From the NCBI GenBank assembly GCA_007375645.1, contig VMER01000001.1, positions 5,139 through 69,138 on the forward strand: a stretch of DNA of 64,000 nucleotides, given 5' to 3'. The stretch's first letter is position 1, and every line of letters starts with the position of its first letter. Source of the stretch: Parcubacteria group bacterium LiPW_15 (GTDB taxonomy: Bacteria > Patescibacteriota > Minisyncoccia > UBA6257 > 2-01-FULL-56-20). The position numbers were made by a program, and so were the translations under genes. Positions 1-64,000 of the stretch are shown here, one piece after another. Below the pieces are notes generated by a model, which did not search any database, was not told the DNA's origin, and saw nothing but the letters and a program-made list of their open reading frames with translations.

Positions 1-2
1 GA

Positions 3-371
3 ACTTCGCAGCTCGACGGGACAGTAAGGCAAATAAGCTCGCTTATTCGGGAAGCGCAATCTAAATCCGTTTCGCAGGTTGGCGGCGCAACTTGGGGGGT
101 GGTTTTCGACAACACGACCACGAGCGAACCGTTTTACGGAATGTTTAAAGGCGCCTCCTATACCGCTACCACTTCGGTGTCGTATTATCGCTTGCCTGCG
201 AATATCGCCTACGCTACTTCCACGATTGCCGGCGGGTCTAAAGTTGAGATTTATTTTTTACAGATAAGCGGTCTGCCTTCCGCTACGGCTACGATTGGGT
301 TGGCCCTTCAGTCGCCGGATTCGCCGTCTTCCACCATCAGCGTGAATTCTTCCGGGGCGGTAAGTTTTTAA
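3..371 (+). CDS. C-terminal fragment of a hypothetical secreted or pilus-associated protein (open at the window edge)
   Basis: Frame of ORF 99..371 has no stop back to position 3, so the gene likely continues upstream of the window. Product is Ser/Thr-rich and sits directly before a prepilin gene. Confidence 0.3.
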   Translation, partial: TSQLDGTVRQISSLIREAQSKSVSQVGGATWGVVFDNTTTSEPFYGMFKGASYTATTSVSYYRLPANIAYATSTIAGGSKVEIYFLQISGLPSATATIGLALQSPDSPSSTISVNSSGAVSF

Positions 372-382
372 AAAAATAAAAA

Positions 383-1618
383 ATGCGTGATTATCGTAGC
401 GGTCAATCTCTTATAGAAATACTTGTGGCTGTCGGGGTGGGCACCATAATGCTTTTGGGTGCCATAACCGCGCTCGCCCCGGTCATCAAAAGTTCTACGG
501 ATGTGAACCGGAGCCAGATAGGCGCAGCACTCGGAAAAGAGTTGATAGACAATTTGAAAGTCTTTACGGAGGCCAACTGGCATAACCTTGATTCTTTGGC
601 AACAACTTCAGCAAACAAATATTTTTTGGTGATCTCAACCTCCTCCATGCAATCTGTTACGGGCACCGAGGTGGTTCCGTCCGGAGCGCCGGGCGCGGAT
701 CTGGTGGGTTATTGGAAGTTGGACGAAGGAGCGGCTTTAACGGCTGCAGACTCAAGTGGAAAGGGACACAGCGGAACTGTTTATGGCACCGTGGCCACTT
801 CGGGTTTCGCCGGTAATGCCAGATTTTTCGCCGGCGCCGGTAATTATATAGATATGGGTAGCTTGAACCATCTTTCCGGCAATAATTTTACCGTATCATT
901 TTGGGCGAAAACCAGTTCGACTTCGGATTATTCGAGCTTCATTGATAGTTCTATTGGGGGAGCTTCGAACCAGATAAGATTCTATTTGGGCTATTATTAC
1001 AGCAGTGTTCCCAGGGTTGCCATACTTTTGGGCAATGGCACAACCTTTAACACCTTAGATACCGGCTATACGATTCCGCCCGGCATCTGGGTTCATTACG
1101 CGGTTACCGTTAGCAGCACCCAGGTTATATTTTATGTTGATGGCAAGCAGTATGGCTCGGCGACAACCACGAGTTTAACTTTGGCGGAGGGGGATTGGAA
1201 GATCGCAAACGGTTTGGGTGGAACAGGCTGGTTCAACGGCTGGATGGATGATGTTCGCATCTATAACCACGCACTTTCTGCGTCCGAGATTCAAACCACA
1301 TTCAACGCCACTAATTTTTTTAGATATTTTTACGTGGACGATGTCCACCGCGACTCCAGCGGGAATATGGTAGCTTCCGGCGGAGGATTGGATCCGTCCA
1401 CCAAAAAAATAACGGTGGAATATTACTGGGGAGTGGTGGCGCCGAAAGCCTTAACCGTATATCTAACTCGCTCCGGGAACAGAACCCTTTGGCAGACTGA
1501 TTGGACCGGGGGCGCGGGTGTAAATGGTCCGGCCTCTACGACCGGAAGCACTTTCTCCACTTCTTCAGCTATAAACTTCGCGACTTCAAGCGGTTCCATA
1601 AGAATAGACGGATTATAG
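383..1618 (+). CDS. Prepilin-type N-terminal cleavage/methylation domain protein with LamG (concanavalin A-like lectin) domain
   Basis: N-terminus GQSLIEILVAVGVGTIMLLGAI is a class III signal/pilin motif. LamG-like blocks LVGYWKLDEG, SGNNFTVSFWAK and DDVRIYNHALSASEI are present. Confidence 0.7.
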   Translation: MRDYRSGQSLIEILVAVGVGTIMLLGAITALAPVIKSSTDVNRSQIGAALGKELIDNLKVFTEANWHNLDSLATTSANKYFLVISTSSMQSVTGTEVVPSGAPGADLVGYWKLDEGAALTAADSSGKGHSGTVYGTVATSGFAGNARFFAGAGNYIDMGSLNHLSGNNFTVSFWAKTSSTSDYSSFIDSSIGGASNQIRFYLGYYYSSVPRVAILLGNGTTFNTLDTGYTIPPGIWVHYAVTVSSTQVIFYVDGKQYGSATTTSLTLAEGDWKIANGLGGTGWFNGWMDDVRIYNHALSASEIQTTFNATNFFRYFYVDDVHRDSSGNMVASGGGLDPSTKKITVEYYWGVVAPKALTVYLTRSGNRTLWQTDWTGGAGVNGPASTTGSTFSTSSAINFATSSGSIRIDGL

Positions 1619-1624
1619 GCAAAG

Positions 1625-2515
1625 ATGAAAAATATTTTTCCAAAACTAATTCTTGCGGCAACGAGCATTTTGATCGTCGGATTTATTATAAAAACATTGC
1701 CATCGCCGAATACGGCCGAAGCGGTGGGCACGAACATAAGTTCTTCGGCAGGCAAGTATTGGGCTTGGAACGATGTCGTCGGTTGGATAAATTTTTACGA
1801 CACTCAATCGATAATCGTAGGTCCATATGGATTGACGGGTTATGCATCCTCGTCTTTCGGCGAAGTGTCTTTGGACTGCAATACCACGCCTATCGGCAAT
1901 ATTTGCGGAACTTCTAATTATCAGGTTTTAAACGACGGTAACGGGAACCTCTCCGGCTGGGGTTGGAATGACCAAGCCGGCTGGATAAGCTTTTGCGGAG
2001 GTCAAAACACTTCTGCTTGTCCGGGGACGGTGGGTTATGAGGTTTTGGTAAGCGCGGGCACGGGAATTTTTACCGGTTGGGCCTGGAACGATCTTGTCGG
2101 CTGGATAAGCTTTAATTGTTCAAATGTGCCGGGAAGCTGCACTACTTCGCAATACGACGTGGAAACTACATGGGTCGCCACATCCACATCCGGATTTCTT
2201 GAATCCACCACCTACGACACGGGAATTGCCGGAGGAGCGCAAATAAATTCCGTGCTTTGGAAAGGTTCGCAGCCCGCCGGTACGTCGGTAGGTTTCCAAT
2301 TCGCGGGGTCAAATTCATCTAGCGGTCCATGGATATATACAGGTCCTTCCGGAACAAACAGCTACTATACCGTTGGTCCTTCAATCTCTTTGCCGGTTGA
2401 TTATGCCCTTCACAACAACCAGCGTTATTTCAGGTACAAGGTTCAGCTTGTTTCGGATCAGGCGCAAAGAAATACGCCCCGGGTGGATGATGTTATAGTC
2501 AATTGGAGCCCATAA
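1625..2515 (+). CDS. Secreted Trp-rich repeat protein
   Basis: N-terminal signal peptide. Three copies of W(A/G)WND..GWI(N/S)F spaced about 55 aa apart (nt near 1759, 1969, 2081). No recognised family. Confidence 0.5.
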   Translation: MKNIFPKLILAATSILIVGFIIKTLPSPNTAEAVGTNISSSAGKYWAWNDVVGWINFYDTQSIIVGPYGLTGYASSSFGEVSLDCNTTPIGNICGTSNYQVLNDGNGNLSGWGWNDQAGWISFCGGQNTSACPGTVGYEVLVSAGTGIFTGWAWNDLVGWISFNCSNVPGSCTTSQYDVETTWVATSTSGFLESTTYDTGIAGGAQINSVLWKGSQPAGTSVGFQFAGSNSSSGPWIYTGPSGTNSYYTVGPSISLPVDYALHNNQRYFRYKVQLVSDQAQRNTPRVDDVIVNWSP

Positions 2516-2520
2516 AATAC

Positions 2521-2614
2521 AGAATCCAGAATTTAGAATGTAGAATATTCGTAAAATACATTCAAATTCACAAATCCTAATGCCACATTCTACATTCCAC
2601 ATTCTACATTCTCG
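2521..2614. repeat. Imperfect inverted repeat (about 20 nt arms, 16/19 match) with tandem ACATTCY heptamers
   Basis: Left arm agaatccagaatttagaatgtagaatattcg versus right arm cacattctacattccacattctacattctcg. Spans the stop of the upstream gene and the first codons of ORF 2580. Confidence 0.5.
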
Positions 2615-3029
2615 CCATCAGGGCCAGGCCGCTCTCTCGCTCATCTTTCTTATCGGTGGTATTGCGCTTTTGGTTGCGGTGACGCTTTCTTTGGTGGCCA
2701 TAAACTTTTTGAATTCTACTTTTGCTTTTCAATCCGCCAACAAGGCAATGGCGCTTGCGACGAGCGGGGTGGAGGATGCGCTCGTGCAGCTTAATAGGAA
2801 TTCCAGCTTTTCGAATATCGGCGGTTATATGGTTCCGGCCGGCTGTACGATTGGAGCGGCGGATTGCGCGACTGTTTTGGTCACGCAAAGCTCTCCCGCC
2901 GCCAATCAGGCGACAATTGTGTCCACAGCGACATCTTTCGCTTCTCAGCGTAAAATTCAAGTAGTGGTTGCGATCGACCCCAATACGGGCCAACTGGATA
3001 TTGTGTCGTGGGAGGTGAAGGCGCTGTAG
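2580..3029 (+). CDS. Putative pilin-like membrane-anchored protein
   Basis: Hydrophobic N-terminal helix GQAALSLIFLIGGIALLVAVTLSLVA after a short leader, pilin-like architecture, position inside the pilus cluster. Lacks the canonical Glu5, so the call is weak. Start overlaps a repeat. Confidence 0.35.
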   Translation: MPHSTFHILHSRHQGQAALSLIFLIGGIALLVAVTLSLVAINFLNSTFAFQSANKAMALATSGVEDALVQLNRNSSFSNIGGYMVPAGCTIGAADCATVLVTQSSPAANQATIVSTATSFASQRKIQVVVAIDPNTGQLDIVSWEVKAL

Positions 3030-3039
3030 GTTCACAAAA

Positions 3040-4557
3040 ATGAAACAAAATTCGCTCGCAAAACTCCTATCTTTCCTTCGCGCCAAACCGATGATCGGCG
3101 GTCTTGAGATCGCCGATACGGCCTTACGGTTTGTGGTTTGGGACGGAAAAACCTTTCAGATGACCGGACTTAAACTTCTGCCGGGCGTGGTCGTTGGCGG
3201 ACAACTGAAGGACAAAGAGCGTTTTATCGCCGCGCTTAAAATGTTACATGCTCAGATTTTGGGCGAAAAGAAACACAGAACTAAAATAAACGCGATAATT
3301 TCTTTAAGTTCCATCGGCGTATATACGCAGGTTTTCACCCTGCCGTTCATCGAGGGGGAGAGCCTTGAAAAAGCGGTGCAGCTGAATATTCAAATGATTT
3401 CGCCTTTGGATTTTTCGGAGGCCTATTCCGGTTGGCAGTTCGCGAATAAAGACGAAGACAAGGTTCGCCTAGAGATCTTAAGCGCTTTCGCAAACAAAGG
3501 CGTCGTGGATGAATTTTCCGGAGCGCTTCATGTTGCCGGGTTTTTGGTGGTCGCAGTGGAATCCCGCGCCCTTTCTTTATCTCGGCTCCTCAAGGAGGCC
3601 GGAGCCGGTTTCGATCCGACGCGATCGGAGGTAGTTATGAGCGTTGATGGAAGCGGATTGGACTTTTTGATAATCCGCCATGGACAACTGCATTTTGATT
3701 ATTTTAATTCCTGGCACGATATACAGGGTGAATCCAAAGAAATTTCTCCGGATGCTTTTCGTGCTGCCGTTATCAGAAATCTACATCAGGTTTTAAATTT
3801 TTATAATTCTCATTGGCAAGAGCCCCTTGATGAAATAATTCTTGCAACCACCGGCTTTCACGATGAGGTTGTAAAAATAATTCAAGAAAACTTTTCCATA
3901 AAGATTCGGGATTTTGAGCTAAACACCAGCCAAACGGTTGCACCGGATTGGTTTGTAGCTTTGGGTTCTGCGGTGAGGGGATTGATCCCGCGCCGTAGCG
4001 ACAAAGAAATAAGCCTCTTGGGCGTAGATGCCCAGGAAGAATTCGGAAGAGAACAGGTATTGGGATTTCTGCGTTTTTGGCAGGTGTTAATGCCCGCGGC
4101 TGCGGCGATATTCATGATTGCATTTGCGGGCGTTTATTTCTCCCTTTCCAATATAGATGAGAATTTGGAGGCGGACGTGGCCTCGGTAAACCGTGGAGAG
4201 CAAGCACAAGAGATGAGGGGCATCGAATCTCAAATATCCGAATTTAATCGGGCCGTAACCTTGCTTTCCAGCGTAGAAAAAGCCGCTACCCTAAAGACCA
4301 TACTGCTCCAAAAAATTTCTGATTTTTCCGGCAGGACCGGCGTAATGATATCCCGGATATATTATCAGTCTGCGAATTCGCCGATAATGATTTCCGGTTC
4401 TGCCAGGTCGCCCGATGACCTTCTGGCGTTTAAAAAACTATTGGAAGGGGAGCCGACCGTCAAGAATATAGAATTGCCTCCTTCCTCGGTGCAGGTTTCT
4501 CCGCAAGGAGCGGTGTTCTCTATGAGTTTTTCCGAAGCTCAAGCCAGCCCGCGCTAA
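3040..4557 (+). CDS. pilM: Type IV pilus assembly protein PilM fused to a PilN/PilO-like membrane domain
   Basis: N-terminal 330 aa resemble the actin-like PilM fold (GGLEIADTALRFVVW..., conserved G-rich blocks). Single TM (FWQVLMPAAAAIFMIAFAGVYF) follows, then a 150 aa periplasmic tail typical of PilN. Confidence 0.6.
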   Translation: MKQNSLAKLLSFLRAKPMIGGLEIADTALRFVVWDGKTFQMTGLKLLPGVVVGGQLKDKERFIAALKMLHAQILGEKKHRTKINAIISLSSIGVYTQVFTLPFIEGESLEKAVQLNIQMISPLDFSEAYSGWQFANKDEDKVRLEILSAFANKGVVDEFSGALHVAGFLVVAVESRALSLSRLLKEAGAGFDPTRSEVVMSVDGSGLDFLIIRHGQLHFDYFNSWHDIQGESKEISPDAFRAAVIRNLHQVLNFYNSHWQEPLDEIILATTGFHDEVVKIIQENFSIKIRDFELNTSQTVAPDWFVALGSAVRGLIPRRSDKEISLLGVDAQEEFGREQVLGFLRFWQVLMPAAAAIFMIAFAGVYFSLSNIDENLEADVASVNRGEQAQEMRGIESQISEFNRAVTLLSSVEKAATLKTILLQKISDFSGRTGVMISRIYYQSANSPIMISGSARSPDDLLAFKKLLEGEPTVKNIELPPSSVQVSPQGAVFSMSFSEAQASPR

Positions 4558-5068
4558 GAGCTTCTCCGAGAAGCAACTCCATTTTCTTTTTGGGTATATT
4601 TTTTAGAACAAATTCCTCCGCTTTTTTTCTGATTTTTTCGTCGGGATTTCTGATGCCGATGCGCATGCGTTTGAAATTGGAGATCCCTGTTTCGTTTCCG
4701 ATGGAAATGAGTCCATGGTGGCCGGCAAGGTTTGTGCTTTCGGAAATTTTTATCGTGCCTAGATTCAGGTCGCTATCGTCATGCAAGATTATTACCTCCG
4801 ACGGTTTGGCGGAAAAGTATTTTAAAACAGCCTTGACCGCGAGCCCTGAATCGTTCATGAAAGTTTTCGGCTTTACGAATATAAAAATATCTCCATTTTG
4901 TATCTCGGCCTTATGAAAGCCGAAAAGCGGGAAGCTTTTCTCCGGAGAAATATCCCCCTCCGGAAGCATTCGGGCCATAATTCCTTCAAGTGCCAGCGCC
5001 CCCGCGTTGTGGTAGGTATTTTCGTATTTTGCTCCCGGGTTTCCGAGCCCGACAAGAATTTTTCTCAT
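4520..5068 (-). CDS. pth: Peptidyl-tRNA hydrolase
   Basis: MRKILVGLGNPGAKYENTYHNAG matches the Pth N-terminal signature. Length 182 aa. Confidence 0.85.
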   Translation of the reverse strand: MRKILVGLGNPGAKYENTYHNAGALALEGIMARMLPEGDISPEKSFPLFGFHKAEIQNGDIFIFVKPKTFMNDSGLAVKAVLKYFSAKPSEVIILHDDSDLNLGTIKISESTNLAGHHGLISIGNETGISNFKRMRIGIRNPDEKIRKKAEEFVLKNIPKKKMELLLGEALSAGWLELRKNS

Positions 5069-5130
5069 ATTTATTTATATTAACCGGTCTTGCTAGGATT
5101 ATACCCTATAATGTATACTCAAGTGTAATC

Positions 5131-5661
5131 ATGCGGAAATTTCTTGCTTCCGTGCTCGAGGTTGCCGAAATCGCCCTTATCGCTTTGGGGGCGGTGTTCA
5201 TTGTGCGGCACTTTCTGGTGCAGCCCTTTTTGGTATCGGGAGCGAGCATGGCTCCGAATTTTGAGAACGGAGATTATCTGATGGTGGACGAGCTTACCTA
5301 CCGCGTGCGCGAGCCCCAAAGGGGGGAAGTCGTGGTTTTTCGCTATCCGAACGACAATACGACTTTCTTCATCAAGCGGATAATAGGTCTTCCCGGCGAG
5401 CATGTCGTGCTCTCTGACGGCAAGGTGGAGATAAACGGAAAGATTTTGGACGAAGGTTATCTTCCTCAAAATATTTCTACCCAAGGATCCGTCGATATTG
5501 CCTTAAAAACAGCCGAATATTTCGTGATGGGAGACAACCGTCCTTATAGCTTTGATTCCAGAAGCTGGGGCGTTCTCCCCAAAGATGATCTTGTCGGTGT
5601 CGCGAGATTGAGGCTTTGGCCGGTACAGGACTTTACCGTTTTCGCCGCTCCGAATTATTAA
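5131..5661 (+). CDS. lepB: Signal peptidase I
   Basis: TM anchor followed by the GASMAPNF (Ser box) and GDNRPYSFDSRSWG (box E) motifs. Start chosen at ATG 5131 inside longer ORF 4990. Confidence 0.85.
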   Translation: MRKFLASVLEVAEIALIALGAVFIVRHFLVQPFLVSGASMAPNFENGDYLMVDELTYRVREPQRGEVVVFRYPNDNTTFFIKRIIGLPGEHVVLSDGKVEINGKILDEGYLPQNISTQGSVDIALKTAEYFVMGDNRPYSFDSRSWGVLPKDDLVGVARLRLWPVQDFTVFAAPNY

Positions 5662-5666
5662 TTAAA

Positions 5667-6974
5667 ATGCCGGATAAAAAAATAAAAGAAAAAAAGACAA
5701 TTCCCGACGGATTAAAAACCCCCAAGGGTATGCACGATATACTTCCCGGAGAAGAGGTTTGGTGGGACAAATTGTATCGCGCCGCGGAGAAAATCAGCGA
5801 ATTTTACGGTTTTCATAAGATCGAGACGCCCATACTTGAGCAAGCGTCTCTCTTTGAGCGCGCCGTGGGCGAAGATACGGATATAGTACAGAAAGAAATG
5901 TATATCGTGAAAACCAAGGGTGGAGATGTCTTGGCCTTGCGCCCCGAGTGTACCGCGCCCGTCGCCAGGGCTTTTATTGAGCACAGCCTGGGCAAGTCTT
6001 CACCGCTTCAGAAACTTTGGTATTCCGGCCCGATGTTCCGCTATGAGAATCCACAGGCCGGGCGCTTTCGCCAATTTCACCAGATAGGCTTTGAGACGAT
6101 CGGCGGGCCTAACGATCCGATGTATGACGCCCAGATAATCATCACGACCCAGAGATTTTTGGAGGAGCTGAAAATAAAAAACCTAAACCTTAAAATTAAC
6201 TCCATCGGTTGCCGAGTTTGCCGGCCGATATATAAGCGGCAGCTTCAGACCTATTACAAGCCTCATTTGAAACAGCTTTGCGCAGATTGTAATCGGAGAT
6301 ATGCCACAAACCCTCTGCGCCTTTTGGATTGTAAAAACGAAAAGTGCCAGCCGTTCAAGGAAAAAGTTCCGAACTTTTTCGATAAGCTTTGCACTACCTG
6401 CAGTACTCACTTAAAGACTGTCTTGGAATACATGGATGAACTGAAGATCCCGTATTCTTTGGACAATCAACTGGTGCGGGGTTTGGATTATTACAGTCGT
6501 ACGGTTTTTGAGTTTTATGTGGAAGGCGACGGCATGAATCTGGGTGCCGTGGCCGGAGGCGGCCGATACGATTATCTTTTGGAGGCTTTGGGCGGACGCC
6601 CGACTCCGGGTGTTGGAGCCGCGCTTGGATCAGAACGTCTAATTGAGGTAATGAAGGCCCAGGGCGCGACTCCGCAGCTCAGAGTCCCGCGTAAAGTCTT
6701 CATGATCCACGTCGGCGAACAAGCCAAAAAGAAATCTTTGGGAATAATTGAGGAACTAAGGAGGGGAAATATATCCGTAACCGAGGCCTTAAGCCGCGAG
6801 TCTTTGAAGGCGCAGCTTAAGATGGCCGATCGGGAAGGAGCCCCCCTCGCGCTGATCCTCGGCCAAAAAGAAATTTTCGAGAATTCCATCATTATCCGCG
6901 ATCTCAAAAACAGCCTTCAGGAAAATGTCCCCCTAGAAAGGCTTGTCGAAGAAATTAAAAAGCGTCTCAAATAG
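5667..6974 (+). CDS. hisS: Histidyl-tRNA synthetase
   Basis: Class II motifs. GMHDILPGE, FRYENPQAGRFRQFHQ and GGGRYD are HisRS signatures. Start chosen at ATG 5667. Confidence 0.9.
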   Translation: MPDKKIKEKKTIPDGLKTPKGMHDILPGEEVWWDKLYRAAEKISEFYGFHKIETPILEQASLFERAVGEDTDIVQKEMYIVKTKGGDVLALRPECTAPVARAFIEHSLGKSSPLQKLWYSGPMFRYENPQAGRFRQFHQIGFETIGGPNDPMYDAQIIITTQRFLEELKIKNLNLKINSIGCRVCRPIYKRQLQTYYKPHLKQLCADCNRRYATNPLRLLDCKNEKCQPFKEKVPNFFDKLCTTCSTHLKTVLEYMDELKIPYSLDNQLVRGLDYYSRTVFEFYVEGDGMNLGAVAGGGRYDYLLEALGGRPTPGVGAALGSERLIEVMKAQGATPQLRVPRKVFMIHVGEQAKKKSLGIIEELRRGNISVTEALSRESLKAQLKMADREGAPLALILGQKEIFENSIIIRDLKNSLQENVPLERLVEEIKKRLK

Positions 6975-7385
6975 ATGGATTGTGTATTCTGTAAAATAGG
7001 AGGAAAAGAGATCCCGGCAGAAATAGTGTTTGAGAACGAAGAATCTTTTGCCATTCTTGATATCCATCCGGTCGCTCCGGGCCACACCATGGTAATCCCG
7101 AAGGGCCACGCACAAAATCTTTTGGATCTTCCGCGAGCTGAGGTTAAGCCGCTTTTTGAAGATCTGAAGACCGTGCTGCATAAGATATCTTCCGCGCTTC
7201 GCCCGGATGGATTTACAATAGGCATAAACCAGGGTTCGATCTCCGGCCAGGTGGTGGATCACCTTCACATACACATAATTCCCAGATTTGTCGGCGATAG
7301 CGGAGGATCGGTGCATTCCGTGGTCCAAAATCCGCCTGCCGAATCCCTTGCAGAGATCGCCGCAAAGATCAGAGCCGCCGACTGA
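6975..7385 (+). CDS. HIT family histidine triad protein
   Basis: HPVAPGHTMVIPKGH and HLHIHIIPR histidine triad motifs. Confidence 0.85.
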   Translation: MDCVFCKIGGKEIPAEIVFENEESFAILDIHPVAPGHTMVIPKGHAQNLLDLPRAEVKPLFEDLKTVLHKISSALRPDGFTIGINQGSISGQVVDHLHIHIIPRFVGDSGGSVHSVVQNPPAESLAEIAAKIRAAD

Positions 7386-7452
7386 CCCCTTGCCGGGTTA
7401 GGAGGAGGGGCATGCTTGCCAGGCCGCGTTTTTTCATCTAATATATATCCCT

Positions 7453-7668
7453 ATGATAGAAGTTCAGAAAAAAGAAGGAGAATCGGCATCAAGCCTTTAT
7501 TTCCGTTTTTCAAAGAAGGTCAGGAGAAGCGGCGTAATTTTGGAAGTCAGAAAACGCCGGTTTCATGACCGGGTTGTGAACAAGCGGAAGGTCCGGGAGT
7601 CCGCAAAACACCGCGCCAACAAGGCCAAGGAAATAACCAGACTTAAAAAGCTTGGCCTTTCCGCCTAG
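7453..7668 (+). CDS. rpsU: 30S ribosomal protein S21
   Basis: 71 aa, basic, with the pattern KKVRRSGVILEVRKRRFH...KHRANKAK typical of S21. Confidence 0.7.
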   Translation: MIEVQKKEGESASSLYFRFSKKVRRSGVILEVRKRRFHDRVVNKRKVRESAKHRANKAKEITRLKKLGLSA

Positions 7669-7761
7669 CTAAAGCGGTATTTAGTATTAGGTGTGCGGTA
7701 TTGGGTATTCGTGCGCGATACTTAATACTTGATACGAAATACGATATACTATCCTTACACG

Positions 7762-8208
7762 ATGTCTCTAAGCGAAAAAATTACGGAAGAGCTCAAGACC
7801 GCCATGAGGGCCGGGGATACCACATCCACCGGTCTTTTGCGTTTTCTTATTTCGCAGATAAGGGGAAAAGAAAAAGAAAAATTCGGAGCTCAAGAAGGAG
7901 TTTTGACCGACGAGGAGGTCCTCGATGTTTTTGCAAAAGAAGCCAAAAAAAGAAAAGAAGCAATCGCTCTTTTTGAGCAAGGCGGCCGGAAGGATCTCGC
8001 CGATAAAGAAAAAGCGGAGCTCGCAATGATTGAAAGATATCTTCCGGCCCAGCTTGGGAAGGATGAGATTCGGGTGGTAGTAAAGGAAATAATTTCCGGC
8101 GGCGCGAGCACCTTCCCGCTCGCGGTAAAAGAGGCAATGGCCCGTCTTAAGGGTCAGGCGGATGGCAAACTGGTTTCGGAGATAATAAAGGAAGAGCTCG
8201 GGAGTTAA
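7762..8208 (+). CDS. GatB/YqeY domain protein
   Basis: MSLSEKITEELKTAMRAGD....LPAQLGKDEI resembles YqeY. Start at ATG 7762 inside ORF 7729. Confidence 0.7.
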   Translation: MSLSEKITEELKTAMRAGDTTSTGLLRFLISQIRGKEKEKFGAQEGVLTDEEVLDVFAKEAKKRKEAIALFEQGGRKDLADKEKAELAMIERYLPAQLGKDEIRVVVKEIISGGASTFPLAVKEAMARLKGQADGKLVSEIIKEELGS

Positions 8209-8321
8209 AAGCAAACTTATCACGTAAGAAAATTTAGCGACCCGATATTATGAAAAATGGATTCAACTGCGCCCAACCATCATTTTTGGGATGAAAACGT
8301 CGGTTTTAATTTTCTAGCGGG

Positions 8322-8747
8322 ATGAAATCCGCGGAGGCTCAGCTCCGCCGAATGGCGGCAGAACTACTTCATCTCTTGGGCGAAAAAAAGTGCTTCGTCC
8401 AGATTTTTTTATTGAAAGATCGGGAGATGCGCAAACTTGGGAAAAAGGTGGGTGCCCTTCCGAGCCTTAAACGGTCCAAAATGGGCAGAGAGCTTCGAAA
8501 AGAGGAGCACCTGAACGTGCTTTCTTTTCCGGATGAGGTTCAGTTTCCCGACTTTGACGGCCGCCGGTCGCTTGGCGAGGTGTACTTGAACTACGATTGG
8601 GCGGAGAAAAAGACCGAGGTTCTTTCCTATCTGCTTATCCACGGAATTCTTCATCTTTTGGGCTACCATCACGGCTCAAAACGTGATACCATAAAAATGG
8701 AAAAACTGGAAAAGAAATTATGGCGTCACGTTTTATTGTCGGTCTAG
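8322..8747 (+). CDS. ybeY: Endoribonuclease YbeY (rRNA maturation)
   Basis: C-terminal HGILHLLGYHHG matches the H-x3-H-x5-H zinc-binding motif of YbeY. Confidence 0.65.
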   Translation: MKSAEAQLRRMAAELLHLLGEKKCFVQIFLLKDREMRKLGKKVGALPSLKRSKMGRELRKEEHLNVLSFPDEVQFPDFDGRRSLGEVYLNYDWAEKKTEVLSYLLIHGILHLLGYHHGSKRDTIKMEKLEKKLWRHVLLSV

Positions 8748-9970
8748 ATATCGGAACTGCCACGACGAAGGTCGCGGTCGCTGAACTTAGAAACGGTAAA
8801 ATAATTTTACGGGAATTATATAAAGAACCGACCGCCGGATTGCGGCACGGAGCGGTTTGCGATCTCGCAGAAGCGGTTCCAGCCGTGAGTCGGGCGCTCG
8901 AACGTTCTAAAAAGCTGGGGAGAGGCGTGCTGCGAAAAGTTTTTGCGAATGTCGGCACTCCGCAGATAAAAGTTCAGCACTCGAAAGGAATCGTGGCTGT
9001 TTCGCGGGCGGATAACGAAATATATCAGGACGACATAGATCGCGCGATCAAGGCGAGTGAGGCGGTGAATCTATCGCCGAATCGCATAATTATACACAAC
9101 ATTACGAGAGAATATATCGTGGACGGCGTGCCCGATATCGCCAATCCCTTAGGCCTTTCCGGTTCGCGCTTGGAAGTGGGGAGCGTCATCATTGATGCTT
9201 TCGCTCCGCACGTCAAAAGCGTAATGCGGGCCATAGAGCTTTCGGGCGGAGAGATCGGCGCTTTGATTTTTAATCCGCTCGCGGACGCGGCTTCATCTCT
9301 GAGTAAGAATCAAAAAGAATTGGGCGTGGCTATCGTGGATATCGGATTCGGAACAACGAGTCTCGCGGTTTATGAGGAAAATAAACTTACCGGAGTCCAG
9401 ATATTTCCGGTCGGTGCCGGCAATATTACGAATGATCTGGCCGTCGGTTTGCGGATTTCGGTGGCCGCCGCGGAAAATCTGAAACTTCAATATGGTTACG
9501 CCATTGCGAGCGAAGTCGGAAGCAAGGAGATCGTGGAACTCAAGAAATTCATACCTGAGGCCAAGAACACCGTGTCTCGCCGCTTCGTTTCGGAGATCAT
9601 AGAATCGCGCCTTGCGGAAATCCTGGAGTTCGTAAATAATGAGCTCAAACTAATGGGGAAAGCGGGACGTCTGGCCGGCGGAGTGGTCTTTGTCGGCGGA
9701 GGTTCAAAAATGCCCGGACTTACCGAATTAGCCAAGCAAGAGTTGAAATTGTCAAGCCAAATAGGATTCGCGAACGGGATCGGCAAGTGGGCGAAAGAGG
9801 GCGAAATGTCCATGGACGAATACTTGGAAGATCCGGAGTTCACCACGACGCTGGGACTCCTTCTTGAAGGCATACGGCAAGAGGGGTGGGAGCCGAGTGA
9901 AAAAGAATCGCTTTCGACAATTTTTTCTTCCAAAGGGTTAAAGGGTATCTTCCGCTCCTTCCTTCCCTGA
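8720..9970 (+). CDS. ftsA: Cell division protein FtsA
   Basis: Actin-like ATPase. IVGLDIGTATTKVAVAE N-terminus, conserved phosphate blocks. Placed directly upstream of ftsZ. Confidence 0.9.
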   Translation: MASRFIVGLDIGTATTKVAVAELRNGKIILRELYKEPTAGLRHGAVCDLAEAVPAVSRALERSKKLGRGVLRKVFANVGTPQIKVQHSKGIVAVSRADNEIYQDDIDRAIKASEAVNLSPNRIIIHNITREYIVDGVPDIANPLGLSGSRLEVGSVIIDAFAPHVKSVMRAIELSGGEIGALIFNPLADAASSLSKNQKELGVAIVDIGFGTTSLAVYEENKLTGVQIFPVGAGNITNDLAVGLRISVAAAENLKLQYGYAIASEVGSKEIVELKKFIPEAKNTVSRRFVSEIIESRLAEILEFVNNELKLMGKAGRLAGGVVFVGGGSKMPGLTELAKQELKLSSQIGFANGIGKWAKEGEMSMDEYLEDPEFTTTLGLLLEGIRQEGWEPSEKESLSTIFSSKGLKGIFRSFLP

Positions 9971-9989
9971 GGTCTCTTACAAATAAAAA

Positions 9990-11207
9990 ATGGCAAAAAA
10001 AAGAAAGATACAAAGAACGGCTCGTAAAGAGACCGTGTCCCGGGAGCCTATCGCCAATATTAAAGTTGTCGGTATTGGAGGTGGAGGCGGCAATGCCGCG
10101 TCCCGCATGAGCCGTAATTTTATTCGCGGCGTTGAGTTTATTGCCATTAATACCGATCATCAGGACCTGGATCACTCTGAGGTTAGAAAAAAAATATATA
10201 TCGGCAAAAATCTGACGAGAGGCTTGGGTTCCGGCATGAATCCGGATCTCGGACGCCAAGCGGCTGAGGAGAATCGTTCCGAGATCGCAGAAACTCTTAA
10301 AGGGGCGGATATTGTGTTTCTGACCGCCGGCTTCGGCGGGGGAACGGGCACCGGTGCTACTCCGATAGTGGCCGAAGTGGCCAAGCAGAACGGGGCGCTT
10401 ACTGTTGCGGTTGTGACTAAGCCGTTCGCGTTCGAGGGTTCTCAGCGCGCAAAGATCGCTTTGGAAGGATTGGCTAAGTTAAAAGATAAAGTGGACGCGC
10501 TTATTGTGGTTCCGAACGACAGGATATTTTCAATAATCAGCAAGGACACGCCGGTACTTAAAGCCTTTGAGGCGATTGATGAAGTTTTGAGAAACGCCCT
10601 CCATGGGATAGTTGAGCTCATCATTACTCCGGGAATAATCAATGTGGATTTCGCGGACGTCAAAGCCATTATGCAGGATGCCGGTTCCGCCATAGTCGGA
10701 GTTTCTTTGGCTTCCGGACAGGATCGCGCGGTCAAAGCCGTTAACGAGGCCTTACGTTCGCCGCTCTTAGAAGTCACGGCCGAGGGTGCGAAAGGAGTGA
10801 TCCTCGGCATTTCCGGAAGCCGAGATCTTAAAATGGCAGAAATAAATGAAGCCGCGAAATTGGTTGCCCAAGCTGCGGATCCGGCGGCCAGAATAATTTT
10901 CGGCGCATATCATGATCGGAGTCTCAAAGACAATCAGATCAAGATAACTCTGATCGCGGCCGGATTTAATGGAGCTTCCGCCGCCAATTCTCTTTTCGGG
11001 GCTGCGGCGCTCTCTGCCGACAAGCAATTTTTCTCCCCGAAATTCGAGAAATTCGAAAAACCTTCCGACTCCCCATTTGCTCCGAAAGAAAATCCACAGC
11101 CTGCGCTGAATTTGAATAAAAATCCGTTGCCGGAAACCAAGAAACCGGAAAAACAGGAAGACGATGTTTGGGATATCCCGACCTTTCTTCGTAAACGGAA
11201 AAAATAA
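9990..11207 (+). CDS. ftsZ: Cell division protein FtsZ
   Basis: Tubulin signature GGGTGTG (FLTAGFGGGTGTGATPIVAEVAK), T7 loop, C-terminal linker and tail. Confidence 0.95.
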   Translation: MAKKRKIQRTARKETVSREPIANIKVVGIGGGGGNAASRMSRNFIRGVEFIAINTDHQDLDHSEVRKKIYIGKNLTRGLGSGMNPDLGRQAAEENRSEIAETLKGADIVFLTAGFGGGTGTGATPIVAEVAKQNGALTVAVVTKPFAFEGSQRAKIALEGLAKLKDKVDALIVVPNDRIFSIISKDTPVLKAFEAIDEVLRNALHGIVELIITPGIINVDFADVKAIMQDAGSAIVGVSLASGQDRAVKAVNEALRSPLLEVTAEGAKGVILGISGSRDLKMAEINEAAKLVAQAADPAARIIFGAYHDRSLKDNQIKITLIAAGFNGASAANSLFGAAALSADKQFFSPKFEKFEKPSDSPFAPKENPQPALNLNKNPLPETKKPEKQEDDVWDIPTFLRKRKK

Positions 11208-11221
11208 AAAGAAATAAATAA

Positions 11222-11248
11222 GCCCTCCGGCATTCGCCGGGGGGCTTT
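11222..11248. terminator. Bidirectional intrinsic terminator between ftsZ and the convergent ORF
   Basis: 10-bp GC stem gccctccggc/gccgggggggc followed by a T-rich tract on the + strand and an A-run before it. Confidence 0.5.
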
Positions 11249-11257
11249 CGGTTCGGT

Positions 11258-11932
11258 TCAACAGTCTCTGAGTTCTTTCGCCCGACGCTTGATCTCTTCA
11301 ATGATCCGGAGCGCCTCGTCTCTCGGGGTAAGTCTTGGCGGTACCACGATTCCCGGGAAACGCAGCGGAGGAATTCCGGGCCAATCCCTTCTTATCAGCG
11401 CGGCAAACCCGTTACGAAGAAAGACAATTCCGGTTGCGCCACAGGAGAAGAGTTGCCCGTTCCGGTCCGCCTGGTGGTAGCTGGAAATCAGGCGGGAGTT
11501 TCGGCTGAGTTCTTTGAGAAGAGGGCCAGGCCTCTTCCGAGCCGACCTAGGCCTATCGATTCCCCAGTTCGGTGCGCAAGACTTCAGTTCATGGAATTTC
11601 TCTGCGTGTTTGCGAACAACTTCTTCGAACTCGTTCGCAAGCATTTCCACATTGGTTCTTCCGGTTACCGCAGTTGCGTAGATGTAGGGACATTTTCGAA
11701 AGTGCGTAGGCAGAGCATTGGGATGGGTCTTGATCTGAATCGGGAAGAATAGTCCATTCCGGAGAAACAGCGCGAGATCTATCCTGATCAAATCCAGCTC
11801 GCTACCTCTCTTCGGATGGAAAACATCCGCGATCATCGGCCATCTAGCCATGAGCATTTTCACGGCCATCATTCCCTTGTTTTCAGTGACCTCGCAGATG
11901 AATTCACACCAGGGAAGCCTCTTGTCGTTCAC
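11258..11932 (-). CDS. Hypothetical protein, GC-elevated orphan
   Basis: 224 aa ORF convergent on ftsZ, about 56% GC versus about 50% flanks. No confident family. Has an R-x6-H segment (VRKHAEKFH) and an acidic/hydrophobic core (ELDLIRIDLALF). Confidence 0.45.
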   Translation of the reverse strand: MNDKRLPWCEFICEVTENKGMMAVKMLMARWPMIADVFHPKRGSELDLIRIDLALFLRNGLFFPIQIKTHPNALPTHFRKCPYIYATAVTGRTNVEMLANEFEEVVRKHAEKFHELKSCAPNWGIDRPRSARKRPGPLLKELSRNSRLISSYHQADRNGQLFSCGATGIVFLRNGFAALIRRDWPGIPPLRFPGIVVPPRLTPRDEALRIIEEIKRRAKELRDC

Positions 11933-12016
11933 GTGGGCCTCCTTTCGACGATTTACAAGCGTATCTACCGGGATTCTATATCCCGGACTGTTGCTTTTGC
12001 AAGTCGGATTGATTAA

Positions 12017-13078
12017 CTAATCTTCCACTTCTTCCGTTATCGGCTTTTCGAGAGCCATGGGTTCTATGCCCATTTTTTCGCCGCTTATTTTATAAACATC
12101 TTTGTCTATCTTTCCGAGCTCCTTGTGCGCGCGGTTAAAAGCATTAACCGTGGTTCCCAAGTTATCACCGAGTTTGTTCATATAGGTGTCGTAAGCGCTC
12201 AAGTGTTTCCCGAGTTGATAAACTTGGGATTGTATTTCCTTCGCCGACTCCTCGATCTTTAGGGCGCGCAAACCCTGCATCACGGTTTGAAGATAGGCGA
12301 AGAAAGTGGTGGGGGAGACAACCATAACTTTTTTCTTGTTTGCATATTCTATTAAATTTTCGGTGTTGCTCTTAATGACTCCTACTTTGTTTATCAAAAG
12401 ATCGTAGTAAACACCTTCCGAAGGGATGAACATGAAGGCAAAGTCCAGTGTTCCTTCCTGCGGTCTTATGTATTTGGAGGTTTCGTCTATCCGGATCTTT
12501 AAGTCATTGGCAAAAGCTACCTCATAGCGGTCTCGGTCTTCTTTTGTTTGAGCCTCAAGTATGCGATTGTAATTTTCCAAACTGAATTTGGAGTCTATCG
12601 GGATTATTCCTTCTTTCCCGCCTGCTTTGGTAAAGATGACCGCGTCCACAATTTCCCCATTGCTGAATGGATATTGGAGTTTAAACACTTCCGGTGGCAA
12701 GACATTTTTTAAAACTGTTTCCAAATAATATTCGCCCAAAACTCCGCGCTGTTTAGGATTCTTTAAAATGTCTTGAAGGCTTCGCAATTGTTCGCCGACC
12801 CCGGATATCTGCTTTTGGGACTCTCCGACTTTGGTGAGCTCCTTGGTTATCTCCTGGATTATCCTGCGGCTCTCCGAGAGGTCGCTATGCATGACTCTGG
12901 TAGACTCCCCAAGTTTTGTGTCCAAGGCTTTGGTAAGCTCGTTTATTTGGTTTTGGAGAAGCAGCATAGACTGGTTGTCCTGCGCCTCCGGTTTTTTACC
13001 AGTCAGTTTAAAAATAGCAAAAGCCGCGACCGCAAGGGCCACGATAGTTATGGCAAGGAGGGGAATGACTATTTCCAT
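12017..13078 (-). CDS. rmuC: DNA recombination protein RmuC
   Basis: N-terminal TM, long coiled-coil region and a C-terminal RmuC-like domain. Overall architecture matches RmuC. Confidence 0.7.
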   Translation of the reverse strand: MEIVIPLLAITIVALAVAAFAIFKLTGKKPEAQDNQSMLLLQNQINELTKALDTKLGESTRVMHSDLSESRRIIQEITKELTKVGESQKQISGVGEQLRSLQDILKNPKQRGVLGEYYLETVLKNVLPPEVFKLQYPFSNGEIVDAVIFTKAGGKEGIIPIDSKFSLENYNRILEAQTKEDRDRYEVAFANDLKIRIDETSKYIRPQEGTLDFAFMFIPSEGVYYDLLINKVGVIKSNTENLIEYANKKKVMVVSPTTFFAYLQTVMQGLRALKIEESAKEIQSQVYQLGKHLSAYDTYMNKLGDNLGTTVNAFNRAHKELGKIDKDVYKISGEKMGIEPMALEKPITEEVED

Positions 13079-13184
13079 GTAACTATTATACAGCGGGTTT
13101 TGATTTTAGTCCCCGTGGTCGGGTAAGATAGATATACCCTAATACTAAAAGGTGGCGGGCCTGCCCGCCGAAGCTTCAGCGTAG

Positions 13185-13255
13185 GCGGGTATGGTTCAGT
13201 GGTAGAACGAGACCTTCCCAAGGTTTAAACACGGGTTCGATTCCCGTTACCCGCT
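13185..13255 (+). tRNA. tRNA-Gly (anticodon CCC)
   Basis: Manual cloverleaf: acceptor GCGGGTA/TACCCGC, D-arm GTTC-AGTGGTA-GAAC, anticodon stem AGACC/GGTTT with loop TTCCCAA, T-arm ACGGG-TTCGATT-CCCGT. Confidence 0.85.
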
Positions 13256-13261
13256 CAAAAT

Positions 13262-14032
13262 TTATTTATTTTTTACGAGTAAGCTTATTGCAAAAACCGC
13301 CGTGGCAACACAGACGATTACCGGACCAAGTTCCAGTTGATAGCGGAAAGCGATAAGCCAGCCGGCTACAACCGAGAAAACTCCGAAAAGCGCGGATAGC
13401 GAAAGGAAGGAGCCGAGGGTCGTGCTAATCTGCCTCGAGGCGGCGGCGGGGGCGATGATAAGAGCGCCTACCAGCACGGTGCCCAAAAATTGCAGTCCCA
13501 GGAAAAGCATAAGGGCGAAGAGCAAAAAATACATAAGGTTGGTTATGCTGACATTGACGCCCGTGGAGGCCGCAAGTTCCGGAGAAAAAATACTGAGGAT
13601 TAATCTGTTCCTGAAAATAAATAACACAACTCCCGCAAAAACAATAAGTCCCAAGATGGCGAGGAAAGAGTTGAGATCGGTGGAGGGGAAAGTTCCAAAA
13701 AGCGTGTCCAAGATATCTTCGCGTGGAGTAAGGAGGACGCCGAGCGCAATCGCGCCCGTAAAGGCGACTCCGATAGCTGTGTCTGTGGCGAGCGAACTTC
13801 TTTTTTCAAGCTGCCAGATAAAAAGCGTGCCGAGGATCAATGTCGCCGCGGCGCCATAAAGCGGATTTATTTTTAAGAGAAGCGCGATGCCGATGCCGGG
13901 GAGGGCGATGTGGGACATAACGTCTCCAGCCAAACTCATTTTTTTCATTATCGCGAAACCGCCGACCACTCCGGCCAGCGCCGCTACGCCCGCGGCGAGT
14001 ATGAGCGAGTAAATATCAAAATTAAGTTCCAT
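13262..14032 (-). CDS. znuB: Metal (Zn/Mn) ABC transporter permease, ABC-3 family
   Basis: 8-TM ABC-3 permease pattern (DVMSHIALPGIGIAL...). Overlaps znuC in operon fashion. Confidence 0.8.
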   Translation of the reverse strand: MELNFDIYSLILAAGVAALAGVVGGFAIMKKMSLAGDVMSHIALPGIGIALLLKINPLYGAAATLILGTLFIWQLEKRSSLATDTAIGVAFTGAIALGVLLTPREDILDTLFGTFPSTDLNSFLAILGLIVFAGVVLFIFRNRLILSIFSPELAASTGVNVSITNLMYFLLFALMLFLGLQFLGTVLVGALIIAPAAASRQISTTLGSFLSLSALFGVFSVVAGWLIAFRYQLELGPVIVCVATAVFAISLLVKNK

Positions 14033-14747
14033 GTTCGTGTTGATGGGCTTCTTCGTGCAGGTGGTGATAAAGTCCGTGCGGAGTTCCGTATAATTCTCCC
14101 AACATTTTGGGGGTCAAGACTTCGCGCGGTTCGCCGAAGCAAAGCCCTTGTTTATTTAGGCAGAGCACCTGGGTTGCATACTTATAAACAAAAGTGAGGT
14201 CGTGAGAAACGATTATGGGCGTTACGTCCATATCGTCTTGGAGTCGGTGAATGAGTTCGTAAGTCTGTTCTTCGCCGGGCATATCCATGCTCGCGGTCGG
14301 TTCATCGAAAAGTATTACATTCGGATGTCCCAAAAGAGCGAAGGCCACAAGGGCTCTCTGCATCTGTCCGCTCGAAAGGTGGCCGATGGCGGTGTGGATG
14401 ATGCGCTCCTCAAGATGAACTCGGTCGATTACATCAATTACGTCTTTTTCGCTGAGTCCTAAAATTGAAGCCTTGGCGGCCAATAGATTTTTCACATTCA
14501 TCGGCACTTTTCTATCCAGGTCCACTTTTTGCGGAACATAGGCGATCTTAGCGGATTTTGCCCAGGTTATTTTCCCGGAGTAGGGGACCAAATTCAAAAG
14601 GGTTCGAAGAAGCACGGTCTTGCCAGAACCGTTCGGGCCGATAACCGCCAAAGATTCACCTTTTTTGAGCTCAAAACTTACGGAATCCAAAACCGGTTCA
14701 TCGCCGAATTCAACGGTCAGATCTTTGACCTTCAAAATATTCGTCAT
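14022..14747 (-). CDS. znuC: Metal ABC transporter ATP-binding protein with His-rich tail
   Basis: Walker A GPNGSGKT, signature LSSGQMQR, Walker B ILFDEP, C-terminal HHLHEEAHQHEHGT. Start taken at the MTNILKV methionine. Confidence 0.85.
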   Translation of the reverse strand: MTNILKVKDLTVEFGDEPVLDSVSFELKKGESLAVIGPNGSGKTVLLRTLLNLVPYSGKITWAKSAKIAYVPQKVDLDRKVPMNVKNLLAAKASILGLSEKDVIDVIDRVHLEERIIHTAIGHLSSGQMQRALVAFALLGHPNVILFDEPTASMDMPGEEQTYELIHRLQDDMDVTPIIVSHDLTFVYKYATQVLCLNKQGLCFGEPREVLTPKMLGELYGTPHGLYHHLHEEAHQHEHGT

Positions 14748-14793
14748 CTCTACTAATAATAGCAGATTTGTCCACAAGATTATTTAGAGTAGA

Positions 14794-15573
14794 ATGGAGC
14801 CAATGGAAGGGTCTGAAAAAACTCAGGAAATAGTCCGCGCTTGCGGTCCGTTGCCGGGGCGGTTCGCGGTTTTTGATTTTGATAACAGTTGCATTGTAAA
14901 CGATATCCAAGAGGCGACTTTGGCCTATTTGTGCAAAAACTCACTTTTGAAAAACGAGCATCTGGTCCAAGTGCCATTCAATGATAAGGAGGGGTATAGC
15001 CGCGAAGTATTTTTGAGTTATGACAAACTCTTGGAGGAGGGAAAGATGAAAGAAGCCTATGTTTATGCCGTGCGGACAATGGCGGGTTTTGCTAAAGAGG
15101 AAATAAGCAAACTCGTTTCGGATGTAATTTTATCGGAAGGGGAAAACCTGGAGACTCAAAATATATTCGGAATTGATGCCGCCAAAGGACTTTCCGTAAG
15201 ACCGCAGGTTAAGATGCTCATGGAGGCGCTTATCTCGGCCGGTTGCTCTGTTTATGTAGTGACCGCTTCTTCCGAAGAGGTAGTGCGTTCCGCCTTAAAA
15301 ATCTGGGGTTTTCCGGATGTAGTCTGTCTTGGCGTTAGGAACGCAGAAGATAACGGGGTGTTCGCTGACGCAATAGAAGAGCCCACTCCAATAATTGAGG
15401 GGAAGGTGGACTGCATCAAAAAATTTATTTCCGCGGATAAGAAGCCCGTACTCGGGGTTGGCGACAGCATGAATGATCTCCCGATGTTGGAATATTCGGA
15501 AATCAAAGTCGTAGTGGGCCGGGAAAATGCTTTGGCAAAAAAAGCCAAAGAGAACGGCTGGTATTTAATTTAA
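14794..15573 (+). CDS. HAD superfamily hydrolase
   Basis: Motif I FDFDNSCIVND and motif IV GVGDSMNDLPML. Confidence 0.65.
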   Translation: MEPMEGSEKTQEIVRACGPLPGRFAVFDFDNSCIVNDIQEATLAYLCKNSLLKNEHLVQVPFNDKEGYSREVFLSYDKLLEEGKMKEAYVYAVRTMAGFAKEEISKLVSDVILSEGENLETQNIFGIDAAKGLSVRPQVKMLMEALISAGCSVYVVTASSEEVVRSALKIWGFPDVVCLGVRNAEDNGVFADAIEEPTPIIEGKVDCIKKFISADKKPVLGVGDSMNDLPMLEYSEIKVVVGRENALAKKAKENGWYLI

Positions 15574-15575
15574 AA

Positions 15576-17270
15576 ATGACCGACGGACCAGCGCAAACAA
15601 TTAAAGAGAAGCTGGATATCGTGGAGTTTTTGCGCGGCTATTTGCCGATGATTCCGGCTGGGAAAAACTTGAAGGCCCGGTGTCCTTTTCACAACGAGAA
15701 GACGCCGTCTTTTATGATCTCGCCCGAAAGGCAAACCTGGCATTGTTTCGGCTGCGGGTTGGGAGGGGATATTTTCGCGTTCCTAATGAAATACGAGAAT
15801 ATGGAATTCGGCGAAGCGCTCAAAGTCCTCGCGGAAAAAGCGGGCGTGGAATTAAAGAGGGCCGACCCGCGCGAATATAAAGTTTTCGGGCTTCTCTATG
15901 AGCTTCAGGATGCGGCCAAAGATTTTTGGAAAGAACAATTAAAGACCGCGAAGATAGCCAAGGATTATTTAAACGAGCGAGGACTTACGCCGGAAACGAT
16001 CGAAGAATTCGAGATAGGCTTCGCGCCGAACGACCAGGATTCGCTGGCAATGTATCTCATAAACAAAGGATATGATCCCGCGGACATTACCCGCGCGGGG
16101 CTTATCGGCAGAACCGAGAGGGGTTTGCAATACGATAGATTCCGGGGACGGATAATGTTTCCGATACACAATCACTTAGGCAAAGTCGTGGGGTTTACCG
16201 GGAGAATTTTGCCGCAACTCGATACCGGGGAGCTTGGCAAATATGTGAACAGTCCGGAGACTCCGATTTTCAATAAATCCAAACTGCTTTACGGATTTTG
16301 GAAATCCAAATCCGCCGTACGGGAAAGCGGCAAAGCGTATTTGGTTGAGGGACAAATGGATTTCTTAATGAGCTATCAGGCGGGAGTAAAAAACGCGGTG
16401 GCAACCTCCGGTACGGCGCTGACTCCCGATCACATTTTGGCGCTTAGGAAAATCGCGGAAGAATTATTGGTGAGTTTTGATAATGACGATGCGGGCTTTG
16501 CTGCCGGAGAGCGGGCGATAGATCTGGCGGAGGCCGGAGGTATGCAGGTGCGAATCGTTAGCCTTGAGGGTGTGAAGGATCCGGCCGAAGCGGCGCAAAA
16601 AGACCCGAAGATCTTGGGTGAGGCTATCGCCAAAGCCGAGCCGGCCTTTAAAGTGTTTTTTAGGCGATATTTGCCCTGGGGCAAGGTAGATCCCCTAAAT
16701 CACGCGGAACTCAAGAATTTGCGAATTCTTTTAAATAAAATAAAAAGTATTTCAAGTCCGGTAGAACGGGACTATTGGCTGAAGGATCTGGCGACCTACG
16801 CCAAGATGTCCGAATCCACACTTAAAGAAGAAATGGAAAAAGTTCAGGTGGTTCAGGCGCCGGAAAGATTCCGGGAAGAAGAGAAAATAATTCCAGAGAG
16901 AAAATATTCGCGCGGAGAAAGAATATCCAAGGACCTTTTGGGTGCGGCTTACAGCCGAGGGGATTATTCCATACTTAACGATGTGGAAGACCTTTTGGAT
17001 CCGTCCTCAAAAAAATTACTTAAAACTTTGAAGTCCGGTGCGAAGAAGGCAGCCGATCCGGAAGAAGATGCGTTCTTGAATCTGGTAATTTTGGAGGCCG
17101 CCGACGTGTCCGATGGAGAAATTGCGGATATGAAGAGCGCGCTTAAAGACGGTAGTTCGAAAACGAAACGTTTGGAACTCACGGAGCGCGTCAAAGAGGC
17201 GGAGGCGAAGGGAGATGAGGAGGCTCTAAAAAAAGCGATAGAAGAGTTAAGGTCGCTTCCTCCGGGTTAA
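15576..17270 (+). CDS. dnaG: DNA primase
   Basis: CHC2 zinc finger CPFHNEKTPSF...HCFGCG, TOPRIM region EGQMDFL, helicase-binding C-terminal region. Confidence 0.9.
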   Translation: MTDGPAQTIKEKLDIVEFLRGYLPMIPAGKNLKARCPFHNEKTPSFMISPERQTWHCFGCGLGGDIFAFLMKYENMEFGEALKVLAEKAGVELKRADPREYKVFGLLYELQDAAKDFWKEQLKTAKIAKDYLNERGLTPETIEEFEIGFAPNDQDSLAMYLINKGYDPADITRAGLIGRTERGLQYDRFRGRIMFPIHNHLGKVVGFTGRILPQLDTGELGKYVNSPETPIFNKSKLLYGFWKSKSAVRESGKAYLVEGQMDFLMSYQAGVKNAVATSGTALTPDHILALRKIAEELLVSFDNDDAGFAAGERAIDLAEAGGMQVRIVSLEGVKDPAEAAQKDPKILGEAIAKAEPAFKVFFRRYLPWGKVDPLNHAELKNLRILLNKIKSISSPVERDYWLKDLATYAKMSESTLKEEMEKVQVVQAPERFREEEKIIPERKYSRGERISKDLLGAAYSRGDYSILNDVEDLLDPSSKKLLKTLKSGAKKAADPEEDAFLNLVILEAADVSDGEIADMKSALKDGSSKTKRLELTERVKEAEAKGDEEALKKAIEELRSLPPG

Positions 17271-17300
17271 AATATTGCCAAATACGCGATTTAATATAGA

Positions 17301-18560
17301 ATGAGACCCATAATGGCCAAAAAACAAAAGAAGCATAAACAGATAAAAAAGGTTAGGAAGGCTTCGAAGAAGCCGGCAAAGAAGGCCAAAAAGCCGGCCA
17401 AAAAAGTCATCAAGAAGGGCAAGACCGTTAAGCATGTCTCAAAGCCGGCCAAGAAAGAACCTCTCACTCCGAAGAAGAAAAAAGAACTGGCGATAAACGA
17501 AGCGTCCTTGGAAGAGCTCATTACCCGGGGGAAACCTCGTGGATTTGTGACCGACAACGAACTTTTATACTACTTTCCGAGCATCGAAAAGAACGTGGAT
17601 TTTTTGGACGAGGTTTATGAAAAGCTCGAGAAGGCCAACATAAAAGTCATTGAGACGAGCGGTCTTATCGATCTTTCCATGGAAGCTCCGGCCAAAGAAG
17701 AAGATATCGGTTTGGAATCCGATCTGCCGGACGCGGTTCAGTTGTATCTTAAGGAAATCGGTAAAACCCCGCTTCTTACCAAAGACGAAGAAAGGGAATA
17801 CGCCAAGCGTTCGGAAAAGGGGGACGAAGAGGCCAGGCAGAAACTTATAAAGGCGAACCTGCGTCTCGTGGTCTCTATCGCCAAAAGATACGTGAATCGT
17901 TCTCCGAATCTTTCAATTTTAGATCTTATTCAGGAAGGGAACATCGGTCTTTCGAAAGCCGTTGAAAAATTCGATTACCGCAAAGGTTTCAAGTTTTCCA
18001 CTTATGCTACCTGGTGGATCCGCCAGGCCGTGACACGCGCACTCGCCGATCAATCCCGAACCATCCGTATTCCGGTGCACATGGTGGAGACCATCTCCAA
18101 ATATGCTCAGACCCGCCGTCAGCTTATCCAGGAACTTGGCCGCGATCCGCTCGCCGAAGAAATCGCCGCGGAAATGGGCGTGGATGTGGAAAAAGTTGAA
18201 CACATTCAAAAAATTTCCCAGGAGGTTCTTTCCATTGAACAGCCGGTTGGCGACGAAGAAGATTCCGTTCTCGCGGACTTTATTAAGGACGAACACAATG
18301 TGACTCCGGACCAGGCCGTGTCGCGCGCGCTTTTGAAAGACCTCATCAAAGAGATTCTCGTGGACCTTTCCGACAGAGAACAGAAAATACTAAATATGCG
18401 TTTCGGATTGGAAGACGGCATGCAGCACACGCTTGAAGAAGTGGGAAAAGTTTTTGGCGTGACCCGCGAACGTATTCGCCAGATCGAAGCTAAGGCGCTC
18501 GAGAAAATAAGAGAACACAGCAAGGCCAAAGCGCTTGAAGGATTTGAAGAGGGGATATAA
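17301..18560 (+). CDS. rpoD: RNA polymerase sigma-70 factor with Lys-rich N-terminal extension
   Basis: Regions 2-4 present: [52 protein letters not shown]-terminus is about 60 aa of KK/PAKK repeats. Confidence 0.9.
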
Positions 18561-18564
18561 ACCA

Positions 18565-18906
18565 ATGGAATTTTCCGAAAGCGAGAAAGAAAATCAGGAA
18601 GAGCTTCCGGCGACTTTGGATGTAGTGAAAATTGACGGTCGTTGGGCCCAGGTTGTCGGTTCTCGTGACGGCGACAAAAGATTTGTGATTAAGTTTTTAG
18701 ATAATGAGAAGATCGATGATGTGGATCTGGCGGAATACGATCTGACGCGGAGATTCGATATGGTGGTGTCCCGTCTGAAGGAATTTTGTGGCGAAGAGCT
18801 GCCCAAAGAACAAGCAAAAAAAGTTCACTGGGGACCGGAGCAGGTAGAAAACCCGGAACTTAGGGGTTTAGTGACCGTTTTCGGTGAGTATAAAAAACCA
18901 TCCTGA
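18565..18906 (+). CDS. Hypothetical acidic protein
   Basis: 113 aa ORF starting at MEFSESEK immediately after rpoD. No recognised motif. Confidence 0.4.
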   Translation: MEFSESEKENQEELPATLDVVKIDGRWAQVVGSRDGDKRFVIKFLDNEKIDDVDLAEYDLTRRFDMVVSRLKEFCGEELPKEQAKKVHWGPEQVENPELRGLVTVFGEYKKPS

Positions 18907-18949
18907 CTCAACGTGGTTTCGGTTGAGATTTACCGCGTGTAAATATAGA

Positions 18950-20782
18950 ATGCTTATTATGACTGCCAACGAGATACGCCAGAAGTTTTTGGAATATATG
19001 AAGGGCACGGGGCACGCCGTAGTGCCTTCTTCATCTCTCATCCCCGATGATCCGTCGGTGCTTTTGACGACTGCCGGCATGCAGCAGTTCAAGAAGTACT
19101 ACACGGGAGAGGCGGACGCGATGAAGGATTTCGGTTCCAAATCCACCGCTTCCGTTCAGAAGTCTTTTCGCACTTCGGATATCGAATCCGTCGGCGACGA
19201 GCGCCACCTCACTTTTTTTGAGATGCTCGGCAATTTTTCTTTCGGCGGGTATTTCAAGAAAGAAGCGATAACTTACGGTTATGAATTTATAACCAAAGTT
19301 ATGGGTTTGGAAATTTCCTATGTAACTATTTTTGAGGGCAAAGAGGACATTGGTGTCCCAAAGGATGTGGAATCCAAAGAAATATGGAAGAGTTTGGGAG
19401 TTCCCGAAGACAAAATAATCGAACAGGGAATGGATGACGTTTTCTGGGGCCCGACCGGTTCCGGCGGTCCTTGCGGCCCGACCACCGAAATATATGCAAA
19501 AGGCAAAAGCTTTACGGGGGAGCCGCTCGAGGTTTGGAATATAGTTTTTAATCAATTCTATTACTCCGGAAGCCGCGAGGAATTGAATCAGGGCGTTGAG
19601 GGCAAAAAACTTGAACCGCTTCCGACCCCGGGCGTGGATACGGGCATGGGGCTTGAGCGTTTGGTCATGGTCTCGCAGGACGTGCCGACAATTTTTGAAA
19701 TAGACCTTTTCCGAAATTCCTTGGGAGCTTTAACGGACTCCATCCCGGACAAGCGTTCCGCACGGATCATTGCCGACCATCTTCGCGCTTCCACTTTTCT
19801 CTTGGCCGACGGCGTGAGACCTTCCAATAAAGAACGGGGATATATTTTGCGCCGCTTGATCCGGAGAATGCTCGTAATCGCCAAGCGTCTGAATTTGCCG
19901 ACCGATGAACTCATAAAATATATCGGCAATATTGTTAAGGAGTATGGGAATTTTTATTTGGAGCTTAGTGTTAACAGCGGCGTTATTGTCGACGAATTTC
20001 GCGCGGAAGCCAAGAAATTTAATGCAACATTGGATAAGGGACTTAAAGAGTTCGATAGACGTTATCCAGCCGCGAAAGGTTCGGCCGTTGAAGGTCGTCA
20101 TGCCGGTGAGGATGCGTTCGACCTTTATCAAAGCTACGGGTTTCCGTTGGAAGTTATCGGGGAGCTTTTAACCGAGAGGAACTATAAATTTAACGAAGTG
20201 GAGTTTCGCGCCAAACTGGATGAAGAAATAAAAAAACATCAGGAGATATCCCGTGCCGGAGGAGAAAAGAAATTCGGCGGGCACGGATTAATTTTGGACA
20301 CCGGGGAACTTAAAGCCGGAAGCGAGGAGGAGCTGAAGACTGTGACCCGACTTCATACCGCGACCCATATGCTTCAAAAGGCTTTGCGCGAAGTTTTGGG
20401 CGACGAAGTTCATCAAGCGGGGTCCGATATCACCACCGAGCGCACCAGGTTCGATTTCAGCTTCCCGCGAAAATTAACCCCGGAAGAAATTAAAAAAGTT
20501 GAAGATATCGTTAACCAGAAAGTTCTAGAAGACTTGCCGATGAATAAGGTTGTGCTCCCGAAAGCGGAAGCGGAAAAGACCGGCGCGCTATTCTTCTTTA
20601 AAGAAAAGTATCCAGATCCGGTGAGTGTTTATTATCTTGGGCAGAATATCGAAACCGCTTGGAGCAAAGAGTTTTGCGGTGGACCGCACGTGACTCGTTC
20701 CGGCGAGGTTGGGAAATTAAAGATCCTTAAAGAAGAAGCCGTGGGGAGCGGCATGCGCCGTATCCGCGCGACCGTGGAATAG
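18950..20782 (+). CDS. alaS: Alanyl-tRNA synthetase, short form lacking the C-terminal C-Ala domain
   Basis: N-terminus MTANEIRQKFLEYMKGTGHAVVPSSSLIPDDPSVLLTTAGMQQFK is the AlaRS signature. Editing-domain HxxxH (HTATHMLQKAL) is present. About 610 aa versus about 870 aa in typical bacteria. Confidence 0.85.
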   Translation: MLIMTANEIRQKFLEYMKGTGHAVVPSSSLIPDDPSVLLTTAGMQQFKKYYTGEADAMKDFGSKSTASVQKSFRTSDIESVGDERHLTFFEMLGNFSFGGYFKKEAITYGYEFITKVMGLEISYVTIFEGKEDIGVPKDVESKEIWKSLGVPEDKIIEQGMDDVFWGPTGSGGPCGPTTEIYAKGKSFTGEPLEVWNIVFNQFYYSGSREELNQGVEGKKLEPLPTPGVDTGMGLERLVMVSQDVPTIFEIDLFRNSLGALTDSIPDKRSARIIADHLRASTFLLADGVRPSNKERGYILRRLIRRMLVIAKRLNLPTDELIKYIGNIVKEYGNFYLELSVNSGVIVDEFRAEAKKFNATLDKGLKEFDRRYPAAKGSAVEGRHAGEDAFDLYQSYGFPLEVIGELLTERNYKFNEVEFRAKLDEEIKKHQEISRAGGEKKFGGHGLILDTGELKAGSEEELKTVTRLHTATHMLQKALREVLGDEVHQAGSDITTERTRFDFSFPRKLTPEEIKKVEDIVNQKVLEDLPMNKVVLPKAEAEKTGALFFFKEKYPDPVSVYYLGQNIETAWSKEFCGGPHVTRSGEVGKLKILKEEAVGSGMRRIRATVE

Positions 20783-20848
20783 CTCCAGTTTTGGCTTTTC
20801 GAAGGACGATAATTCTGCGGCTCCTGCGGCCGCAGCTTATCTGCGCTC

Positions 20849-20868
20849 CCTGCCTGCCGGCAGGCAGG
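20849..20868. repeat. 20-nt perfect palindrome CCTGCCTGCCGGCAGGCAGG (copy 1 of 2)
   Basis: Self-complementary 20-mer downstream of alaS, adjacent to another GC palindrome (ctgcggctcctgcggccgcag). Identical 20-mer recurs at 59008. Confidence 0.8.
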
Positions 20869-20954
20869 TCGGCAATAAATGCGGTGTTAAAGAATATAAA
20901 TACACACTAAAAACATTTTGCACGAATATCTCATCAGGGCTACAATAAACGTAT

Positions 20955-22073
20955 ATGTTCGGCACCAGAGAAAAATTTCTCATTTTGAACATTGAACCTG
21001 CCGGTCCGCGTACTGTGGTCTTCGGCGTCGGTGAGGACAAAAATATTCGGTTTCAAAAGAATTTGGACGATTGGAATATCCCTAAATTTTTTAAAGATAT
21101 ATCCAGGAAAAATATGACGGCCGTTGTGAGTTTGCACCCGGCGCTCGGAGCCGTGCGCATCGTGCCGTTTAAATTCGTGCGCCAGACGCAAAGCGCGCCC
21201 TTGGAACACACGGAATTGGAAAACTTTTTAGCCCAGCTTTCCCAAAAAGCTTTTTTGGAGTTTCGCGCCGATGTGGCTGATGAACTCGGCATAGACGAAC
21301 TGGACGCGATACTCGTGGAGTCCAAGCCTTTCGCGTATCGCGCGGACGGAAGTTCGGTGAGTTCTCCTATCGGCCACAAGAGCAAGGAGATACATGGATT
21401 CTTGGAATTGCTTTTTACGACCCGGGACGCATTCGATCTTATGCAACCGACCATATATTCCGGGAATCCGGTTTTTATGACATTGCATGACAAATCAGAA
21501 CTAATGTCCCTCAAAAAAATGGGGATGGAAAAGATATCTCTCCTGGAGTTTTCCGAGGAGGGTGGGGCGCGACTTTTGAAATTCGATCTGGATAAGAAAA
21601 ATGATATGCCCGCAAGCCGCAAGTCAGTCGCTTGGTCGCCAAGCCGCTTTTTTACCCGCCTCGAAGAACTTTGGAATGTGGATCGCAAAACTGCCATGAG
21701 TATTTATTTCCTGTATCTAAAAGATGAGGTTTCGCCGAAACTAAAGGCGCAAATAGAAAAAATATGGAACAAAGAGACAAGCACTCTATTTTCGGCGCTT
21801 AGGCAGGCTGGGGCCAGGGGAGAGGTATATGTTAAAACCTGGATGCCGCTACCGCTTACTCTGCCGGCCAGGCAGAAAGGAATAACTCTCCTGGAATTTC
21901 CGTTCGGAGATATTTTCGACCGGCTTGGTTTTACTTTTGAGGGCAAACTTTCCGAACTTTCTCCCAGAGAGGCTTTTGCACAGCTTTCCCCGTTCGTCGA
22001 ATGCTATTATGATAGTAGCGACCCCCAAGTGAGTCACTCTTTAAGGCGCCGCATACACTGGTTAATCGGATAA
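20955..22073 (+). CDS. Hypothetical protein
   Basis: 372 aa. N-terminus FLILNIEPAGPRTVVFGVGED is weakly reminiscent of actin-like PilM/FtsA starts. No firm call. Confidence 0.45.
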   Translation: MFGTREKFLILNIEPAGPRTVVFGVGEDKNIRFQKNLDDWNIPKFFKDISRKNMTAVVSLHPALGAVRIVPFKFVRQTQSAPLEHTELENFLAQLSQKAFLEFRADVADELGIDELDAILVESKPFAYRADGSSVSSPIGHKSKEIHGFLELLFTTRDAFDLMQPTIYSGNPVFMTLHDKSELMSLKKMGMEKISLLEFSEEGGARLLKFDLDKKNDMPASRKSVAWSPSRFFTRLEELWNVDRKTAMSIYFLYLKDEVSPKLKAQIEKIWNKETSTLFSALRQAGARGEVYVKTWMPLPLTLPARQKGITLLEFPFGDIFDRLGFTFEGKLSELSPREAFAQLSPFVECYYDSSDPQVSHSLRRRIHWLIG

Positions 22074-23633
22074 ATGGCAAAAATAATAATAAACAAAAGC
22101 GAAGACGCACGAGCGGTAATTAAAAAAATAGAGAATAGCGAAAGCCGCAAGATAATTTTGGTTATTCCGAGGCAGTCTGTTTTTGGGGAAGAGGTCAGCA
22201 ATTTCGAACTTTTGCGGGAAGCGGCTACGGAGCTCGACAAAGAGATAGCAATAGAATCCGTGGATGAAAACATGCTCGCGCTCGCGAGAGCGAATGAGTT
22301 TGAGGCGTTGCATCCTCTATTTGAAGGCGGCGCTCAGGGAAAAGTTTCCGATATCTTGCCGGCGAAGAATCGCGGGAAAGCCTCCATTCTTAGGCGCCAA
22401 TCCGAACCGATCCATCACCTGGAGGTGGAATCCGGCGGGTCGTCCGAGGAGATTCTAGCGGATGAGCATGGGCATTCCGAGGAGGTGTATGAACCGGTTC
22501 CCCCAAAAAAGATCCCTCCAAAGCGAATATTCTATTTTATCGGCGGCATAATTGTTTTGGTCGGAATATTTTTCGCGGGGACTGCAATCTTTGCCCGCGC
22601 GGACATAAGCCTTCGTTTTAAAAAAACGCCCTGGCAGGATGCCTCAATAATGAAAGCCTCGATCGATCAGATCACCGGAACTTTAAAGGCACAGATATTC
22701 AATCCTGTTAAGTCCGCAACCCCGCTTTTCCCGGCATCCGGAAAATCGCAAGTTTCGATTAAGGCAGAGGGAAGGATAACTATTTTTAATGCCTACAGTT
22801 CCAAATCGCAGCAGCTTGTGGCAACTACAAGATTTGAAACTCCGGACGGAAAAATATTACGGCTGAAATCTCAAATTACCGTTCCGGGCGCAAAGATCCA
22901 GGACGGGAAAATTATTCCTTCAAGTATTGAAGCGGATATTATCGCCGATAAGCCGGGAGCCGAATACAATGTGGGCCCGATAGAAAAACTTACTATCCCC
23001 GGGTTCGAGGGATCTCCTCGCTTCGACGGTTTTTATGGAAAGATAGATTCCCAGCTCAAAGGCGGATTTGTCGGTGTGCGCCAGGTTCCGACAGCTGCAG
23101 ATATTGCTTCCGCAAAAACTAAGACCACGGAACTTTTGAAAGCGGCATTCGGCCCCAACTTCCTGGAGACAATTTCCGGCGGACTTATGATCCTGGATGG
23201 GGCTTCGGCCTTTGAAGTGACCAAACTTACCGTAGATCCGACTACGGACAACGACGGAAATTTCTCCGTTCTTGGCCAGGCAAAGTATACAGCTATCGGG
23301 TTTAAGGAGGAGGATCTGAGAGCTGCCATTCTTGTGAAAGCACGGGAGCAGGATTCTAATGCGTCCTTCGAAAGTATAAATCTTAAATATTCCAAGATTC
23401 AGCCGGACTTCAAAAAGGGGACATTAACTTTCGAGGTGGATTCAGAAGGAGTTGTAACTCCGGCTTTTGATCCGGAGGCATTCAAAGCGTCGGTTCTTGG
23501 CAAGCCGGCAACCGAGGTTAAGGGTATGATTCTCGGGCTTCCCGAGCTTTCCGACGGCAAAATCTCTCTTTCTCCCGCCTGGATCTCAACGGTTCCAGCG
23601 TCTGCCGGCAAGGTTAGGATAACCGTAGAATAG
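22074..23633 (+). CDS. Hypothetical membrane-anchored protein
   Basis: 519 aa. Acidic N-terminal 150 aa, single TM (RIFYFIGGIIVLVGIFFAGTAIFA), large extracytoplasmic C-terminal domain. Start ATG overlaps the stop of the upstream gene. Confidence 0.45.
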   Translation: MAKIIINKSEDARAVIKKIENSESRKIILVIPRQSVFGEEVSNFELLREAATELDKEIAIESVDENMLALARANEFEALHPLFEGGAQGKVSDILPAKNRGKASILRRQSEPIHHLEVESGGSSEEILADEHGHSEEVYEPVPPKKIPPKRIFYFIGGIIVLVGIFFAGTAIFARADISLRFKKTPWQDASIMKASIDQITGTLKAQIFNPVKSATPLFPASGKSQVSIKAEGRITIFNAYSSKSQQLVATTRFETPDGKILRLKSQITVPGAKIQDGKIIPSSIEADIIADKPGAEYNVGPIEKLTIPGFEGSPRFDGFYGKIDSQLKGGFVGVRQVPTAADIASAKTKTTELLKAAFGPNFLETISGGLMILDGASAFEVTKLTVDPTTDNDGNFSVLGQAKYTAIGFKEEDLRAAILVKAREQDSNASFESINLKYSKIQPDFKKGTLTFEVDSEGVVTPAFDPEAFKASVLGKPATEVKGMILGLPELSDGKISLSPAWISTVPASAGKVRITVE

Positions 23634-23688
23634 GGATAGTTGACATAAATGGGGGGTTCGAATACAATTATCGCACCGGCTTTAGTTT

Positions 23689-23910
23689 ATGACAGAATCT
23701 AAAAAGTCAGTTCTTCCGCACATAGAAGGTCAGGTGGAGGAGGCCCTACCGGGCCTTTCCTTTAGGGTTCGTCTTCCGGATGGAAGGCTGATCCTTGGCC
23801 ACCTTTCCGGCAAAATGCGTTTGCATCATATACGCATTGTTCCGGGCGATAAGGTCCTCATGGAGTTGAGTCTGGACGGGGAGCGCGGGAGAATAACACG
23901 CCGAAATTAA
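23689..23910 (+). CDS. infA: Translation initiation factor IF-1
   Basis: S1-like OB fold. [37 protein letters not shown] matches IF-1. Confidence 0.9.
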
Positions 23911-23911
23911 A

Positions 23912-24025
23912 ATGAAAGTACGTTCGTCTATAAAAAAGATGTGTCAGAATTGTAAGGTTGTTAAAAGAGACGGCCGCCTCTTTGTTATCTGTAAGATTAA
24001 AAAACATAAACAGCGTCAAGGTTAA
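23912..24025 (+). CDS. rpmJ: 50S ribosomal protein L36
   Basis: 37-aa ORF missed by the ORF track. [37 protein letters not shown] carries the C-x2-C...C zinc-ribbon signature of L36. Canonical position between infA and rpsM. Confidence 0.85.
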
Positions 24026-24027
24026 AA

Positions 24028-24411
24028 ATGCGTCTACTTGGTGTAAACATTCCGGATCAAAAGCAAATTAAATATTCCCTTACCTACGTTTATGGTATCG
24101 GGCTGACTACGAGCGCTAAAGTTCTCGCCGAAACCAAGATTGATCCGAAAAAACTTGCGAAGGACTTGACTCAGGATGAACAGAACAAACTTAAGAATTT
24201 TGTGGAAAAGACCTTTCGCATTGAAGGAGAGCTTCGCCAAGTTATTCGACAGAACGTAAATCGCCTGAAGGATCTTAAGGTTTATCGCGGTATCCGACAC
24301 GCGCGCCACTTGCCGACCAGGGGTCAGAGAACTCGCACCAATTCTCGTACCGTTCGAGGAAATATCAGAAAGACCGCCGGCAGCGGTAAGAGAAAAGTTG
24401 AACTCAAGTAA
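24028..24411 (+). CDS. rpsM: 30S ribosomal protein S13
   Basis: MRLLGVNIPDQKQIKYSLTYVYGIGLTTSAKVL is the S13 N-terminal signature. Confidence 0.95.
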   Translation: MRLLGVNIPDQKQIKYSLTYVYGIGLTTSAKVLAETKIDPKKLAKDLTQDEQNKLKNFVEKTFRIEGELRQVIRQNVNRLKDLKVYRGIRHARHLPTRGQRTRTNSRTVRGNIRKTAGSGKRKVELK

Positions 24412-24413
24412 AA

Positions 24414-24836
24414 ATGGCAAAAACCACTAAAGCTAAAACCTCCGGAGATTCTGCGGCGAAGGCTGCCTCCTCCACAAAGAAAATCAAGAAAGTCTTGTCC
24501 GGCAAGATTTATATAAACGCATCCTATAACAACACGATCGTTTCCGTAACCGATGAGAAGGGAAACATCATCGCTTGGGCCACCGCCGGCTCCCTGGGCT
24601 TCTCCGGGCCGAAAAAGGCCACCCCGTTCGCAGCCTCAAAGATCATGTCTGTCATTATCGAAAAGCTTAAAGCTTCCGGCACCATTGACTTGGATGTAGT
24701 TGTAAAAGGCGTCGGTTCCGGCAGAGATTCCGCTGTTCGCTCCCTTTTGAACCAGGGCTTTAACATAAATTCCATCAAGGACGTCACTCCGGTTCCGCAC
24801 AACGGTCCGCGACCCGCTAAAACCCGCCGCGTTTAA
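24414..24836 (+). CDS. rpsK: 30S ribosomal protein S11
   Basis: IYINASYNNTIVSVTDEKGNIIAWATAGSLGFSGPKKATPFAA matches S11. Confidence 0.95.
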   Translation: MAKTTKAKTSGDSAAKAASSTKKIKKVLSGKIYINASYNNTIVSVTDEKGNIIAWATAGSLGFSGPKKATPFAASKIMSVIIEKLKASGTIDLDVVVKGVGSGRDSAVRSLLNQGFNINSIKDVTPVPHNGPRPAKTRRV

Positions 24837-24871
24837 TATTCTAACCTGCTACAAATTACTTACTAATAAAA

Positions 24872-25498
24872 ATGTTGGGACCAAAAGAAAAAAAAGAAAG
24901 AGCCTTGGGAGAGAGATTGCATCTTAAGGGCACTCGTTGCGACGGCCCGAAGTGTGCCGCTGTAAGGCGCCCCTATCCTCCCGGTGCCCATGGCCAGGGT
25001 CGTCACAGGGCCCTTTCTGATTTCGGCAAACAGCTTAAGGAAAAACAAAAATTTAAGCTAACTTATTTGCTTGACGAAAGGAACTTGAGCCGCATTTTCG
25101 GAGAGGCCGTTAAAAATGCAAAGGTCAGCGCCGGTGGTGTTGGCGCGAAGTTTGTCGAGCTTTTGGAGCGTCGTTTGGATAACGTTGTTTTTCGAATGGG
25201 CTTGGCGCCGTCCCGGCTTGCCGCAAGGCAGCTTGTTCTCCATGGGCACATCTTTGTGAATGGCCGCCGTTCTCGCGCTCCCGGCAATGAAGTTTGTCCG
25301 GATGACACGATCTCGGTTCGCAAGGAGTCTCTGTCCGAAGGACCATTCCGCGATTTGAAAGAGAAATTAAAAACCTATGACATGCCAAAATGGCTGGCGC
25401 TCAATCCAGAAAACCTAGAAGGTCGAATGACGACACTGCCAACCGATGTGGACATGCCTTTTGAAGTAAGTTTGCTTGTCGAAGCATTCAGCAAATAA
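24872..25498 (+). CDS. rpsD: 30S ribosomal protein S4
   Basis: N-terminal zinc-ribbon-like region GTRCDGPKC and S4 domain. Confidence 0.95.
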   Translation: MLGPKEKKERALGERLHLKGTRCDGPKCAAVRRPYPPGAHGQGRHRALSDFGKQLKEKQKFKLTYLLDERNLSRIFGEAVKNAKVSAGGVGAKFVELLERRLDNVVFRMGLAPSRLAARQLVLHGHIFVNGRRSRAPGNEVCPDDTISVRKESLSEGPFRDLKEKLKTYDMPKWLALNPENLEGRMTTLPTDVDMPFEVSLLVEAFSK

Positions 25499-25506
25499 AA
25501 AAATAA

Positions 25507-26256
25507 ATGGAAATAACACATCTTAGCGAATCCGTTTCTATCAAAACCATCTCTGAAGACGCGAAGAAGGGTGTTTTCGAAGTGGAGGGTCTTTATGCGG
25601 GTTACGGTTTAACTCTGGGCAATGCCCTTCGCCGCACTCTCCTTTCTTCTTTGCCCGGAGCTGCGGTTACTTACTTAAAAATAAAGAACGTTCCGCATGA
25701 GTTTTCAACCCTTCCGGGAATGAAGGAGGATTTGATCCAGCTCATGCTCAATTTCAAAAAGCTGCGTTTTGCGACCGATTCCAATGAACCGCAAGTTCTA
25801 ACCCTGAAATGCAAGGGCGAAAAGGAAGTTATCGGCGCCGATATCGAACTCAACAGCGAAGTGGAGATCCTGAACCCGGAAGAGATGCTCGCCAGCCTGA
25901 CCGCGAAAGATTCCGAATTTGACGCGGAAGTAACCGTAGAGCGCGGACTTGGATATTCTCCGGCCGAAGCCAGGAAGAGCGAAAAATTACCGATAGGCGT
26001 TATCGCTTTGGATGCTTTCTTCTCTCCGGTTGTGAGCGTAAACTACAACGTTGAAGATATGCGTGTAGGCGACAGGACGGATTACAATCGTCTTCGCCTC
26101 GAAGTTGAGACCGATGGCACCGTAAGCCCGTCTTCCGCGCTTCATAAAGCGACCAACATTTTGAAGGACCACTTTGAGAAGGTTGCCGCGCTTGAAGTTA
26201 AAGAAGCCGCCCCTGCGGAAGCGAAACCGGCGAAAAAGAAAACTTCCAAAAAGTAA
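25507..26256 (+). CDS. rpoA: DNA-directed RNA polymerase alpha subunit (N-terminal domain only)
   Basis: GYGLTLGNALRRTLLSSLPGAAV alpha-NTD signature. 249 aa ending in a Lys/Ala-rich tail. No alpha-CTD recognisable. Confidence 0.85.
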   Translation: MEITHLSESVSIKTISEDAKKGVFEVEGLYAGYGLTLGNALRRTLLSSLPGAAVTYLKIKNVPHEFSTLPGMKEDLIQLMLNFKKLRFATDSNEPQVLTLKCKGEKEVIGADIELNSEVEILNPEEMLASLTAKDSEFDAEVTVERGLGYSPAEARKSEKLPIGVIALDAFFSPVVSVNYNVEDMRVGDRTDYNRLRLEVETDGTVSPSSALHKATNILKDHFEKVAALEVKEAAPAEAKPAKKKTSKK

Positions 26257-26261
26257 ATCTC

Positions 26262-26615
26262 ATGAGGCATAAGAAAGAAGGCAGAAAATTTCACAGAGAG
26301 ACCGGACAGCGCAAATCTTTTGTGCGCTCTCTTATGCTTGCCCTATTGAAGACCGGAAAGATAAAGACCACCGAAGCTCGCGCGAAGGAAATAAAACCGC
26401 TTGTGGAGAAAGCCATAACCCTCGCCAAGAAGCAGGATCTGGCCAGCCGCCGTTTGCTTATTTCCCGCCTTCATGATAAAAAAATAGTCCAAAAGCTTTG
26501 CGATGAACTGGCCAAGAAATATGCGGATCGCAAGGGCGGTTTCACAAGGATCGTGAAGCTCGGCGTAGTGAGAAAACGGGACGCAACCAGAATGGTAGAG
26601 ATATCTTTTGTATAA
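26262..26615 (+). CDS. rplQ: 50S ribosomal protein L17
   Basis: MRHKKEGRKFHRETGQRKSFVRSLMLALLK matches L17. Confidence 0.9.
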   Translation: MRHKKEGRKFHRETGQRKSFVRSLMLALLKTGKIKTTEARAKEIKPLVEKAITLAKKQDLASRRLLISRLHDKKIVQKLCDELAKKYADRKGGFTRIVKLGVVRKRDATRMVEISFV

Positions 26616-26979
26616 AATGGACTACGTAATCGACGCAAAAAACAGACCGCTCGGACGCGTTGCCTCCGAAGCAGCGCTCATTCTTCAGGGCAAAAAGAGC
26701 CCGGCTTATAATCCAAGAAAGATCGGGTCCGACCGCGTTCTTTTAAAGAACTACTTACAGGTCACTTTAACCGGAAGAAAGTTCAAGGAAAAACTTTACC
26801 ATCATCACACCGGGTACATGGGTCATTTGAAGACCGAAACTTTTGAGATGGCCTGGAACAAGGATCCAAAAAAAGTCATCCGTGAGGTTATACTTCATAT
26901 GCTTCCCAAGAACTTCATCCAGTCGAAGAGGATATTAAATCTAGTTTTCGTGGAAAATGGAGAAAAAGCAAATGATTAA
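26608..26979 (+). CDS. rplM: 50S ribosomal protein L13
   Basis: YVIDAKNRPLGRVASEAALILQGKKSPAYNP matches the L13 N-terminus. Confidence 0.9.
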   Translation: MYKMDYVIDAKNRPLGRVASEAALILQGKKSPAYNPRKIGSDRVLLKNYLQVTLTGRKFKEKLYHHHTGYMGHLKTETFEMAWNKDPKKVIREVILHMLPKNFIQSKRILNLVFVENGEKAND

Positions 26980-27466
26980 AAAAGAAGTTAAGGAAAAGAA
27001 GCCGATTGCCCACAAGGCTCCTGCGGATAAGCCGGTAGCTCATCATGCTGCCACCCATGCCGCTCCGGCGGTTAAGGCCGGCCGTTATTTTGAAGGCATT
27101 GGCCGTAGGAAGACTGCGTCCGCCAGAGTGCGTGTTTCTAAGGGCTCCGGAAAGTTTGTTGTAAACGGCCGCACAGTGGACAAATATTTTCAAACGAATA
27201 AACTCCTCGCTATCGCCGAAGAGTCGCTTAAAAGGCTCAATATGGCGGATAACGTGGATGTGAGCGTGAAGATCGATGGCGGAGGCATCAACGCCCAGGC
27301 CGAGGCCGTAAGACACGGTGTTTCTAGGGCCCTGGTCTTAATGCAGCCCGACTTAAAGCTCCAATTGGCCTCTCTGGGACTTCTGACCCGCGACTCCCGC
27401 ATGGTGGAACGCAAGAAGCCAGGTTTGAAGAAAGCCAGAAGGGCTCCGCAGTGGAAGAAACGGTAA
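26957..27466 (+). CDS. rpsI: 30S ribosomal protein S9 with N-terminal extension
   Basis: GRRKTASARVRVSKGSGKFVVNGR...PQWKKR C-terminus is the S9 signature. About 40 aa extra Lys/Ala-rich N-terminus. Confidence 0.9.
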   Translation: MEKKQMIKKEVKEKKPIAHKAPADKPVAHHAATHAAPAVKAGRYFEGIGRRKTASARVRVSKGSGKFVVNGRTVDKYFQTNKLLAIAEESLKRLNMADNVDVSVKIDGGGINAQAEAVRHGVSRALVLMQPDLKLQLASLGLLTRDSRMVERKKPGLKKARRAPQWKKR

Positions 27467-27470
27467 TTCA

Positions 27471-27497
27471 AAAGCTCCCCGAAAGGGGAGCTTTTAG
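27471..27497 (+). terminator. Intrinsic terminator after rpsI
   Basis: aaagctcccc-gaaa-ggggagctttt hairpin followed by a T-run. Confidence 0.8.
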
Positions 27498-27519
27498 TTT
27501 CTCCCATTGCGGAGATGGA

Positions 27520-27603
27520 GGGGGTCGGGGAGGAACGGGAAATGAGTTCCTCCCCGTGTTGGAATTACTCAGAACCGAGGGTTTTGAGGGAGCGGAGCGA
27601 CGC
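27520..27603 (+). repeat. Structured intergenic repeat, copy A (about 80 nt)
   Basis: gggggtcgggg...ctccccgtgt.gaattactca.aaccgagggtt.tgagggagcggagcga, about 85% identical to 43191..43269. Internal stem ggggagg/cctcccc. Confidence 0.75.
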
Positions 27604-27632
27604 CGCATTGGAAGAAACGTTAAAAAAAGAAA

Positions 27633-27658
27633 CCCCGCGAAAGCGGGGATTTCTTTTA
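27633..27658 (+). terminator. Second intrinsic terminator after the repeat
   Basis: ccccgcgaaagcgggg hairpin followed by atttctttt. Confidence 0.7.
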
Positions 27659-27877
27659 GTTCTCATTCTTGTAACCTTTGACAAGCCAACCCGTTATATT
27701 GTATGCTCCCGACCATGATTAAAAGTCATAACATCTTTAATAGCTTATTGCGGCAGGGGAACTTCGATTCTCCGAAGGCTGTATTTATTGCCACCAATTG
27801 GGGCACTTCTATGTTTGGCGATTGGCGACGCATATTTGATTTTCAAAAACATAAATAAAGGTAAATGTTTTGAAACC

Positions 27878-27915
27878 AACAATGCCTCGCTAATCAGCGG
27901 GGCATTGTTTTTTGA
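27878..27915 (+). promoter_or_regulatory. Leader hairpin plus U-tract (attenuator-like) upstream of the ABC exporter
   Basis: aacaatgcctcgc-taatca-gcggggcattgtt followed by ttttttg, 30 nt before the RBS aggagt and GTG start at 27945. A TTGACA -35-like hexamer lies at about 27679. Confidence 0.5.
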
Positions 27916-27944
27916 AAATTCAAACGAAAAGAAAGGAGTAGGTC

Positions 27945-29756
27945 GTGCGAAATCAAGGCAGTCTCCAAAACTCTGGAACGAATCCACTTCGCTATCTTTT
28001 CCAGAAAACGTGGCATTACTCGGCTGGGAACCGGGACAAGATAGCGTGGTACTGGACCATGTTCATCATGGCCGAGACCATCTCGCTTCTGTTCCATCCG
28101 CTCGTTATGGCCAAGCTGATGAACGTAATCCAGGCACAGGGCATCACAGATGCGAATATCAAATTCCTTTTGAAACTACTAGCGCTCACGCTTGTGATCG
28201 AAGTAGTGTTCTGGTCGCTTCACGGACCAGCGCGGCTCATTGAGAGGAACAACGCGTTCAAGGCTCGTGTCAATTATCGCAAGCACCTCTTGAAAGGCGT
28301 AATGACATTGCCGATGGAATGGCATGTGGAGCATCATTCCGGCGATACGATCGACAAGGTCGAAAAGGGAACGACAGCGTTATTTCAGTTTTCGAAAGAT
28401 TCTTTCGAGGTGATCTACGCGATAGTTCAACTTGTCGTGAGCTACGCGATGCTCATTTATTTCAGCAGATCGGCCGCGTATATCGTTCTGATCATGATGT
28501 TTGTCACGGCGTGGATTACTACGCGGTTTGACAAGGTGCTGATTGGGCAGTACCGAGACCTGAACCATGCCGAGAATAGCGTCTCGGAGAGCGTTTTTGA
28601 CTCCATCTCCAACATAACTACGGTCATCATCCTCCGGGTCGAGCGGCTTGTCTTCGAGGCGATCATCCGCAAGGTTGAAAAACCCTACGAACTCTTCGGA
28701 CGCAATAACCGCATAAACGAAACAAAGTGGTTTTTGACGGAGATGTGTTGCAACGTGACGACCATTCTTGTCATGGGCGCATACCTCTTAAAGAATGTCG
28801 GGGCCCATGAAGCCATTCTGATCGGGAACCTCTACATTCTCCTCAAGTATCTCGATAAAATGGGCGACCTCTTCTTTCGATTCACGGGCATGTACAGCGA
28901 CATTCTCCAGTGGAAAGCCAAGGTTATGAATGCCGAAGAGCTGGCCAAAGATTTTCGGGCAGAGAACTTCACGAACCATGTTCTGCCGAAAGACTGGCAA
29001 ACGCTCAAGATCGGAGGGCTTAACTTCTCCTATCGCAACGGAGATGGAGCCAACCTTGATCTTAACGACATATCTCTTTCCATCGCGCGCGGAGAACGCA
29101 TCGCCTTTGTCGGCGAAAGCGGAAGTGGCAAAACAACTCTTTTGAAAATCATGAGAGATTTGTATCATCCGCAGAGTATGTCACTCTCGGTTGATGGCGC
29201 AATCATCCCGCAGGGGTTTGAGGGTATCAGCCGGGCAATCGCGCTTGTGCCGCAGGACCCGGAGATATTCGCAACTACTATCCTTGAGAACATAACGCTG
29301 GGCGCGGAATACGACGCCTCTTTCGTTAAACGATTCACGGATATGGCTTGCTTTACGGACGTCGCAGAAGGCCTGCCTCACGGATTGGATTCCTCGGTCA
29401 AGGAGAAAGGAGTTAATCTGAGCGGAGGTCAGCAGCAGCGTCTGGCGCTAGCCCGCGGGCTTCTTGCCTGCCACGACAAAGACATCGTTCTTTTGGATGA
29501 ACCGACCAGCAGTCTTGATACGGCTAATGAACTCCGGATATATCAGAACATTTTCCGTGAGTTCGGCGACAAGACCGTTGTTTCTTCGGTTCATCGCTTG
29601 CACCTTCTCCCGCTGTTCCACCGCCTATATTTTTTCAGCGGCGGACAGATCATTGCCTCGGGCAGCCTGGAAGACTTACTGCTTACCTGTCCCGAGTTTC
29701 AGGGTCTATGGCAGCAGTATCACGAGCGAAGCGGCCAAGAAGGCGCTACGCGCTAA
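27945..29756 (+). CDS. ABC transporter, fused permease/ATP-binding exporter (type I exporter)
   Basis: Six-TM N-terminal domain. Walker A GESGSGKTT, signature LSGGQQQRLALARGLL, Walker B IVLLDEPTSSLD, H-loop. GTG start. Confidence 0.8.
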   Translation: MRNQGSLQNSGTNPLRYLFQKTWHYSAGNRDKIAWYWTMFIMAETISLLFHPLVMAKLMNVIQAQGITDANIKFLLKLLALTLVIEVVFWSLHGPARLIERNNAFKARVNYRKHLLKGVMTLPMEWHVEHHSGDTIDKVEKGTTALFQFSKDSFEVIYAIVQLVVSYAMLIYFSRSAAYIVLIMMFVTAWITTRFDKVLIGQYRDLNHAENSVSESVFDSISNITTVIILRVERLVFEAIIRKVEKPYELFGRNNRINETKWFLTEMCCNVTTILVMGAYLLKNVGAHEAILIGNLYILLKYLDKMGDLFFRFTGMYSDILQWKAKVMNAEELAKDFRAENFTNHVLPKDWQTLKIGGLNFSYRNGDGANLDLNDISLSIARGERIAFVGESGSGKTTLLKIMRDLYHPQSMSLSVDGAIIPQGFEGISRAIALVPQDPEIFATTILENITLGAEYDASFVKRFTDMACFTDVAEGLPHGLDSSVKEKGVNLSGGQQQRLALARGLLACHDKDIVLLDEPTSSLDTANELRIYQNIFREFGDKTVVSSVHRLHLLPLFHRLYFFSGGQIIASGSLEDLLLTCPEFQGLWQQYHERSGQEGATR

Positions 29757-29798
29757 AGTTCATGACCGCCAATATGCGAAAGCTGAGGCGGTTTTTTA

Positions 29799-31097
29799 TT
29801 ACTTCGGTATCGTGAGACTCCAGACTTTTCCGTCCAGGACGTAGTAGAGAATGTTTCCTTCTGTATCGTAGGCGGCGTTTGTGGAATTTGCGAGATGTTG
29901 GATATTTTCCGGATCAACCGCGGAGAAATCCAGGAGTCCTACTCCACTTCCGAGATTCAAGAGGAGGTGCCTCTCATCTCGATACCAAGAGACGGAATTT
30001 ATATATGGATAAGCGCTGAGATTCAAGCGGACATAATCGCCGTCTTTTGAATATATTTCCAGAGTTTTTTCCCCGAGAATCGCGGTCCAGGCGCCGCTTG
30101 GAGAAAAACTGAATTGTCGTACGTTTTCGCTCTTTTTCTCCAAAGTGCCGCTTAAAAGATCATAAAAATATAACTCCGCGTTATCTTGTAAGAGCCCCAG
30201 GATATTCCTCGAAGACAGTTGCATTTTGTATGTTTTTCCGGGAAGCGAGACATCAATCTGGGAAACTCGGCCCAAGAGTCTTTCGTAGGTGAAGATCGTG
30301 GAAGTCGCGTATTTTGCGTCATAGACGGCCCAAGCAATGAGCCCGCTTGCGGGGGACACCGCTTCTACGATCTGACTCTTTGTGGAGGTAAATATTTTTG
30401 TGGGGACTTTTCCCGCTTCAAGAAGAGAGACCTGCGCAGTGGAATAGGAGATCAATTGATTTGAACCGGTATCCAATATATAAGATTTGGCAGATGCGAG
30501 TTTCTGCGCGGAGGGTTTTATCCCGGCGGATAATTTAATTAGATAAAAATTTCCCTTGGAATCCGAAGTTAAAAGTTCATTATTGTCTGCAGATTGGTCA
30601 ACGACATTGGTTCCCGGGATCAGAGTTTCGCCCGCATATATTTTTCCTCCGATCTTTAAAACCACCGATCCGTCCTGGAAAGTATAAATATTTTGCGCAT
30701 CTTTTTCAGAAAAAATATCCCGTTTTTCAGGCAGAAGTATTGGATTGAGCTCCGTGACGAGCGATGGTTCTACGGAAACGGTTCTTCTCCAGTTTTCATA
30801 ACCTTCCAATTCCAGCTCCACTTTGTAGGTTTTTGGGAAAAGGCTTTGGACCAGCACTCCGGAGCTTAAAATGCCGCGCGACTCCTCCCGCTTTTCGCCG
30901 TCCAGAAAGATATCGGCGTCCTTTGGATGGCTCTGTATATAAATCGCCCCAACCTTTTTAACGCGCATAGTCGCGAAGTCAAATCTATAGCCCTGTGCAT
31001 AAAGAATAGTTCCCGTTCCAAGCACCAAAAATACCCCCAAAAGGGCATATAAAAGGGCCTTTCTAAAGCTTTTACTCACAGGCCTATTATATTCCAC
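29799..31097 (-). CDS. PEGA domain protein with C-terminal beta-propeller-like region
   Basis: N-terminal TM. PEGA-like block IQSHPKDADIFLDGEKRE...YKVELELEGYENWRRTVSV. Remainder is beta-strand-rich. Confidence 0.55.
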   Translation of the reverse strand: MEYNRPVSKSFRKALLYALLGVFLVLGTGTILYAQGYRFDFATMRVKKVGAIYIQSHPKDADIFLDGEKREESRGILSSGVLVQSLFPKTYKVELELEGYENWRRTVSVEPSLVTELNPILLPEKRDIFSEKDAQNIYTFQDGSVVLKIGGKIYAGETLIPGTNVVDQSADNNELLTSDSKGNFYLIKLSAGIKPSAQKLASAKSYILDTGSNQLISYSTAQVSLLEAGKVPTKIFTSTKSQIVEAVSPASGLIAWAVYDAKYATSTIFTYERLLGRVSQIDVSLPGKTYKMQLSSRNILGLLQDNAELYFYDLLSGTLEKKSENVRQFSFSPSGAWTAILGEKTLEIYSKDGDYVRLNLSAYPYINSVSWYRDERHLLLNLGSGVGLLDFSAVDPENIQHLANSTNAAYDTEGNILYYVLDGKVWSLTIPK

Positions 31098-31169
31098 AGA
31101 TGTGCTTTTGATAAGGGTGGGACCGATGTATAATGTAGTTAGTCCTGTTCTGATTTCGGATCAAATAAT

Positions 31170-31310
31170 TTTTCACGGGAGAGCGGATTGGCTTTGCCCC
31201 TTGGGGCAAAACCTAGCTCACCCACCTGGGAATCTTTCCCGGTAAATCAGGCAGGACGCGAAATTGGAAACCCGCCCTAAGCGCATAAGCGCCGGGCGGG
31301 TTTTGTTTTC
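31170..31310 (+). ncRNA. Candidate cis-regulatory RNA (riboswitch-like) with intrinsic terminator
   Basis: Ordered blocks GGGAGAG...CCUUGGGGCAAAACC...UCAGGCAGGACGCGAAA resemble glycine-riboswitch aptamer blocks (GGAGAG / GAAGGGGCAA / CUCAGGCAAAAGGAC). GGGCAAAACC and GGACGCGAAA also resemble the c-di-GMP-I (GEMM) signature. Terminator cccgccc...gggcggg+UUUUGUUUU lies at 31268..31310, about 60 nt before the downstream start. Confidence 0.35.
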
Positions 31311-31369
31311 TGGTGTAAATGCGTTATAAAAAAGTTAGCTGTCCTATTGATATCGAGAGGAGAAGCACC

Positions 31370-32620
31370 ATGAGACTTGTTCGCATTCTTCCGCTTTTGC
31401 TTGGGACGACGCTTCTGGCCGAATCGCCCAAGCCGCAAGGATCTTTAACCACCTGGGAAAAAATTGCGAAGGCTAAGGAAGTTCTCCGAATCGAAGAACC
31501 GAAGCCGATCTATGCCTCGCGTAAGGGCAAGGCTACGCTTGTCGGCAAGGAATCGCTTCGAGCGCTGGAGCGGCCTGACGGAACTTTTCATGTGGTTCGA
31601 ATCAGGCTTCTCTTCGTAAGGAGGGGAAAAAACATCGATACCGCCGTTCAATCCGTTTATCCCGAATTCTGCGCGGCGGAGCGGATAAACGGCGGAGGAG
31701 TAAATGCCAGTTATCGCGTTCTCTGCGATGGCGTGGAAGAAACGGTTTTCGCCGGGAAGGATCTGAACAGTAGGGGCAAGGAGATAACCGGTCCGGATGG
31801 AAAGCCGGAATGCTATGTTCCGTATTCCGACGCGCTGGCAACTCCGGAAGTTGTCGAAGCGGGAAGAGCGTATCTCAAAAAGCAGATATCGCTCGCCGCG
31901 AATGAGCTTCGCGCTCAAAGGGTTCACTCTCGCGGGATTCCCGGGAAACTTGTAGCTGACGTTTTCCAGGAAAAGATGCTCTACGATCTCGCGGTCATTG
32001 AACACGTCGACCACAAGGAATTCTACGATGAATCCACGGGGAAACTTCCCGAGAATTACACACAGGAAAAAGTTCTGGCCCAACTCAGCTTGAACGGACC
32101 GGAGGCATTCTTCTATTCCAAGAGCAAGATTCGCGGAACTACTGCTGGGGCGCTTTGCCTCATGCAGATAATGCCTTCAACCTATAACGACCGGAAAGAA
32201 AAAAGAACCGGGAAGATTCGAAAGGGCATAAGGAGCAGCTATCCCGAGGCGAGGCTTCCGTTGTCTGCCCAGGAAGGTTCCTGCGGGAGCCATGCTTCCG
32301 CTATCAAAACCGCCTACCTAGTGTTGGACTCCAAGCTTTCTGCTATGCAACCGGAATTCAAGCGACTCTTCGCAGAAGATCCTGAGACCTATGGCGTGTA
32401 TCTAGCTGTTGCCTATAACGGCGGGGAGGTCCGCGCGAGAAATCTATTCGCGAAAACGAGAAATCCAGCTTTCAAGCTCAAGGAGATTCTCAATGATCTA
32501 TTCCGCACGTTGGGGCTCAAAAAAGAACGCCAAAAGCTTTCAGTGCTAAGGCAGGAGACTTGGATCTACATCAAGAAATACTTCGAACTTTCAAACATCC
32601 CCGATGCGAACGGGGAGTGA
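31370..32620 (+). CDS. Secreted lytic transglycosylase (SLT domain)
   Basis: Signal peptide MRLVRILPLLLGTTLLA after a strong SD (gagaggagaag). SLT motifs GALCLMQIMPSTY and AYNGG. Confidence 0.65.
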   Translation: MRLVRILPLLLGTTLLAESPKPQGSLTTWEKIAKAKEVLRIEEPKPIYASRKGKATLVGKESLRALERPDGTFHVVRIRLLFVRRGKNIDTAVQSVYPEFCAAERINGGGVNASYRVLCDGVEETVFAGKDLNSRGKEITGPDGKPECYVPYSDALATPEVVEAGRAYLKKQISLAANELRAQRVHSRGIPGKLVADVFQEKMLYDLAVIEHVDHKEFYDESTGKLPENYTQEKVLAQLSLNGPEAFFYSKSKIRGTTAGALCLMQIMPSTYNDRKEKRTGKIRKGIRSSYPEARLPLSAQEGSCGSHASAIKTAYLVLDSKLSAMQPEFKRLFAEDPETYGVYLAVAYNGGEVRARNLFAKTRNPAFKLKEILNDLFRTLGLKKERQKLSVLRQETWIYIKKYFELSNIPDANGE

Positions 32621-32626
32621 CTCCGA

Positions 32627-32652
32627 CCCCGCTTCACGGCGGGGTTTTTCAT
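32627..32652 (+). terminator. Intrinsic terminator after the SLT gene
   Basis: ccccgc-ttcac-ggcgggg followed by tttttc. Confidence 0.75.
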
Positions 32653-32839
32653 GTTTAAGAGATTGCAGGGCTACCGGGAGGGTTTCACCGATTTATTTTC
32701 CGGCGGAAGAATTTCTTTTTGGAGAAGTCCTCGGAGGCGCTTCCGGCTTGGTATTCGAAGAATCGGAAGTGCCGAGAGACAGCGAACAGCCGCCGCCGGA
32801 GCGGTTGTATCGCGATTCTCAAAAAAGGAATTCTGAAGC

Positions 32840-32857
32840 TAGTCGGGCTGCCGGGAA
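32840..32857. repeat. Direct repeat of the tRNA-Pro 3' end (att-like)
   Basis: tagtcgggctgccgggaa is identical to 33020..33037, the 3' acceptor/T-stem of the minus-strand tRNA-Pro. Lies 165 bp downstream of the tRNA 3' end. Confidence 0.7.
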
Positions 32858-33022
32858 AATTTCACTACTCGGCTTTTAGCCTGTGTTTTCCGAACCCACG
32901 GTTCTGAATAATCTCCTCCACGGAGGGGACGATATTGCGTCCCCTCCGACCCACCCCTCCGTTCAATTCCCGGCACAAAAAATAAAATAGCCTGCCGATA
33001 AAAGGCAAGCTATTTTATTTAG

Positions 33023-33093
33023 TCGGGCTGCCGGGAATTGAACCCGGTCTACATGCACCCCATGCATGCGTACTACCGGTATACTACAGCCCG
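33023..33093 (-). tRNA. tRNA-Pro (anticodon GGG)
   Basis: Manual cloverleaf on the minus strand: acceptor CGGGCTG/CAGCCCG, D-arm GTAT-ACCGGTA-GTAC, anticodon stem CATGC/GCATG with loop ATGGGGT, T-arm CCGGG-TTCAATT-CCCGG. Confidence 0.8.
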
Positions 33094-33176
33094 CTGAACA
33101 TTGATTTTGAACTAACGACGACCGAATCACCCTACCACGGTTCATATAATCCTGTCCTCCAAAGCAGAACGACGGA

Positions 33177-33266
33177 GGATATACTACAGCCCGAAGTGAA
33201 GAGTAAAATGATTGCTCGCGATCATTTTAGCTAAACGATAGGGATGAAAGCTATACTTACAGCCCG
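33177..33266. repeat. Two upstream partial copies of the tRNA-Pro 5' end within a degenerate tandem repeat of about 95 nt
   Basis: tatactacagcccg at 33180..33193 and tatact-tacagcccg at 33252..33266 copy the first 14 nt of the tRNA (minus-strand CGGGCTGTAGTATA). The following 80 nt are also similar to each other (gaagagtaaaatgatt vs gaggagcgaaatgatt, cattttagctaaacgatagg vs cattttctccgaacaaatcttagctaggacg). Confidence 0.65.
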
Positions 33267-33323
33267 TAACGAGGAGCGAAATGATTATATCCTACATCGC
33301 CATTTTCTCCGAACAAATCTTAG

Positions 33324-34349
33324 CTAGGACGATCTTATGACATGTTTTTTGGGCGGCGGCGGTTCCTTTATGCCTTTCGCCACAAAAATAGGTTCTTCTT
33401 CGTCCGCATAATTTGTGAAGAGGGCGTCTACTTGAATTTTAATCTCATTGTATATTTCGTCTTTTCTTACGGCGGCAAATATGGCGTCTTGCAGCGCCTT
33501 ATCTTTTGGCATTTTGTCTCGTATCACCTCCTCAATTCCCTGAAGGTCGCTTTTTATCGGCTGAATAATACTGCTTCCTCCGGTCTGCTCCGCCAGTTTC
33601 AAATATGCCCGCAATTGCAGAAGAATCTCGTAGAGAATTACAAATTGCATTATATGTTGCTCGAGCTTTTGTGAGGCAGCATCTATCTCTGCTGGGGCAT
33701 TATATTCATCAATATTTTCCAGGTCGTACGTCACACCGGCAAGTGCCGAATTTTTTTTACGGTCCGCACCGATGGCCACCAGGGGAACGTTATTTAATTC
33801 ACCGTTGTATCTATCTGTTTTGAAGTACTTAACGCCGGGGAGTTTCTTTTTAAGGATCAAATCGCGTTGTCGACGCATTTTACCTGGAATCTCGGAGGCG
33901 CTTACGGTAGTATCTATCCCGACTGCCAATTGTTGCGCTCCATTCAGTTCGGCGACGATGTCCACGCCGCCAAAATAATCGTCTATCTTGGAAGCGGGTC
34001 TAATCGTAGAATTTTTACCCAGCCACTTTCCATTTTGCAGAGCATAGATCGTCGCCATTTCGGAAATTTTGGCCCGGTCTCTTGAAAAAACCGCTTCTGG
34101 GTCGACTGCCAAATTATGTTCTCTTTCCCGCTCACGCTTGATTTCCTCTCCTTTTATCCTTGATCTATCTGCCATCGCGTTTTCGCTGGGATTCCCAGAG
34201 GAGGATTCCATCGGGATCCTTTGGCTTTCTATTTTCGCTTCCAATATTCTAGATAGCCTTTTTTCCTTGTCGGACAATTCGCCACGTTCGCCCAAAAAAC
34301 CACCCTTTTTTTCATTGGATGGAAGAAACTCTTGCGGTCTTTCTCTCAT
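33324..34349 (-). CDS. Hypothetical protein adjacent to the tRNA-Pro hotspot
   Basis: 341 aa. Charged, low-complexity N-terminus (EEIKREREREH). No recognised domain. Confidence 0.45.
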   Translation of the reverse strand: MRERPQEFLPSNEKKGGFLGERGELSDKEKRLSRILEAKIESQRIPMESSSGNPSENAMADRSRIKGEEIKREREREHNLAVDPEAVFSRDRAKISEMATIYALQNGKWLGKNSTIRPASKIDDYFGGVDIVAELNGAQQLAVGIDTTVSASEIPGKMRRQRDLILKKKLPGVKYFKTDRYNGELNNVPLVAIGADRKKNSALAGVTYDLENIDEYNAPAEIDAASQKLEQHIMQFVILYEILLQLRAYLKLAEQTGGSSIIQPIKSDLQGIEEVIRDKMPKDKALQDAIFAAVRKDEIYNEIKIQVDALFTNYADEEEPIFVAKGIKEPPPPKKHVIRSS

Positions 34350-34355
34350 ATCTTT

Positions 34356-34541
34356 TTATCTAGGCTTCTTTACGAGAGTCTTTATGCAACGGGTGCAAAG
34401 CCTGGCTTTTTTACCGTCCAATTTAGACCATTGTAAGTTCGGGTAGCGGCGGGATTTAGTCGTCGGATTGTAGTGACCGCGCATAAGAACGCGCTTACCG
34501 GCGATTATTGATCCTTTTCCGCATTTTGCACAGCTGAACAT
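34356..34541 (-). CDS. rpmB: 50S ribosomal protein L28
   Basis: MFSCAKCGKGSIIAGKRVLMRGHYNPTTKSRRYPNLQ...CTRCIK matches L28 including the Cys pairs. Confidence 0.8.
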   Translation of the reverse strand: MFSCAKCGKGSIIAGKRVLMRGHYNPTTKSRRYPNLQWSKLDGKKARLCTRCIKTLVKKPR

Positions 34542-34622
34542 GGTGGGGATTTGGCTGTTGGTTTAAGTCTCCATATTCTAACGTATACGCATAAAAAAGC
34601 AACTTTTAGGGCGTTTTGGGCG

Positions 34623-35093
34623 CTACCTGGAGCTCACCTTTAGTTTCTTGGCTTGGCCCCTCGTGCGTTTTGGCATGCGGACCGTCAAAATGCCATTCTC
34701 GAACTCGGCTTTTGAGGCATCCGCGTCTACTTCTTCCGGCAAGATTATGGAGCGCGAAAAACGGCCCCAGTAGCACTCCTGAAGATCGTAGTCTTTGTCA
34801 TGTATCTCGCGATTCTTTCTTCTCTCTCCTTTGATCGTTATGGAGTCCGGGGTTATATCAATATCGATATCTTCCGGGTTCACTCCGGCGATCGCCGATT
34901 CCACCACGACTTCGGTGGGGGTGCGATAAACGTCCAGAGTAAGCACTCCCTCTCCAAGTTCCTGGGGTTCCGCTTCTTTCCGAACTTTTCGTTCTGCCAC
35001 GCTACCGCTCGCTTTGGCAAGTTCTATCTCGTAAAGATTTTCCGACTGACCGTCGTAGCTCGGCACTCCCTCAAAATATTTTTCTTCCGGCAT
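34623..35093 (-). CDS. Hsp20/alpha-crystallin family small heat shock protein
   Basis: Alpha-crystallin domain. FSRSIILPEEVDADASKAEFENGILTVRMPKR is the typical C-terminal block. Confidence 0.85.
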   Translation of the reverse strand: MPEEKYFEGVPSYDGQSENLYEIELAKASGSVAERKVRKEAEPQELGEGVLTLDVYRTPTEVVVESAIAGVNPEDIDIDITPDSITIKGERRKNREIHDKDYDLQECYWGRFSRSIILPEEVDADASKAEFENGILTVRMPKRTRGQAKKLKVSSR

Positions 35094-35094
35094 A

Positions 35095-35781
35095 TCAGAT
35101 CTTTTTGTTTTTGAATTTTTCGAAGTCGGCCAGGACGAAGAAGCCGACTATCATTAAGAATATTATTGGCTGGAAATAGCTTTCAAAGCTCAGTATAAGG
35201 TAGTTGAAAAACGCGTGCAACACGGTGGCGACGACGATTCCGGTCAAAAGAATTCGGACCCTTCCAAATTCACGGATAGACCAGGCCCAATGGTAGCCAA
35301 TGACCGCTCCGGTTAGGGCGTGAAGCAGGGTGGCGCCAACAAAGCGGAAAGAGATCATTTCAAAAATATTGGCATTCGCGGCCGCAATCCCGCCCTGCAG
35401 AAAGGGGGATGTCAGCGCGCCGATATTTTCGAGAGTCGCGAATCCCAGGGCAGCTACGAGAGAATAGATCATCGCGTCTATCGGTTCGTCAAAGGCAGGA
35501 CTTTTCCGAACCGCAGATCTGGCAGATAAAAATTTTGTAACCTCCTCTATGAGAGAAAGTCCCGCGAGCGAAAGCAGGGGAAACAGTATTCCCGGTCCGC
35601 CGGAAGGTACGTATTGATTAAAGGCCAGTTCCAATCCTAGCGCGATTATCGCGCCGAGCATTCCATAGCAGAAAGTTTTAAAGATTAATCGTTTCGGTTC
35701 CGGATGCGGATCTTCCTGCATATAAAAGTAAAGCCAGGCGAAGCCCGGAATGAAGCCCAAAATTATTGCCAGCCAACCCAT
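35095..35781 (-). CDS. PrsW-family intramembrane protease-like membrane protein
   Basis: Multi-TM with IEEVTKF (EExxK), HALTGAVIGY and LHAFFNYLIL (HxxxN) motifs characteristic of PrsW/YqgP-like proteases. Confidence 0.55.
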   Translation of the reverse strand: MGWLAIILGFIPGFAWLYFYMQEDPHPEPKRLIFKTFCYGMLGAIIALGLELAFNQYVPSGGPGILFPLLSLAGLSLIEEVTKFLSARSAVRKSPAFDEPIDAMIYSLVAALGFATLENIGALTSPFLQGGIAAANANIFEMISFRFVGATLLHALTGAVIGYHWAWSIREFGRVRILLTGIVVATVLHAFFNYLILSFESYFQPIIFLMIVGFFVLADFEKFKNKKI

Positions 35782-35820
35782 GGAGCAATTATATCCAAGC
35801 GGGAGCGGGGACTCAAATCG

Positions 35821-38013
35821 TTAATCCCAATTTGTCCCAAGAAGTAGTTCTTCCGGACGTATTTTTTGCCAGACTGCTTCGGTCACGAACGGAACGAAAG
35901 GGTGGAGAACCTTGAGCGAGCCCAAAAGTATGGCTTCCAAAGTTTTGTAGGCCGCGGCTTTTTCTTCTTGAGTGCCGTCTTTAAGTTTTCCTTTCTCGGC
36001 CTCAATTATGATGTCCGCGAAAGTGTGCCAGAAGTAGTGGTAAGCTTTCTCACCTGCGAGGTGAAGCTCAAATTTATCAATATGTTCGGCGATTTCTTTT
36101 TTGGTCGATTCAAATTCGGCCAGATATTTTTCTTGCTCTTCGGAAAGCTTGGCACTTTCGTAGTTTTCCGCCTTATTCATGAGAACAAACCTCGCCGCGT
36201 TCCAGATCTTGGTCGAGAAATTCCTGTAGCCTCGCACTTTGTCCTCGGAAAGTTTCATGTCGTTTCCCGGAGCTGCGCCGATTATGAGCGAAAGCCTGGT
36301 GGCATCCGCGCCGTATTTTTCCGACATTAAGAGCGGGTCGATGGCGTTCCCGAGAGACTTGCTCATTTTCCTGCCTTTTTCGTCGCGCACGAGCCCATGA
36401 AGGTAGACCGTGCGGAAGGGGACATCGCCCAACAAAAATCCGGTCATAAGTATCATCCTTGCGACCCAGAAGAAAAGAATGTCGTAGCCGGTCTCAAGAA
36501 CGCTTGTGGGGTGATAGGTCTCGAGATCGCTCGTCTTTTCTGGCCAGCCGAGTGTCGAGAAGGTCCAAAGTCCGGAAGAAAACCAGGTATCCAGAGTGTC
36601 GGGGTCCTGTTGCCAACCCTCCGTAGCCTCGGCGGAGGAGGGCAAATCCCCAGACTCCTTTGGAGTTTCACCGACGGCAATTTTCTCATCTTTATACCAA
36701 ACCGGAATCCTGTGTCCATACCAGATCTGCCTCGAAATACACCAATCGCGAAGATTGTCTATCCAATTGTAGTAGATTTTTTCGAAGCGTCCCGGAAGAA
36801 TCTCTATCTGTCCGCCTTCCACCGCTTTTTTCATTATCTCCTTAAGCGAGGTTTCGGAACCGGACGGGAGTCCGCTAATTTTAGACTCCGGCAAAACAAA
36901 TTTTTTATTGACGTCAATGAACCACTGGAGTTTGGGGAGAGGTTCAATGATGCCTCCGGTGCGCTCCGCAACCGAAATATTTTGCTTAACATCCTCCTCC
37001 TTTTCGAGGAGTCCATCTTTCCGAAGCAGTTCCACGATGACCTCGCGCGCGACGGTAGTTTTCTTGCCTTGTATCTCCGGTCCGCCCACGCTCATCTTGG
37101 CGTACTCGTTTATAACCGGTTTGAGTTCCAGATTATGCGCCTGAGCCATGTCCCAGTCTATTTGGCTGTGTGCGGGGGTAACGCCGAGTGCTCCGGTGCC
37201 AAAATCTTTTTCCACCGCGTGGTCGGCGATGATTTTTATTGTGAGCGGAGTGCCTACAAAATTAACTTCATAGGTCTTTCCCACGTATTGCTTGTAGCGC
37301 TCATCGTCGGGATGGACCGCAACGGCTGTGTCGCCCAATTTAGTTTCGGGTCTGGTGGTAGAAATCGAGATAGGGAAGTCCTTGGAGTATTTAAAGGTGT
37401 AAAGCTTCGCGTCGCGTTCCTCATAAACCACCTCGTCGTCGGAGACGGTTGTCTGGCCCTTGGGGTCCCAGTTTATTACTTTAAAGTCGCGGTAGATAAG
37501 TCCCGTGTCATACATTTTTTTGAAAGCGGTTTTGACAGCCGTATTTCTTTTTTCGTCGAGCGTAAAAGCTTCGCGGTTCCAATCCACGGAAGCGCCCATC
37601 TTTTTGATTTGATTTACTATGGTGTCGTGGCTTTCTTTTGCAAACTGGTCTACTCGTTTTAAAAACTCTTCGCGCCCCAAGTCATGTCGATTTTTACCCT
37701 CGGCTTTATAGATAAGAGATTCAACTTTTGATTGGGTGGCGATAGCCGCATGGTCCGTGCCCGGGACCCAGAGGGTTTTCTTTCCGCTCATTCTGGCGTA
37801 TCGCACCAAGACGTCCTCAATCGCGAGCATCGCCGCGTGGCCCATATGTAAGGTGCCGGTCACGTTCGGCGGGGGAAGGATTATGGAGAAAACGCCATTT
37901 TCTTTTTTGACGAGGCCTATTTCTTCGCATTTCTCGGGGGCAAAAAGCCCAGATTTTTCCCAGAGATCATAAACCTCTTTCTCGGAAGTTACCGGATCGT
38001 ATTTAGAATCCAT
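35821..38013 (-). CDS. valS: Valyl-tRNA synthetase (compact form)
   Basis: HIGH motif PPPNVTGTLHMGHA and KMSKS motif KMSKSLGN. Start chosen at the MDSKYDP methionine 22 nt downstream of tsaD. No C-terminal coiled-coil. Confidence 0.85.
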   Translation of the reverse strand: MDSKYDPVTSEKEVYDLWEKSGLFAPEKCEEIGLVKKENGVFSIILPPPNVTGTLHMGHAAMLAIEDVLVRYARMSGKKTLWVPGTDHAAIATQSKVESLIYKAEGKNRHDLGREEFLKRVDQFAKESHDTIVNQIKKMGASVDWNREAFTLDEKRNTAVKTAFKKMYDTGLIYRDFKVINWDPKGQTTVSDDEVVYEERDAKLYTFKYSKDFPISISTTRPETKLGDTAVAVHPDDERYKQYVGKTYEVNFVGTPLTIKIIADHAVEKDFGTGALGVTPAHSQIDWDMAQAHNLELKPVINEYAKMSVGGPEIQGKKTTVAREVIVELLRKDGLLEKEEDVKQNISVAERTGGIIEPLPKLQWFIDVNKKFVLPESKISGLPSGSETSLKEIMKKAVEGGQIEILPGRFEKIYYNWIDNLRDWCISRQIWYGHRIPVWYKDEKIAVGETPKESGDLPSSAEATEGWQQDPDTLDTWFSSGLWTFSTLGWPEKTSDLETYHPTSVLETGYDILFFWVARMILMTGFLLGDVPFRTVYLHGLVRDEKGRKMSKSLGNAIDPLLMSEKYGADATRLSLIIGAAPGNDMKLSEDKVRGYRNFSTKIWNAARFVLMNKAENYESAKLSEEQEKYLAEFESTKKEIAEHIDKFELHLAGEKAYHYFWHTFADIIIEAEKGKLKDGTQEEKAAAYKTLEAILLGSLKVLHPFVPFVTEAVWQKIRPEELLLGTNWD

Positions 38014-38035
38014 TTCGATAGCCATAAGTTTGATT

Positions 38036-39064
38036 CTAAACTCCCAGGTCGCCCCTCGCAATAAGCGGGCGTTTCTTTTTTCTTAAATAATTGAAATACC
38101 CGGCGGCGCCGATCATAGCGGCATTGTCGGTGTTAAAAGTAAAACCCGGGACCAAAAAGATCATTTTTTCTTTTTTTACTTCGCTTCCCAGCTTTTCTCT
38201 TAAGTACATACTCGCCGCGACTCCACCGGCCATGATGATGGACTTGGCTTTAAATTCTTTGGCGGCGCGCATCGCCTTTTTTATCAGTACTTCGGTCGCG
38301 GCATTTTGGAACGAAGCGGCAACATCGGCTGGATTAGCGCTCGGATTATCCCGGCAATAATATAGTACGGAAGTTTTAAGCCCCGAGTAGCTGAAATCAT
38401 AATTTTTATCGTGGAGCATCGGGCGAGGAAACTCAATCGCATTTTCATTTCCTTCTCGCGAGAGTTTCTCTATCTGCGGTCCGCTCGGATAGGGGAGTTT
38501 CAGAATTCTCGCGACTTTATCGAATGCTTCGCCCACGGCGTCGTCGCGGGTTTCACCGAGCTTTTTCCAGGTTTTAATATCTTTCATAAGAAGCAATATG
38601 GTGTGTCCGCCGGATACCAAAAGCGCCACGGACGGAAAAACCTTTTTTGCGTCATACTTTTTCTTTGGGTCCAAAAGAAAGCTCCAAAGATGTCCCTCCA
38701 TGTGGTTTGCTCCGATCAACGGCTTCTTCCAATCCTTAGATAATTTTTTGGCGAACTCGATTCCCGCCCAAAGTGCGGGTTCGAGTCCAGGGCCAACGGT
38801 TATGGCCATAAGAGAGATCTTTTTCCATTCCGCTTTTTCTTTCGTGCCCTCACCGAACATCTCTCTATATAATATGGGCAGATTCTTAATGTGTTCGCGC
38901 TTAGCGATATTCGGGACCACTCCGCCGAAGGGTTCGTGAAGTTTTATCTGCGAGGTTATTAAATGCTTTAAAACTTTGAATTTCGGCGCACTAAACCCGC
39001 CTTTGGCTTCCAATATGGATAGGGAGGTTTCGTCGCAACTCGTTTCTATGGCGAGTATTCGCAT
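38036..39064 (-). CDS. tsaD: tRNA N6-adenosine threonylcarbamoyltransferase
   Basis: MRILAIETSCDETSLSIL N-terminus and Kae1/YgjD fold. Start at the ATG encoding MRILAIE (39062..39064 on the plus strand), 77 codons inside the long ORF. Confidence 0.85.
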   Translation of the reverse strand: MRILAIETSCDETSLSILEAKGGFSAPKFKVLKHLITSQIKLHEPFGGVVPNIAKREHIKNLPILYREMFGEGTKEKAEWKKISLMAITVGPGLEPALWAGIEFAKKLSKDWKKPLIGANHMEGHLWSFLLDPKKKYDAKKVFPSVALLVSGGHTILLLMKDIKTWKKLGETRDDAVGEAFDKVARILKLPYPSGPQIEKLSREGNENAIEFPRPMLHDKNYDFSYSGLKTSVLYYCRDNPSANPADVAASFQNAATEVLIKKAMRAAKEFKAKSIIMAGGVAASMYLREKLGSEVKKEKMIFLVPGFTFNTDNAAMIGAAGYFNYLRKKKRPLIARGDLGV

Positions 39065-39090
39065 GGGTGTATGATATCTACTCTTTGATT

Positions 39091-39169
39091 GTTTGACAAA
39101 GAGCGCCACTAGCCGTAGTTTGGAGACAGCGAAACAGCTGACAAAAATTGAAATCACAGGAGGTGCTTT
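39091..39169 (+). promoter_or_regulatory. Promoter/leader copy 1 (TTGACA-17-TAGTTT plus conserved 5' leader)
   Basis: gtTTGACAaagagcgccactagccgTAGTTTggagacagcgaaacagctgacaa is about 90% identical over 60 nt to 39801..39860. SD aggagg precedes GTG 39170. Confidence 0.6.
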
Positions 39170-39748
39170 GTGGGCGAAGCCTTCGCGTGGCTCGGAAAGA
39201 TATTCGAGCTCATTACTGCCCTCATTCCTCGGCCGTTCATTATCGACGCGACCCAGGAGGGGGTGAAGTTCAAGTACGGCAAATACATAGTTCACCTTTT
39301 GCCTGGCGTCTACGGTTATTGGCCCCTTGTCACCAAAGTCGTCGCTATCCAGGTAAAGCGCCAGGCGGTGGTCTTAAAGCCACAGGTCCTGACGACCAAA
39401 GACGGTAAATCGGTGATCATGGGGACGTTAATCGCCTACACCATAATTGATGCCGTGGCTGCTTTGACCGAGGTCGACAATCTTAGCGAAACTCTGTTTG
39501 AGGTGTCCCAGGGTGCCGTGCCGGGGGTTGTTGCCGGGAAAACCCTGCAACAGTTGATCCATGATGTTTCCGAGATTAGCGACGCGGAGTCGGGCAATGG
39601 CGTGATGACCATCCTTGACTTGGAACTTTGCGAAAGGGTGAGTTCCATTCTGCGGGGCTTTGGAGTGAATGTCCTGTACTGCAAGGTGACCGACTTCTCG
39701 TCTTGTCGCGTTCTGAACATTTCCGGTGATTTCGGCAGCTCGAAATAA
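39170..39748 (+). CDS. SPFH/band-7 domain protein (short, no TM)
   Basis: GVKFKYGKYIVHLLPGVYGYWPLVTKVVAIQVKRQAVVLKPQVLTTKDGKSVIMGTLIAYTIIDAVAAL follows the stomatin/prohibitin SPFH core pattern. GTG start, about 55% GC. Confidence 0.5.
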   Translation: MGEAFAWLGKIFELITALIPRPFIIDATQEGVKFKYGKYIVHLLPGVYGYWPLVTKVVAIQVKRQAVVLKPQVLTTKDGKSVIMGTLIAYTIIDAVAALTEVDNLSETLFEVSQGAVPGVVAGKTLQQLIHDVSEISDAESGNGVMTILDLELCERVSSILRGFGVNVLYCKVTDFSSCRVLNISGDFGSSK

Positions 39749-39763
39749 CCAAACCCACAGTCC

Positions 39764-39787
39764 GCCCGCTCAGGAGCGGGCTTTTTT
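39764..39787 (+). terminator. Intrinsic terminator
   Basis: gcccgctcaggagcgggc followed by tttttt. Confidence 0.85.
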
Positions 39788-39800
39788 GATCCTTAAAAAT

Positions 39801-39881
39801 GTTTGACAAAGAGCGGTCTTAGCCGTAGTTTGGAGGCAGCGAAAGAGTTGATAACTACGCAGAAAAAAAGGAGAAAAGAAA
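39801..39881 (+). promoter_or_regulatory. Promoter/leader copy 2
   Basis: gtTTGACAaagagcggtcttagccgTAGTTTggaggcagcgaaagagttgataa. SD aaggag precedes GTG 39882. Confidence 0.6.
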
Positions 39882-41516
39882 GTGAAAGATCCAGCGAAAC
39901 TGCAGTTTTTCTTCCAACCATTTTCGGAGCTGACACTTGATGCGAAATGTCCACTGCTATTCGTCGTTTTCGAGGAGCAGGCGGACATGATCATCGGGAA
40001 GAGGTTCCCGGAAGTGGAGGAGATGCGTCAGCGCATCGACAACATCACCCGCAAGGATGACGAACAGACTGTATCGATCTTTTCGCTTATGCGGGAAGAG
40101 AAGGCAGTCCCGGCCGGTCTCGTTTATATCGAGTATCCTTGGCGAAGGAAGAGGGTCAAGCGCAGTTTGGATTTCGGTAGCATTAATTTCTACCGGAAAC
40201 TCTTGGAACGTACAACAGCTGCCACCGGGCAACTCCGGGAAATGGGTTTCAGTGAGATGACGATCTTGCTTCCCGGCAGGTTTCATCCAGAGAACCTGAA
40301 AAACGATTCCCAACGAGAAGTGCTCGAAATGTTCGTGAAAACAATGGTCGAGGCCATCGTTTACGCGAACGGTACCCTGGATGAGTTTCGAAGCACTCCC
40401 GATCCGCAGATCACCAAGGTTAGCTTCACATACTTCGGACAGTACGAACGAGTGATTCTCAATTTCTTCAATCGTGCTATCGGTGCGGGCGAAGAGATGG
40501 GGGAAGCGCTAGTTGAGGTCAGGAGATTCACAGAGCTTCCCGGGAACGAAGCCTATCCTCTCAAATTGGCTTCGGAATTTGTCGGAAGGACCATAGCTCC
40601 GCTTACAAGCGCTTCGCCGAATTGGCACAAGATCCACGATCATCGTTTTTCCGCGAACGTGAAGGCAGCGCTTCTCTATGGCGCTGAGGGCCTCGCGAAG
40701 CGTGGGTTCGGACTCATAACGGCGGTGGGGCAAGGCAGCAAATACGAACCCTGCCTTTTGAAGCTTCACTACAAGCCGAAGAAGCGTTCCAGGCCGGTAA
40801 AGAAACTGACTCTCATCGGTAAGGGCGTTACCTTTGATTCGGGCGGAGTGGATCTGAAGGGCGCAGACTCCTACGACAACATGCATCATGACATGGCCGG
40901 TGCAGCCACTGTTGTTGGAGTGCTGAAGCTTGCTGACGATTTGCGCCTGCCGGTGGAGATTGTGGCCCTTTTGCCTCTGGTCGAGAACACAATCGGTTCG
41001 AAGGCTACCCGGCCATACGACATCGTTCGTGCGTATGACGGTCAGACGGTAGAGGTTCGCAATACGGATGCCGAGGGGCGGCTGATTCTCGCGGATGCGA
41101 TCGCCTATTCGGAGAAGAACATCCGACCAAACTGCACGGTGACCGTGGCTACTCTCTGCGACATGAGCGACTTCGCACCGGACTTTTTGAAGGTCTTGGT
41201 GAACGACAAAGATCTGGAGCGGAAGGTTCGTCTCGCGGAAAAGCGCTCCAACGAAAAGATGCTGCTCTTTCCTCCGTTCGAGCACTTTAATGGTGTCTCA
41301 CTCGCTTTCGTCGGCGGGGCCGCCGACCTCAAGAATGACAACTCGTATTACTACCATTCCGGCATGGTATTTCTCGGCGAATTCTTTAAGTGGGATCCGT
41401 CGCCGTGGGTGTTCGTGGACGTATCCGAAGTATTCGAAAAGGATGCGCAAGAATACGCGGCAGGTCCCGGCTTCGGCGTTCGTTTCACGTGGAACCTCGT
41501 CAAGCAGTTTGCCTGA
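39882..41516 (+). CDS. pepA: Leucyl aminopeptidase, M17 family
   Basis: M17 signature NTDAEGRLILADAI and GKGVTFDSGGVDLK. GTG start, about 56% GC. Confidence 0.85.
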   Translation: MKDPAKLQFFFQPFSELTLDAKCPLLFVVFEEQADMIIGKRFPEVEEMRQRIDNITRKDDEQTVSIFSLMREEKAVPAGLVYIEYPWRRKRVKRSLDFGSINFYRKLLERTTAATGQLREMGFSEMTILLPGRFHPENLKNDSQREVLEMFVKTMVEAIVYANGTLDEFRSTPDPQITKVSFTYFGQYERVILNFFNRAIGAGEEMGEALVEVRRFTELPGNEAYPLKLASEFVGRTIAPLTSASPNWHKIHDHRFSANVKAALLYGAEGLAKRGFGLITAVGQGSKYEPCLLKLHYKPKKRSRPVKKLTLIGKGVTFDSGGVDLKGADSYDNMHHDMAGAATVVGVLKLADDLRLPVEIVALLPLVENTIGSKATRPYDIVRAYDGQTVEVRNTDAEGRLILADAIAYSEKNIRPNCTVTVATLCDMSDFAPDFLKVLVNDKDLERKVRLAEKRSNEKMLLFPPFEHFNGVSLAFVGGAADLKNDNSYYYHSGMVFLGEFFKWDPSPWVFVDVSEVFEKDAQEYAAGPGFGVRFTWNLVKQFA

Positions 41517-41525
41517 ACCTATCCC

Positions 41526-41557
41526 GCCTCGGCCAAAAAGCCGAGGCGTTTTATTTT
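41526..41557 (+). terminator. Intrinsic terminator
   Basis: gcctcggc-caaaaa-gccgaggc followed by gttttatttt. Confidence 0.85.
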
Positions 41558-41630
41558 GACTTAAATGCTAAAATTAACTATTGTATAGACGCGTTTGGCA
41601 AATCTTTTGAGGCTCGCCAAAGCAAAACAT

Positions 41631-41702
41631 GGCGCTATCGTCTAGTGGCTAGGACACCGCCCTTTCACGGCGGGAACAGGGGTTCGATCCCCCTTAGCGC
41701 TA
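41631..41702 (+). tRNA. tRNA-Glu (anticodon TTC)
   Basis: Manual cloverleaf: acceptor GGCGCTA/TAGCGCT (G1:U71 wobble), D-arm GTCT-AGTGGCTA-GGAC, anticodon stem CCGCC/GGCGG with loop CTTTCAC, T-arm AGGGG-TTCGATC-CCCCT. Confidence 0.85.
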
Positions 41703-41718
41703 CGTGTTTAGAGAAAGA

Positions 41719-43227
41719 ATGCTAAATAGGTTTTACGAGATTCTTCCGGGCAGTCTTGCCTGGGCCACCCTTATTGGTATGGTCGTTTTTTCCTGGGTAC
41801 TGCCGACGGCGGTTTCCGTTTTTATAATTCTTTTTGATATCTACTGGCTTTTGAAGACCGTCTATCTTTCATTACACCTGCGTTCGACTTTCTCCGAAAT
41901 GAAGCAGAACATGGCCACCGATTGGCTTTCGCGACTCAAAAAAGAAAAAACCGGCTGGGAAAATATCGAACACCTGATAATTTTCCCGATGTATAAAGAG
42001 CCGTATGAGGTGGTCAAAGAAAGTTTTGAAAGTTTAACGCACGCAAATTATCCGAAAGAAAAAATGATGGTGGTTTTGGCCATCGAAGAATTGGCGGGGG
42101 ATTTTGCCAAAGATGTCGCGGAAAAAACTAAAAAAGATTTTGAGAAGAGGTTCGGCGCGTTTCTTATAACTGTCCACCCTAAAGATTTACCCGGGGAGAT
42201 TCCCGGCAAGGGAGGCAACGAAACTTGGGCTGCCAAAGAAGCAAAAAAAATTCTTATTGATGGAAAGCTAGAGCCGCAAAATGTTCTAGTCTCGTCTTTT
42301 GATGTGGACACTCAGATATTTTCGGAATATTTCGGGAAACTCACTTACACCTTCCTTTCCGAAGAAAATAAATTGCGGGCAATCTACCAACCAATTCCAT
42401 TTTTCACGAATAATGTTTACGACAGTCCGGCCATCGCACGAGTTATATCTTTTTCTTCTACTTTCTGGCAGATGATGCAGCAATCGAGACCCGAAAGACT
42501 TACTAGCTTTTCCTCGCAATCGATTCCCCTGAGCGCGCTTATGGATGTGGGTTTCTGGCACACGGATATGGTCTCTGAGGACTCCCGCATTTTCTGGCAG
42601 GGATATTTAGCTTATCACGGAGATTTTCGCGTCGTTCCGCTTCACTATCCCGTTTCTATGGACGCGAATGTCGCTCACACTCTTTGGGGGACTATGAAAA
42701 ATCTTTACAAACAGCAAAGGCGTTGGGGCTGGGGCTGTGAGAATATCCCGTATATGTTGGGTGGCTTTAGGAAGGACCCGAAGATCCCGGCCGCGAAAAA
42801 AAGATACTGGACATTTCAGGTGCTCGAGGGATTTCATTCCTGGGCTACGAACTCGATCATGATCTTCGCGCTCGGCTGGCTCCCGGTGTATCTTGGCGGA
42901 AAAACTTTTAATCTTTCATTGTTGTCGCACAGTTTGCCGGACATCACTCGGCTTATAATCCAAATTTCCATGCTTGGTATCGCAAGCTCCGCCATTTTGG
43001 GCATCATGCTTCTGCCTCCGAAGCCCGTTTGGTTCAAACCCTACCATTACGCTCTTTATGTTTTGCAGTGGGCGCTTATCCCGGTTTCGCTCATAATTTT
43101 CGGTGCGATTCCAGGACTTGAGGCGCAGACGAGACTGATGCTCGGCGGAAAGTTTAGGTTGGGATTTTGGGTAACCCCAAAATCCCGAAAGGGGGTCGGG
43201 GGAGAGCGGAAGGGCTCCCCCGTGTAA
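41719..43227 (+). CDS. Membrane glycosyltransferase, GT2-like (cellulose-synthase-like motifs)
   Basis: N-terminal TMs. DVDT (DxD-like) and QQRRWGWG (QxxRW) motifs. C-terminal TMs. Start ATG 41719 preferred over GTG 41704, which abuts the tRNA. The last 12 codons lie in repeat copy B. Confidence 0.55.
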   Translation: MLNRFYEILPGSLAWATLIGMVVFSWVLPTAVSVFIILFDIYWLLKTVYLSLHLRSTFSEMKQNMATDWLSRLKKEKTGWENIEHLIIFPMYKEPYEVVKESFESLTHANYPKEKMMVVLAIEELAGDFAKDVAEKTKKDFEKRFGAFLITVHPKDLPGEIPGKGGNETWAAKEAKKILIDGKLEPQNVLVSSFDVDTQIFSEYFGKLTYTFLSEENKLRAIYQPIPFFTNNVYDSPAIARVISFSSTFWQMMQQSRPERLTSFSSQSIPLSALMDVGFWHTDMVSEDSRIFWQGYLAYHGDFRVVPLHYPVSMDANVAHTLWGTMKNLYKQQRRWGWGCENIPYMLGGFRKDPKIPAAKKRYWTFQVLEGFHSWATNSIMIFALGWLPVYLGGKTFNLSLLSHSLPDITRLIIQISMLGIASSAILGIMLLPPKPVWFKPYHYALYVLQWALIPVSLIIFGAIPGLEAQTRLMLGGKFRLGFWVTPKSRKGVGGERKGSPV

Positions 43228-43269
43228 GAAATTACTCAAAACCGAGGGTTGTGAGGGAGCGGAGCGATG
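43191..43269 (+). repeat. Structured intergenic repeat, copy B
   Basis: gggggtcgggggagagcggaagggctcccccgtgtaagaaattactcaaaaccgagggttgtgagggagcggagcgatg. Stem gggggag/ctccccc is conserved with a different loop relative to copy A. Confidence 0.75.
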
Positions 43270-43336
43270 ATTTTGTGGTCACGCCGAAACATAGGAAAGC
43301 CTAAAAACTTAATTCCAAAGTGCTATAATATTCTTA

Positions 43337-44146
43337 GTGGTTAATCCATTTAAGAAATTTTTTGGTCGTGAGGTTAAAAAACGTGGAGGTTTTACTCTCA
43401 TTGAGATGGTGGTCTTTACCGCCATTTTTACGGTGACCATAATCGCGTTTATTTCCGTTCTCATTTCCATAACCCGCACCCAGGTTCGGCAGAGTGCGGT
43501 GGCGGAGGTAAATCAGCAGAGCCAATTTGTTCTCCAAGCCCTCCAATATTATGTAGAGCGTTCCAGCCTCATCGAAACCGCGTCCACCGAGGCCACTACC
43601 ACCATCACGCTTCGGATGACGAACACTCTTGAAGATCCGACTTTAGTTTTTGCGAGCGGCACGCAGATCTATTCCAAAGTCGGCACCGATCCGGCACAGG
43701 CTTTAACGAGCGGCAAGGTAACGGTCTCTAACTTCTCAATGTCAAAAAGAGTGAATGCTCCGGGTAAGGATTCGCTCGCGGTAACCTTTTCCATTTCCTA
43801 TAACACGGCAAATCCTCAACAGCAGTTTTCACAAGCGCTTCAATCGGCGGTCGCGCGCGTGAATGCCGCAACTTTTGATTCCGGAATTTTTCCGAATGCG
43901 GATAATACGCTGAAGCTTGGTGCAACTTCGCAAACTTGGCAGTCCATAAATGACGTTATTTATTTCAGCGGAGCGAAAGTCGGGATAGGCGGAACGCCAG
44001 CCGCACTTTTTCAGGTTCATAACGGCGATGTTTATATAGACAGTTCGAGCAACGGCTTGGTTCTTAAGTCATCGGGTGGAACATGCTACAGGCTGACCGT
44101 CACGAACGGCGGTTCGGCTACCACGACGGCTATCGCTTGTCCGTAG
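43337..44146 (+). CDS. Type IV pilin / pseudopilin (prepilin-type N-terminal domain)
   Basis: Canonical cleavage/methylation motif KRGGFTLIEMVVFTAIFTVTIIAFISVL (G|FTLIE). 269 aa Ser/Thr-rich globular part. Confidence 0.8.
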   Translation: MVNPFKKFFGREVKKRGGFTLIEMVVFTAIFTVTIIAFISVLISITRTQVRQSAVAEVNQQSQFVLQALQYYVERSSLIETASTEATTTITLRMTNTLEDPTLVFASGTQIYSKVGTDPAQALTSGKVTVSNFSMSKRVNAPGKDSLAVTFSISYNTANPQQQFSQALQSAVARVNAATFDSGIFPNADNTLKLGATSQTWQSINDVIYFSGAKVGIGGTPAALFQVHNGDVYIDSSSNGLVLKSSGGTCYRLTVTNGGSATTTAIACP

Positions 44147-44200
44147 GCCTCTAGCTTATCCCCAGTCGTTCGGAAGGCCGGTTTAGTATAATAAATACAA

Positions 44201-44740
44201 GTGATACAGATAGACAAAAAATATCTTATGTTTGGCGCGGTGGGGCTGGTTTTGATCGCCGCAATTTTGGTGGTTGTGTTGACAGGTAAAAAAAGCGAAC
44301 CGGAGATAGTGACACCGGGCGGGGCAACGGCTACGACGACTAACCAGTCAAACACCTATAAACCAGTTTCCGTGGATACGAAGGTTCCGGGTATTAATTC
44401 CCAGGTTGATTCCGGCGTGGCCAAGCCGACCGAGGTTAAGGCTGTCGGAGTCAACGATCTGAGCGCGAGAAGTTTTAATGTTGTGTTGAATGGCGATAAA
44501 GTTTCTCCGGAAAAAGTAATCATAAAATTATTCGATATCATCACCATAAATTTTTCCGCAGTGGATAAAACTTATGACTTTGTTCAGCCGGATAATGGAC
44601 TCAGTTGGACGGTTCCCAAAGGCGGCTCAAAAAGTTTGCAGTTTCAAGGTACTACTGCGGGGCAGTTTACCTTCTATTGCGTTTCTTGCGGCGGGCCGAG
44701 CAAAGGTCCGATAGGATATTTTGTGGTCGTTCCAAAATAA
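44201..44740 (+). CDS. Membrane-anchored hypothetical protein with beta-sandwich-like C-terminus
   Basis: N-terminal TM (LMFGAVGLVLIAAILVVVL), Thr-rich linker. C-terminus ends CVSCGGPSKGPIGYFVVVPK. Confidence 0.4.
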   Translation: MIQIDKKYLMFGAVGLVLIAAILVVVLTGKKSEPEIVTPGGATATTTNQSNTYKPVSVDTKVPGINSQVDSGVAKPTEVKAVGVNDLSARSFNVVLNGDKVSPEKVIIKLFDIITINFSAVDKTYDFVQPDNGLSWTVPKGGSKSLQFQGTTAGQFTFYCVSCGGPSKGPIGYFVVVPK

Positions 44741-44761
44741 TCAATAAAAATAAAAATATTT

Positions 44762-45238
44762 ATGAAAATGAAAAAGAGAAAGATAATTTTTTGGGTAGGT
44801 GTGGCGGCGGTGATTATAGTGGCGGCAGTTTTGGTTGTATTCTTTTGGGCGCGCGACGAAAAGGCTGAAATGAGATCTTCCGGCATCACTGCGGTTTATA
44901 TGACTACGGGGGACGTTTATTTCGGCAAAATGGATTGGTTTCCTTGGCCCCGGCTTCGAAATGTCTGGTACATTCAGCGCGGAGTTGACGCGAAACAACA
45001 GCCACAGGTAAGTCTCGCTCCGTTTAAAGATGTTTTCTGGACCCCGATAGATGAAATTCGCTTGAATCCGAAAGAGATAATTTTCTGGACAACAGTGAGG
45101 GATGGTTCAGAGATGGCGCAAGCGCTTAAAAATCCGGAAGCTTTCAAACAATCACAGCAAGCGGCTCTTCAGAATGCCGGTACGTCTCCGGAGTCCGAAT
45201 TCAAGGGTCCGAGCGGACAGCCGCCGGCAACTCCGTAA
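44762..45238 (+). CDS. Membrane-anchored hypothetical protein
   Basis: N-terminal TM (IIFWVGVAAVIIVAAVLVVFFWA). No motif. Confidence 0.4.
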   Translation: MKMKKRKIIFWVGVAAVIIVAAVLVVFFWARDEKAEMRSSGITAVYMTTGDVYFGKMDWFPWPRLRNVWYIQRGVDAKQQPQVSLAPFKDVFWTPIDEIRLNPKEIIFWTTVRDGSEMAQALKNPEAFKQSQQAALQNAGTSPESEFKGPSGQPPATP

Positions 45239-45258
45239 TCTAAAAATTAAACAAAAAA

Positions 45259-48093
45259 ATGATGAGGAATAAAACAAATGTTATCAGGATGGCCGGTTTG
45301 TTTTTCCTTGTCTTGGGAGTGGCTCTTGCGGCGCAAAGTTTTGCCATAACCGGTCCCAGCGCCGGTGCCGGAGTCGGCAGTGGTTTGATAGATGTTGAAC
45401 CCACGGGGACAGGCAATCTTAGCGTTGGCGCAACCGCCGCGGATACAAGTACAAAATTTCAAATTACCGGCACAACCGCCAATAGTAGCGCCTTTGGTTT
45501 GAAAGTTTGGCCCTCAAGCGGTTCGGTTAATTTTCAGGTCAGAAATGACGGCGTTGTCTCTATTACTTCAACCACCTATATCGGCGGCAGCATATGTTTC
45601 GGAGCCATCGGGGCCACCGACTGCGTGTCCTCTTGGAGCGGCGTTGGCGGGGGAGTGACTTCCACTCCGGCCGGATATGTGACCCCCGGATATTTTAATT
45701 CTATCGCGGGAACGGGCGGGAATTATAGTTTTCCGGCAGCGCTTTCTATCGGAACCTCCACTGCTCCGTCGGGCGGAGTTTTGTTCGTGAATGGCAATAT
45801 TGGAATAGGGACGGCAGCGCCTGGGGTAAAAGTAGAAATTTTCGGCACTGATAATGCTCTTAGATTAACTTACGACGCTACTCACTATGCTACCCTCGCT
45901 GCCGGAAATTCAGGTAAGCTCACGGCATCATTTTCCGGTTCGGGATCCACTGGCGGGTATCTGGATATAACCCAGGCTCATACCTACTACGGATTTTTAA
46001 TTCATAGCGGCGCAAGCTGGGGCGGACAGGGGTTGATCGGTACAAATAAAGATTTAGGGATCTCTACCGCAACAACCACTCAAGATATAGTTTTTTACGG
46101 TAATAATTTTAGCGCTAATGAATACGTGAGAATAAAGGGCACGGGTAATGTCGGTATTGCGACAACAACACCGGGAAGTAAGCTAACCGTTGCCGGAGCG
46201 ATCTATTCCTCCACCGGCGGTTTCAAATTCCCCGATGGTACTACCCAGACGACTGCCGCTGGCGCAGGGACAAGCTACTGGACCCTTTCCGGTACCGGTT
46301 TATATCCGACTTCTACCGCGTATCAAGTTGGCATCGGAACGACAGAGCCGCACTATCCGCTTGAGGTTTACGGAACCTCAAATAAATTAGGCATAACCTA
46401 TAGCTACAGCGCCTTGGCGGGAGACTCAACCGGCGGAGAACTGTACGCGAGTAGCAACGGGGACCTGCATATCAATGCTAAGAGAGCGACCACCCTTATT
46501 GAAAACAGAAATATTTTATTATCCGAGGCGGGGGGCAATGTTGGAATAGGCACTTCGACTCCCGGGAGCCCCCTGACTGTTGTAGGGGCAATTTATTCCT
46601 CCACCGGCGGTTTCAAGTTCCCCGACGGCACCACCCAGACGACTGCCGCAACCGGCGGCGGAGGGACCAACTACTTCACTCTTTCCGGGACCAGCCTTTA
46701 TCCTACGTCCACCGCATATGAATTGGCTGTCGGTACCGCATCGGTAGACACAAATTACGCTATCACTACAGCCGGAGGCGGCATAAAGGCGGAATCAACG
46801 AGCCAACCGGCTGGATATTTTAATTCTTCTTCCGGCTACGGTCTTATCGTGAATACCGGAAAAGTTGGAGTTGGAACAACTACGCCTGTCGGAATGTTCA
46901 CCGTAGCTACTTCTACCGGTGCCGGATTCTTCACCGTTCTTCCAAACGGGAATGTTGGAGTCGGAACCGCAAATCCAACTCAAAAGTTCCACGTAATTGG
47001 AGCTGCCTATGCGGATTCAAATATGCAATCTCCTACCGGGTACTTTAATGTTCTTCGCCCGCTAACCACCGGAGGAGATCTTAGGTTTTTGGATAGCACA
47101 AGCACCGAAAGGATGAGGCTGGCTTCCACCGGCAATCTTGGAGTTGGAACGTCAACGCCGAGTGCAAGATTGGATGTGATGGGAAACATACTCGCCGGAG
47201 ATCGAGCCTCAACCGCTGATGGTTATCTGGATTTTGGAAGTAATGGCGCCGGATCGGCTAGGATTGCTAGGACCGGAATGGGGGCAACCGATTCGTCTTT
47301 GGTATTATCCACCACTTGGGGCACTCTTCAAGAAAGGATGAGAATTACCGGGTTGGGCAAAGTTGGTATTGCCACCACAACTCCCGGCAGCCAGCTAACC
47401 GTTGCCGGCGAAATATATTCCGCGACCGGCGGCTTCAAGTTTCCGGATGGAACAACGCAGACGACGGCGGCGACCGGCGGCAGTGGAACTAATTATTTTA
47501 CTCTTTCCGGAACAAACCTGTATCCGACCTCTACCGCGTATAAAGTTGGCATAGCTACCACTACTCCCGGTTATCCGCTAACGGTGGATGGAACGTCTAT
47601 GTTTACCGGGACCATGACCATCGGTTTAACCGGTGCAGGCAAATTAAACGTCGGAACAGTTGACCCGCCGTATACGATAAACGGCATGCAATACGCGACT
47701 TATATGCCCGGTATGACCGGACAAAAAGAAGAAACTACCGGGGAAGTTAACGTTCGGTGCCAGTCAGACTCCAGGTGCGAATATGTTATTGATTTTAAGA
47801 GCGTCGAGAGGGGGAGCGATCTTTGGCTTTTTGCGAAGACGACCAACTTGAAGGCTCAGATGAATAAACTGACCGTGCTTCTGACGCCATCTTTCAACGG
47901 AAAAGTTTGGTATGAAAAAGACGCGAAAAATATGGTTTTGAAAATATTTGGCGTCCCCTCCAAAGCCTTGGCGAAGGAGGGCCGTTCCGATCTTTCCGTT
48001 TCGTATCGTCTTACCGCGCCTCGCTTTGATTCGGCGAATTGGCTAAATACCAGGAACGAGCCAGGTGTCAACGGTTTCGTAATTAACGACTAA
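45259..48093 (+). CDS. Large secreted repeat protein (fiber/adhesin-like)
   Basis: Signal peptide. Three copies of about 55-aa unit (L/K)LTVAGAIYSSTGGFKFPDGTTQTTAA.G..T.Y.TLSGT.LYPTSTAY at nt about 46195, 46584 and 47404. Many (N/K)VG(I/V)GT(T/S)TP short repeats. Gly/Thr/Ser-rich. Confidence 0.6.
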   Translation: MMRNKTNVIRMAGLFFLVLGVALAAQSFAITGPSAGAGVGSGLIDVEPTGTGNLSVGATAADTSTKFQITGTTANSSAFGLKVWPSSGSVNFQVRNDGVVSITSTTYIGGSICFGAIGATDCVSSWSGVGGGVTSTPAGYVTPGYFNSIAGTGGNYSFPAALSIGTSTAPSGGVLFVNGNIGIGTAAPGVKVEIFGTDNALRLTYDATHYATLAAGNSGKLTASFSGSGSTGGYLDITQAHTYYGFLIHSGASWGGQGLIGTNKDLGISTATTTQDIVFYGNNFSANEYVRIKGTGNVGIATTTPGSKLTVAGAIYSSTGGFKFPDGTTQTTAAGAGTSYWTLSGTGLYPTSTAYQVGIGTTEPHYPLEVYGTSNKLGITYSYSALAGDSTGGELYASSNGDLHINAKRATTLIENRNILLSEAGGNVGIGTSTPGSPLTVVGAIYSSTGGFKFPDGTTQTTAATGGGGTNYFTLSGTSLYPTSTAYELAVGTASVDTNYAITTAGGGIKAESTSQPAGYFNSSSGYGLIVNTGKVGVGTTTPVGMFTVATSTGAGFFTVLPNGNVGVGTANPTQKFHVIGAAYADSNMQSPTGYFNVLRPLTTGGDLRFLDSTSTERMRLASTGNLGVGTSTPSARLDVMGNILAGDRASTADGYLDFGSNGAGSARIARTGMGATDSSLVLSTTWGTLQERMRITGLGKVGIATTTPGSQLTVAGEIYSATGGFKFPDGTTQTTAATGGSGTNYFTLSGTNLYPTSTAYKVGIATTTPGYPLTVDGTSMFTGTMTIGLTGAGKLNVGTVDPPYTINGMQYATYMPGMTGQKEETTGEVNVRCQSDSRCEYVIDFKSVERGSDLWLFAKTTNLKAQMNKLTVLLTPSFNGKVWYEKDAKNMVLKIFGVPSKALAKEGRSDLSVSYRLTAPRFDSANWLNTRNEPGVNGFVIND

Positions 48094-48103
48094 ATAAAGA
48101 CGG

Positions 48104-50236
48104 ATGAACATTTCTCCGAAAATAAAAATAATTTTTGGTACAACGATCGTCTTGTTGGTCCTTGCCGGAATCGGAATTTATTCGGCAAAGATAAATAAGA
48201 ACGGAGGTTCGGAGGAAATAGTTTACGAAAGAGGGAAACCGGTGATTCCTCACGGGATCCAGACTTACGAGTTTCTGCAGTCTTCGCGCGTCAGTCCGCG
48301 CATTCGGTTTCTAACCGTTGATCCTCTGGACGCGAAACCCGGAGAAACACAAAAGTTTAGGGTTGCGGTTGAGGGAAGTTTGCCGGTTGTTTCCGTCACC
48401 TTGGATATAGAAGACGATGCCGGGATCTCAAGTCTTGCACTCAAGAAAGACTTGAGCGGGGAAATGCCGGCATCTAGATATTCGATCGGAAAGGACAACG
48501 ATCTTACTTTTATTCCACAGAAAGAGAATCCTTCTTCGACGATCTTTCATTGGGTCGGGGAAAGGGTTGTCAAAAACAAAAGTGATTCAAAGTTCTCTAT
48601 CGGCATTACCGCGAAAGAATCGATTCCTCTTAAAGATGTGGCCGGCAATCGGCTGCCCAAGACGCCCGCAGCCGGTAATTTTGTGCGCATTGGGGTTGCA
48701 AACCTGGAGTGGAATAAAGTCTGTGGGATACCTTTCGGGGGCGATTGGAGTTCTTCCGAATCTTGTGCGGTTTCATTTCCGGACGGGGTAGATGAAGGGA
48801 GCGCTCATATCCAGAACTATTCCACTGTTGTCTTGGACGCAGATTTCGGAGTGAACGCAGATAAGACAATTATCTTTCAACCGATCGGGATAGTCGCCGT
48901 GAACACCAAGGCGAAGATAGTTCAGGGCAATATTTGGAAATTAAAATTAGACTCGGATGGGACGAAAGAGGTGATCTCGACGAATTCTCCGGGTTCCAGT
49001 TACAAGAGACGTTTTGAGTTCAAGGGAGGCTTTAAAACGGCATTTACGGATATAAATAATAAAAAGAAGGAGTTTGTGCTATCCCAGGGGCGGCAAGTGT
49101 TCCAAATAGCTTCCGCAGCCAAGACTGGGCCGAAAATAATTCAGGCGGATATAAATCCCTTGGACGTCAAAGTCGGCGACACCCAAAAATTATCTTTGGT
49201 TATACAGAGTCAGATCGAGATAGCTTCTGTCGTTGCGAGGATAGAAACCGACAAAGAAATCATTGAGCTTCCGCTTTCTTTGGATGGCCCAACTCCAAAA
49301 GCCAGTCTGCTCGAACCGAGATACGGCGTCGATGCCCATGGTTATCTGGCGTTTTTGAACAAAATTGATAACACCGGTTCAAATTCAAAATACGCCGTTC
49401 CGGGTGTTAAATCCGCCGAAGCCGCTTTGGAACCGAAAAGGTTTACATATAGTGGCTCTTGGATTGTGAGGGACACGCACTCCACTAAATATCATACAAG
49501 CTTTGTCGTAAAAGATATTAACGGGGCCGATAATTCTATTTTGATGGCCTGGTCCGATCCGTGCGGGACATTTGCGGGCGGGAATAGGGCGCTCAATACG
49601 TGTTCGTTTAGCGATGTGGATGGCGCGGATAATGGAAATCTCACCATAAATACTTCTCAGACAGTAACTCTGCAAAACGGCGCCACCTTGGCTTTCAATT
49701 CCGGAAGAACTCTAACGGTAAATGGAGCGATAGCTATTGCGGCCGGTGCTCAAATAACCCAAACCAATCTTTGGCTCATGGATATAGATGGCGATCTTTA
49801 TACTCCTTCCCTCACCCTTGCGGCTGCGGCGACGGCGCCGGCCAATAGCGGCAGGGCATACACTCGTTATACCTCTCCTTTGGATTGTTACGATCTGAAT
49901 AGCAGCGCTTTTCCAGATTCTAGTACTTGGAGCGATCGGGATCGCGGAGATTATTCTTTCGATTTTAATTGTGACGGCAACGATACTCCGGCTTTGGAGA
50001 GTGACGGCATTTCTTATCAAAATTGCAGAACCACAATACAGTATCCATTTTGTGCCGCGAATGCGTTCTCGGTTACCAATTGGTGTTCCGAGGGAATTAC
50101 TAACGGCGGGATTTGCACTAACGACAGGGTGGGTTGCGGCGAAGTCGGAAACATGGTCGTTTTAAATCAAGGGTATGCTGTTTGCGACGGCAGTTGTTCC
50201 GCCCAGGTCTTAGAGGTATATCAATCCTGTAATTAA
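48104..50236 (+). CDS. Large secreted protein with Cys-rich C-terminus
   Basis: N-terminal TM/signal anchor, 710 aa. The last about 150 aa contain more than 15 Cys (CYDLNSSAF...CDGNDTP...CRTTIQYPFCAANAF...CSEGITNGGICTND...CGEVG...CDGSCSAQ). Confidence 0.55.
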   Translation: MNISPKIKIIFGTTIVLLVLAGIGIYSAKINKNGGSEEIVYERGKPVIPHGIQTYEFLQSSRVSPRIRFLTVDPLDAKPGETQKFRVAVEGSLPVVSVTLDIEDDAGISSLALKKDLSGEMPASRYSIGKDNDLTFIPQKENPSSTIFHWVGERVVKNKSDSKFSIGITAKESIPLKDVAGNRLPKTPAAGNFVRIGVANLEWNKVCGIPFGGDWSSSESCAVSFPDGVDEGSAHIQNYSTVVLDADFGVNADKTIIFQPIGIVAVNTKAKIVQGNIWKLKLDSDGTKEVISTNSPGSSYKRRFEFKGGFKTAFTDINNKKKEFVLSQGRQVFQIASAAKTGPKIIQADINPLDVKVGDTQKLSLVIQSQIEIASVVARIETDKEIIELPLSLDGPTPKASLLEPRYGVDAHGYLAFLNKIDNTGSNSKYAVPGVKSAEAALEPKRFTYSGSWIVRDTHSTKYHTSFVVKDINGADNSILMAWSDPCGTFAGGNRALNTCSFSDVDGADNGNLTINTSQTVTLQNGATLAFNSGRTLTVNGAIAIAAGAQITQTNLWLMDIDGDLYTPSLTLAAAATAPANSGRAYTRYTSPLDCYDLNSSAFPDSSTWSDRDRGDYSFDFNCDGNDTPALESDGISYQNCRTTIQYPFCAANAFSVTNWCSEGITNGGICTNDRVGCGEVGNMVVLNQGYAVCDGSCSAQVLEVYQSCN

Positions 50237-50269
50237 AAAATAAGCGCGATAAATGAGACAACTAAAAAA

Positions 50270-50290
50270 GCCCCTCTTCCCTGGAGGGGC
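50270..50290. terminator. Bidirectional terminator hairpin
   Basis: gcccctc-ttccct-ggaggggc preceded by AAAAAA (a T-run on the minus strand), serving the minus gene 50308..50649. Confidence 0.6.
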
Positions 50291-50307
50291 TCTGTCTTTC
50301 GTTCGGG

Positions 50308-50649
50308 CTATTTGATCTTTGAGCCTCCCGTCAGCGTCTCGACATCTCCGATGTGTATTTCGGTGAATATTCTCGCTTCTATTCCTCCGTTGCCGTTATG
50401 ATCTTGCGTCGGAACGACCGCTTCAATGTGCCTCGCCTCACTGGCCGTCATGGGAAGCAGTCCGACCTTTCCCACCGTGGCAATCGCGATAGTCTGGACA
50501 TCGTCACGTACGACAATGAGGAACTCATTGCCTGGTTTCAGGGAGAAATCTCCGGCTACGAAAAGAATATTCCATACTCCGTGCAGGATGTCGTAGCCGA
50601 GGCGGACAGATTCTCCCTCGAATTGCACTGCGAGTTTGAAAACGCTCAT
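50308..50649 (-). CDS. Hypothetical protein
   Basis: 113 aa lone minus-strand ORF between two plus-strand blocks. Has its own terminator. No motif. Confidence 0.45.
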   Translation of the reverse strand: MSVFKLAVQFEGESVRLGYDILHGVWNILFVAGDFSLKPGNEFLIVVRDDVQTIAIATVGKVGLLPMTASEARHIEAVVPTQDHNGNGGIEARIFTEIHIGDVETLTGGSKIK

Positions 50650-50751
50650 CTCGCCCTCCTTTGATGTGCCAATAATATTATGCTCCAGATCTCTTTTTGC
50701 GGAAAGCTGGGCGCTGGATTAATCAGCCCTTTTTGTGATAAATTAAGCCTA

Positions 50752-51990
50752 ATGCTTCAATCTAAATTGTTTACGAAGACATTAAGGGAGGCGCCCAAAG
50801 ATGAGGAGGCGTTGAACGCAAAGTTGCTTTTAAGGGCCGGTTTTGTAGACAAACTGATGGCCGGAGTTTATACCTTTTTGCCGTTGGGTCTTAGGGTGCT
50901 TAACAAGATCGAAACGGTTATTCGCGAGGAGATGAACGCGATCGGCGGTCAGGAGGTTTTGATGCCTGCGCTTCAGCCCAAAGAAAACTGGGAGGCGACC
51001 GGACGTTGGAATTCTTTTGAGGCGTTGTATAAAACCACTTCGCGTTTCGGCGGAGAGTATGCTCTCGGTCCGACTCATGAAGAAATAATAGTTCCGCTTG
51101 GAAAGAAATTTATTTTTTCTTACAAAGACCTTCCTTTCGCCGCGTACCAAATACAGACCAAGTTTAGGGATGAAAAGAGACCCAAGGGGGGACTTCTCCG
51201 CGGCCGGGAATTCAAAATGAAAGATCTCTACAGCTTTCATACCGATCCTGAGGATCTTTTAAAATATTATGCGAAAGCTCTCGCGGCCTATAAAAAGATA
51301 TTCAAGCGTTTGGGGCTTAAAGCCTTGGTGGTTGAGGCTTCGGGAGGCACTTTCTCCAAATACTCCCACGAATTTCAGGTGTTATCGCCGGGCGGCGAAG
51401 ATCTAATTTATGTTTGTTCCAAGTGCGATTTCGCGAAAAATAAGGAGATAGTGGACGAAGCTTTCGTGAGGGCGGCGGAGGCCGGTAAAGGTTCCTGCCC
51501 GAATTGTGGCGGAAAAGTCACTGCCGAAAACGGCATAGAAGTCGGGAATATTTTCCAGTTAAATACCAAATATTCCGATCCGTTCGCCCTCAAATACAAA
51601 GACGAGAAAGGAGAAGAAAAAATCGTTTACATGGGTTGCTACGGCATTGGCGTGAGCAGACTTTTGGGTACGATAGCGGAGATCTATAACGACGAGAAGG
51701 GTCTCGTTTGGCCAAAACCGGTGGCGCCATTCGCCGTGCATCTTTTGGAATTGAATGGTGCTTCCGCGAAAAAGATTTATGCCGAACTTACAAAAGCCGG
51801 AATAGAAGTTCTTTATGACGACAGGAAGATCTCGGCGGGCGCGAAGCTCAATGACTCCGACCTTCTCGGTATACCGTATCGAATTATTGTGAGCCCAAAG
51901 ACCGGAGCAAGGGTGGAATTCAAGGAAAGATCCAAAAAGACCGCCAAGCTTGTTAATCCCAAGCAATTGGTTAAACTGGTAAGACCTTAA
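50752..51990 (+). CDS. proS: Prolyl-tRNA synthetase (archaeal/short type, no editing domain)
   Basis: Class II motifs. LREAPKDEEALNAKLLLRAGFV N-terminus, zinc knuckle CSKCDF...CPNCGG, C-terminal anticodon-binding domain. Start at ATG 50752. Confidence 0.85.
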   Translation: MLQSKLFTKTLREAPKDEEALNAKLLLRAGFVDKLMAGVYTFLPLGLRVLNKIETVIREEMNAIGGQEVLMPALQPKENWEATGRWNSFEALYKTTSRFGGEYALGPTHEEIIVPLGKKFIFSYKDLPFAAYQIQTKFRDEKRPKGGLLRGREFKMKDLYSFHTDPEDLLKYYAKALAAYKKIFKRLGLKALVVEASGGTFSKYSHEFQVLSPGGEDLIYVCSKCDFAKNKEIVDEAFVRAAEAGKGSCPNCGGKVTAENGIEVGNIFQLNTKYSDPFALKYKDEKGEEKIVYMGCYGIGVSRLLGTIAEIYNDEKGLVWPKPVAPFAVHLLELNGASAKKIYAELTKAGIEVLYDDRKISAGAKLNDSDLLGIPYRIIVSPKTGARVEFKERSKKTAKLVNPKQLVKLVRP

Positions 51991-51992
51991 CT

Positions 51993-53039
51993 ATGGCAAT
52001 AACGGACGCGTTCTTAAAAGACATCGGAGTGGACCTCGGAACGGCTAATTCTTTGGTTTATTTGAAGCAGGGCGGAATTGTGGTTAACGAGCCGTCTATC
52101 GCGGCCATAAACCTCAAAACCAACCAAATTTTGGCCGTGGGCGACGAGGCTAAACGCATGCTTGGCCGAACCCCCGCGCATATCAATGTGGTGCGCCCTT
52201 TGGTTGGCGGAGTTATTTCCGACTTTGATATGGCTCAGGAACTTTTGCGGCAATTTCTCAAAAAGATTTCTAAAGGGCATTTTTTCAGTTTTCGCCGGGC
52301 GCTCTTGGGAATCCCGAACGACCTGACCGAGGTGGAAAGAAAATCCGTGGAAGACGCGGCGCTTAACGCCGGCGCGACGCGAGTTCATTTGGTGGAGTCT
52401 CCGGTTGCCGCGGCTTTGGGGGCAAATCTTCCGATAGACACTCCGACCGCGAGCTTGATAATAGATATCGGCGGCGGTACGACCGATATCGCCGTTATTT
52501 CCATGGGCGGAACCGTTGTTTCAAAGACCCTTAAGATCGCCGGAGACAGATTTAACGAGGATATAATCCGCTTTGTTCGCGATGAGTACAAACTAGCGAT
52601 AGGAGAAGCCACCGCGGAAATGGCCAAGATCGCCGTAGGCTCGGCGGTTCCCTTGGATGAGAGGTTGGAGATCGCCATCCGCGGTCGAGATCTGGCAACC
52701 GGATTACCGCGCGAGGTAATCTTGAAAAATAACCATGTTCGCGCCGCGCTCGCCAAATCTTTACGCTCCATGCTTGACGCTATTCGCGAAGTGATAGAGC
52801 TAACCCCTCCGGAGCTTGCCGGAGATATGTTGAAGCAGGGAATTTATCTCTGTGGCGGCGGCGCGCTTCTCCGGGGCTTGGATGAACTCATAGAAAGAGA
52901 GACGCAGGTTGAAACCCATGTGGTGGACGAACCCTTGACCTGTTTAGCTCGGGGCTTAGGCATGATGGTGGATAATTTCGAGCGCTACGGAGAATTATTG
53001 GATAATCCTCTGAAGCCTCTGAATATCACGCTCTCATAA
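51993..53039 (+). CDS. mreB: Rod shape-determining protein MreB
   Basis: IGVDLGTANSLVY, DIGGGTTDIAVIS and actin-fold blocks. Confidence 0.9.
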   Translation: MAITDAFLKDIGVDLGTANSLVYLKQGGIVVNEPSIAAINLKTNQILAVGDEAKRMLGRTPAHINVVRPLVGGVISDFDMAQELLRQFLKKISKGHFFSFRRALLGIPNDLTEVERKSVEDAALNAGATRVHLVESPVAAALGANLPIDTPTASLIIDIGGGTTDIAVISMGGTVVSKTLKIAGDRFNEDIIRFVRDEYKLAIGEATAEMAKIAVGSAVPLDERLEIAIRGRDLATGLPREVILKNNHVRAALAKSLRSMLDAIREVIELTPPELAGDMLKQGIYLCGGGALLRGLDELIERETQVETHVVDEPLTCLARGLGMMVDNFERYGELLDNPLKPLNITLS

Positions 53040-53068
53040 AGATATTTAGCAATTCAAAATTCAGGACC

Positions 53069-53704
53069 ATGACCGGAGAAAAAGTTATACTTTTGGGTTT
53101 GGCGCTCGTATTTGTCGGTTTGTTGTTTTTACCACCCTCTGTTTTCCAGGGAGTTGCGCACGTGTTTAACTTCGGCTTCAGGAGCGCGGAAAATATACCT
53201 ACCGAAAATATATCCGTGCTTCAGGTATCGGTTCATCCCTATGCCGAAAAGAACATGCTGGTCGCGGATGTTTATTCCAGGTACCCTTTTAATTTCAAAA
53301 ATGAACTTTTAGCTGACGCCGGGGCGAGCGATAACGTTAAAAACGGAGGCGCGGCGATTTTCGACGGGGTATTGATCGGTAAAATAATCGAGGTAAAAGA
53401 TAGAACGGCGGTCATTCAGACGGTTTTTGACCCGAGTTTCAGTCTCCCCGTGAGGATAGGCAAAAGCAAGACCGATGCCCTTCTGATCGGCGGGGTGGAA
53501 CCGAGACTCACAATGATACCCAAGAACGCGGATATTGCTCCGGGGGATCTGGTCTATTCCGCATCGGCAAATTTTGAATACGGGCTTCTCGTCGGAACCG
53601 CCGGCACTCCGACCATTTCTGGGACAAATGTTTTTTCCGAAGCGCCATTGATACTCGGCTATAATCCCTTGGATATTCGCTATCTTTCCCTGGAGTCAAA
53701 ATGA
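53069..53704 (+). CDS. mreC: Rod shape-determining protein MreC (short)
   Basis: N-terminal TM, beta-rich periplasmic domain with GDLVYSA...GLLVG pattern. Synteny after mreB. Confidence 0.55.
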   Translation: MTGEKVILLGLALVFVGLLFLPPSVFQGVAHVFNFGFRSAENIPTENISVLQVSVHPYAEKNMLVADVYSRYPFNFKNELLADAGASDNVKNGGAAIFDGVLIGKIIEVKDRTAVIQTVFDPSFSLPVRIGKSKTDALLIGGVEPRLTMIPKNADIAPGDLVYSASANFEYGLLVGTAGTPTISGTNVFSEAPLILGYNPLDIRYLSLESK

Positions 53705-53705
53705 A

Positions 53706-54173
53706 ATGGAAAACCGATATACAAAAATTATTCTTGCGGTCCTTTCCCTGATTCTCGCGCTCGGTTTCGAGCTTAAATTTCTGGCGTCGCTTGGGTGGTC
53801 ATTCGATCTTTTTTTGTTGGCTGTAATTATCCCGGCATTTTTTTTGGACACGGCCGAATTTATTTTTTTTGGAGTTTTTGCCACCTTTCTCTCGAGGCTT
53901 ATCTATCCTTTCGATTCCGGCGGGATATTCGCCTTAATGGCACTCCCACTCGTTATATTCGCCCTCAAGAGGATTCTCCTCTGGCAGTCCTGGTTCGAAC
54001 CTCTTTTGGCGACGGCGCTCGGAATCCTAGGCTTCTACGCGCTGGTGGGCGCTCCTATTCTTGCGAACGGTTTCGGCTTTTTGGCGATGGATATCGCTGT
54101 GTCTTTCGCTTTTGCCTGGGGACTGTACGCACTTTTCGGCAGATTCACAAACAATGGAAGACAAAGACTATAA
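53706..54173 (+). CDS. mreD: Rod shape-determining protein MreD-like membrane protein
   Basis: Five-TM 155 aa protein in the mreB-mreC-X-pbp2 position. Confidence 0.45.
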   Translation: MENRYTKIILAVLSLILALGFELKFLASLGWSFDLFLLAVIIPAFFLDTAEFIFFGVFATFLSRLIYPFDSGGIFALMALPLVIFALKRILLWQSWFEPLLATALGILGFYALVGAPILANGFGFLAMDIAVSFAFAWGLYALFGRFTNNGRQRL

Positions 54174-56019
54174 CATCGTAGCTTTTGAGGAGTCTCTAAG
54201 CGACGATTGGTCGCGAGATCTTGGGGTGAGAGAAGTACCTCTTAAGAGCCGGCCGCTTTTGTTTTTGGGCGCGGTCATCTTTTTGATCGGGGCCGTACTC
54301 GGCGGCAGGCTTTTGTTTTTGGGTGTCGGGAAGGGGGAGGCCTATGCCAAAAGAGCGGATTTGAATTTAAATTTAGTGGATCGCACTCCCGCTCCGCGTG
54401 GTGAGATATTTAGCCGAGAGGGAGTTGTTCTCGCCGACAGCCGGGCGGTTTTTTCCGCGAAGCTCAATGTCAAAGAATTTTTATACAAACAAGGCGAACA
54501 AGCCCAGATCCTTTCCGAGATAGAAAAGATCTTAGGACTTAGATCCGAAGAGGTTTGGTCTCTTATAAACGAAAAAAACACCGACCTGGATGAGCGAGTG
54601 GAACCGATTATTCTTTCCGAAGATCTCGGGCAAAACGAACTTTTGGCGCTAAAAAGCGCGAAAATCCCAACAATAAAAATTGAAGAGACCTATAAACGCT
54701 TTTACCCGCAAGGCGAAACTCTGGCGTCCGTTTTGGGATATGTGGGTTTGGTGACCGGGAAAGATCTGGCGGAAGATCCTAGGCTTACCGGCGAAGACTA
54801 CGTCGGCAAAGCTGGACTTGAGGCATTTTACGGCGAAAGCTTATTGGGCACCCCCGGAGTGGCCACGGAACTTAGAAACGCAAAAGGGGAGGTGATAGGT
54901 CCTGGAAAAAATACCGAAGCGAAAATAGGGGAATCACTCAAAACAACTATAGATCTGGAATTCCAAAAATATTTTTTTAGCCGCATGAAGAGCGGTTTAA
55001 GGAGTCTTGGGCGCACGACCGGCGTAGGGCTGGCTTTTAATCCCAAGACCGGGGAAGTGCTTTCGATGGTCACGTTGCCTTCGTTTGATAATAATATTTT
55101 TCACGAAAGCGGAAAAAGTGCCGAAAGAACCGAGCTTCTGACTTCCCCGCTCCGTCCTCTTTTCAATCGTGCGGTCAGCGGCGCATATTCTCCAGGTTCG
55201 ACCATTAAGCCGCTCGTCGGAGTGGCGGCTCTGGCCGAAGGCGTGGTAGATCCTCAAAAGTCCGTTTTTTCTCCAGGCTACCTGGATGTTCCGAATCCTT
55301 ACGATCCGGAAAAACCCACGAGATTTTTGGATTGGCGTTATCAGGGCACCATCAACCTTTACTCCGCTATCGCGCAGTCTTCAAACGTTTATTTCTATAC
55401 CGTAGGCGGAGGAGCATTTGACGTTAAGGGTTTGGGTATTTCGAGGCTCAGAGATTGGTGGGCCGAGTTCGGGTTGGGGAGTAAGACCGGGATAGATCTG
55501 CCGGGCGAAGCCTCCGGATTTTTGCCGAGCGCGGACTGGAAAGAAAGTTCCGGGAGAGGTCCGTGGCTTCTGGGAGATACCTATCATGCCTCAATCGGCC
55601 AAGGCGATTTGCAGGTTACCCCCGTGCAGCTTTTGGACTATATAGCCGGTATCGCCAACGGCGGGAAAATTATGACACCTACCTTAAATCTCGCCGAAAT
55701 CGGGAAATTACGCATTGACCTTAGTCCTCTCTTGCCGGAAATAACGGAAGTTCAAAAAGGAATGCGCGCGACCGTGACCTCGGCCATAGGAACAGCTCAT
55801 CTTCTGAACGATTTACCGGTTAAGGTTGCGGCCAAGACCGGTTCGGCACAGATTCAGAACAACGCGTCCGAGAATGCATTTTTCGTGGGTTATGCGCCTT
55901 ATGACGATCCGGAGATAGCTATTTTGGTGCTTATCGAACACGCGAAAGAGGGGAGTTTGAACGCGGTTCCGATAGCGAAGGACGTGCTCGCGTGGTATTA
56001 TGAACACAGAATAAAATAG
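54154..56019 (+). CDS. mrdA: Penicillin-binding protein 2 (transpeptidase)
   Basis: SxxK (GSTIKP), SxN (QSSNVYFY) and KTG (AKTGSAQ) motifs. N-terminal TM. Start at the MEDKDYN methionine. Confidence 0.8.
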   Translation: MEDKDYNIVAFEESLSDDWSRDLGVREVPLKSRPLLFLGAVIFLIGAVLGGRLLFLGVGKGEAYAKRADLNLNLVDRTPAPRGEIFSREGVVLADSRAVFSAKLNVKEFLYKQGEQAQILSEIEKILGLRSEEVWSLINEKNTDLDERVEPIILSEDLGQNELLALKSAKIPTIKIEETYKRFYPQGETLASVLGYVGLVTGKDLAEDPRLTGEDYVGKAGLEAFYGESLLGTPGVATELRNAKGEVIGPGKNTEAKIGESLKTTIDLEFQKYFFSRMKSGLRSLGRTTGVGLAFNPKTGEVLSMVTLPSFDNNIFHESGKSAERTELLTSPLRPLFNRAVSGAYSPGSTIKPLVGVAALAEGVVDPQKSVFSPGYLDVPNPYDPEKPTRFLDWRYQGTINLYSAIAQSSNVYFYTVGGGAFDVKGLGISRLRDWWAEFGLGSKTGIDLPGEASGFLPSADWKESSGRGPWLLGDTYHASIGQGDLQVTPVQLLDYIAGIANGGKIMTPTLNLAEIGKLRIDLSPLLPEITEVQKGMRATVTSAIGTAHLLNDLPVKVAAKTGSAQIQNNASENAFFVGYAPYDDPEIAILVLIEHAKEGSLNAVPIAKDVLAWYYEHRIK

Positions 56020-56079
56020 TAAGCAGCAGGGAGAAGGTGGTGAGTAAAAATAAAAAACGGGATAAAGGAGCCATCGTAA

Positions 56080-56448
56080 ATGAAGAAAAAGTATTACAAC
56101 AAACTTGTTCGAGATAGGATACCCGAAAAGATCAGAAGTAAGGGCAAGGACTGTGAGATTAAGAAGCTGAAATCCAAAGAATTTGAAACGGAACTTCTCA
56201 AAAAAGTTGGTGAAGAAGCGAGCGGTCTTTTGTCGGCGAAGAATCTCGAGGAGCTTATATCGGAACTTGCTGATATTTTGGCCGTGATAGACGAGATAAA
56301 AAAGATAAAGAAAATATCTCAGAAGCAAATCTTAGAAGCAATGCAGTCAAATTTTAAGCGGAAAGGAGGATTCGATAAAAGACTGTTTCTTTTTTGGTCC
56401 TCTGATGTTGGATATAAAACCAACGAACGGTCGTATAAAAAAAGATAA
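56080..56448 (+). CDS. MazG-like nucleotide pyrophosphohydrolase (small all-alpha NTP-PPase)
   Basis: YNKLVRDRIPEKI ... EELISELADILAVIDEI resembles the MazG/HisE-like fold. Confidence 0.5.
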   Translation: MKKKYYNKLVRDRIPEKIRSKGKDCEIKKLKSKEFETELLKKVGEEASGLLSAKNLEELISELADILAVIDEIKKIKKISQKQILEAMQSNFKRKGGFDKRLFLFWSSDVGYKTNERSYKKR

Positions 56449-56467
56449 TCCGAATCAATCATTTACC

Positions 56468-57457
56468 ATGAGCGAATTAAGACAAGATCTTGTTTCCGGC
56501 GATTGGATAATTCTCGCGGGCGATCGCGCAAAACGGCCGCATGATTGGAAAAAGAAAACTAAGCGTATAAAAGCGCCGAAAAACACCTGCCCTTTTGAAG
56601 ATCTTGAAAAATCAGGCAATGCGCCGATAGAGCTTTTCCCGCCAAGCGATGATTGGAAGCTTGCCGTTATACCGAATAAGTATCCGGCTTTAATTCCACG
56701 GGTGACCGGCGCTTCGGAACGCCGCGTAGGTCCGTATTCGACGGTCGACGGCGTGGGCCATCATGAGTTGGTGATCACTCGCGACCACGAAAAGAATATT
56801 CCGAAAATGAACCTCAAGGATGCGACGGAATTATTCCGAGTTTTTAAGCACCGCCTGAATGTGCTTTCTCAAGACCCCTACAGCAACTATTCTTCGCTCT
56901 GGCATGCCTGGGGCCAATCGGCCGGAGCCTCGATCTACCATCCCCATTATCAGATACTGACCCTGCCCATAGTTCCTCCGGATATCCGCCGGTCTTTTGA
57001 AGGTTCCGCGCGTTATGCGAGAGAGCATAAAAAATGCGTGCATTGCGTGATGCTGGCTTACGAAAAGAAGCATAAAAAAAGAATAATTTATGAGAATGCG
57101 GAAGCCATTGCTCTTGCCCCGTTCGTTTCCAAACAACCGTTCGAGGTTAGAATATTTCCGAAGAAGCACTTTTCGCATTTTGAGAAGACTTCGGACAAGG
57201 TGCTTTGCGGAACAGTGGACGCTCTTGCCTTCACTCTTCGCAAAGTAAGCGAAAAACTTGGAGATCCGGACTACAATTTCTTCTTGCATACCGCTCCGTT
57301 CAGGGACGCGAACGAGTATAAGATGTATCACTGGCACATGGAGGTAATTCCAAAAACCTCGTTTCTGGGAGGTTTTGAATGGAGTACGGGCATAGACATA
57401 AATACTGTCGATCCGGATGAGGCCGCGAAAGTATTGCGCAGCAATAAGAAGAGATGA
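56468..57457 (+). CDS. galT: Galactose-1-phosphate uridylyltransferase-like (HIT superfamily) protein
   Basis: CPFE zinc site, HHELVITRDHEK and HPHYQILTLP (HxHxQ) motifs. Confidence 0.7.
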   Translation: MSELRQDLVSGDWIILAGDRAKRPHDWKKKTKRIKAPKNTCPFEDLEKSGNAPIELFPPSDDWKLAVIPNKYPALIPRVTGASERRVGPYSTVDGVGHHELVITRDHEKNIPKMNLKDATELFRVFKHRLNVLSQDPYSNYSSLWHAWGQSAGASIYHPHYQILTLPIVPPDIRRSFEGSARYAREHKKCVHCVMLAYEKKHKKRIIYENAEAIALAPFVSKQPFEVRIFPKKHFSHFEKTSDKVLCGTVDALAFTLRKVSEKLGDPDYNFFLHTAPFRDANEYKMYHWHMEVIPKTSFLGGFEWSTGIDINTVDPDEAAKVLRSNKKR

Positions 57458-57801
57458 GTATTTTAAAGACCGCCCCGAAACATCGTCTTATAAGCGGTAT
57501 CTTTGCCGTTAGTTTTTTTCTGACCGTCTATGCCTCGGTCTGGGCCTATGTCGCCCTGCATTCCTCTTCCCAGCAGTTGATTCTACACTTCAGCGAGTAT
57601 AGCGGTATCACCAAAACTGGAGGTGTTGCCGAGCTGACGCTTTTTGGTGTTTCAGGGTGCATTCTGGTAGCGGTCAACTTCTTTCTGGCCCTGCTTCTCG
57701 AAGAGCGGGAACACTTTTTGGGCCGTCTTTTGACCGGAGCCACCCTTTTCACGGCTGTATTGATTTTTATAGCGGTATCGGCTATTATTAGCGTTAATTG
57801 A
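57454..57801 (+). CDS. Hypothetical membrane protein
   Basis: Three-TM, 115 aa. Confidence 0.4.
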   Translation: MSILKTAPKHRLISGIFAVSFFLTVYASVWAYVALHSSSQQLILHFSEYSGITKTGGVAELTLFGVSGCILVAVNFFLALLLEEREHFLGRLLTGATLFTAVLIFIAVSAIISVN

Positions 57802-57837
57802 GACAGGGAAGCATAAATCACCAACTACAAACTAACT

Positions 57838-58149
57838 ATGGCAAATTTTGCGGTTATCGAAACCGGCGGTAAACAGTATAAGGTAGCCCCCGGAGAAAAA
57901 GTAAAAGTTGAGAAACTGGACGCCAAAGAAGGCGATTCTTTTAAGTTTGATAAGGTTCTTTTGACCGCCGACGGCGACAAAGTGGAAGTGGGAGCGCCTT
58001 ACGTGAACGGAGCGGCTGTCGAAGCCAAGGTTCTGGAACAGGGCAGGGCTGACAAGGTCATAGTCTTTAAGTATCACTCCAAGACGAGATATCGAAAACG
58101 AAAGGGACATCGCCAGATGTTTACCGAACTGGAAATAGTTAAGATTTAA
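57838..58149 (+). CDS. rplU: 50S ribosomal protein L21
   Basis: MANFAVIETGGKQYKVAPGEKVKVEKL matches L21. Confidence 0.9.
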   Translation: MANFAVIETGGKQYKVAPGEKVKVEKLDAKEGDSFKFDKVLLTADGDKVEVGAPYVNGAAVEAKVLEQGRADKVIVFKYHSKTRYRKRKGHRQMFTELEIVKI

Positions 58150-58164
58150 ATTAGCCTAATATCA

Positions 58165-58192
58165 AAAACTCCCGCGATTCACGGGAGTTTTT
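58165..58192 (+). terminator. Intrinsic terminator after rplU
   Basis: aaaactcccg-cgattca-cgggagtttt followed by a T-run. Confidence 0.85.
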
Positions 58193-58652
58193 GATTGGGA
58201 TCACGTTGTTATTATTTAATTAAGCCCGCCTGGTTTCAATAACGAAACCAGACTTCGGAGATATTTTTGGATAAAAAGAGGCGCCCCGATGGGGCGCCGT
58301 TGTCTGCTACTTTTACGCTCGCAGACGTGCAACCTCGGTGGGCTAATTCCGAGGATATGCCCGAGAACAAAATGAGTGGATGATTCTACTTTTCGGACAG
58401 AACGGGCTTCCGGCCCGTCTCCCTTTTAAGGGGAGCCTCATCCTTTTGGAATGTTTCGTCCGTCCGCCGACTGCCGGGGAATCAACCCGGCTTACCGAAT
58501 GGCCCGCTAGATTTCGCACTTTTGATTGCTAATCTGCTTGACGGCTGTTCAGCTGTCGGTTATTTGGCATCACCCTTTCTCCGCTCGAGTTGGCCTCGTG
58601 TTGCGTGGGGCTGTTTCGAGTGACTTGTTCGAGGTGGAGAGATGGTCGTAGG

Positions 58653-58967
58653 TTAGCCGACGACGACCAACCCTCTCTGGTTGGAGGCGCTCCAGCTGAG
58701 GAGGCGCTTGGTCGCGAGAGCCTTCTCCGCTTCCATGGCCACCACCTCCAGGATCTTCTGAGCCTTGGCGACCCTCTCCTTCCAGGTTCGGGTCCCCCCG
58801 AGGCGGAACCGGACGAGGGTGACGGCCTCCCTGGCCTCGTCCATCTGGACGGTGAGGCGTTCGAGATCGTCCTTGGTGTCGACAGCCGCGAGCTGGGTGA
58901 CCAACTCGCAGGCCGCGACGAGCGGCTGTTCGGTGACGGGGGTGACGGAAGTCGTCTTCTGGTCCAT
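58653..58967 (-). CDS. Small hypothetical protein encoded in a roughly 65% GC segment
   Basis: 104 aa. Strong SD (GAGGAGG) 6 nt before the ATG. High-GC3 codons. Sequence MDQKTTSVTPVTEQPLVAACELVTQLAAVDTKDDLERLTVQMDEAREAVTLVRFRLGG... Confidence 0.35.
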   Translation of the reverse strand: MDQKTTSVTPVTEQPLVAACELVTQLAAVDTKDDLERLTVQMDEAREAVTLVRFRLGGTRTWKERVAKAQKILEVVAMEAEKALATKRLLSWSASNQRGLVVVG

Positions 58968-58985
58968 GATGTGGACCTCCTCTCG

Positions 58986-59062
58986 TTTAGTCCCGGAGTG
59001 AAGCGGGCCTGCCTGCCGGCAGGCAGGGATAAGTTTAGGCGCCGCTTTACTCCGGAACTAAA
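58986..59062. repeat. Long imperfect inverted repeat enclosing the second copy of the 20-nt palindrome
   Basis: Arms tttagtcccggagtgaagcg / cgctttactccggaactaaa around CCTGCCTGCCGGCAGGCAGG (59008..59027). Confidence 0.75.
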
Positions 59063-59179
59063 TAGGATTTAAGTTTCTGCCGGAAATTATAGCATGGCCA
59101 CAAGAAAATGTCAATAGCCCTCAAAAAGCCTCAAAAATAAGGTTTTTTTAAGCATTTATTTTCAGTCGTTGTCGCGAAC

Positions 59180-60739
59180 TTAGTTTATGTAGAACTTCAG
59201 GGCCCCTGCGGGAATTGAACTCTCGTCTTTTGAGAGAACGTAGTGGATGTTCTTCTTTGCCTGGCCAGCCGGAGTAAAGGTGTCGGTTATGAACATCACG
59301 GTTTGCGAGGGCATTGGAATTCCGCGCACATCGACTCCCTGGGCTTTGACCACAACATACTTCGGAGTTTCTATCGGCAGGGCCAACAGCTCTTTTCCGA
59401 GTTTAATTTGATCCGCGGCAAAGGCGTTTGGAACATTTGGATTTTTACCCCAGAGGATAAAATAGGTTGTTGCAGCTTCAAGGACGAGCAATGCAAAAAG
59501 AATCACGGAGCACGCACGCACAGTTTTTATGAGACGGTCTCCGTTATGAGAGATATGGGAGAGATGAATAATTTTTTCATAAAGCCAATTCGCGCCCCAG
59601 CCTGCCAAAAGCATCACAACCGGAAGGAAGAGAATGGAGCGCAAAGCATGCGGCATTCCCTCATTCGAGATGACGACCGGCAAGACAGCCAAAATGATCC
59701 AAGCCATCATTAATGTGGCGGGTAGGGCATAACCTCTATCTTCTCCATGGGCAAATTTTTTCCACACTGCCCGAACCGTTAAGATCGTACCCATCCACAA
59801 AAATATTCCAACCGGCCAAAACACTTCCGGCCGGCCGGCAAAATTGTGGCGCCAATTCCAGTCGCCCATAAAATTGAACATTCCGGCAGTTTTCAAAATA
59901 TTAAGCGAAAGATCTTTGAGGGGGGTAGGAGAGTTCATGATCGAAACCTGGGTGGTGCGCCCCATGAAGTCCGCCGGGTTATGAAGAAAATAAAGACCTA
60001 TCGGCGCCGCCACCAGAAATGTCACGCCTATAAAAACAGCCGTGCATTTCCAAAATCCTTTATGCCGGCCAAAGAACGGAATTAGAACCAAGAAAAGCAG
60101 AGGCATTACCCGGAAAGCGATATAGGAATAAAATCCGAGTCCGAAAAATATTCCGGCGACACCGGCGTATATGAGAGTTGTGGAGTTTTTATTATCCGAA
60201 GACTTGCGGATAGCGTGCAGGAAAAAATAAAGCGCCCATACCAAAAAAAACGGAGCCATGATCGCCCGAAAGCCTATGCGGGAGAAATTTATGTGCCAAA
60301 AGCTGGTAGCCAGAAAGAATGCCGCCAAAAGCCCCACTCTCTTTGAAAAGAATTCTTTGCCCAGGAAATAAAGGCCCAAAACGGTAAGTATTCCGAATAT
60401 CGGACTCGGGAATCTTAGCGCCCAAGGCTTGCCCTCCCGATTTTCGCCGCCAGAATTTTCGGAAGGTGAAAGAACTTCCCAAAATTTAAGCGAGAGGGCT
60501 TGGATGTTCATGAAAAGCCCTTCCCGTCCGTTATTTTCCGGATAGAAGACCTTTCCGACGAAGGCGGATCCGCCCCTGGCGGAGAAGGCGCCGTTGTCTA
60601 AGATTTCCAAGGCATTGTTGCCGTTCATGGCTTCATCCGGATAAAGGCCGGGCGGAAGTTCTTTCAAATGGTAGAGGCGCAGTCCTCCTGCTATAATTAA
60701 GATAAGAGCAAGAAGCCAGAAGCTTTTTTGTTTCCCCAT
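59180..60739 (-). CDS. GT-C family glycosyltransferase (ArnT/PMT-like, GT39/GT83)
   Basis: About 12 TM segments, N-terminal loop LYPDEAMNG, large C-terminal periplasmic domain. Confidence 0.6.
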   Translation of the reverse strand: MGKQKSFWLLALILIIAGGLRLYHLKELPPGLYPDEAMNGNNALEILDNGAFSARGGSAFVGKVFYPENNGREGLFMNIQALSLKFWEVLSPSENSGGENREGKPWALRFPSPIFGILTVLGLYFLGKEFFSKRVGLLAAFFLATSFWHINFSRIGFRAIMAPFFLVWALYFFLHAIRKSSDNKNSTTLIYAGVAGIFFGLGFYSYIAFRVMPLLFLVLIPFFGRHKGFWKCTAVFIGVTFLVAAPIGLYFLHNPADFMGRTTQVSIMNSPTPLKDLSLNILKTAGMFNFMGDWNWRHNFAGRPEVFWPVGIFLWMGTILTVRAVWKKFAHGEDRGYALPATLMMAWIILAVLPVVISNEGMPHALRSILFLPVVMLLAGWGANWLYEKIIHLSHISHNGDRLIKTVRACSVILFALLVLEAATTYFILWGKNPNVPNAFAADQIKLGKELLALPIETPKYVVVKAQGVDVRGIPMPSQTVMFITDTFTPAGQAKKNIHYVLSKDESSIPAGALKFYIN

Positions 60740-60764
60740 ATAAACATTCTAACAAACGCACCCG

Positions 60765-61157
60765 ATGGAAAACGAAAAAATAGAAAAATTAGTAACCGAA
60801 GCGGAAGAAACCAGACTCATAGAGGCAGCCAAACTGCATGCCGAGTCTGTGGAGGGAAAAGAAATGAAGGGTGAAGAACTAATGAAGAAGGCAATTCAAT
60901 CCGTAACTCAAACCGTGCCGGTTCCGGAGCAGGCTGAGCCAAATTCCATTCAGAATCCTTTGACCGATTACACCGCGCAAGAACCGGAAGAAGTAAAAAG
61001 GAAGATCGAAGATCTTCTGCAGATCGCGGCGACCGATGGAATAGTCAGGGCTACGGAGGCGGCAAAACACGCCTCACCTTTCATCCTGGATGCTTTTCAT
61101 GACGCTTTAGCGGCAAAAGTCTATCCATACCTTCGGGAGAAAGGATTATTCAAATAA
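60765..61157 (+). CDS. Hypothetical acidic protein
   Basis: 130 aa, precedes the coupling ATPase with a 1-nt overlap. Confidence 0.4.
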   Translation: MENEKIEKLVTEAEETRLIEAAKLHAESVEGKEMKGEELMKKAIQSVTQTVPVPEQAEPNSIQNPLTDYTAQEPEEVKRKIEDLLQIAATDGIVRATEAAKHASPFILDAFHDALAAKVYPYLREKGLFK

Positions 61158-63502
61158 TGCTCACAGCCCTTTTTGTTTTTTTGGTGGCCGCAATACTCTC
61201 CGGGATCCTGTTTTTTGTTATCCGGTCCATTCATCGCAAGCGAACCATAAAAGATTCGCTGGAATACTCGCTTTTTGTGGTTCGTCTGCCAAAAAACCAA
61301 AAAACCGAGGGCCAGGACCCTAAGGCGGAGATAAATAAGTTCGAAGAATTTTTAAGCAGTTTACAAGGCCTAAAAAAACCGATGACTTTTGAGGTGGCGG
61401 TTCCGCATATCGGCGAAGAAATATCTTTTTATATTTCCGTGCCGAACGAGTTTACGGAAATGGCCAGACGGCAAATTCAGGGAATTTGGACCAAAGCAAG
61501 TATAGAAGAGGCGAGAGAAGATTATAATATTTTCAATTCCACCGGAGCCGCCTCCGCCGTATATTTGGCGCAAAAAGAGAATTTTTCTTTGCCCATAAAA
61601 ACTTATGAAGGCTTCGGCGCGGATACAGCCGCCGCGATATTCGGCGGTTTTACGAAGATGAGCGAGATAGGCGAAGGCGCTTCGCTTCAGATAGTTTTGC
61701 GTCCGGCCAAAAGCGAAGCCAGAAAAACTTTGAATTCGCATCTGGGTTCGTTCAAGAAGGGTTGGACCCGCAAGCAGATATTCGCGAGCGGTTTTTCCGC
61801 TGCCATAAAATCTTCAAGCCCCAAAGATGACAAAGAAAAAGAGCCTAAAGTCTTGGATGAAGAAGCGATAAAAATGTTGCAGGCGAAAACGAGCAAGCCC
61901 TTGTTCGAGGCCAATGTTCGCATTGCCGCAAGCGCTCCGATCCAGGTCCTCTCCGATAACATTTTGGGCGGCATAGCCGCAGGTTTCGAGCAATTTTCCT
62001 TGCCGCAGGGCAACCAGTTCAAAATAGTAAAGCCGAAAAATCCAGGCAACCTGATATTCGATTTTGTTTTTCGGGCCTTTAATGAAAACCAGAAAATAAT
62101 TTTGAATTCCGAAGAGATCGCAAGTTTTTATCATTTTCCGACTTCCGCCACGGAAACCCCGCGAATGAACTGGCTGAAATCCAAGGAAGCCCCTCCGCCG
62201 TCCGAACTCCCTTCGGAAGGAACTTTGATCGGGGAGAGCATTTTCCGCGGGGAAAGAAAGCCTATACGCATAACCGACGAAGACCGCCGCCGCCATATTT
62301 ATATAGTTGGTCAAACCGGAACCGGTAAAACTGTTTTTATAAACAATTGTGTAATTCAGGATATTGCCCGGGGCAAGGGCCTCGCAATAATCGATCCGCA
62401 TGGAGACCTGGCGGAAGCGGCTCTTGCGAATGTTCCTCCCGAAAGGATGAACGACGTTATTTATTTCAGTCCCGCGGATCTCCAGAAACCCCTTGGACTC
62501 AATATGCTCGAATACAACTTCGATCGGCCGGAGGAAAAGACTTTTATCGTGAACGAGATGCAGAGCATTTTTAATAAGCTTTTCAGCCAGGAAACCATGG
62601 GCCCGATGTTCGAACAATATATGCGGAACGCCCTTCTTCTCCTTATGGAAGACATGGTGAACGAACCGGCGACCCTCATCGAAGTTCCGCGTGTTTTTAC
62701 CGATCCCGAATTTCGCAAGCGAAAACTCGCGCGCATCAAAAATCCCACAGTCATAGATTTCTGGGAGAAAGAGGCCGCGAAGGCTGGCGGAGACGCGTCG
62801 CTTGCGAACATGACGCCTTATATAACCTCCAAGTTCAACAACTTTATTTCCAATGACTATATGCGGCCGATAATCGGTCAGGCCAAATCCTCCTTCAATT
62901 TTCGGGAGGTGATGGATTCCGGAAAGATACTCCTCATCAATCTTTCGAAGGGTAAGATCGGCGATATTAACGCTAATCTTTTGGGCATGGTGATAACCGG
63001 CAAACTCCTGATGGCCGCGCTCTCGCGCGTGGATATCGCCGACCAGAATGCCCGCAAGGATTTTAATTTATATATAGACGAATTCCAGAATTTCACGACC
63101 GATAGTATTTCCACCATTCTTTCGGAAGCGCGCAAATACCGTTTGAATCTGACGATCGCGCACCAATTCATCGCTCAGCTTACCGAAAAAATAAGGGATT
63201 CTGTTTTCGGCAATGTCGGCGCGCAGATAGTTTTCCGGGTTGGCGTGCAGGACGCGGAGTTTTTGGTGAAGCAATTCGAACCGGTCTTTGACGTTAACGA
63301 TCTTATCAATATCCCGAATCTTAATGCGCATGCCAAAATTCTCATAAACGGCCATCCGGCAAACCCGTTTAATTTGAGGGAAGGTTTTCCGCCAAAAGGG
63401 AGCTTGGAGGTGACTGAGAAACTTAAGGAGATGTCGCGTTCCCAATACGGAATGGAACGTAATACGGTGGAAGAGGAGATATATAGACGCTTACGGACAT
63501 GA
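61157..63502 (+). CDS. Type IV secretion/conjugation coupling-protein-like ATPase (VirD4/TraD/TraG family, AAA-like)
   Basis: N-terminal TM. Walker A HIYIVGQTGTGKT, Walker B LYIDEFQNF. C-terminal region similar to TraD-type coupling proteins. Confidence 0.6.
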   Translation: MLTALFVFLVAAILSGILFFVIRSIHRKRTIKDSLEYSLFVVRLPKNQKTEGQDPKAEINKFEEFLSSLQGLKKPMTFEVAVPHIGEEISFYISVPNEFTEMARRQIQGIWTKASIEEAREDYNIFNSTGAASAVYLAQKENFSLPIKTYEGFGADTAAAIFGGFTKMSEIGEGASLQIVLRPAKSEARKTLNSHLGSFKKGWTRKQIFASGFSAAIKSSSPKDDKEKEPKVLDEEAIKMLQAKTSKPLFEANVRIAASAPIQVLSDNILGGIAAGFEQFSLPQGNQFKIVKPKNPGNLIFDFVFRAFNENQKIILNSEEIASFYHFPTSATETPRMNWLKSKEAPPPSELPSEGTLIGESIFRGERKPIRITDEDRRRHIYIVGQTGTGKTVFINNCVIQDIARGKGLAIIDPHGDLAEAALANVPPERMNDVIYFSPADLQKPLGLNMLEYNFDRPEEKTFIVNEMQSIFNKLFSQETMGPMFEQYMRNALLLLMEDMVNEPATLIEVPRVFTDPEFRKRKLARIKNPTVIDFWEKEAAKAGGDASLANMTPYITSKFNNFISNDYMRPIIGQAKSSFNFREVMDSGKILLINLSKGKIGDINANLLGMVITGKLLMAALSRVDIADQNARKDFNLYIDEFQNFTTDSISTILSEARKYRLNLTIAHQFIAQLTEKIRDSVFGNVGAQIVFRVGVQDAEFLVKQFEPVFDVNDLINIPNLNAHAKILINGHPANPFNLREGFPPKGSLEVTEKLKEMSRSQYGMERNTVEEEIYRRLRT

Positions 63503-64000
63503 TGAAACTTATTGAGAAAACACCCAAAGAAAAACTGGAGGGAGTAGGTCTTTTGCGGCTAGATTTCAACAGCGAAGATAATTGGCGGATGAAAGCAGCT
63601 CTTCCGACCCTGCGCTATCTATCTGGTCCGGCGCGGGTTCTGGTGATACTAAGCCACAAAGGAAGGCCTATTGGGTTCAGCAAGAACCTAAGCTTGAAAA
63701 AAGTCGCGGAAAATTTGGGAAAGCTTTTGCATCGCAAAATAACGTTCATTCCTCATTTTAATTTTGAACTCATAAAACACGAGATAAGCCGAGCGGCGGA
63801 CGGTTCTATTTTTATGTTGGAAAACCTGAGGTTCATTCCGGGCGAGGAAACCAACTCCGCAGAGCTGGGAAAGAAACTCGCATCCTTGGGCGACTACTAT
63901 GTGAATGAAGCATTTGCAGTGTCCCATAGGGCTCATGCCTCGGTTTCGGCCATAACCCGATATTTGCCGAGTTATGCCGGACTTGGAATGGCTCGCGAAG
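63499..64000 (+). CDS. pgk: Phosphoglycerate kinase (N-terminal part, runs off window)
   Basis: LRLDFNSE, VLVILSHKGRP and LENLRFIPGEE are PGK N-domain signatures. Start ATG overlaps the stop of the upstream gene. Confidence 0.75.
   Translation, partial: MMKLIEKTPKEKLEGVGLLRLDFNSEDNWRMKAALPTLRYLSGPARVLVILSHKGRPIGFSKNLSLKKVAENLGKLLHRKITFIPHFNFELIKHEISRAADGSIFMLENLRFIPGEETNSAELGKKLASLGDYYVNEAFAVSHRAHASVSAITRYLPSYAGLGMARE

Follow-up and report, generated by a model that had tools for sequence, protein, structure and literature searches.

SPFH proteins are classically tied to proteases: the two are partners in an operon, or the SPFH protein interacts with FtsH (PMC2636767). Known prokaryotic SPFH-protease systems (stomatin-NfeD/STOPP operons, HflK/C-FtsH, and QmcA-YbbJ) share the SPFH alpha/beta fold with the SPFH protein of Parcubacteria bacterium LiPW_15, which has a hydrophobic N-terminus with a putative helix and a neighboring peptidase gene. 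In contrast, the LiPW_15 protein has no coiled coil or long helix at its C-terminus, the element from which the known SPFH cages are built. The partner in the SPFH-NfeD and HflKC-FtsH operons is NfeD or FtsH, whereas the LiPW_15 SPFH gene has as neighbors tsaD and the gene for a soluble M17 peptidase (JAB-like in sister genomes). Moreover, the LiPW_15 SPFH and M17 genes appear to be separate units with a terminator between them and not an operon.

The M17 leucyl aminopeptidases (e.g., bovine lens LAP, E. coli PepA/PepB, and Plasmodium M17) resemble the LiPW_15 enzyme in the PF00883 domain and its motifs. The usual M17 enzymes have PF02789 as their N-terminal domain, whereas the LiPW_15 enzyme has a clade-specific region of ~250 aa instead.

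The locus also recalls tRNA-adjacent islands and hotspots, as the content just 5' of the tRNA gene varies between close relatives, some of which carry a GIY-YIG element. However, integrase (among the annotated genes), attachment-site repeats, and multi-gene cargo are all missing from the LiPW_15 locus. Its slot is apparently exchanged via flanking homology, and one of its two genes, SPFH, has been inherited vertically. The SPFH gene is similar to phage morons and domesticated phage genes in being a single gene of higher GC content than its surroundings with its own putative promoter and its own terminator, and many SPFH homologues are located in viral contigs. In contrast to morons, the promoter block of the LiPW_15 type is absent from all 71 viral loci, the SPFH gene is fixed at one chromosomal site across several species, and no other prophage genes are found near it.

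Organization of the locus

Two putative single-gene transcription units, independent of each other, are located between the divergent tsaD gene and the tRNA-Glu gene of LiPW_15. Positions are those of the window, i.e., the whole 64-kb stretch of DNA that was analyzed, and loci of related genomes are given L numbers. The features are as follows:

38036..39064, minus strand: tsaD, the left conserved flank, divergent (PF00814 TsaD, 260 bits)
39071..39099, minus strand: putative tsaD promoter TTGTCA-17-TATCAT (promoter scan, 10/12 matches)
39090..39144, plus strand: block P1, the repeat copy 5' of the SPFH gene, orthologous in L001–L007
39158..39163, plus strand: SPFH Shine-Dalgarno sequence AGGAGG, 6 nt 5' of the GTG, read from the sequence and kept in the sisters
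39170..39748, plus strand: SPFH/Band-7 gene, 192 aa, GTG start, Band_7/SPFH Pfam match
39764..39790, plus strand: intrinsic terminator of the SPFH unit, hairpin 39764–39781 with a 7-pair stem (6 G-C), then TTTTTT
39800..39854, plus strand: block P2, paralogue of P1, with -35 at 39803–39808, -10-like element at 39826–39831, and P1-type leader
39855..41555, plus strand: lineage-specific segment with the M17 gene's own Shine-Dalgarno region, ORF, and terminator
39882..41516, plus strand: M17 aminopeptidase gene, 544 aa, GTG start behind GGAG, Peptidase_M17 match
41525..41558, plus strand: intrinsic terminator of the M17 unit, hairpin 41525–41548 with a 9-pair stem (8 G-C), then a T run
41556..41584, plus strand: putative tRNA-Glu promoter TTGACT-17-TATTGT (promoter scan)
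41631..41703, plus strand: tRNA-Glu(TTC) (ARAGORN; Rfam RF00005, 62 bits)

The -35 element of the putative tsaD promoter overlaps that of P1 inside the palindromic TTTGACAAA, and this promoter sequence is kept in L007. P1 is composed of the -35 hexamer TTGACA (39093–39098), a 17-nt spacer, the -10-like hexamer TAGTTT (39116–39121), GGAG, and a leader of ~19 nt. A hairpin homologous to the SPFH terminator is present in L001 and L007, and the M17 terminator shows no sequence relationship to those of the JAB genes in the sisters. The tRNA-Glu promoter region is kept in L001, L002, and L100, and the right-flank homology to the sisters starts there. The GTG starts, the good Shine-Dalgarno sequences (AGGAGG and GGAG), and the separate terminator of each gene, which the earlier note had listed, were all seen.

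The SPFH unit and the peptidase slot in sister genomes

The order in L001–L003 and L007 is tsaD (minus strand), P1 block, SPFH gene, terminator, JAB-like gene, terminator, and tRNA-Glu. The protein identity between these sisters and the window was 85%–87% for SPFH, compared to 89%–90% for TsaD, 88%–91% for ValRS, 88%–90% for PrsW, 85%–86% for HSP20, and 91% for GT2. Because the SPFH gene is syntenic and has diverged like the flanking housekeeping genes, it is not newly inserted. The unit of P1, SPFH gene, and terminator appears to have been present already in the common ancestor of LiPW_15 and at least two sister lineages. The sister loci (metagenome assemblies) gave no M17 match in tblastn. 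The homology to the sisters breaks off behind the P2 leader and sets in again at the promoter of tRNA-Glu; among the genomes compared, only the M17 cassette (~39855–41555) appears to be specific to LiPW_15. This cassette has replaced a JAB-like gene and was not inserted into an empty tsaD/tRNA-Glu junction. The earlier note had read the SPFH and M17 genes as one two-gene island and had pointed to sister genomes as a check. This check dissolved the island: the SPFH gene is already in place in L001–L003 and L007, and the M17 gene alone is absent there, with a JAB-like gene in its stead.

The slot gene of the sisters encodes a JAB/MPN-like metallopeptidase of ~190 aa, which occurs as type A or type B (30% identity between the two). 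L098 (type B) and L100 (type A) carry different JAB types in spite of their close relationship (89.7% nt identity in GT2), which indicates that the slot content is swapped between relatives. Both have the JAB-like gene in this tRNA-Glu slot but no SPFH gene with it, and the JAB-like gene of L099 adjoins an M32 peptidase gene. No relative of the L007 JAB-like protein was found in IMG/VR. In Parcubacteria, the pairing of a JAB/MPN gene with the gene of a proteasome-subunit homologue was also observed, a side product of this work that may be worth a closer look.

Base composition and the tRNA-Glu junction

The GC content of 39091–41702 was 52.5%, compared to a window mean of 48.5%. The earlier note had put the contrast at about 55% against 48%; an excess is thus present, but 55%–56% GC was reached within this region only at 40500–41500. 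The SPFH and M17 ORFs have 53.4% GC each, which corresponds to a z of about +1.4 (per-gene sd 3.4%), and similar or higher values occur in other parts of the window. The GC excess is modest. The GC3 of the M17 gene (0.645) was the top value of the 58 listed ORFs, and that of the SPFH gene was 0.68. These values, the highest in the window, and the adjoining tRNA gene favor a joint import of both genes. However, the sister SPFH genes likewise have a raised GC3 (0.60–0.65), and the genes for ribosomal proteins S11 and S9 and for MreB are GC3-rich as well (0.59–0.61).

The tRNA-Glu gene had been proposed as an integration landmark. Lineage-specific content indeed lies beside it, but the integrase and repeats of such a landmark were not found: the region 38900–41800 contains no tRNA-derived repeat, and a Pfam scan of 15 window ORFs within 24414–50236 found an integrase in none of the 15, over at least 5 kb on either side. 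The precomputed Pfam annotations of the sister loci contain no integrase either. A 25-nt probe of the tRNA-Glu promoter had no match in JGI metagenome contigs. Some relatives have a small GIY-YIG element at the tRNA-Glu gene, which comes with a duplicated half of the tRNA.

A minimal SPFH protein with relatives in viral contigs

The assignment of the 192-aa protein to the SPFH family was borne out by Pfam (Band_7/SPFH, PF01145; E = 3.8e-17, 63.3 bits compared to a cut-off of 23.6) and by the fold. The AlphaFold model, built from six sequences, had a mean pLDDT of 55, and only its core (residues 65–175, pLDDT 65–86) was used. This core matched stomatin SPFH domains (Foldseek E = 3e-8), with a target TM-score of 0.88 and an rmsd of 1.3 Å for 8gn9. 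When compared to full-length stomatin, HflK/C, and prohibitin, the protein covered only ~113–145 columns, with target TM-scores of 0.2–0.36. It stops ~17 residues past the last SPFH strand, and no C-terminal coiled coil or long helix of the cage-driving type was found in its 192 aa. The N-terminus is hydrophobic, with M1, A4, F5, W7, L8, G9, and F12 invariant in the six aligned members. The helix modeled at residues 4–17 (pLDDT <50) is a putative membrane anchor.

The sister SPFH proteins are 85%–88% identical to that of LiPW_15, and the clade of the window protein has at most 44% identity to any other family member. At E ≤ 1e-30, the family has 248 representatives, almost all of which are 170–200 aa long. 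In IMG/VR, 71 relatives were found in viral contigs (20%–41% identity; 48 of the 71 at ≥30%). Many of these loci share a conserved block in which large ORFs are followed by an ORF of 61–81 aa and then SPFH, and genes for a phage exonuclease and a dNTP pyrophosphohydrolase also occur in the IMG/VR loci. No match was found by tblastn of the SPFH protein against 50,697 deposited phage genomes, so the link to phages comes solely from the IMG/VR contigs. PHROGs gave only a weak match to phrog_200 ("lipoprotein"), and PADLOC gave no match for the SPFH or the M17 protein. Because the ~185-aa family is common in uncultivated phage contigs, it is probable that the SPFH gene of LiPW_15 is of phage type and has been domesticated. 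The transfer would then have occurred from phage to cell, although the gene may instead have passed from cell to phage.

A Patescibacteria-type M17 aminopeptidase

The proposed identity of the second protein as an M17 aminopeptidase was confirmed by its Peptidase_M17 match (E = 5.6e-70; PF00883, 236.5 bits, residues 250–535). Its motifs GKGVTFDSGG, DLK, DMAGAA, and NTDAEGRL align to those of 6ome and bovine LAP; from established knowledge of M17 enzymes, we take them to hold the metal-binding and catalytic residues. The catalytic domain is predicted to be intact. Residues 1–249 had no Pfam match, and PF02789, the canonical N-terminal domain, was not found. This domain is also missing in the relatives of the same clade, whereas more distant M17 proteins have it; the N-terminal region of ~250 aa is specific to a clade of ~545-aa proteins.

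The nearest relatives are ~545 aa long, share 44%–54% identity, and come from the Patescibacteria group wherever the source is named. The best match among 5.8 billion proteins was 54% identical, and every score to the NCBIfam equivalogs remained under its cut-off. The LiPW_15 protein is thus a Patescibacteria-type enzyme. Its relatives in other Patescibacteria are located in housekeeping contexts, none with an SPFH neighbor. Between LiPW_15 and L024, M17 identity was 53%, compared to 54% for FtsZ and 51% for the S26 peptidase. The M17 gene may be native and have been relocated, or it may have come from another Parcubacterium; an M17 identity of 53%–54% fits both equally well. A gene of 172–173 aa that neighbors the M17 gene is conserved in L026 and L101–L103. 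This neighbor was considered as an SPFH or JAB candidate and rejected, as it had no Pfam match and neither family was recognizable.

The duplicated promoter-like block

The near-identical promoter-leader blocks described in the earlier note are real. Positions 39090–39144 and 39800–39854 form a direct repeat of 55 nt, of which 47 (85%) are identical, and the two leaders share 15 of 19 positions. P2 is similarly close to the P1 of L001 (46/55). The block, which can also be written as TGTTTGACAAA-N13-CGTAGTTTGGA plus leader, has a 33-nt core, TTGACAAAGAGCG-N4-TAGCCGTAGTTTGGAG, that occurs exactly twice in the 64 kb, with 0 occurrences expected (100 shuffles). The looser TTGACA-N17-TAGTTTGG with up to 2 mismatches found the same two sites only; these counts refer to 64 kb of the 481-kb LiPW_15 contig.

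The suggested promoter stood in part: the -35 TTGACA is perfect and the spacer is 17 nt, but in the -10-like TAGTTT only half of the positions (3/6) agree with TATAAT, with A2 and T6 kept. Neither TTGACA-17-TAGTTT site was listed by the consensus promoter scan. Across five copies, the hexamers and their spacing are invariant and the spacer sequence is variable. We infer from this sequence pattern that P1 and P2 are putative sigma-70-type promoters. The second promoter of L007 has a P1-like core (28–30/36) before the JAB gene without a P1-type leader; its leader is JAB-type, with 15/19 positions identical to that of L001 P2. The second promoter of L001 has no P1-like core. Its likeness to the native JAB promoter of L100, which begins at the -10 hexamer and reaches into the leader, is visible by eye; a fixed-register count is offset and does not show it.

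The strict motif had 10 matches in 185,579 species genomes, approximately the number expected by chance for 18 specified bases. The sole relative among them was L001, with the match on contig CAZHBZ010000015 at the SPFH promoter; its assembly (CAZHBZ01), the only one of a relative in the searched collection, contained no further copy of the stringent motif. The Kerfeldbacteria match was rejected as unrelated, since it lies upstream of an unrelated ORF of radical-SAM-like appearance. The looser motif was absent from the loci of the M17 relatives and from the 71 viral loci fetched. The 55-nt block appears to have arisen locally, as a paralogue of the SPFH promoter with ~19 nt of leader, and not to be a regulatory element of the dispersed kind.

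The identity of the leaders had suggested a shared operator or RNA element, and it remains a point in favor of one. However, Rfam gave no match at E ≤ 1 besides the tRNA, and no stable structure common to P1, P2, and the sisters, with five distinct leader sequences among them, was found in leader folding. For P1, where coding sequence takes part in the stem, the fold z-score was -2.5; P2 had +0.45, and the sisters had -0.4 to +0.8. The motif search proposed in the earlier note pointed to a duplication that is local, without further copies in the sequences searched and without a site for a regulator, an outcome that the note itself had named as refuting its reading. Among orthologues, the P1 leader was identical at 15/19 and ~14/20 positions, compared to 50%–62% identity at third codon positions. 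It appears somewhat better kept than synonymous sites and may be a functional leader or operator. The view that the leader is unconserved among orthologues was dropped, because the L007 P1 leader, with 7/19 identical positions when ungapped, reaches ~14/20 with a 1-nt gap.

Discussion

The locus is probably the product of ordinary local turnover, in which a vertically kept SPFH unit stands beside a replaceable peptidase slot and the promoter block was duplicated locally. The unit of P1, SPFH gene, and terminator would be an old resident, with a minimal SPFH product consisting of an anchor helix and the SPFH domain only. The second unit would be the replaceable slot directly 5' of the tRNA-Glu promoter, where the JAB cassette has given way in LiPW_15 to a Patescibacteria-type M17 gene with its own ribosome-binding region and terminator. 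Homology in both flanks, to the left in the conserved promoter core and to the right around tRNA-Glu, could allow cassettes to be swapped by homologous recombination. Sigma-70-type promoters of one kind would drive both genes, and hairpin terminators would insulate them; because of this, they could be expressed in parallel with no need for a dedicated regulator.

Alternatively, SPFH and peptidase could form a functional module, in which the scaffold acts with the adjacent JAB-like or M17 enzyme, the partner was displaced non-orthologously, and the promoter duplicate was selected for co-expression. A metallopeptidase gene lies downstream of SPFH in all three SPFH-bearing lineages, and two of these lineages have a P1-like core in front of the second gene. 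The classical ties between SPFH proteins and proteases (PMC2636767) and the presence of the HflK/C-FtsH and QmcA-YbbJ (NfeD) complexes among the structural matches point in the same direction. Nevertheless, we regard the module as unlikely. L098 and L100 carry the JAB-like gene in the tRNA-Glu slot but no SPFH gene with it, L099 has the JAB-like gene next to an M32 peptidase gene, the M17 relatives elsewhere have no SPFH neighbor, and no peptidase gene adjoins the phage SPFH relatives with annotated neighbors. In addition, each gene has a separate terminator, and L001 lacks a P1-like second promoter.

It is quite unlikely that a dedicated exchange slot lies behind a copy of the promoter of a domesticated phage-type SPFH gene, with SPFH and the peptidase acting jointly and the GIY-YIG element, which would target the tRNA-Glu gene, possibly promoting the exchange. 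If this were true, a slot by tRNA-Glu in very small Parcubacteria genomes would take JAB A, JAB B, or M17, and the joint action would amount to membrane-scaffolded proteolysis or a phage-exclusion module.

A conflict or defense locus, with a phage-derived SPFH protein (e.g., for membrane superinfection exclusion) and an exchanged effector slot at a tRNA hotspot, would fit the frequency of the SPFH family in viral contigs, the hypervariable slot gene (JAB A or B, 30% identical, or M17), and the GIY-YIG element at the tRNA-Glu gene of relatives. We consider it very unlikely, as PADLOC had no match for either window protein, the M17 enzyme is of housekeeping type with intact catalytic motifs and core contexts elsewhere, and SPFH evolves no faster than its housekeeping flanks. 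Finally, an import of SPFH and M17 together as a GC-rich island at tRNA-Glu, both controlled through an operator or RNA element that their leaders have in common, is extremely improbable, being largely refuted by the sister-genome synteny.

Under the preferred reading of local turnover, the locus itself does not imply a new mechanism. It calls for caution in island calling, as a high GC3 and a nearby tRNA gene are, alone, no proof of import. As a side product, a large and apparently undescribed SPFH-only family of ~185 aa emerged, which is common in uncultivated phages. For LiPW_15 and its kin, the locus would be a case in which, within a streamlined genome, a conserved promoter and a tRNA gene frame a slot that is swapped between close relatives.

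Layout and composition of the locus

The features listed in the earlier note (the repeat, both genes, their Shine-Dalgarno sequences, the terminators, and tRNA-Glu) were all found in the window sequence:

39090-39144 and 39800-39854: 55-nt direct repeat, 47/55 positions identical (promoter-like blocks P1 and P2)
Upstream of P1 and the SPFH gene, divergent: tsaD
39062-39099, minus strand: putative tsaD promoter TTGTCA-17-TATCAT, including the tsaD start; its -35 overlaps the P1 -35 in TTTGACAAA
39170-39748: gene 1, SPFH/Band-7 protein, 192 aa (E 3.8e-17), GTG start six nt after AGGAGG
39882-41516: gene 2, M17 aminopeptidase, 544 aa (E 5.6e-70), GTG start after GGAG
41631-41703: tRNA-Glu(TTC)

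Terminators consisting of a hairpin and a T-run lie directly 3′ of both the SPFH and M17 genes. The region had been described as an island of ~55% GC. Its GC content is indeed above the window average of 48.5%, by ~1.4 standard deviations for the two genes (per-gene standard deviation, 3.4 points), but it was measured at 52.5% (53.4% for each ORF), with 55%–56% confined to 40500-41500. The GC3 of the M17 gene (0.645) was the highest among the 58 ORFs listed, and that of the window SPFH gene was 0.68. GC3 was also high in the genes for ribosomal proteins S11 (0.61) and S9 (0.59), in MreB (0.59), and in the SPFH genes of the sister genomes (0.60–0.65). Because these genes, including the long-resident SPFH genes of the sisters, are also GC3-rich, composition does not demonstrate recent import. 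High expression or an ancient phage origin could account for the excess. Two other ORFs in the window, neither of them part of this region, deviate further from the compositional mean: a 160-aa ORF at 58590-59072 (62.7% GC, z +4.2, without a Pfam match) and a 122-aa ORF at 56080-56448 (37% GC, z -3.4).

The SPFH gene in sister genomes

Close relatives of the SPFH protein (85%–88% identical) are encoded on contigs of several independent assemblies. In the sister-genome loci L001–L003 and L007, which are metagenome fragments, HSP20, PrsW, ValRS, and TsaD (all on the minus strand) are followed by the same promoter block as in the window, SPFH, and a terminator, and then by a ~190-aa gene, a second terminator, and tRNA-Glu. 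The SPFH proteins of these loci are 85%–87% identical to that of the window, and the flanking HSP20, PrsW, ValRS, TsaD, and GT2 proteins 85%–91%. Because synteny is conserved and SPFH is as similar as its flanks, SPFH has been inherited vertically along with its neighbors since the sister lineages split and lies outside any recent insertion. The proposal of a two-gene island comprising SPFH and M17 is thus contradicted, since SPFH occupies the same place in the sisters; an old resident is the best-supported reading of this gene. No counterpart of M17 was found in L001–L003 or L007.

The SPFH protein and its viral relatives

The AlphaFold model of the SPFH protein is poor overall (mean pLDDT 55), and its core (residues 65–175) resembles stomatin SPFH domains, with a target TM-score of 0.88 to 8gn9. 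Stomatin was also found by sequence search. The protein stops just after the domain, without a coiled coil, whereas in stomatin, HflK/C, prohibitin, and flotillin a C-terminal helix builds cages. When 1.84 billion representatives were searched with a profile, 248 relatives reached E <= 1e-30, almost all of them 170–200 aa long and matching end to end; they represent a family of SPFH-only proteins of ~185 aa. None of the best 149 of the 248 exceeds 44% identity to the window clade.

Relatives were also present in 71 IMG/VR viral contigs, mostly at full length and with 20%–41% identity (at least 30% in 48 of the 71). No SPFH match was found in deposited phage genomes. Of the 32 viral loci with readable gene order, about two thirds have SPFH as the final gene of a conserved block on one strand. 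The block contains ORFs of ~500–850, ~131, and ~850–1100 aa and, in some loci, one of 61–81 aa. An example is:

L027 (viral locus) 110-6585: block closing with SPFH

The annotated neighbors on the opposite strand of L027 are a DNA polymerase exonuclease subunit and a dNTP pyrophosphohydrolase, and a weaker SPFH relative lies among Endonuclease VII and 5′-nucleotidase genes. The very large ORFs of the block have almost no PHROG or Pfam annotation, and a strong hairpin lies directly 5′ of the viral SPFH gene in most loci inspected. The chromosomal SPFH gene is probably a domesticated phage-type gene, although the transfer may have run in either direction.

The duplicated promoter-like block

Each copy of the block consists of TGTTTGACAAAG, 13 variable bases, CGTAGTTTGGAG, and then ~19 similar bases. 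The motif was formulated as TGTTTGACAAA-N13-CGTAGTTTGGA, with the leader CAGCGAAASAGYTGAYAA. It comprises a perfect -35 hexamer (TTGACA), a 17-nt spacer, and the -10-like TAGTTT, which matches the -10 consensus at 3/6 positions and keeps A at position 2 and T at position 6. A consensus promoter scan listed neither P1 nor P2. The 33-nt core of the repeat occurs exactly twice in 64 kb (none in 100 shuffles), and a looser version again only twice in this window, which represents 13% of the source contig.

Eight promoter regions from the window and its relatives were compared. Across copies of the block the hexamers and their spacing are invariant and the spacer sequence varies, a pattern that would be that of a core promoter. 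Window P2 resembles P1 over all 55 nt (47/55 to window P1, 46/55 to L001 P1). Its spacer has bases in common with L001 P1 that were lost from window P1, which argues against a very recent origin by copying of window P1. L007 P2 has a P1-like core (28–30 of 36) and a JAB-type leader (15/19 to L001 P2). L001 P2 has another sequence, TTGACT-17-TAGATT. Judged by eye, it is similar to the native JAB promoter of L100, a related locus, over a stretch that starts at the -10 hexamer and continues into the leader; a fixed-register count misses this likeness because of an offset by a 16-nt spacer. Taken together, the window, L001, and L007 indicate that the P1-like block before the second gene pre-dates the arrival of M17, is a local paralogue, and has a lineage-dependent extent.

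A search with the strict motif in one genome per species (185,579 species) gave 10 matches, by our estimate roughly as many as 18 specified bases would give by chance. Among them, a single match came from a relative, the L001 contig CAZHBZ010000015, at its SPFH promoter. The motif was not found in any of the M17-relative or viral loci examined, which suggests that neither M17 nor a phage brought the block in.

In both the window and L007, the P1 -35 hexamer lies inside the palindromic TTTGACAAA. The palindrome also accommodates the minus-strand TTGTCA, so P1 is predicted to be half of a back-to-back promoter pair with tsaD. L007 keeps this arrangement, and L001 has ~160 extra bp between tsaD and P1. 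The tsaD ATG is located 7 nt after the TATCAT hexamer, and a leaderless mRNA is possible for this gene.

The conserved leader had been taken as a sign of a shared operator or RNA element. Nothing supports such an element: an Rfam search of the region matched only the tRNA, predicted leader folds are weak and differ between the copies, and the conservation pattern is that of a core promoter. Nor does the motif recur, with two copies in 64 kb and the L001 SPFH promoter as the sole match in the one relative's assembly in the genome collection. Some function of the P1 5′ UTR is possible, because orthologues retain somewhat more of its leader (15/19 and, with a gap, ~14/20) than of SPFH third codon positions (50%–62%). 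A third copy of a leader 12-mer, CAGCGAAACTGC, is located at 39892-39903, inside the first M17 codons, and is 11/12 identical to CAGCGAAACAGC of the P1 leader; the probability of such a match by chance in 2.9 kb is ~0.01 (rough estimate).

Exchange of genes upstream of tRNA-Glu

The second slot, between SPFH and tRNA-Glu, holds a JAB/MPN-like metallopeptidase gene in the sisters, with Prok-JAB and JAB Pfam matches below threshold (E 6e-4 to 1e-2). The protein has an HSHP...SD motif reminiscent of a JAMM metal site and is annotated in one source as an RPN8/RPN11-like proteasome lid subunit. Type A comprises L001–L003, L100 (60%), and L099 (39%), and type B L007 and L098 (89%); types A and B share only 30% identity. 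In L099 (2254-4452), a further peptidase neighborhood for the family, the JAB-like gene directly follows an M32 carboxypeptidase and precedes a PD-(D/E)xK-like gene.

No SPFH gene was found in the recovered sequence of the L098 and L100 loci. Their JAB gene and a proteasome-subunit homologue (PF00227; 27.8 bits, 87-residue fragment) are transcribed divergently, a pairing of proteasome-like and Rpn11-like genes in Parcubacteria:

L098 1-261 and L100 2-262, minus strand: proteasome-subunit homologue, 78% identical between loci
L098 401-982 and L100 401-970: JAB genes paired with this homologue

Downstream of the JAB gene are tRNA-Glu and the same glycosyltransferase gene as in the other loci. 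By the latter gene, L098 and L100 are mutually closest (89.7% nt identity, compared with 80%–83% to the window and L001), yet L098 carries type B and L100 type A, and their terminators and tRNA-upstream sequences also differ. This points to a swap of the cassette just upstream of tRNA-Glu between close relatives. In LiPW_15 the slot has a third kind of occupant, M17: homology between the window and the sisters stops after the P2 leader (~39855) and restarts at the tRNA-Glu promoter (~41556), and the terminator after M17 is unrelated to those after the JAB genes.

Some of these loci have an 85-aa GIY-YIG gene (PF01541, 56.6 bits) between a duplicated tRNA-Glu 5′ half and the complete tRNA-Glu:

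L001 8450-8840; L002 about 11390-11780; L098 1040-1482: GIY-YIG element

This may be a small mobile element targeting the tRNA-Glu gene. The window lacks this element. The genes annotated at the window and sister loci include no integrase, and no tRNA-derived repeat flanks the SPFH–M17 region. In L002, the complete tRNA copy was called tRNA-Glu(CTC), 77 nt, instead of TTC.

Origin of the M17 gene

Alignment of the M17 catalytic domain to solved enzymes of the family shows that the motifs GKGVTFDSGG, DLK, DMAGAA, and NTDAEGRL are intact. The ~250 N-terminal residues lack any Pfam match and are common only to a clade of ~545-aa proteins (44%–54% identical), whose named members are all of the Patescibacteria group. 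The best non-self match was only 54% identical among 5.8 billion proteins, including the source assemblies of the sister contigs. Members of this clade lie in core gene contexts without SPFH. In one such locus (L024 4190-13064), M17 is flanked by an aaRS-like gene and ClpP within a cluster running from S26 peptidase to FtsA-FtsZ. The window has this cluster without M17 (4990-11207; S26 peptidase, aaRS-like gene, ..., FtsA, FtsZ), and it may be an older home of M17 in the phylum. Since the identity between window and L024 is similar for M17 (53%), FtsZ (54%), and S26 peptidase (51%), the data are equally compatible with import from another Parcubacterium and with relocation of a native gene that was lost in the sisters. 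A 172-173-aa protein without a Pfam match is encoded ~100 nt upstream of M17 in four other loci:

L026 5374-5892; L101 6308-6829; L102 4974-5495; L103 2542-3063: 172-173-aa protein, 77% identical between L026 and L101

Discussion

A functional SPFH–peptidase partnership with displacement of the partner is possible: the downstream neighbor of SPFH is always a metallopeptidase, and SPFH proteins are classically linked to proteases (PMC2636767). The case is weakened by the occurrence of JAB, M17, and annotated phage SPFH genes without a partner of this sort. A defense role of the locus has no direct support, as PADLOC gave no match for the SPFH or M17 protein. A two-gene island with a shared operator is contradicted by sister synteny.

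The components of the locus all belong to known kinds: SPFH domain proteins, M17 peptidases, duplicated promoters, and variable slots next to tRNA genes. The best-supported arrangement, predicted from sequence, is two insulated monocistronic units, each on a paralogous copy of one sigma-70-type promoter. In this reading, M17 is a lineage-specific replacement of the JAB-like gene in a slot bounded by a conserved promoter core (left) and the tRNA-Glu region (right). That JAB types differ between the close relatives L098 and L100 shows that such swaps do happen, and homology of the flanks probably mediates them. The paralogous promoters would allow parallel expression of SPFH and M17 without a dedicated regulator.

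What the first reader, a model, noticed from the sequence alone, without database searches (positions are those of the whole stretch)
43337..50236. Second pilin locus followed by two giant secreted proteins with internal repeats and a Cys-rich module
A canonical G|FTLIE pilin (269 aa) is followed by two small membrane-anchored proteins. Next comes a 944-aa Gly/Thr/Ser-rich protein with three roughly 55-aa IYSSTGGFKFPDGTTQTTAA...LYPTSTAY repeats (DNA repeats near 46195, 46584 and 47404) and many GxGT(T/S)TP fibre-like motifs. Last is a 710-aa protein ending in a domain of about 150 aa with more than 15 cysteines. This looks like a pilus/fibre-tip adhesin system. The repeat architecture resembles tail-fibre or S-layer-type proteins and may mediate host attachment.
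Basis: partly seen in the sequence, partly recalled or inferred. Interest (0 to 1): 0.6.

Follow-up and report, generated by a model that had tools for sequence, protein, structure and literature searches.

The report
Pilin-linked tail-fibre-like adhesin operon
An ultra-small groundwater bacterium (Parcubacteria) carries a conserved five-gene operon that pairs a type IV pilin with a long, phage-tail-fibre-like secreted protein, most likely a device for grabbing host cells, and related genomes fuse the pilin directly to the fibre's tip.

Summary
The five ORFs exist as described: 269, 179, 158, 944 and 710 aa, + strand, gaps of 10-54 nt. The Cys count was overstated: 14 in total, 10 in the last 116 aa.

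The 944-aa protein is homologous to the Bdellovibrio fibre Bd2133 (PDB 8OND, E 1e-12) and to phage tail-fibre PHROGs (E 1.5e-17). It has a signal peptide, a conserved N-domain, a mosaic shaft with 8 GNVGIGTxxP motifs and three ~70-aa repeats. Its 165-aa C-terminal tip belongs to an unmodelled family of about 1,240 clusters, nearly all Patescibacteria.

The link to the pilin is real at the genomic level.
- In loci seeded with the pilin, the 179-aa homologue follows in 36 of 38 cases, then the 158-aa homologue and a fibre.
- At least four protein clusters fuse this pilin family to the tip domain (P0220: E 2e-52 to the pilin, 4e-47 to the tip).
- At family level, the pilin's C-terminus is a short fibre repeat plus a variable two-Cys knob.
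- Homologues of the 710-aa protein follow tip-bearing fibres only (40/82 vs 0/12).

Best reading: a pilin-coupled, trimeric tail-fibre-type adhesin system for host attachment. It works like CofB/CofJ and the Bdellovibrio MAT fibres. Physical docking, trimerisation and the ligand are all inferred. I found no phase-variable tracts, S-layer domains or phage context.

The parts
43337..44146 (+). Modular type IV pilin, 269 aa. Leader aa 1-18 ends in GG|FTLIE. Pilin body runs to about aa 185 (...ARVNAATFDS). A degenerate fibre-repeat 'stub' covers aa 186-229 (43892-44023). A two-Cys knob covers aa 230-269 (44024-44143).
   Evidence: N_methyl PF07963 at its cut-off. Weak N-terminal hits to ComGF, GspI and GspJ. 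Family alignment with invariant E23. Stub positions of the pilin-family HMM hit fibre shafts at E 1e-6 to 1e-15. The fibre-repeat HMM hits several pilin homologues but not the window's own copy. The knob is the fastest-evolving part: 48% identity against 91-98% for the body.
44201..44740 (+). Membrane-anchored cupredoxin-fold protein, 179 aa, with an invariant C160-x-x-C163-G-G-P and no His ligands. Conserved accessory gene that always follows the pilin.
   Evidence: Cupredoxin_1 E 1e-4. Family profile vs PDB: nitrosocyanin 1IBY E 2e-5, nitrite reductase 2DV6 E 6e-5, CupA 2MRY E 7e-4. Directly downstream of the pilin in 36 of 38 unfused loci.
44762..45238 (+). Membrane-anchored 158-aa protein of an uncharacterised family (core SAVYLTxGDIYFGKLxWFPxP). 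Conserved accessory gene between the cupredoxin-like gene and the fibre gene.
   Evidence: No Pfam, NCBIfam or PDB match. Conserved position. Core 91% identical in the closest relative.
45259..48093 (+). Secreted tail-fibre/MAT-like fibre protein, 944 aa. Signal peptide aa 1-28 (45259-45342). Conserved N-domain aa 29-160 (45343-45738). Mosaic shaft aa 161-779 (45739-47595). C-terminal tip aa 780-944 (47596-48090).
   Evidence: PHROG tail fibre E 1.5e-17 and 8.6e-12. PDB 8OND Bd2133 E 1e-12. At least 459 homologues, mostly Patescibacteria. Block-wise mosaic identity to P0002/P0003.
46126..46344 (+). Long shaft repeat 1 (aa 290-362): GNVGIATTTPGSKLTVAGAIYSSTGGFKFPDGTTQTTAA...LYPTSTAY.
   Evidence: This stretch aligns with Bd2133 residues just before its tip.
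46516..46734 (+). Long shaft repeat 2 (aa 420-492).
47338..47556 (+). Long shaft repeat 3 (aa 694-766).
47596..48090 (+). Tip domain, 165 aa. Beta-sandwich with short helices and one Cys pair (C834, C840). Member of an unmodelled family found almost only in Patescibacteria.
   Evidence: AlphaFold2 pLDDT 88.3, pTM 0.78. No PDB match by sequence profile or by Foldseek (best E 0.15). Best viral match is a Siphoviridae tail protein, E 8.9e-6, TM 0.48. 1,242 representative clusters, 1,009 of them at E<=1e-30. Present in 160 species genomes.
48104..50236 (+). Membrane-anchored 710-aa protein. TM helix aa 5-33. Two tandem modules of Ig-like beta-sandwich plus short-strand solenoid-like region (aa 53-302 and 331-575). 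Cys-rich tail aa 590-710 (49871-50233; 10 Cys).
   Evidence: AlphaFold2 pLDDT 71; the tail is not modelled. Only generic Ig/arrestin-like matches. No Pfam family in 17 members. Core-like genes lie downstream of 40/82 tip-bearing fibres and 0/12 other fibres, Fisher p 0.001.
50267..50293 (.). GC-rich hairpin (10-bp stem) 31 nt after the last stop codon, between convergent genes. Probable bidirectional terminator that closes the operon.
   Evidence: The number of terminator-like sites in the region is no higher than in shuffles, so only its position is suggestive.

Best explanation
This is a vertically inherited five-gene operon of Parcubacteria/Paceibacteria. The window matches 'Parcubacteria group bacterium LiPW_15'. 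I propose it builds a pilin-coupled, tail-fibre-type adhesin.

Shown:
- The 944-aa protein is a homologue of trimeric beta-helical fibres (Bdellovibrio MAT fibre Bd2133 and phage tail fibres).
- It has an N-terminal hydrophobic signal-like sequence, a conserved N-domain, a recombining mosaic shaft and a lineage-specific C-terminal tip.
- The pilin is a modular type IV pilin. In its family, the C-terminus is a short piece of the same kind of fibre, capped by a fast-evolving two-Cys knob.
- The pilin, the two bitopic membrane proteins and the fibre are almost always encoded together.
- In several lineages the pilin carries the fibre repeats and the tip domain itself.

Inferred:
- Because the fibre repeat is a three-chain fold, three copies of the pilin come together. 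This resembles the trimeric tip/initiator minor pilins CofB and TcpB of type IVb pili.
- The separately exported fibre trimer is attached to this pilin-based structure or to the membrane partners through its near-invariant N-domain, with the 179-aa and 158-aa proteins acting in assembly or docking.
- The tip, projected tens of nanometres from the cell, binds a surface component of the host organism.
- The 710-aa protein, which tracks the tip domain rather than the pilin, acts as a tip-specific partner (chaperone, retention factor or co-adhesin).
For: Homology of the fibre:
- PDB 8OND E 1e-12.
- Tail-fibre PHROGs E 1.5e-17 and 8.6e-12.
- Distant relatives carry Peptidase_S74 (PF13884) or are named 'tail fiber domain-containing'.
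- Bd2133 is an experimentally shown trimeric surface fibre (PMC10769870).

Operon:
- Gaps of 54, 21, 20 and 10 nt, with a hairpin after the last gene.

Synteny:
- The same five genes sit next to proS-mreBCD in L003 and L001.
- Full or partial clusters occur in many tip-seeded loci.
- The reciprocal pilin-seeded scan gives the 179-aa homologue downstream in 36/38 cases and a fibre within 4 kb in 22/29.

Rosetta-stone fusions:
- L021, L077, P0186, P0220, P0237 and P0240.
- P0220 matches the window pilin at E 2e-52 and the window tip at E 4e-47.
- P0084 has a pilin leader followed by fibre repeats.
- The fused loci lack the 179-aa and 158-aa genes.

Pilin stub equals fibre:
-.
- P0177 carries the same stub behind a Sec signal peptide.

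Conservation pattern:
- Against the closest relative, the fibre N-domain is 96% identical, the shaft 56%, the tip 73%, the pilin body 91-98% and the knob 48%.
- All 10 fibres with this N-domain have the pilin upstream.

Precedents:
- CofB forms a trimeric initiator complex at the pilus tip and anchors the operon-encoded secreted protein CofJ by its N-terminus (PMC6048534).
- Modular pilins are widespread (PMC8179133).
- Type IV pili drive episymbiosis in cultivated Patescibacteria (abstract of PMC12206443).
Against: - No pilus assembly ATPase, platform or prepilin peptidase gene lies in or next to the cluster. The Walker motif of PilB-type ATPases occurs in 1 of about 125 related loci and nowhere in the window. 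Polymerisation therefore depends on machinery encoded elsewhere.
- The window's own pilin does not score with the fibre-repeat HMM, and its BLASTP similarity to the fibre is not significant (E 0.72). The stub argument rests on the family.
- The pilin knob varies fast while the fibre N-domain is nearly invariant, which argues against knob-to-N-domain docking.
- Most tip-bearing fibres in Patescibacteria (48 of 71 with enough upstream DNA) have no pilin of this family nearby, so the tip works without it.
- The co-occurrence statistics are not corrected for phylogeny.
- Trimerisation, export, surface location and the ligand were not, and could not be, tested here.
Confidence: 0.55

Rival explanations
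1. Free-standing cell-surface fibre. The 944-aa protein is displayed on the cell body like Bdellovibrio MAT fibres. It is held by the 179-aa, 158-aa or 710-aa membrane proteins. The pilin is a second, independent adhesin (a pilin-borne mini-fibre with its own knob) that is only co-regulated with it.
For: - The pilin already carries its own stub and variable knob.
- Three membrane-anchored proteins are available as anchors.
- Most tip-bearing fibres have no pilin of this family nearby.
- No pilus machinery lies in the cluster.
- How MAT fibres are anchored is itself unknown (PMC10769870).
Against: - Gene order from pilin to fibre is near-obligate.
- Fusions put the tip on the pilin.
- Those fused loci have lost the 179-aa and 158-aa genes, as expected if those genes serve to join two separate parts.
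Confidence: 0.27
2. The 'pilin' is never polymerised. Its class III signal and hydrophobic helix serve only as a membrane anchor for a trimeric stalk, forming a pseudopilin-like base on which the fibre stands.
For: - There are no other pilin genes and no assembly genes in the operon.
- A three-chain fibre repeat directly follows the pilin body.
Against: - Glu5 and the prepilin cleavage motif are strictly conserved. These are features needed for processing and filament assembly, not for simple anchoring.
- Trimeric minor pilins at pilus tips are an established solution.
Confidence: 0.1
3. Prophage remnant or domesticated phage tail-fibre module unrelated to host attachment, for example a decoy or a tailocin part.
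For: - Tail-fibre PHROG hits.
- Tip similarity to phage tail proteins.
- Mosaic, recombining shaft.
Against: - No other phage-like gene lies in the cluster or its flanks, which encode an aminopeptidase, a glycosyltransferase, ProRS and MreBCD.
- The chromosomal position is conserved across species.
- The family is spread through Patescibacteria.
Confidence: 0.04
4. S-layer or envelope structural protein rather than an adhesin.
For: - Gly/Thr/Ser-rich repetitive secreted protein.
- From background knowledge, CPR cells have surface layers.
Against: - No SLH or S-layer family hit.
- Specific homology to fibre proteins.
- Distal-end diversification typical of receptor-binding proteins.
Confidence: 0.04

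Closest known systems
Bdellovibrio bacteriovorus MAT (mosaic adhesive trimer) fibres, e.g. Bd2133 (PDB 8OND; Caulton et al. 2024, PMC10769870)
   Same: - Significant sequence homology over the shaft, including GNVGIGTxxPxxKLxVxG and GGFKFPDGTxQTTAA.
- Signal peptide, then a conserved N-domain, a long repeat shaft and an exchangeable tip.
- The family has both S74-ending and non-S74 members (L109/P0082 carries PF13884).
- Used by a bacterium that lives on other bacteria.
   Different: - The N-domain shows no similarity to the one Bdellovibrio homologue tested.
- The tip is a different domain, specific to Patescibacteria.
- The gene sits in a fixed operon with a pilin and three membrane proteins, and pilin-fibre fusions exist. 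This was not reported for MATs, whose anchor is unknown.
- The organism is monoderm-like (background knowledge).
Phage tail fibres / receptor-binding proteins (phrog_9942, phrog_18345; S74 intramolecular-chaperone fibres)
   Same: - Profile homology of the shaft.
- The tip model's only significant structural neighbours are phage tail proteins.
- Block-wise mosaicism.
   Different: - No virion genes nearby.
- Exported by a signal peptide.
- This copy has no S74 domain.
- Chromosomal and vertically conserved.
ETEC CofB-CofJ and V. cholerae TcpB-TcpF (type IVb tip minor pilin plus operon-encoded secreted partner; PMC6048534, PMC9565799)
   Same: - A large modular minor pilin whose C-terminal modules follow a three-fold logic.
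- A secreted protein encoded in the same operon.
- Proposed docking through the secreted protein's N-terminus.
   Different: - No sequence similarity was detected.
- The partner here is a roughly 900-aa fibre, not a globular protein.
- No major pilin or assembly genes in the operon.
- Trimerisation and binding are inferred only.
Modular type IV pilins (S. sanguinis PilB/PilC; Raynaud et al. 2021, PMC8179133)
   Same: - A pilin module with a functional module grafted onto its C-terminus.
- The window's other pilin (383-1618) has the PilC-like pilin plus ConA-like lectin architecture.
   Different: - The grafted module is a tail-fibre repeat plus knob or, in the fusions, the full tip.
- None of these modules has a domain model in the databases.
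Cupredoxin-fold proteins (nitrosocyanin 1IBY, CupA 2MRY), for the 179-aa protein only
   Same: - Fold-level sequence similarity.
- The Cys aligns with the copper-ligand Cys.
- Membrane-anchored, like CupA.
   Different: - No conserved His or Met ligands.
- It has an invariant CxxCGGP instead.
- No link between cupredoxins and pili or fibres is known.

Membership tests
Type IV pilin (class III signal peptide proteins) | Short positively charged leader ending in Gly, then a hydrophobic helix of about 20 aa with Glu at mature position 5 | tested here: met
   KKRGG|FTLIEMVVFTAIFTVTIIAF. PF07963 scores 21.2 bits, equal to its cut-off. E23 is invariant in 10 homologues.
Type IV pilin (class III signal peptide proteins) | Processing by a prepilin peptidase and polymerisation by PilB/PilC-type machinery | not testable with these tools
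   None of these genes lies in the window or in the related loci. The rest of the 481-kb contig was not available.
Modular pilins (Raynaud et al. 2021) | Pilin module followed by an extra C-terminal module that is not specific to pilus biology | tested here: met
   The stub and knob follow ...AATFDS. The stub positions are homologous to fibre shafts at family level. Relatives carry 2-3 fibre repeats or the tip domain.
Bdellovibrio MAT fibres | Beta-helical repeat shaft homologous to Bd2133/Bd3182 | tested here: met
   phmmer vs PDB: 8OND E 1e-12, best stretch aa 285-374.
Bdellovibrio MAT fibres | The conserved beta-rich N-terminal domain of about 130 aa shared by all 21 MATs (PMC10769870) | tested here: inconclusive
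   The window protein has its own conserved N-domain of about 130 aa. It shows no similarity to the N-terminus of the one Bdellovibrio homologue at hand, P0034. No structure comparison was possible.
Bdellovibrio MAT fibres | Homotrimeric fibre | not testable with these tools
   Only single-chain prediction was available.
Bdellovibrio MAT fibres | Family with exchangeable tips, either S74 or non-S74 | tested here: met
   The same N-domain occurs with a PF13884 (S74) end in L109/P0082 and with the Patescibacteria tip here. Shaft blocks are exchanged.
Phage tail fibre | Profile homology to tail-fibre families | tested here: met
   phrog_9942 E 1.5e-17 and phrog_18345 E 8.6e-12.
Phage tail fibre | Encoded within a phage or tailocin gene set | tested here: not met
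   The flanks encode housekeeping genes and the position is conserved between species.
CofB/TcpB-type tip pilin with secreted partner | Secreted partner encoded in the same operon | tested here: met
   The fibre gene, with an N-terminal hydrophobic signal-like sequence, lies three genes downstream in a tight operon and is conserved there.
CofB/TcpB-type tip pilin with secreted partner | Trimeric pilin that binds the partner's N-terminus | not testable with these tools
   Inference only, from the three-chain nature of the fibre repeat.
S-layer / SLH proteins | SLH or another S-layer domain | tested here: not met
   No such family in the Pfam or NCBIfam scans of any of the five proteins.
Cupredoxins (179-aa protein) | Cupredoxin fold with His/Cys/His/Met copper ligands | tested here: inconclusive
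   Fold-level matches at E 2e-5 to 7e-4, with the ligand Cys aligned. No conserved His or Met; the invariant motif is CxxCGGP.

The most novel reading that the evidence does not exclude
Parcubacteria have wired a phage-type trimeric receptor-binding fibre onto a type IV pilus. A trimer of modular pilins at the filament tip continues directly into a beta-helical fibre (in the fused lineages) or docks a separately exported fibre (in the split lineages, with two dedicated membrane assembly factors). The result would be an extendable 'harpoon' that determines which host cell the epibiont catches. The split and fused forms would also answer, by analogy, what anchors the MAT fibres of Bdellovibrio.
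Probability: 0.35. Interest if true: 0.8.

Novelty: new variant of a known kind. Interest (0 to 1): 0.62.

Why it matters
Host recognition is the central unknown in the biology of Patescibacteria. They make up a large share of bacterial diversity and appear to live attached to other cells. Type IV pili are known to matter in the few cultivated Saccharibacteria, but what gives them specificity is unclear.

This locus offers a concrete, widely conserved candidate in the uncultivated Parcubacteria.
- A tail-fibre-type receptor-binding protein is genetically coupled to a pilin and, in some lineages, covalently fused to it.
- Its tip domain family (about 1,240 clusters), its partner family (the 710-aa protein) and two accessory families all lack any annotation.
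- It links three lines of work that have been separate: phage receptor-binding fibres, the MAT fibres of predatory Bdellovibrio (whose cell anchor is still unknown, with a pilus interplay only suggested), and trimeric tip pilins that dock secreted colonisation factors.
- Tip and knob diversity could serve as a marker for predicting host range from metagenomes.

Tried and rejected
Rejected.
- **S-layer homology:** no hit. Rejected.
- **Prophage:** no phage context. Rejected.
- **DGR-type diversification:** the relative L001 has two bAvd/23S_rRNA_IVP-like genes in the cluster, but the window has none. I saw no reverse transcriptase in the ORFs scanned and did not pursue this.
- **Direct pilin-versus-fibre similarity in the window:** BLASTP E 0.72 and no repeat-HMM hit. 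It is significant only at family level.
- **MAT N-domain identity:** not found.
- **Known fold for the 710-aa protein:** only generic two-Ig-domain matches. The Cys-rich tail was not modelled. One homologue gives a weak MopE metal-motif hit.
- **The 158-aa protein:** no match anywhere.
- **Exact look-up of the fibre protein:** not on record. The source was identified through the 710-aa protein.
- **Broad alignments A1 and A5** were too divergent for locus scans. Narrower ones, A2 and A6, worked.
- **Literature searches** for a Patescibacteria pilin plus tail-fibre link found nothing. The library is partial, so this is not proof of absence.
- **Rfam and tRNA scans:** nothing inside the cluster.

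Full report
**Observation**

The region holds five co-directional ORFs on the + strand:

| Coordinates | Length |
|---|---|
| 43337-44146 | 269 aa |
| 44201-44740 | 179 aa |
| 44762-45238 | 158 aa |
| 45259-48093 | 944 aa |
| 48104-50236 | 710 aa |

- The gaps between them are 54, 21, 20 and 10 nt.
- A 10-bp GC-rich hairpin at 50267-50293 follows the last stop, in front of a convergent ORF.
- The flanking genes are housekeeping: M17 aminopeptidase, tRNA-Glu and a GT2 glycosyltransferase upstream; ProRS, MreB, MreC/D and PBP2 downstream.
- The 710-aa protein is 100% identical to 'LiPW15_53' of Parcubacteria group bacterium LiPW_15, on a 481,644-bp contig.

There are 14 Cys in total and 10 in the last 116 residues, not more than 15. 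No phase-variable tracts are present.

**The fibre protein**

Pfam and NCBIfam give nothing useful, but other evidence is clear.
- PHROGs give tail-fibre families: phrog_9942 at E 1.5e-17 and phrog_18345 at E 8.6e-12.
- The only PDB relative is Bd2133 of Bdellovibrio (8OND, E 1e-12). The alignment runs over GNVGIATTTPGSKLTVAGAIYSSTGGFKFPDGTTQTTAA.
- Bd2133 is one of the 'mosaic adhesive trimer' (MAT) fibres. These are signal-peptide proteins with a conserved N-domain, a long trimeric beta-helical shaft and exchangeable tips, some ending in an S74 chaperone-protease. They are displayed on the predator and bind prey glycans (PMC10769870).

The window protein has the same logic:

| Part | Residues | Notes |
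|---|---|---|
| Signal peptide | to ...AAQSFA\|ITGPSAG | cleavage site inferred from sequence |
| N-domain | aa 29-160 | one Cys pair |
| Shaft | aa 161-779 | eight GNVGIGT-type motifs, three ~70-aa repeats |
| Tip | aa 780-944 | 165 aa |

- Against its 54-60% identical relatives the protein is a block mosaic. Residues 51-150 are 96-100% identical and 301-500 are 72-98% identical, but 201-300 and 551-700 are only 4-36% identical.
- At least 459 homologues were found. Those with names are mostly Patescibacteria, plus Bdellovibrio, Elusimicrobia and Armatimonadota, and several carry PF13884.

**The tip**

- About half of the best homologues share the C-terminal 165 aa.
- A 41-sequence alignment gives a confident AlphaFold2 model: pLDDT 88.3, pTM 0.78, a beta-sandwich with three short helices.
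- It has no relative in the PDB by profile or by Foldseek (best E 0.15, TM at most 0.25).
- Against predicted viral structures, the only significant hits are phage tail proteins. The best is E 8.9e-6 at TM 0.48, so this is a resemblance and not an assignment.
- A profile search of 1.84 billion representatives finds 1,242 clusters, 1,009 of them at E<=1e-30. The family is therefore sharply bounded, and it has no Pfam model.
- A scan of one genome per species finds the tip in 160 genomes. Nearly all of the 80 best are labelled Patescibacteria of many classes. A few TPA bins are labelled Gammaproteobacteria or archaea, which I regard as doubtful labels.
- In Microgenomates the tip lies inside giant proteins of 2,000-4,000 aa.

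**The pilin and its link to the fibre**

The 269-aa protein has the class III signal KKRGG|FTLIE. Pfam N_methyl scores at its cut-off, and Glu5 is invariant.

Three independent lines tie it to the fibre.

1. *Synteny.*
   - The same five genes lie upstream of proS-mreB in two relatives.
   - Full or partial clusters recur in tip-seeded loci.
   - In the reciprocal scan, 43 metagenome loci seeded with the pilin alone show the 179-aa homologue directly downstream in 36 of 38 unfused cases with enough DNA.
   - The 158-aa homologue follows that, and a repeat-bearing fibre lies within 4 kb in 22 of 29.
2. *Fusions.*
   - L021, L077, P0186, P0220, P0237 and P0240 are single proteins made of this pilin family plus the tip domain.
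   - P0220 matches the window pilin at E 2e-52 (37% identity over aa 15-265) and the window tip at E 4e-47 (47% identity).
   - P0084 has a pilin leader followed by fibre repeats.
   - The two fused loci examined lack the 179-aa and 158-aa genes.
3. *The pilin's own C-terminus.*
   - After the conserved ...AATFDS junction, the family carries one to three fibre repeats.
   - The corresponding positions of the pilin HMM hit fibre shafts just before their tips at E 1e-6 to 1e-15.
   - P0177 places the same stub behind a Sec signal peptide.
   - In the window's copy the repeat is degenerate (AKVGIGGTPAALFQV). It is not significant on its own.
   - It is followed by a 40-aa two-Cys knob found only in this pilin family.

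**The accessory proteins**

- *179-aa protein.* It has a transmembrane anchor plus a cupredoxin-fold domain (nitrosocyanin E 2e-5, CupA E 7e-4). CxxCGGP is invariant and there are no His ligands.
- *158-aa protein.* It has a transmembrane anchor plus a conserved domain with no known relative.
- *710-aa protein.*
   - It has a TM helix, then two tandem modules of Ig-like sandwich plus solenoid-like region, then an unmodelled Cys-rich tail.
   - Seventeen family members have no Pfam domain.
   - Genes with its core lie within 5 kb downstream of 40 of 82 tip-bearing fibres and 0 of 12 other fibres, Fisher p 0.001.
   - One also follows the pilin-tip fusion in L021.
   - It therefore tracks the tip, whereas the 179-aa and 158-aa proteins track the pilin.

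**Conservation pattern**

Identity to the closest cluster, L085:

| Part | Identity |
|---|---|
| Pilin body | 91-98% |
| Pilin knob | 48% |
| Fibre N-domain | 96% |
| Fibre shaft | 56% |
| Fibre tip | 73% |
| 158-aa core | 91% |

- The distal parts diversify and the proximal parts are fixed, as in receptor-binding fibres.
- All 10 fibres that carry this N-domain have the pilin upstream, against 13 of 61 without it (p 2.5e-6).
- This statistic is confounded by phylogeny and by the reach of a single-sequence search.

**Mechanism**

Shown:
- a MAT/tail-fibre homologue with a lineage-specific tip;
- a modular pilin with a fibre-type C-terminus;
- an almost obligate operon;
- pilin-tip fusions.

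Inferred:
- Because the fibre repeat is a three-chain fold, the pilin should act as a trimer.
- The established precedent is the type IVb tip/initiator minor pilin CofB. It trimerises at the pilus tip and anchors the operon-encoded secreted protein CofJ through CofJ's N-terminus (PMC6048534). TcpB-TcpF is analogous (titles and abstracts).
- I therefore propose that the exported fibre trimer is joined, through its invariant N-domain and with the help of the 179-aa and 158-aa proteins, to a pilin-based structure. The tip would bind the host surface, and the 710-aa protein would be a tip-specific partner.
- The fast-evolving knob argues that the knob itself is exposed rather than being the docking site.

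Confidence by step:

| Claim | Confidence |
|---|---|
| Fibre identity | about 0.85 |
| Functional coupling to the pilin | about 0.8 |
| Physical display on a pilus | about 0.4 |

**Against the proposal**

- No pilus assembly genes lie in or near the cluster.
- The start of the window does hold a second pilin locus: a pilin-lectin fusion at 383-1618 and a pilin-like ORF at 2580-3029.
- Most tip-bearing fibres lack this pilin nearby.
- The main rival is an independently anchored surface fibre that is merely co-regulated with a pilin-borne mini-adhesin.

**Comparison and novelty**

- The system works like MAT fibres, phage receptor-binding fibres and CofB/CofJ. It is a homologue of the first two only in the shaft.
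- It is not a phage element and not an S-layer protein.
- I found no paper linking Patescibacteria pilins to tail-fibre-like proteins in the searchable library. The MAT paper notes that the anchor of MAT fibres is unknown and that an interplay with type IV pili 'may be of interest'.
- I class this as a new variant of known kinds, with four unannotated protein families attached to it.

Noticed in passing
window 383-4557: The 'first' pilin locus. ORF 383-1618 is a 411-aa modular pilin (G|QSLIE leader; N_methyl E 4e-4) fused to a ConA-like lectin domain (Laminin_G_3 E 1e-28). This is the same architecture as S. sanguinis PilC. It is followed by a 296-aa Trp-rich secreted protein (1625-2515), a 149-aa pilin-like ORF (2580-3029) and a 505-aa protein with no Pfam hit (3040-4557).
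   Followed up: partly
window 61157-63502: 781-aa VirD4/TraG-type coupling protein (T4SS-DNA_transf E 4e-7, TrwB_AAD_bind, TraG-D_C). It may belong to the conjugation-like type IV secretion system recently described for Patescibacteria.
   Followed up: no
L001 9123-9464 and 12447-12788 (Liptonbacteria nzgw430, JAHFLJ010000004.1): Two 113-aa genes of the 23S_rRNA_IVP/bAvd four-helix-bundle family are inserted into the orthologous cluster, one before the 158-aa gene and one after the fibre gene. The window has neither. It is unclear whether they mark mobile insertions or a diversity-generating element.
   Followed up: no
L027, L034, L038, L075, L082, L083 (Microgenomates/Roizmanbacteria/Gottesmanbacteria loci): The same tip domain sits inside giant proteins of 2,800-4,000 aa, about 400-500 residues before their C-terminus. 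It is followed by small ~200-aa ORFs that match only aa 326-400 of the 710-aa protein. The 'tip' may therefore not always be terminal.
   Followed up: partly
window 47596-48090 vs 43337-44146: The tip ends with SYRLTAPRFDSANWLN and the pilin body ends with ARVNAATFDSGIFPN. These are similar 'R-x-x-A-x-x-FDS' junction motifs at the ends of two otherwise unrelated domains. The BLASTP E-values are 0.59-3.7, so the match is not significant.
   Followed up: no
N-termini of fibre homologues (e.g. P0143, P0145, P0151, P0153, P0159, P0182, P0223): Right after the signal-peptide hydrophobic core, nearly all fibres share a short motif, [AV]-[FW]-x-G-P-(x)2-4-(P)P-x-G. In the window it reads SFAITGPSAGAG. 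A conserved mature N-terminus could be a docking peptide like that of CofJ. This was not tested.
   Followed up: no
window 50308-50649 (- strand): A 113-aa ORF convergent with the operon has same-position, same-strand counterparts in L001 (127 aa) and L003 (126 aa). Function unknown.
   Followed up: no
window 44201-44740: All five proteins of the cluster carry paired cysteines in their extracytoplasmic parts. The cupredoxin-like protein has an invariant CxxC. A thiol-disulfide role in maturing its neighbours is conceivable but untested.
   Followed up: no

Follow-up and report, generated by a model that had tools for sequence, protein, structure and literature searches.

A candidate small orphan gene and a predicted pseudoknotted RNA domain next to rplU in a small clade of Patescibacteria

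Bacterial small RNAs which are dual-function, or which are embedded in or derived from 3′-UTRs, include SgrS/SgrT, RNAIII/hld and CpxQ. The locus described here lies next to rplU in the 64-kb stretch of DNA that was analysed (hereafter the window) and resembles these RNAs in that its transcript would comprise a small, predicted translated ORF and a conserved structured domain under its own promoter and terminator. Unlike them, it maintains an extreme third-position GC content (GC3) in the ORF, and it is related to none of them in sequence or structure; its RNA domain, which measures about 200 nt and combines a pseudoknot with two multi-helix halves, is also far larger than typical seed-type sRNAs. 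With the Rfam families OLE, GOLLD, ROOL and raiA the locus shares a multi-helix RNA that is highly conserved and GC-rich relative to its genome, a narrow phylogenetic range and a genomic context that gives no function, but its RNA has no covariance-model match, is shorter than these and is fused to a coding ORF. To our knowledge, few described RNA families come from CPR bacteria, and a literature search found no description of this unit. On balance, it appears to combine a small orphan protein gene with an undescribed pseudoknotted RNA domain of about 200 nt, both passed on vertically within a small patescibacterial clade.

Organization of the locus and its RNA domain

Positions 59114..58272 of the minus strand probably form a single autonomous transcription unit with a promoter, a leader hairpin, a Shine-Dalgarno (SD) sequence with an ORF, an RNA domain and a terminator; its transcription, translation and stability are read from the sequence. 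The predicted features of the unit and of the region separating it from rplU are the following.

59086..59114, minus strand: sigma-70 consensus promoter (TTGACA, 17 nt, TGcTATAAT; 12/12 with extended -10 in the promoter scan)
58986..59062, minus strand: conserved 5′ leader hairpin of 77 nt (22 pairs, one conserved A·C mismatch, variable apical loop)
59008..59027, no strand assigned: perfect 20-nt palindrome CCTGCCTGCCGGCAGGCAGG, which forms the tip of the leader hairpin in place of an AT-rich loop
58976..58982, minus strand: Shine-Dalgarno sequence GAGGAGG, 8 nt 5′ of the ATG
58653..58967, minus strand: small ORF of 104 aa (GC 65.7%; GC1/2/3 = 0.65/0.43/0.90)
58585..58652, minus strand: variable GC-rich spacer hairpins between the ORF stop codon and the RNA domain
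58377..58584, minus strand: conserved structured RNA domain, consisting of domain A, domain B and a conserved tail
58559..58467, minus strand: domain A (closing helix CCGAC/GUCGG, internal helices, hairpin P3)
58466..58394, minus strand: domain B (closing helix CGGACGGA/UCUGUCCG, four-way junction, three hairpins)
58479..58484, minus strand: 5′ half of the pseudoknot, the P3 loop UGAUUC, pairing with 58386..58381
58381..58386, minus strand: 3′ half of the pseudoknot, GAAUCA in the tail
58272..58298, minus strand: GC-rich intrinsic terminator of the unit (GGCGCCCC-AUC-GGGGCGCC followed by UCUUUUUAU)
58230..58251, minus strand: extra 8-bp hairpin CTGGTTTC/GAAACCAG between the terminators of the unit and rplU
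58161..58195, no strand assigned: bidirectional terminator hairpin shared with rplU (A-run, hairpin with 17-nt arms, T-run; conserved in relatives)

The promoter CTATTGACA-N17-CATGCTATAAT shows no variation across 9/9 distinct relatives, and the predicted transcription start is near 59079. The glycosyltransferase gene located upstream has its own hairpin and T-run directly before this promoter. The arms of the leader hairpin (58986-59006 and 59042-59062) are 21 nt each and 90% complementary, in agreement with the 77-nt inverted repeat centred on a perfect 20-nt palindrome that had been noted in a preliminary description of the region. RNAalifold applied to eight sequences gives the leader 22 pairs, five of them with compensatory changes, and the stem withstands the many substitutions of L086 and L097. 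The SD sequence reported earlier was found at 58982..58976 and, together with the ATG, is retained in L001 and every relative despite strongly diverged surroundings. The spacer hairpins vary in length and sequence among lineages; the intrinsic terminator is present in all relatives including L097 with different loops, and the 8-bp hairpin is found in L097 on the opposite side of the unit, 5′ of the promoter.

The hairpin density described for the region after rplU was likewise borne out, the stems at 58161-58195, 58230-58251 and 58280-58298 being perfect or near-perfect, with further stems at 58402-58418 and 58538-58559 and, in the folds, at 58420-58436 and 58478-58496. The region 58150-58660 folds more stably than dinucleotide shuffles in either orientation (minus strand, z = -3.4; plus strand, z = -4.9). 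The absence of rpmA is also correct, as no L27-like ORF was found within the 64-kb window.

The RNA domain, present in one copy per locus, shows 87.6% identity to that of L002, with the flanking genes at about 78%, and contains a 24-nt stretch which is invariant in every lineage. Its fold comprises 55 pairs, at which 96% of the cells are paired. Compensatory changes were detected in 9/55 pairs, compared to 2.2 ± 1.3 in shuffles (0/500) and at most four in slid controls; the alignment consists of about eight distinct sequences in which most helices have no variation at all, and as several of the events are confined to L086 and L134 in a clade this narrow, the covariation lends modest support. 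One of the hairpins carries a perfect stem extension in three lineages, and this hairpin is fully re-coded in L134. In the pseudoknot, 97% of cells are paired, compared with 23-56% in slid controls, and compensatory change affects 2/6 pairs, both from L086, in addition to a C-G/U-G alternation. One invariant G-U pair and many other G-U pairs are compatible with the ORF strand only; since the promoter and the terminator agree with them, the domain is predicted to lie on the minus (ORF) strand.

Rfam models gave no match in the window on either strand, neither at the gathering score nor at E ≤ 10, including those for RNase P, tmRNA, 6S and SRP that had been proposed as a check, nor in six relatives at E ≤ 5. 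It is reasonable to suggest that the domain is an undescribed structured RNA without a known family. The expectation of an ncRNA next to a small gene thus stands as far as a structured RNA beside an SD-led gene is concerned, but not with respect to any Rfam family. A closing helix P1 (GGGUGAU/AUCAUCC), obtained from single-sequence prediction, is not kept in L087 and L086 and was replaced in the model by the loop-tail pseudoknot. Domain B was also considered as a tRNA-like cloverleaf and rejected, as neither its junctions nor its loop sizes agree with one, the 'anticodon' loop lacks conservation and no tRNA was found there by ARAGORN. A conserved RAAAGGDG stretch 5′ of the RNA domain was rejected as an SD for a second small ORF, as no conserved start or ORF follows it.

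Composition, coding capacity and inheritance of the unit

The GC-rich segment with the 104-aa minus-strand ORF, as previously noted, is the top GC outlier of the window (0.67 in 300 nt versus 0.485 ± 0.037). The GC3 of the ORF compares with 0.54 ± 0.05 in the other genes of the window, lying about seven SD above them (n = 57). Across all homologues, L097 included, GC3 amounts to 0.87-0.98 in genomes of about 48% GC. The AAG:AAA ratio is 91:2 in the ORF and 30:91 in the neighbouring gene, and C↔G changes make up 56% of synonymous third-position differences in the ORF versus 16% in the neighbour. The dS of the ORF (0.34-0.79) is 2-4 times lower than the values which the same pairs give for the glycosyltransferase gene (0.90-1.55). 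The retention of this composition in syntenic lineages, the prevalence of C↔G changes and the low dS together argue that it is old and actively maintained, and we lean towards the view that the third positions are kept G/C by an ongoing constraint, high GC being an old, maintained property of the gene. The ORF RNA of four homologues folds more stably than synonymous-codon shuffles, with z = -1.6, -5.3, -3.1 and -2.1, the first value being that of the window's own ORF, in which the extra folding is weak. As to translational selection as the cause, the GC3 of rplU is 0.50, and that of the 544-aa ORF at 39882-41516 is 0.64; the identification of the latter as GroEL was not borne out.

An unlikely, though conceivable, explanation is that an otherwise ordinary small gene lies in a hot spot of recombination, where GC-biased gene conversion raises GC, the hairpins are stabilisers and terminators and the 3′ domain is inactive. 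Mosaic alleles agree with it: L090 combines the N-terminus of L002 with a different tail, L091 and L087 have identical rplU genes and differing ORF tails, and the window and L001 differ in a patch of about 100 nt only; the spacers after the ORF are GC-rich as well. Because of this frequent recombination within the ORF (L090, L091), biased conversion is a possible contributor to its GC content. However, the GC rise is abrupt, starting at the start codon directly after the AT-rich leader and affecting mainly third positions, and AT-rich sequence occurs within the unit itself, in the leader, in the apical loop and in the stem inserted into the variable hairpin. Moreover, the 3′ domain is better conserved than the neighbouring coding genes and includes the pseudoknot with compensatory change.

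The reading of the whole transcript of about 800 nt as a long structured non-coding RNA with an untranslated ORF is improbable. The full transcript does fold more stably than shuffles (z = -6.0), GC-rich frames easily stay open, and the naive dN/dS of the ORF is near 1 in several pairs, which we attribute to constrained synonymous sites, weak selection on the protein also fitting this value. The protein has no known relatives, searches against Pfam, PHROG, NCBIfam, PADLOC and PDB sequences and with Foldseek against the PDB having returned nothing meaningful, and its structure model is mediocre (pLDDT 67.6). Against this reading, the ORF displays period-3 composition with GC3 of 0.9-0.98 kept through extensive divergence, a strong SD and ATG after an A/G-rich unstructured leader in all lineages, and in-frame indels, with SD, ATG and frame surviving a hypervariable stretch with a 3-nt indel; the residues A19, C20, L22, V23, V52, R55, L56, G57 and W62 are invariant, Cys and Trp among them. 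The 104-aa ORF is therefore rather likely to be a translated gene of a fast-evolving orphan family with a predicted helical fold. Elsewhere the proteins of this family are about 150 aa long, with a conserved N-terminal domain and a tail rich in K, R, E and A; in the window lineage the basic tail was lost and the RNA domain retained. An ORF on the plus strand (58590-59072) was rejected as a gene, its GC1 < GC2 pattern not being gene-like; it is open because GC3 of the minus-strand ORF is close to 1.

The unit is syntenic in at least seven related lineages, between a PMT_2 glycosyltransferase gene and rplU. It is always located 3′ of the glycosyltransferase gene and converges on rplU in most lineages. 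Its bearers (L002, L082-L094, L096, L097 and L134-L136) probably belong to the Paceibacterota within the Patescibacteria (CPR). L097 has kept the promoter, hairpin, ORF and terminator and has no RNA domain; given this and the loss of the basic tail in the window lineage, the ORF and the RNA domain are not strictly co-dependent. L001 (ENA) and L095 (JGI) show 94.7% identity from the glycosyltransferase gene through the unit to the rplU terminator. Separately, the public contig L098 is a chimera, in which a 65% GC organism is joined to the ORF of the unit.

These comparisons bear on the earlier proposal of horizontally acquired DNA, possibly an ncRNA gene with a small cargo gene and a repeated palindrome as its mark, which is considered here as a recent island that came from a high-GC donor. 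Like recent genomic islands and ORFans, the unit stands out strongly by its base composition and codon usage, encodes an orphan protein and is polymorphic for presence/absence, being cleanly missing in one relative (L003), and a repeated palindrome is found nearby. The atypical composition named in the proposal stands. Unlike recent islands, the unit occupies the same locus in lineages whose flanking genes have saturated synonymous sites (dS from 0.9 to more than 2.5), and its composition is constrained rather than ameliorating, GC3 having remained undecayed at ORF dS of 0.3-0.8 and 30-40% amino acid identity. The search for ORF homologues that had been suggested found none outside the clade among 1.84 billion representative proteins, and none in phages, plasmids or viral contigs, so that no donor is apparent; no mobility genes (integrase or transposase), tRNA target or flanking direct repeats were found at the unit, and the palindrome is missing from this site in all relatives. 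Recent acquisition is, in our estimate, quite improbable.

A DNA-level element acting as single-stranded DNA, such as an oriT, a single-strand initiation site or a recombination site, would be very improbable: hairpins are dense on both strands and a gene for a T4SS coupling-protein-like (VirD4/TraG-like) ATPase, to which such an element might be linked, is conserved two genes from the unit, but the region is bracketed by a conserved promoter and terminator, contains an SD-led ORF, and is single-copy and chromosomal in all lineages with no relaxase.

A divergent known RNA (RNase P, tmRNA, 6S or SRP) or an assembly chimera can practically be dismissed, in spite of the chimeric L098 contig, whose junction is at the GC-rich ORF, and of two strings resembling the CR-V block of RNase P RNA, in view of the Rfam results given above, the lack of a tmRNA according to ARAGORN and the same arrangement of the window join in independent ENA, JGI, NCBI and Logan assemblies, by which the suspected chimeric join was rejected. 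The two strings, listed in the preliminary description as similar to the P4 motif, are both present on the plus strand and do resemble ACAGAAnCCGGCUUA. They are nevertheless antisense to the strand favoured by the G-U pairs, match neither RF00010 nor RF00011, and no CR-I-like string (GAGGAAAGUCC...) that could serve as the partner in the P4 helix is present in the region; unlike RNase P RNA, the RNA of the unit consists of two junction domains and a loop-tail pseudoknot in about 200 nt.

The 20-nt palindrome

The short palindromes taken for comparison were REP/REPIN and cyanobacterial small dispersed repeats (SDRs) (PMC3116915). The 20-mer at 59008 occurs twice in the window, the other exact copy being located at 20849-20868 after alaS, while shuffles give an expectation of 0.00; its description as a repeated element thus holds. 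The shared cttatc flank mentioned with it is weak, since it adjoins one copy and lies 7 nt from the other. The palindrome does not mark a boundary of the segment, as had been assumed: it forms the tip of the leader hairpin in the window strain only, and the apical loop at this site is AT-rich in the 95%-identical strain as well as in every other relative. To judge from the sequences compared, it is a tiny repeat unrelated to the unit, which replaced the apical loop of the leader in the window strain.

Another copy is found at the end of the L097 contig. The palindrome was detected in 35 IMG/VR stretches versus 0 for a control palindrome, several viral contigs carrying 2-6 copies. Some copies are inside tRNA genes, one of them cleanly placed in the variable loop between contiguous tRNA halves. 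Like REP/REPIN and small dispersed repeats, the palindrome is very short and GC-rich, and it may be multi-copy and mostly extragenic. It is further similar to REP and small dispersed repeats in being at times clustered or degenerate beside perfect copies (L099, L103, L105) and in inserting cleanly, without obvious target duplication. Unlike REP and small dispersed repeats, the identical 20-mer is found in contigs whose GC content spans 38-68% and in which its flanks are unrelated, and it differs from REP/REPIN in the lack of GTAG at the window copies (GTAG precedes the palindrome in L119 only) and in the copies within tRNA genes. Preferential insertion at hairpin tips was rejected, the complementarity of the flanks being equal to the background. 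An origin as a sequencing adapter was rejected too, given the same-locus copies in independent samples and the copy between contiguous tRNA halves; the palindrome matches no adapter known to us.

Possible function and significance

The unit is read here as a putative very stable, highly expressed dual-function RNA. It would be built to yield very abundant and very stable RNA, in which one end of the transcript would be shielded by the leader hairpin and the other by the 3′ domain, and codons ending in G or C would do away with single-stranded sites rich in A/U and make the ORF itself more structured. Since its conservation goes well beyond the need of a simple stabiliser, the 3′ domain would most likely have a specific activity of its own, as an ncRNA embedded in or processed from the 3′-UTR or as a binding platform, and the transcript would by virtue of that activity be a dual-function RNA.

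A bolder version, which we regard as distinctly unlikely, would see a new dual-function RNA particle, with the pseudoknotted domain as a new class of ribozyme, sensor of a ligand or protein, or RNP scaffold and the ORF locked to G/C by RNA-level selection, the palindrome being a separate matter. Such selection could favour extreme stability, resistance to A/U-directed RNases, or survival and translation when conditions are unusual; in its most speculative form, this version would have the RNA act outside the producer cell, in a high-GC host of these episymbionts. Under the same version the palindrome may be among the smallest mobile DNA elements known, common to CPR and many uncultured viruses and landing in tRNA loops. 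Being highly over-represented in viral metagenomes, it may in any case indicate an uncatalogued very small mobile element or a recurrent mutational mechanism.

The RNA domain represents a well-conserved candidate pseudoknotted CPR RNA, suitable as an Rfam submission, and the ORF family a clade-specific protein with a predicted strong promoter and a rapidly recombining sequence. The ORF also offers a tractable bacterial case of strong selection, or of biased conversion, at synonymous sites. Atypical GC content and codon usage are routinely taken as signs of recent transfer, and the unit, where such a signal is actively kept up within one small gene, would be a clean counter-example, in which the signal is old and syntenic.

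A small gene convergent on rplU

The hairpins, the GC-rich segment, the ORF led by a Shine-Dalgarno (SD) sequence, the inverted repeat and the palindrome listed in the preliminary description are all present in the window. The L27 gene (rpmA), which had been described as missing after rplU, is absent throughout the 64-kb window, and the gene following rplU is convergent both here and in all the relatives examined, including the unit-less contig L003. The features are as follows.

57838-58149: rplU (Pfam Ribosomal_L21p)
58161-58195: bidirectional terminator hairpin after rplU
58298..58280, minus: terminator hairpin of the unit, 8 GC pairs and a U-run
58466..58394, minus: RNA domain B (RNAalifold), closing helix CGGACGGA/UCUGUCCG, four-way junction, three hairpins
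58559..58467, minus: RNA domain A (RNAalifold), closing helix CCGAC/GUCGG
58484..58479 with 58386..58381, minus: pseudoknot between UGAUUC in the loop of P3, a hairpin of domain A, and the conserved tail GAAUCA
58967..58653, minus: ORF of 104 aa with GAGGAGG ahead of the start
58986-59006 and 59042-59062: arms of the inverted repeat, which is centred on the perfect 20-nt palindrome
20849-20868 (after alaS) and 59008-59027: palindrome CCTGCCTGCCGGCAGGCAGG, also found at 4657-4676 of the related contig L097
59114..59086, minus: promoter, sigma-70 consensus 12/12 with extended -10
59180-60739: glycosyltransferase gene upstream of the unit (Pfam PMT_2)

The rplU terminator hairpin is followed by several perfect short hairpins. 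Promoter and terminator enclose about 810 nt of the minus strand, arranged as the leader hairpin, the SD sequence, the ORF and a hairpin-rich 3′ part, and, since the glycosyltransferase gene ends in its own terminator ahead of this promoter, the unit appears from its conserved signals to be an autonomous transcription unit. A VirD4/TraG-like ATPase gene (61157-63502, plus strand; DUF8128, T4SS-DNA_transf, TrwB_AAD_bind and TraG-D_C domains) lies two genes from the unit and is kept in all relatives with enough flank.

In two public contigs, L001 (ENA) and L095 (JGI), the stretch running from the glycosyltransferase gene through the unit as far as the rplU terminator matches the window with 94.7% identity; as both contigs span the whole arrangement, the earlier worry about a chimeric join is unfounded and an assembly chimera at the unit is unlikely. 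A chimera does occur in a public JGI contig, L098: its last 432 nt (5348-5779) match the CPR unit of L091 at 100% identity and the remainder belongs to an organism of 65% GC, the join creating a fake fusion (P0012) of a GH88-like protein with the C-terminal tail of the ORF.

Scanning with rplU yielded L002 and L003. In L002, whose rplU is 94% identical, the unit again stands between these two genes; in L003 (rplU 88% identical), the two genes are 127 nt apart with one terminator. The L002 ORF codes for 155 aa, of which 58 residues align with the window ORF at 38% identity, and its homologues extended the set of lineages to L082-L093, L097 and L134-L136. Wherever a contig is long enough for its position to be seen, the ORF is located downstream of a PMT_2 gene, and in nearly all of these contigs it converges on rplU. 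When metagenomes were scanned with a 24-nt RNA segment that is invariant, all matches fell within the same clade; viral contigs gave none, and an exhaustive protein search with the ORF returned the sister strain alone. Together, these searches indicate that the unit is clade-specific, single-copy and syntenic. The preliminary description had read the segment as horizontally acquired DNA; a recent transfer is improbable, as the unit is syntenic across relatives and its GC3 is maintained rather than left over from a donor.

Codon composition of the small ORF

The GC-rich segment, which contains the ORF, is the top composition outlier of the window (0.67 in 300 nt vs 0.485 ± 0.037), and two weaker GC-rich stretches lie at 11219-11608 (0.59 in 300 nt) and 40840-41183 (0.58). 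The GC1/2/3 values of the ORF are 0.65/0.43/0.90, and its homologues all have a GC3 of 0.87-0.98, their genomes being at about 48% GC; for the 57 likely genes of the window, GC3 is 0.54 ± 0.05 and reaches at most 0.68. The next-highest values, 0.68 and 0.64, belong to the consecutive ORFs 39170-39748 and 39882-41516, each preceded by a copy of a 55-nt direct repeat (39090-39144 and 39800-39854; 85% identical) containing TTGACA.

Table. Divergence of the ORF and the glycosyltransferase gene (GT)
Pair; dS ORF; dS GT; dN ORF; dN GT
Window vs L002; 0.79; 1.55; 0.63; 0.13
L002 vs L082; 0.34; 0.90; 0.37; 0.07
L086 vs L097; 0.56; 2.46; 0.28; 0.25

C<->G exchanges make up 56% of the synonymous third-position differences in the ORF and 16% in the glycosyltransferase gene, with AAG:AAA ratios of 91:2 and 30:91, respectively. 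Third positions in the ORF thus swap G and C while shunning A and T, which argues for constraint and not for leftover donor composition.

A patch of about 100 nt (58935-59040 in the window, 355-470 in L001) differs strongly between strains otherwise 98-99% identical, with the SD sequence, the ATG and the frame preserved, a 3-nt indel included. Members of the family have in common a helical N-terminal domain, in which residues including a Cys and a Trp are invariant. The AlphaFold model of the protein is all-helical (pLDDT 67.6), and no family or solved fold was matched in Pfam, PHROGs, NCBIfam, PADLOC or PDB. These sequence patterns show the ORF to be coding and GC3-locked, an orphan that is very probably translated, and an untranslated long non-coding RNA is unlikely. 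The ORF RNA itself folds better than its synonymous-codon shuffles in all four lineages compared (z = -1.6, -5.3, -3.1 and -2.1).

The main rival explanation takes the unit to be a small gene of ordinary type, located in a recombination hot spot where GC-biased conversion acts. The divergent patch and the exchanged tails do mark the ORF region as a hot spot of recombination or variation: the L090 ORF joins the L002 N-terminus to another tail, the rplU genes of L087 and L091 are identical and their ORF tails differ, and the basic tail is wholly missing in the window lineage. GC enrichment, on the other hand, begins at the start codon, directly after the AT-rich A/G leader, and AT-rich pieces remain elsewhere in the unit, both of which codon-linked selection would fit better than regional biased gene conversion. 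We consider this rival rather doubtful.

Leader hairpin and palindrome

A conserved leader hairpin of 22 pairs, five with compensatory change, makes up the 77-nt inverted repeat; its variable apical loop is AT-rich in most lineages, holds other inserts in L086 and L097, and contains the palindrome in the window only. The palindrome is thus neither a border nor a marker of the GC-rich segment, contrary to what had been proposed. Its reported recurrence after alaS is genuine, with exactly two copies in the window where none is expected by chance. In L097, a perfect palindrome spans 30 nt at the contig edge and may have longer arms than those seen; the contig stops 15 nt beyond the palindrome centre, as would happen had the assembly failed at a perfect inverted repeat of greater length.

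Viral contigs of IMG/VR contain the palindrome as well, in 35 stretches whose GC runs from 38 to 68% and whose flanks are unrelated; a contig can carry up to 6 or more copies. A control palindrome of matching design is not found there. Copies of the palindrome reappear at the same loci in independent samples. No exact copy was found in isolate phage records at E ≤ 10, and among the matches listed in plasmid records those to the palindrome are partial and at chance level. In viral stretch L123 (2239-2330), the palindrome has inserted its 20 nt cleanly into a tRNA-Met, splitting the variable loop (AGG/TC), and ARAGORN still calls this tRNA; in L130 (495-545) it splits the D-loop (GGTA/GAGC) of a tRNA-Lys-like fragment. 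A related contig, L100 (8580-8660), combines the same insertion with a deleted T arm. Direct repeats of 7-14 nt flank 3 of 42 copies, and the flanks show no enrichment of hairpins. The palindrome has the appearance of a REP- or SDR-like repeat of very small size (compare PMC3116915).

Another small hairpin, CTGGTTTCGTTATTGAAACCAG, follows the terminator of the unit in the window (58230-58251) and in L087, L088, L089, L091, L095 and L096, precedes the promoter instead in L097 (3731-3748), and may be a second movable hairpin. A 38-nt direct repeat, AATTACTCAGAACCGAGGGTTTTGAGGGAGCGGAGCGA, has two 95% identical copies 15.7 kb apart (27563-27600 and 43230-43267).

The 3′ RNA domain and the unit as a whole

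The region 58584..58377 is 87.6% identical to L002, against about 78% for the flanking genes. Pseudoknot included, the whole structure comprises 55 pairs; 96.4% of cells are paired, and compensatory change is seen in 9 pairs vs 2.2 ± 1.3 in shuffles (0/500) and at most 4 in slid controls. In L086, two of the six pseudoknot pairs are altered on both sides with pairing intact. Three lineages extend one hairpin with a perfectly paired AT-rich stem, and in L134 the CAUUC/GAAUG of this hairpin is re-coded to CGCUC/GAGCG. One G-U pair is invariant and many further ones occur; read from the opposite strand, they would turn into A.C mismatches, which points to an RNA on the ORF strand. A DNA-level element is unlikely.

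The suggestion of an ncRNA gene holds in so far as a conserved RNA domain exists, but the strings likened to RNase P P4 are antisense to two of its hairpins, P3 and the last one in domain B. Rfam gave no matches at gathering scores and only generic hairpin noise at E ≤ 10 in the window and six relatives, so RNase P was rejected as its identity; ARAGORN found no tmRNA, and any known RNA is an improbable identity. Covariation gives the fold real support, of modest extent owing to the narrowness of the clade. The domain is shown to be a conserved RNA with a predicted pseudoknot, and is previously undescribed. The L097 unit (3674-4681) retains the promoter, the leader hairpin, the ORF (147 aa, GC3 0.88) and the terminator without this domain, so the modules are separable.

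The feature as a whole has no family match in Rfam 15, Pfam, PHROGs, NCBIfam, PADLOC or PDB. It combines a small gene having structured UTR RNA with an orphan structured ncRNA, both being known kinds; the observations of the preliminary description stand, and its interpretation is supported in part. The perfect promoter, the strong SD sequence with its A/G-rich leader, the structured 5′ and 3′ ends and the codons, which would remove A/U-rich sites and add structure, agree in suggesting an abundant, durable RNA. Being conserved past the needs of a stabiliser, the 3′ domain probably has an activity of its own. We lean slightly towards the unit yielding a dual-function, stable RNA, its unusual features being a selectively maintained island of codon composition and a passenger palindrome common to the window and uncultured viruses.
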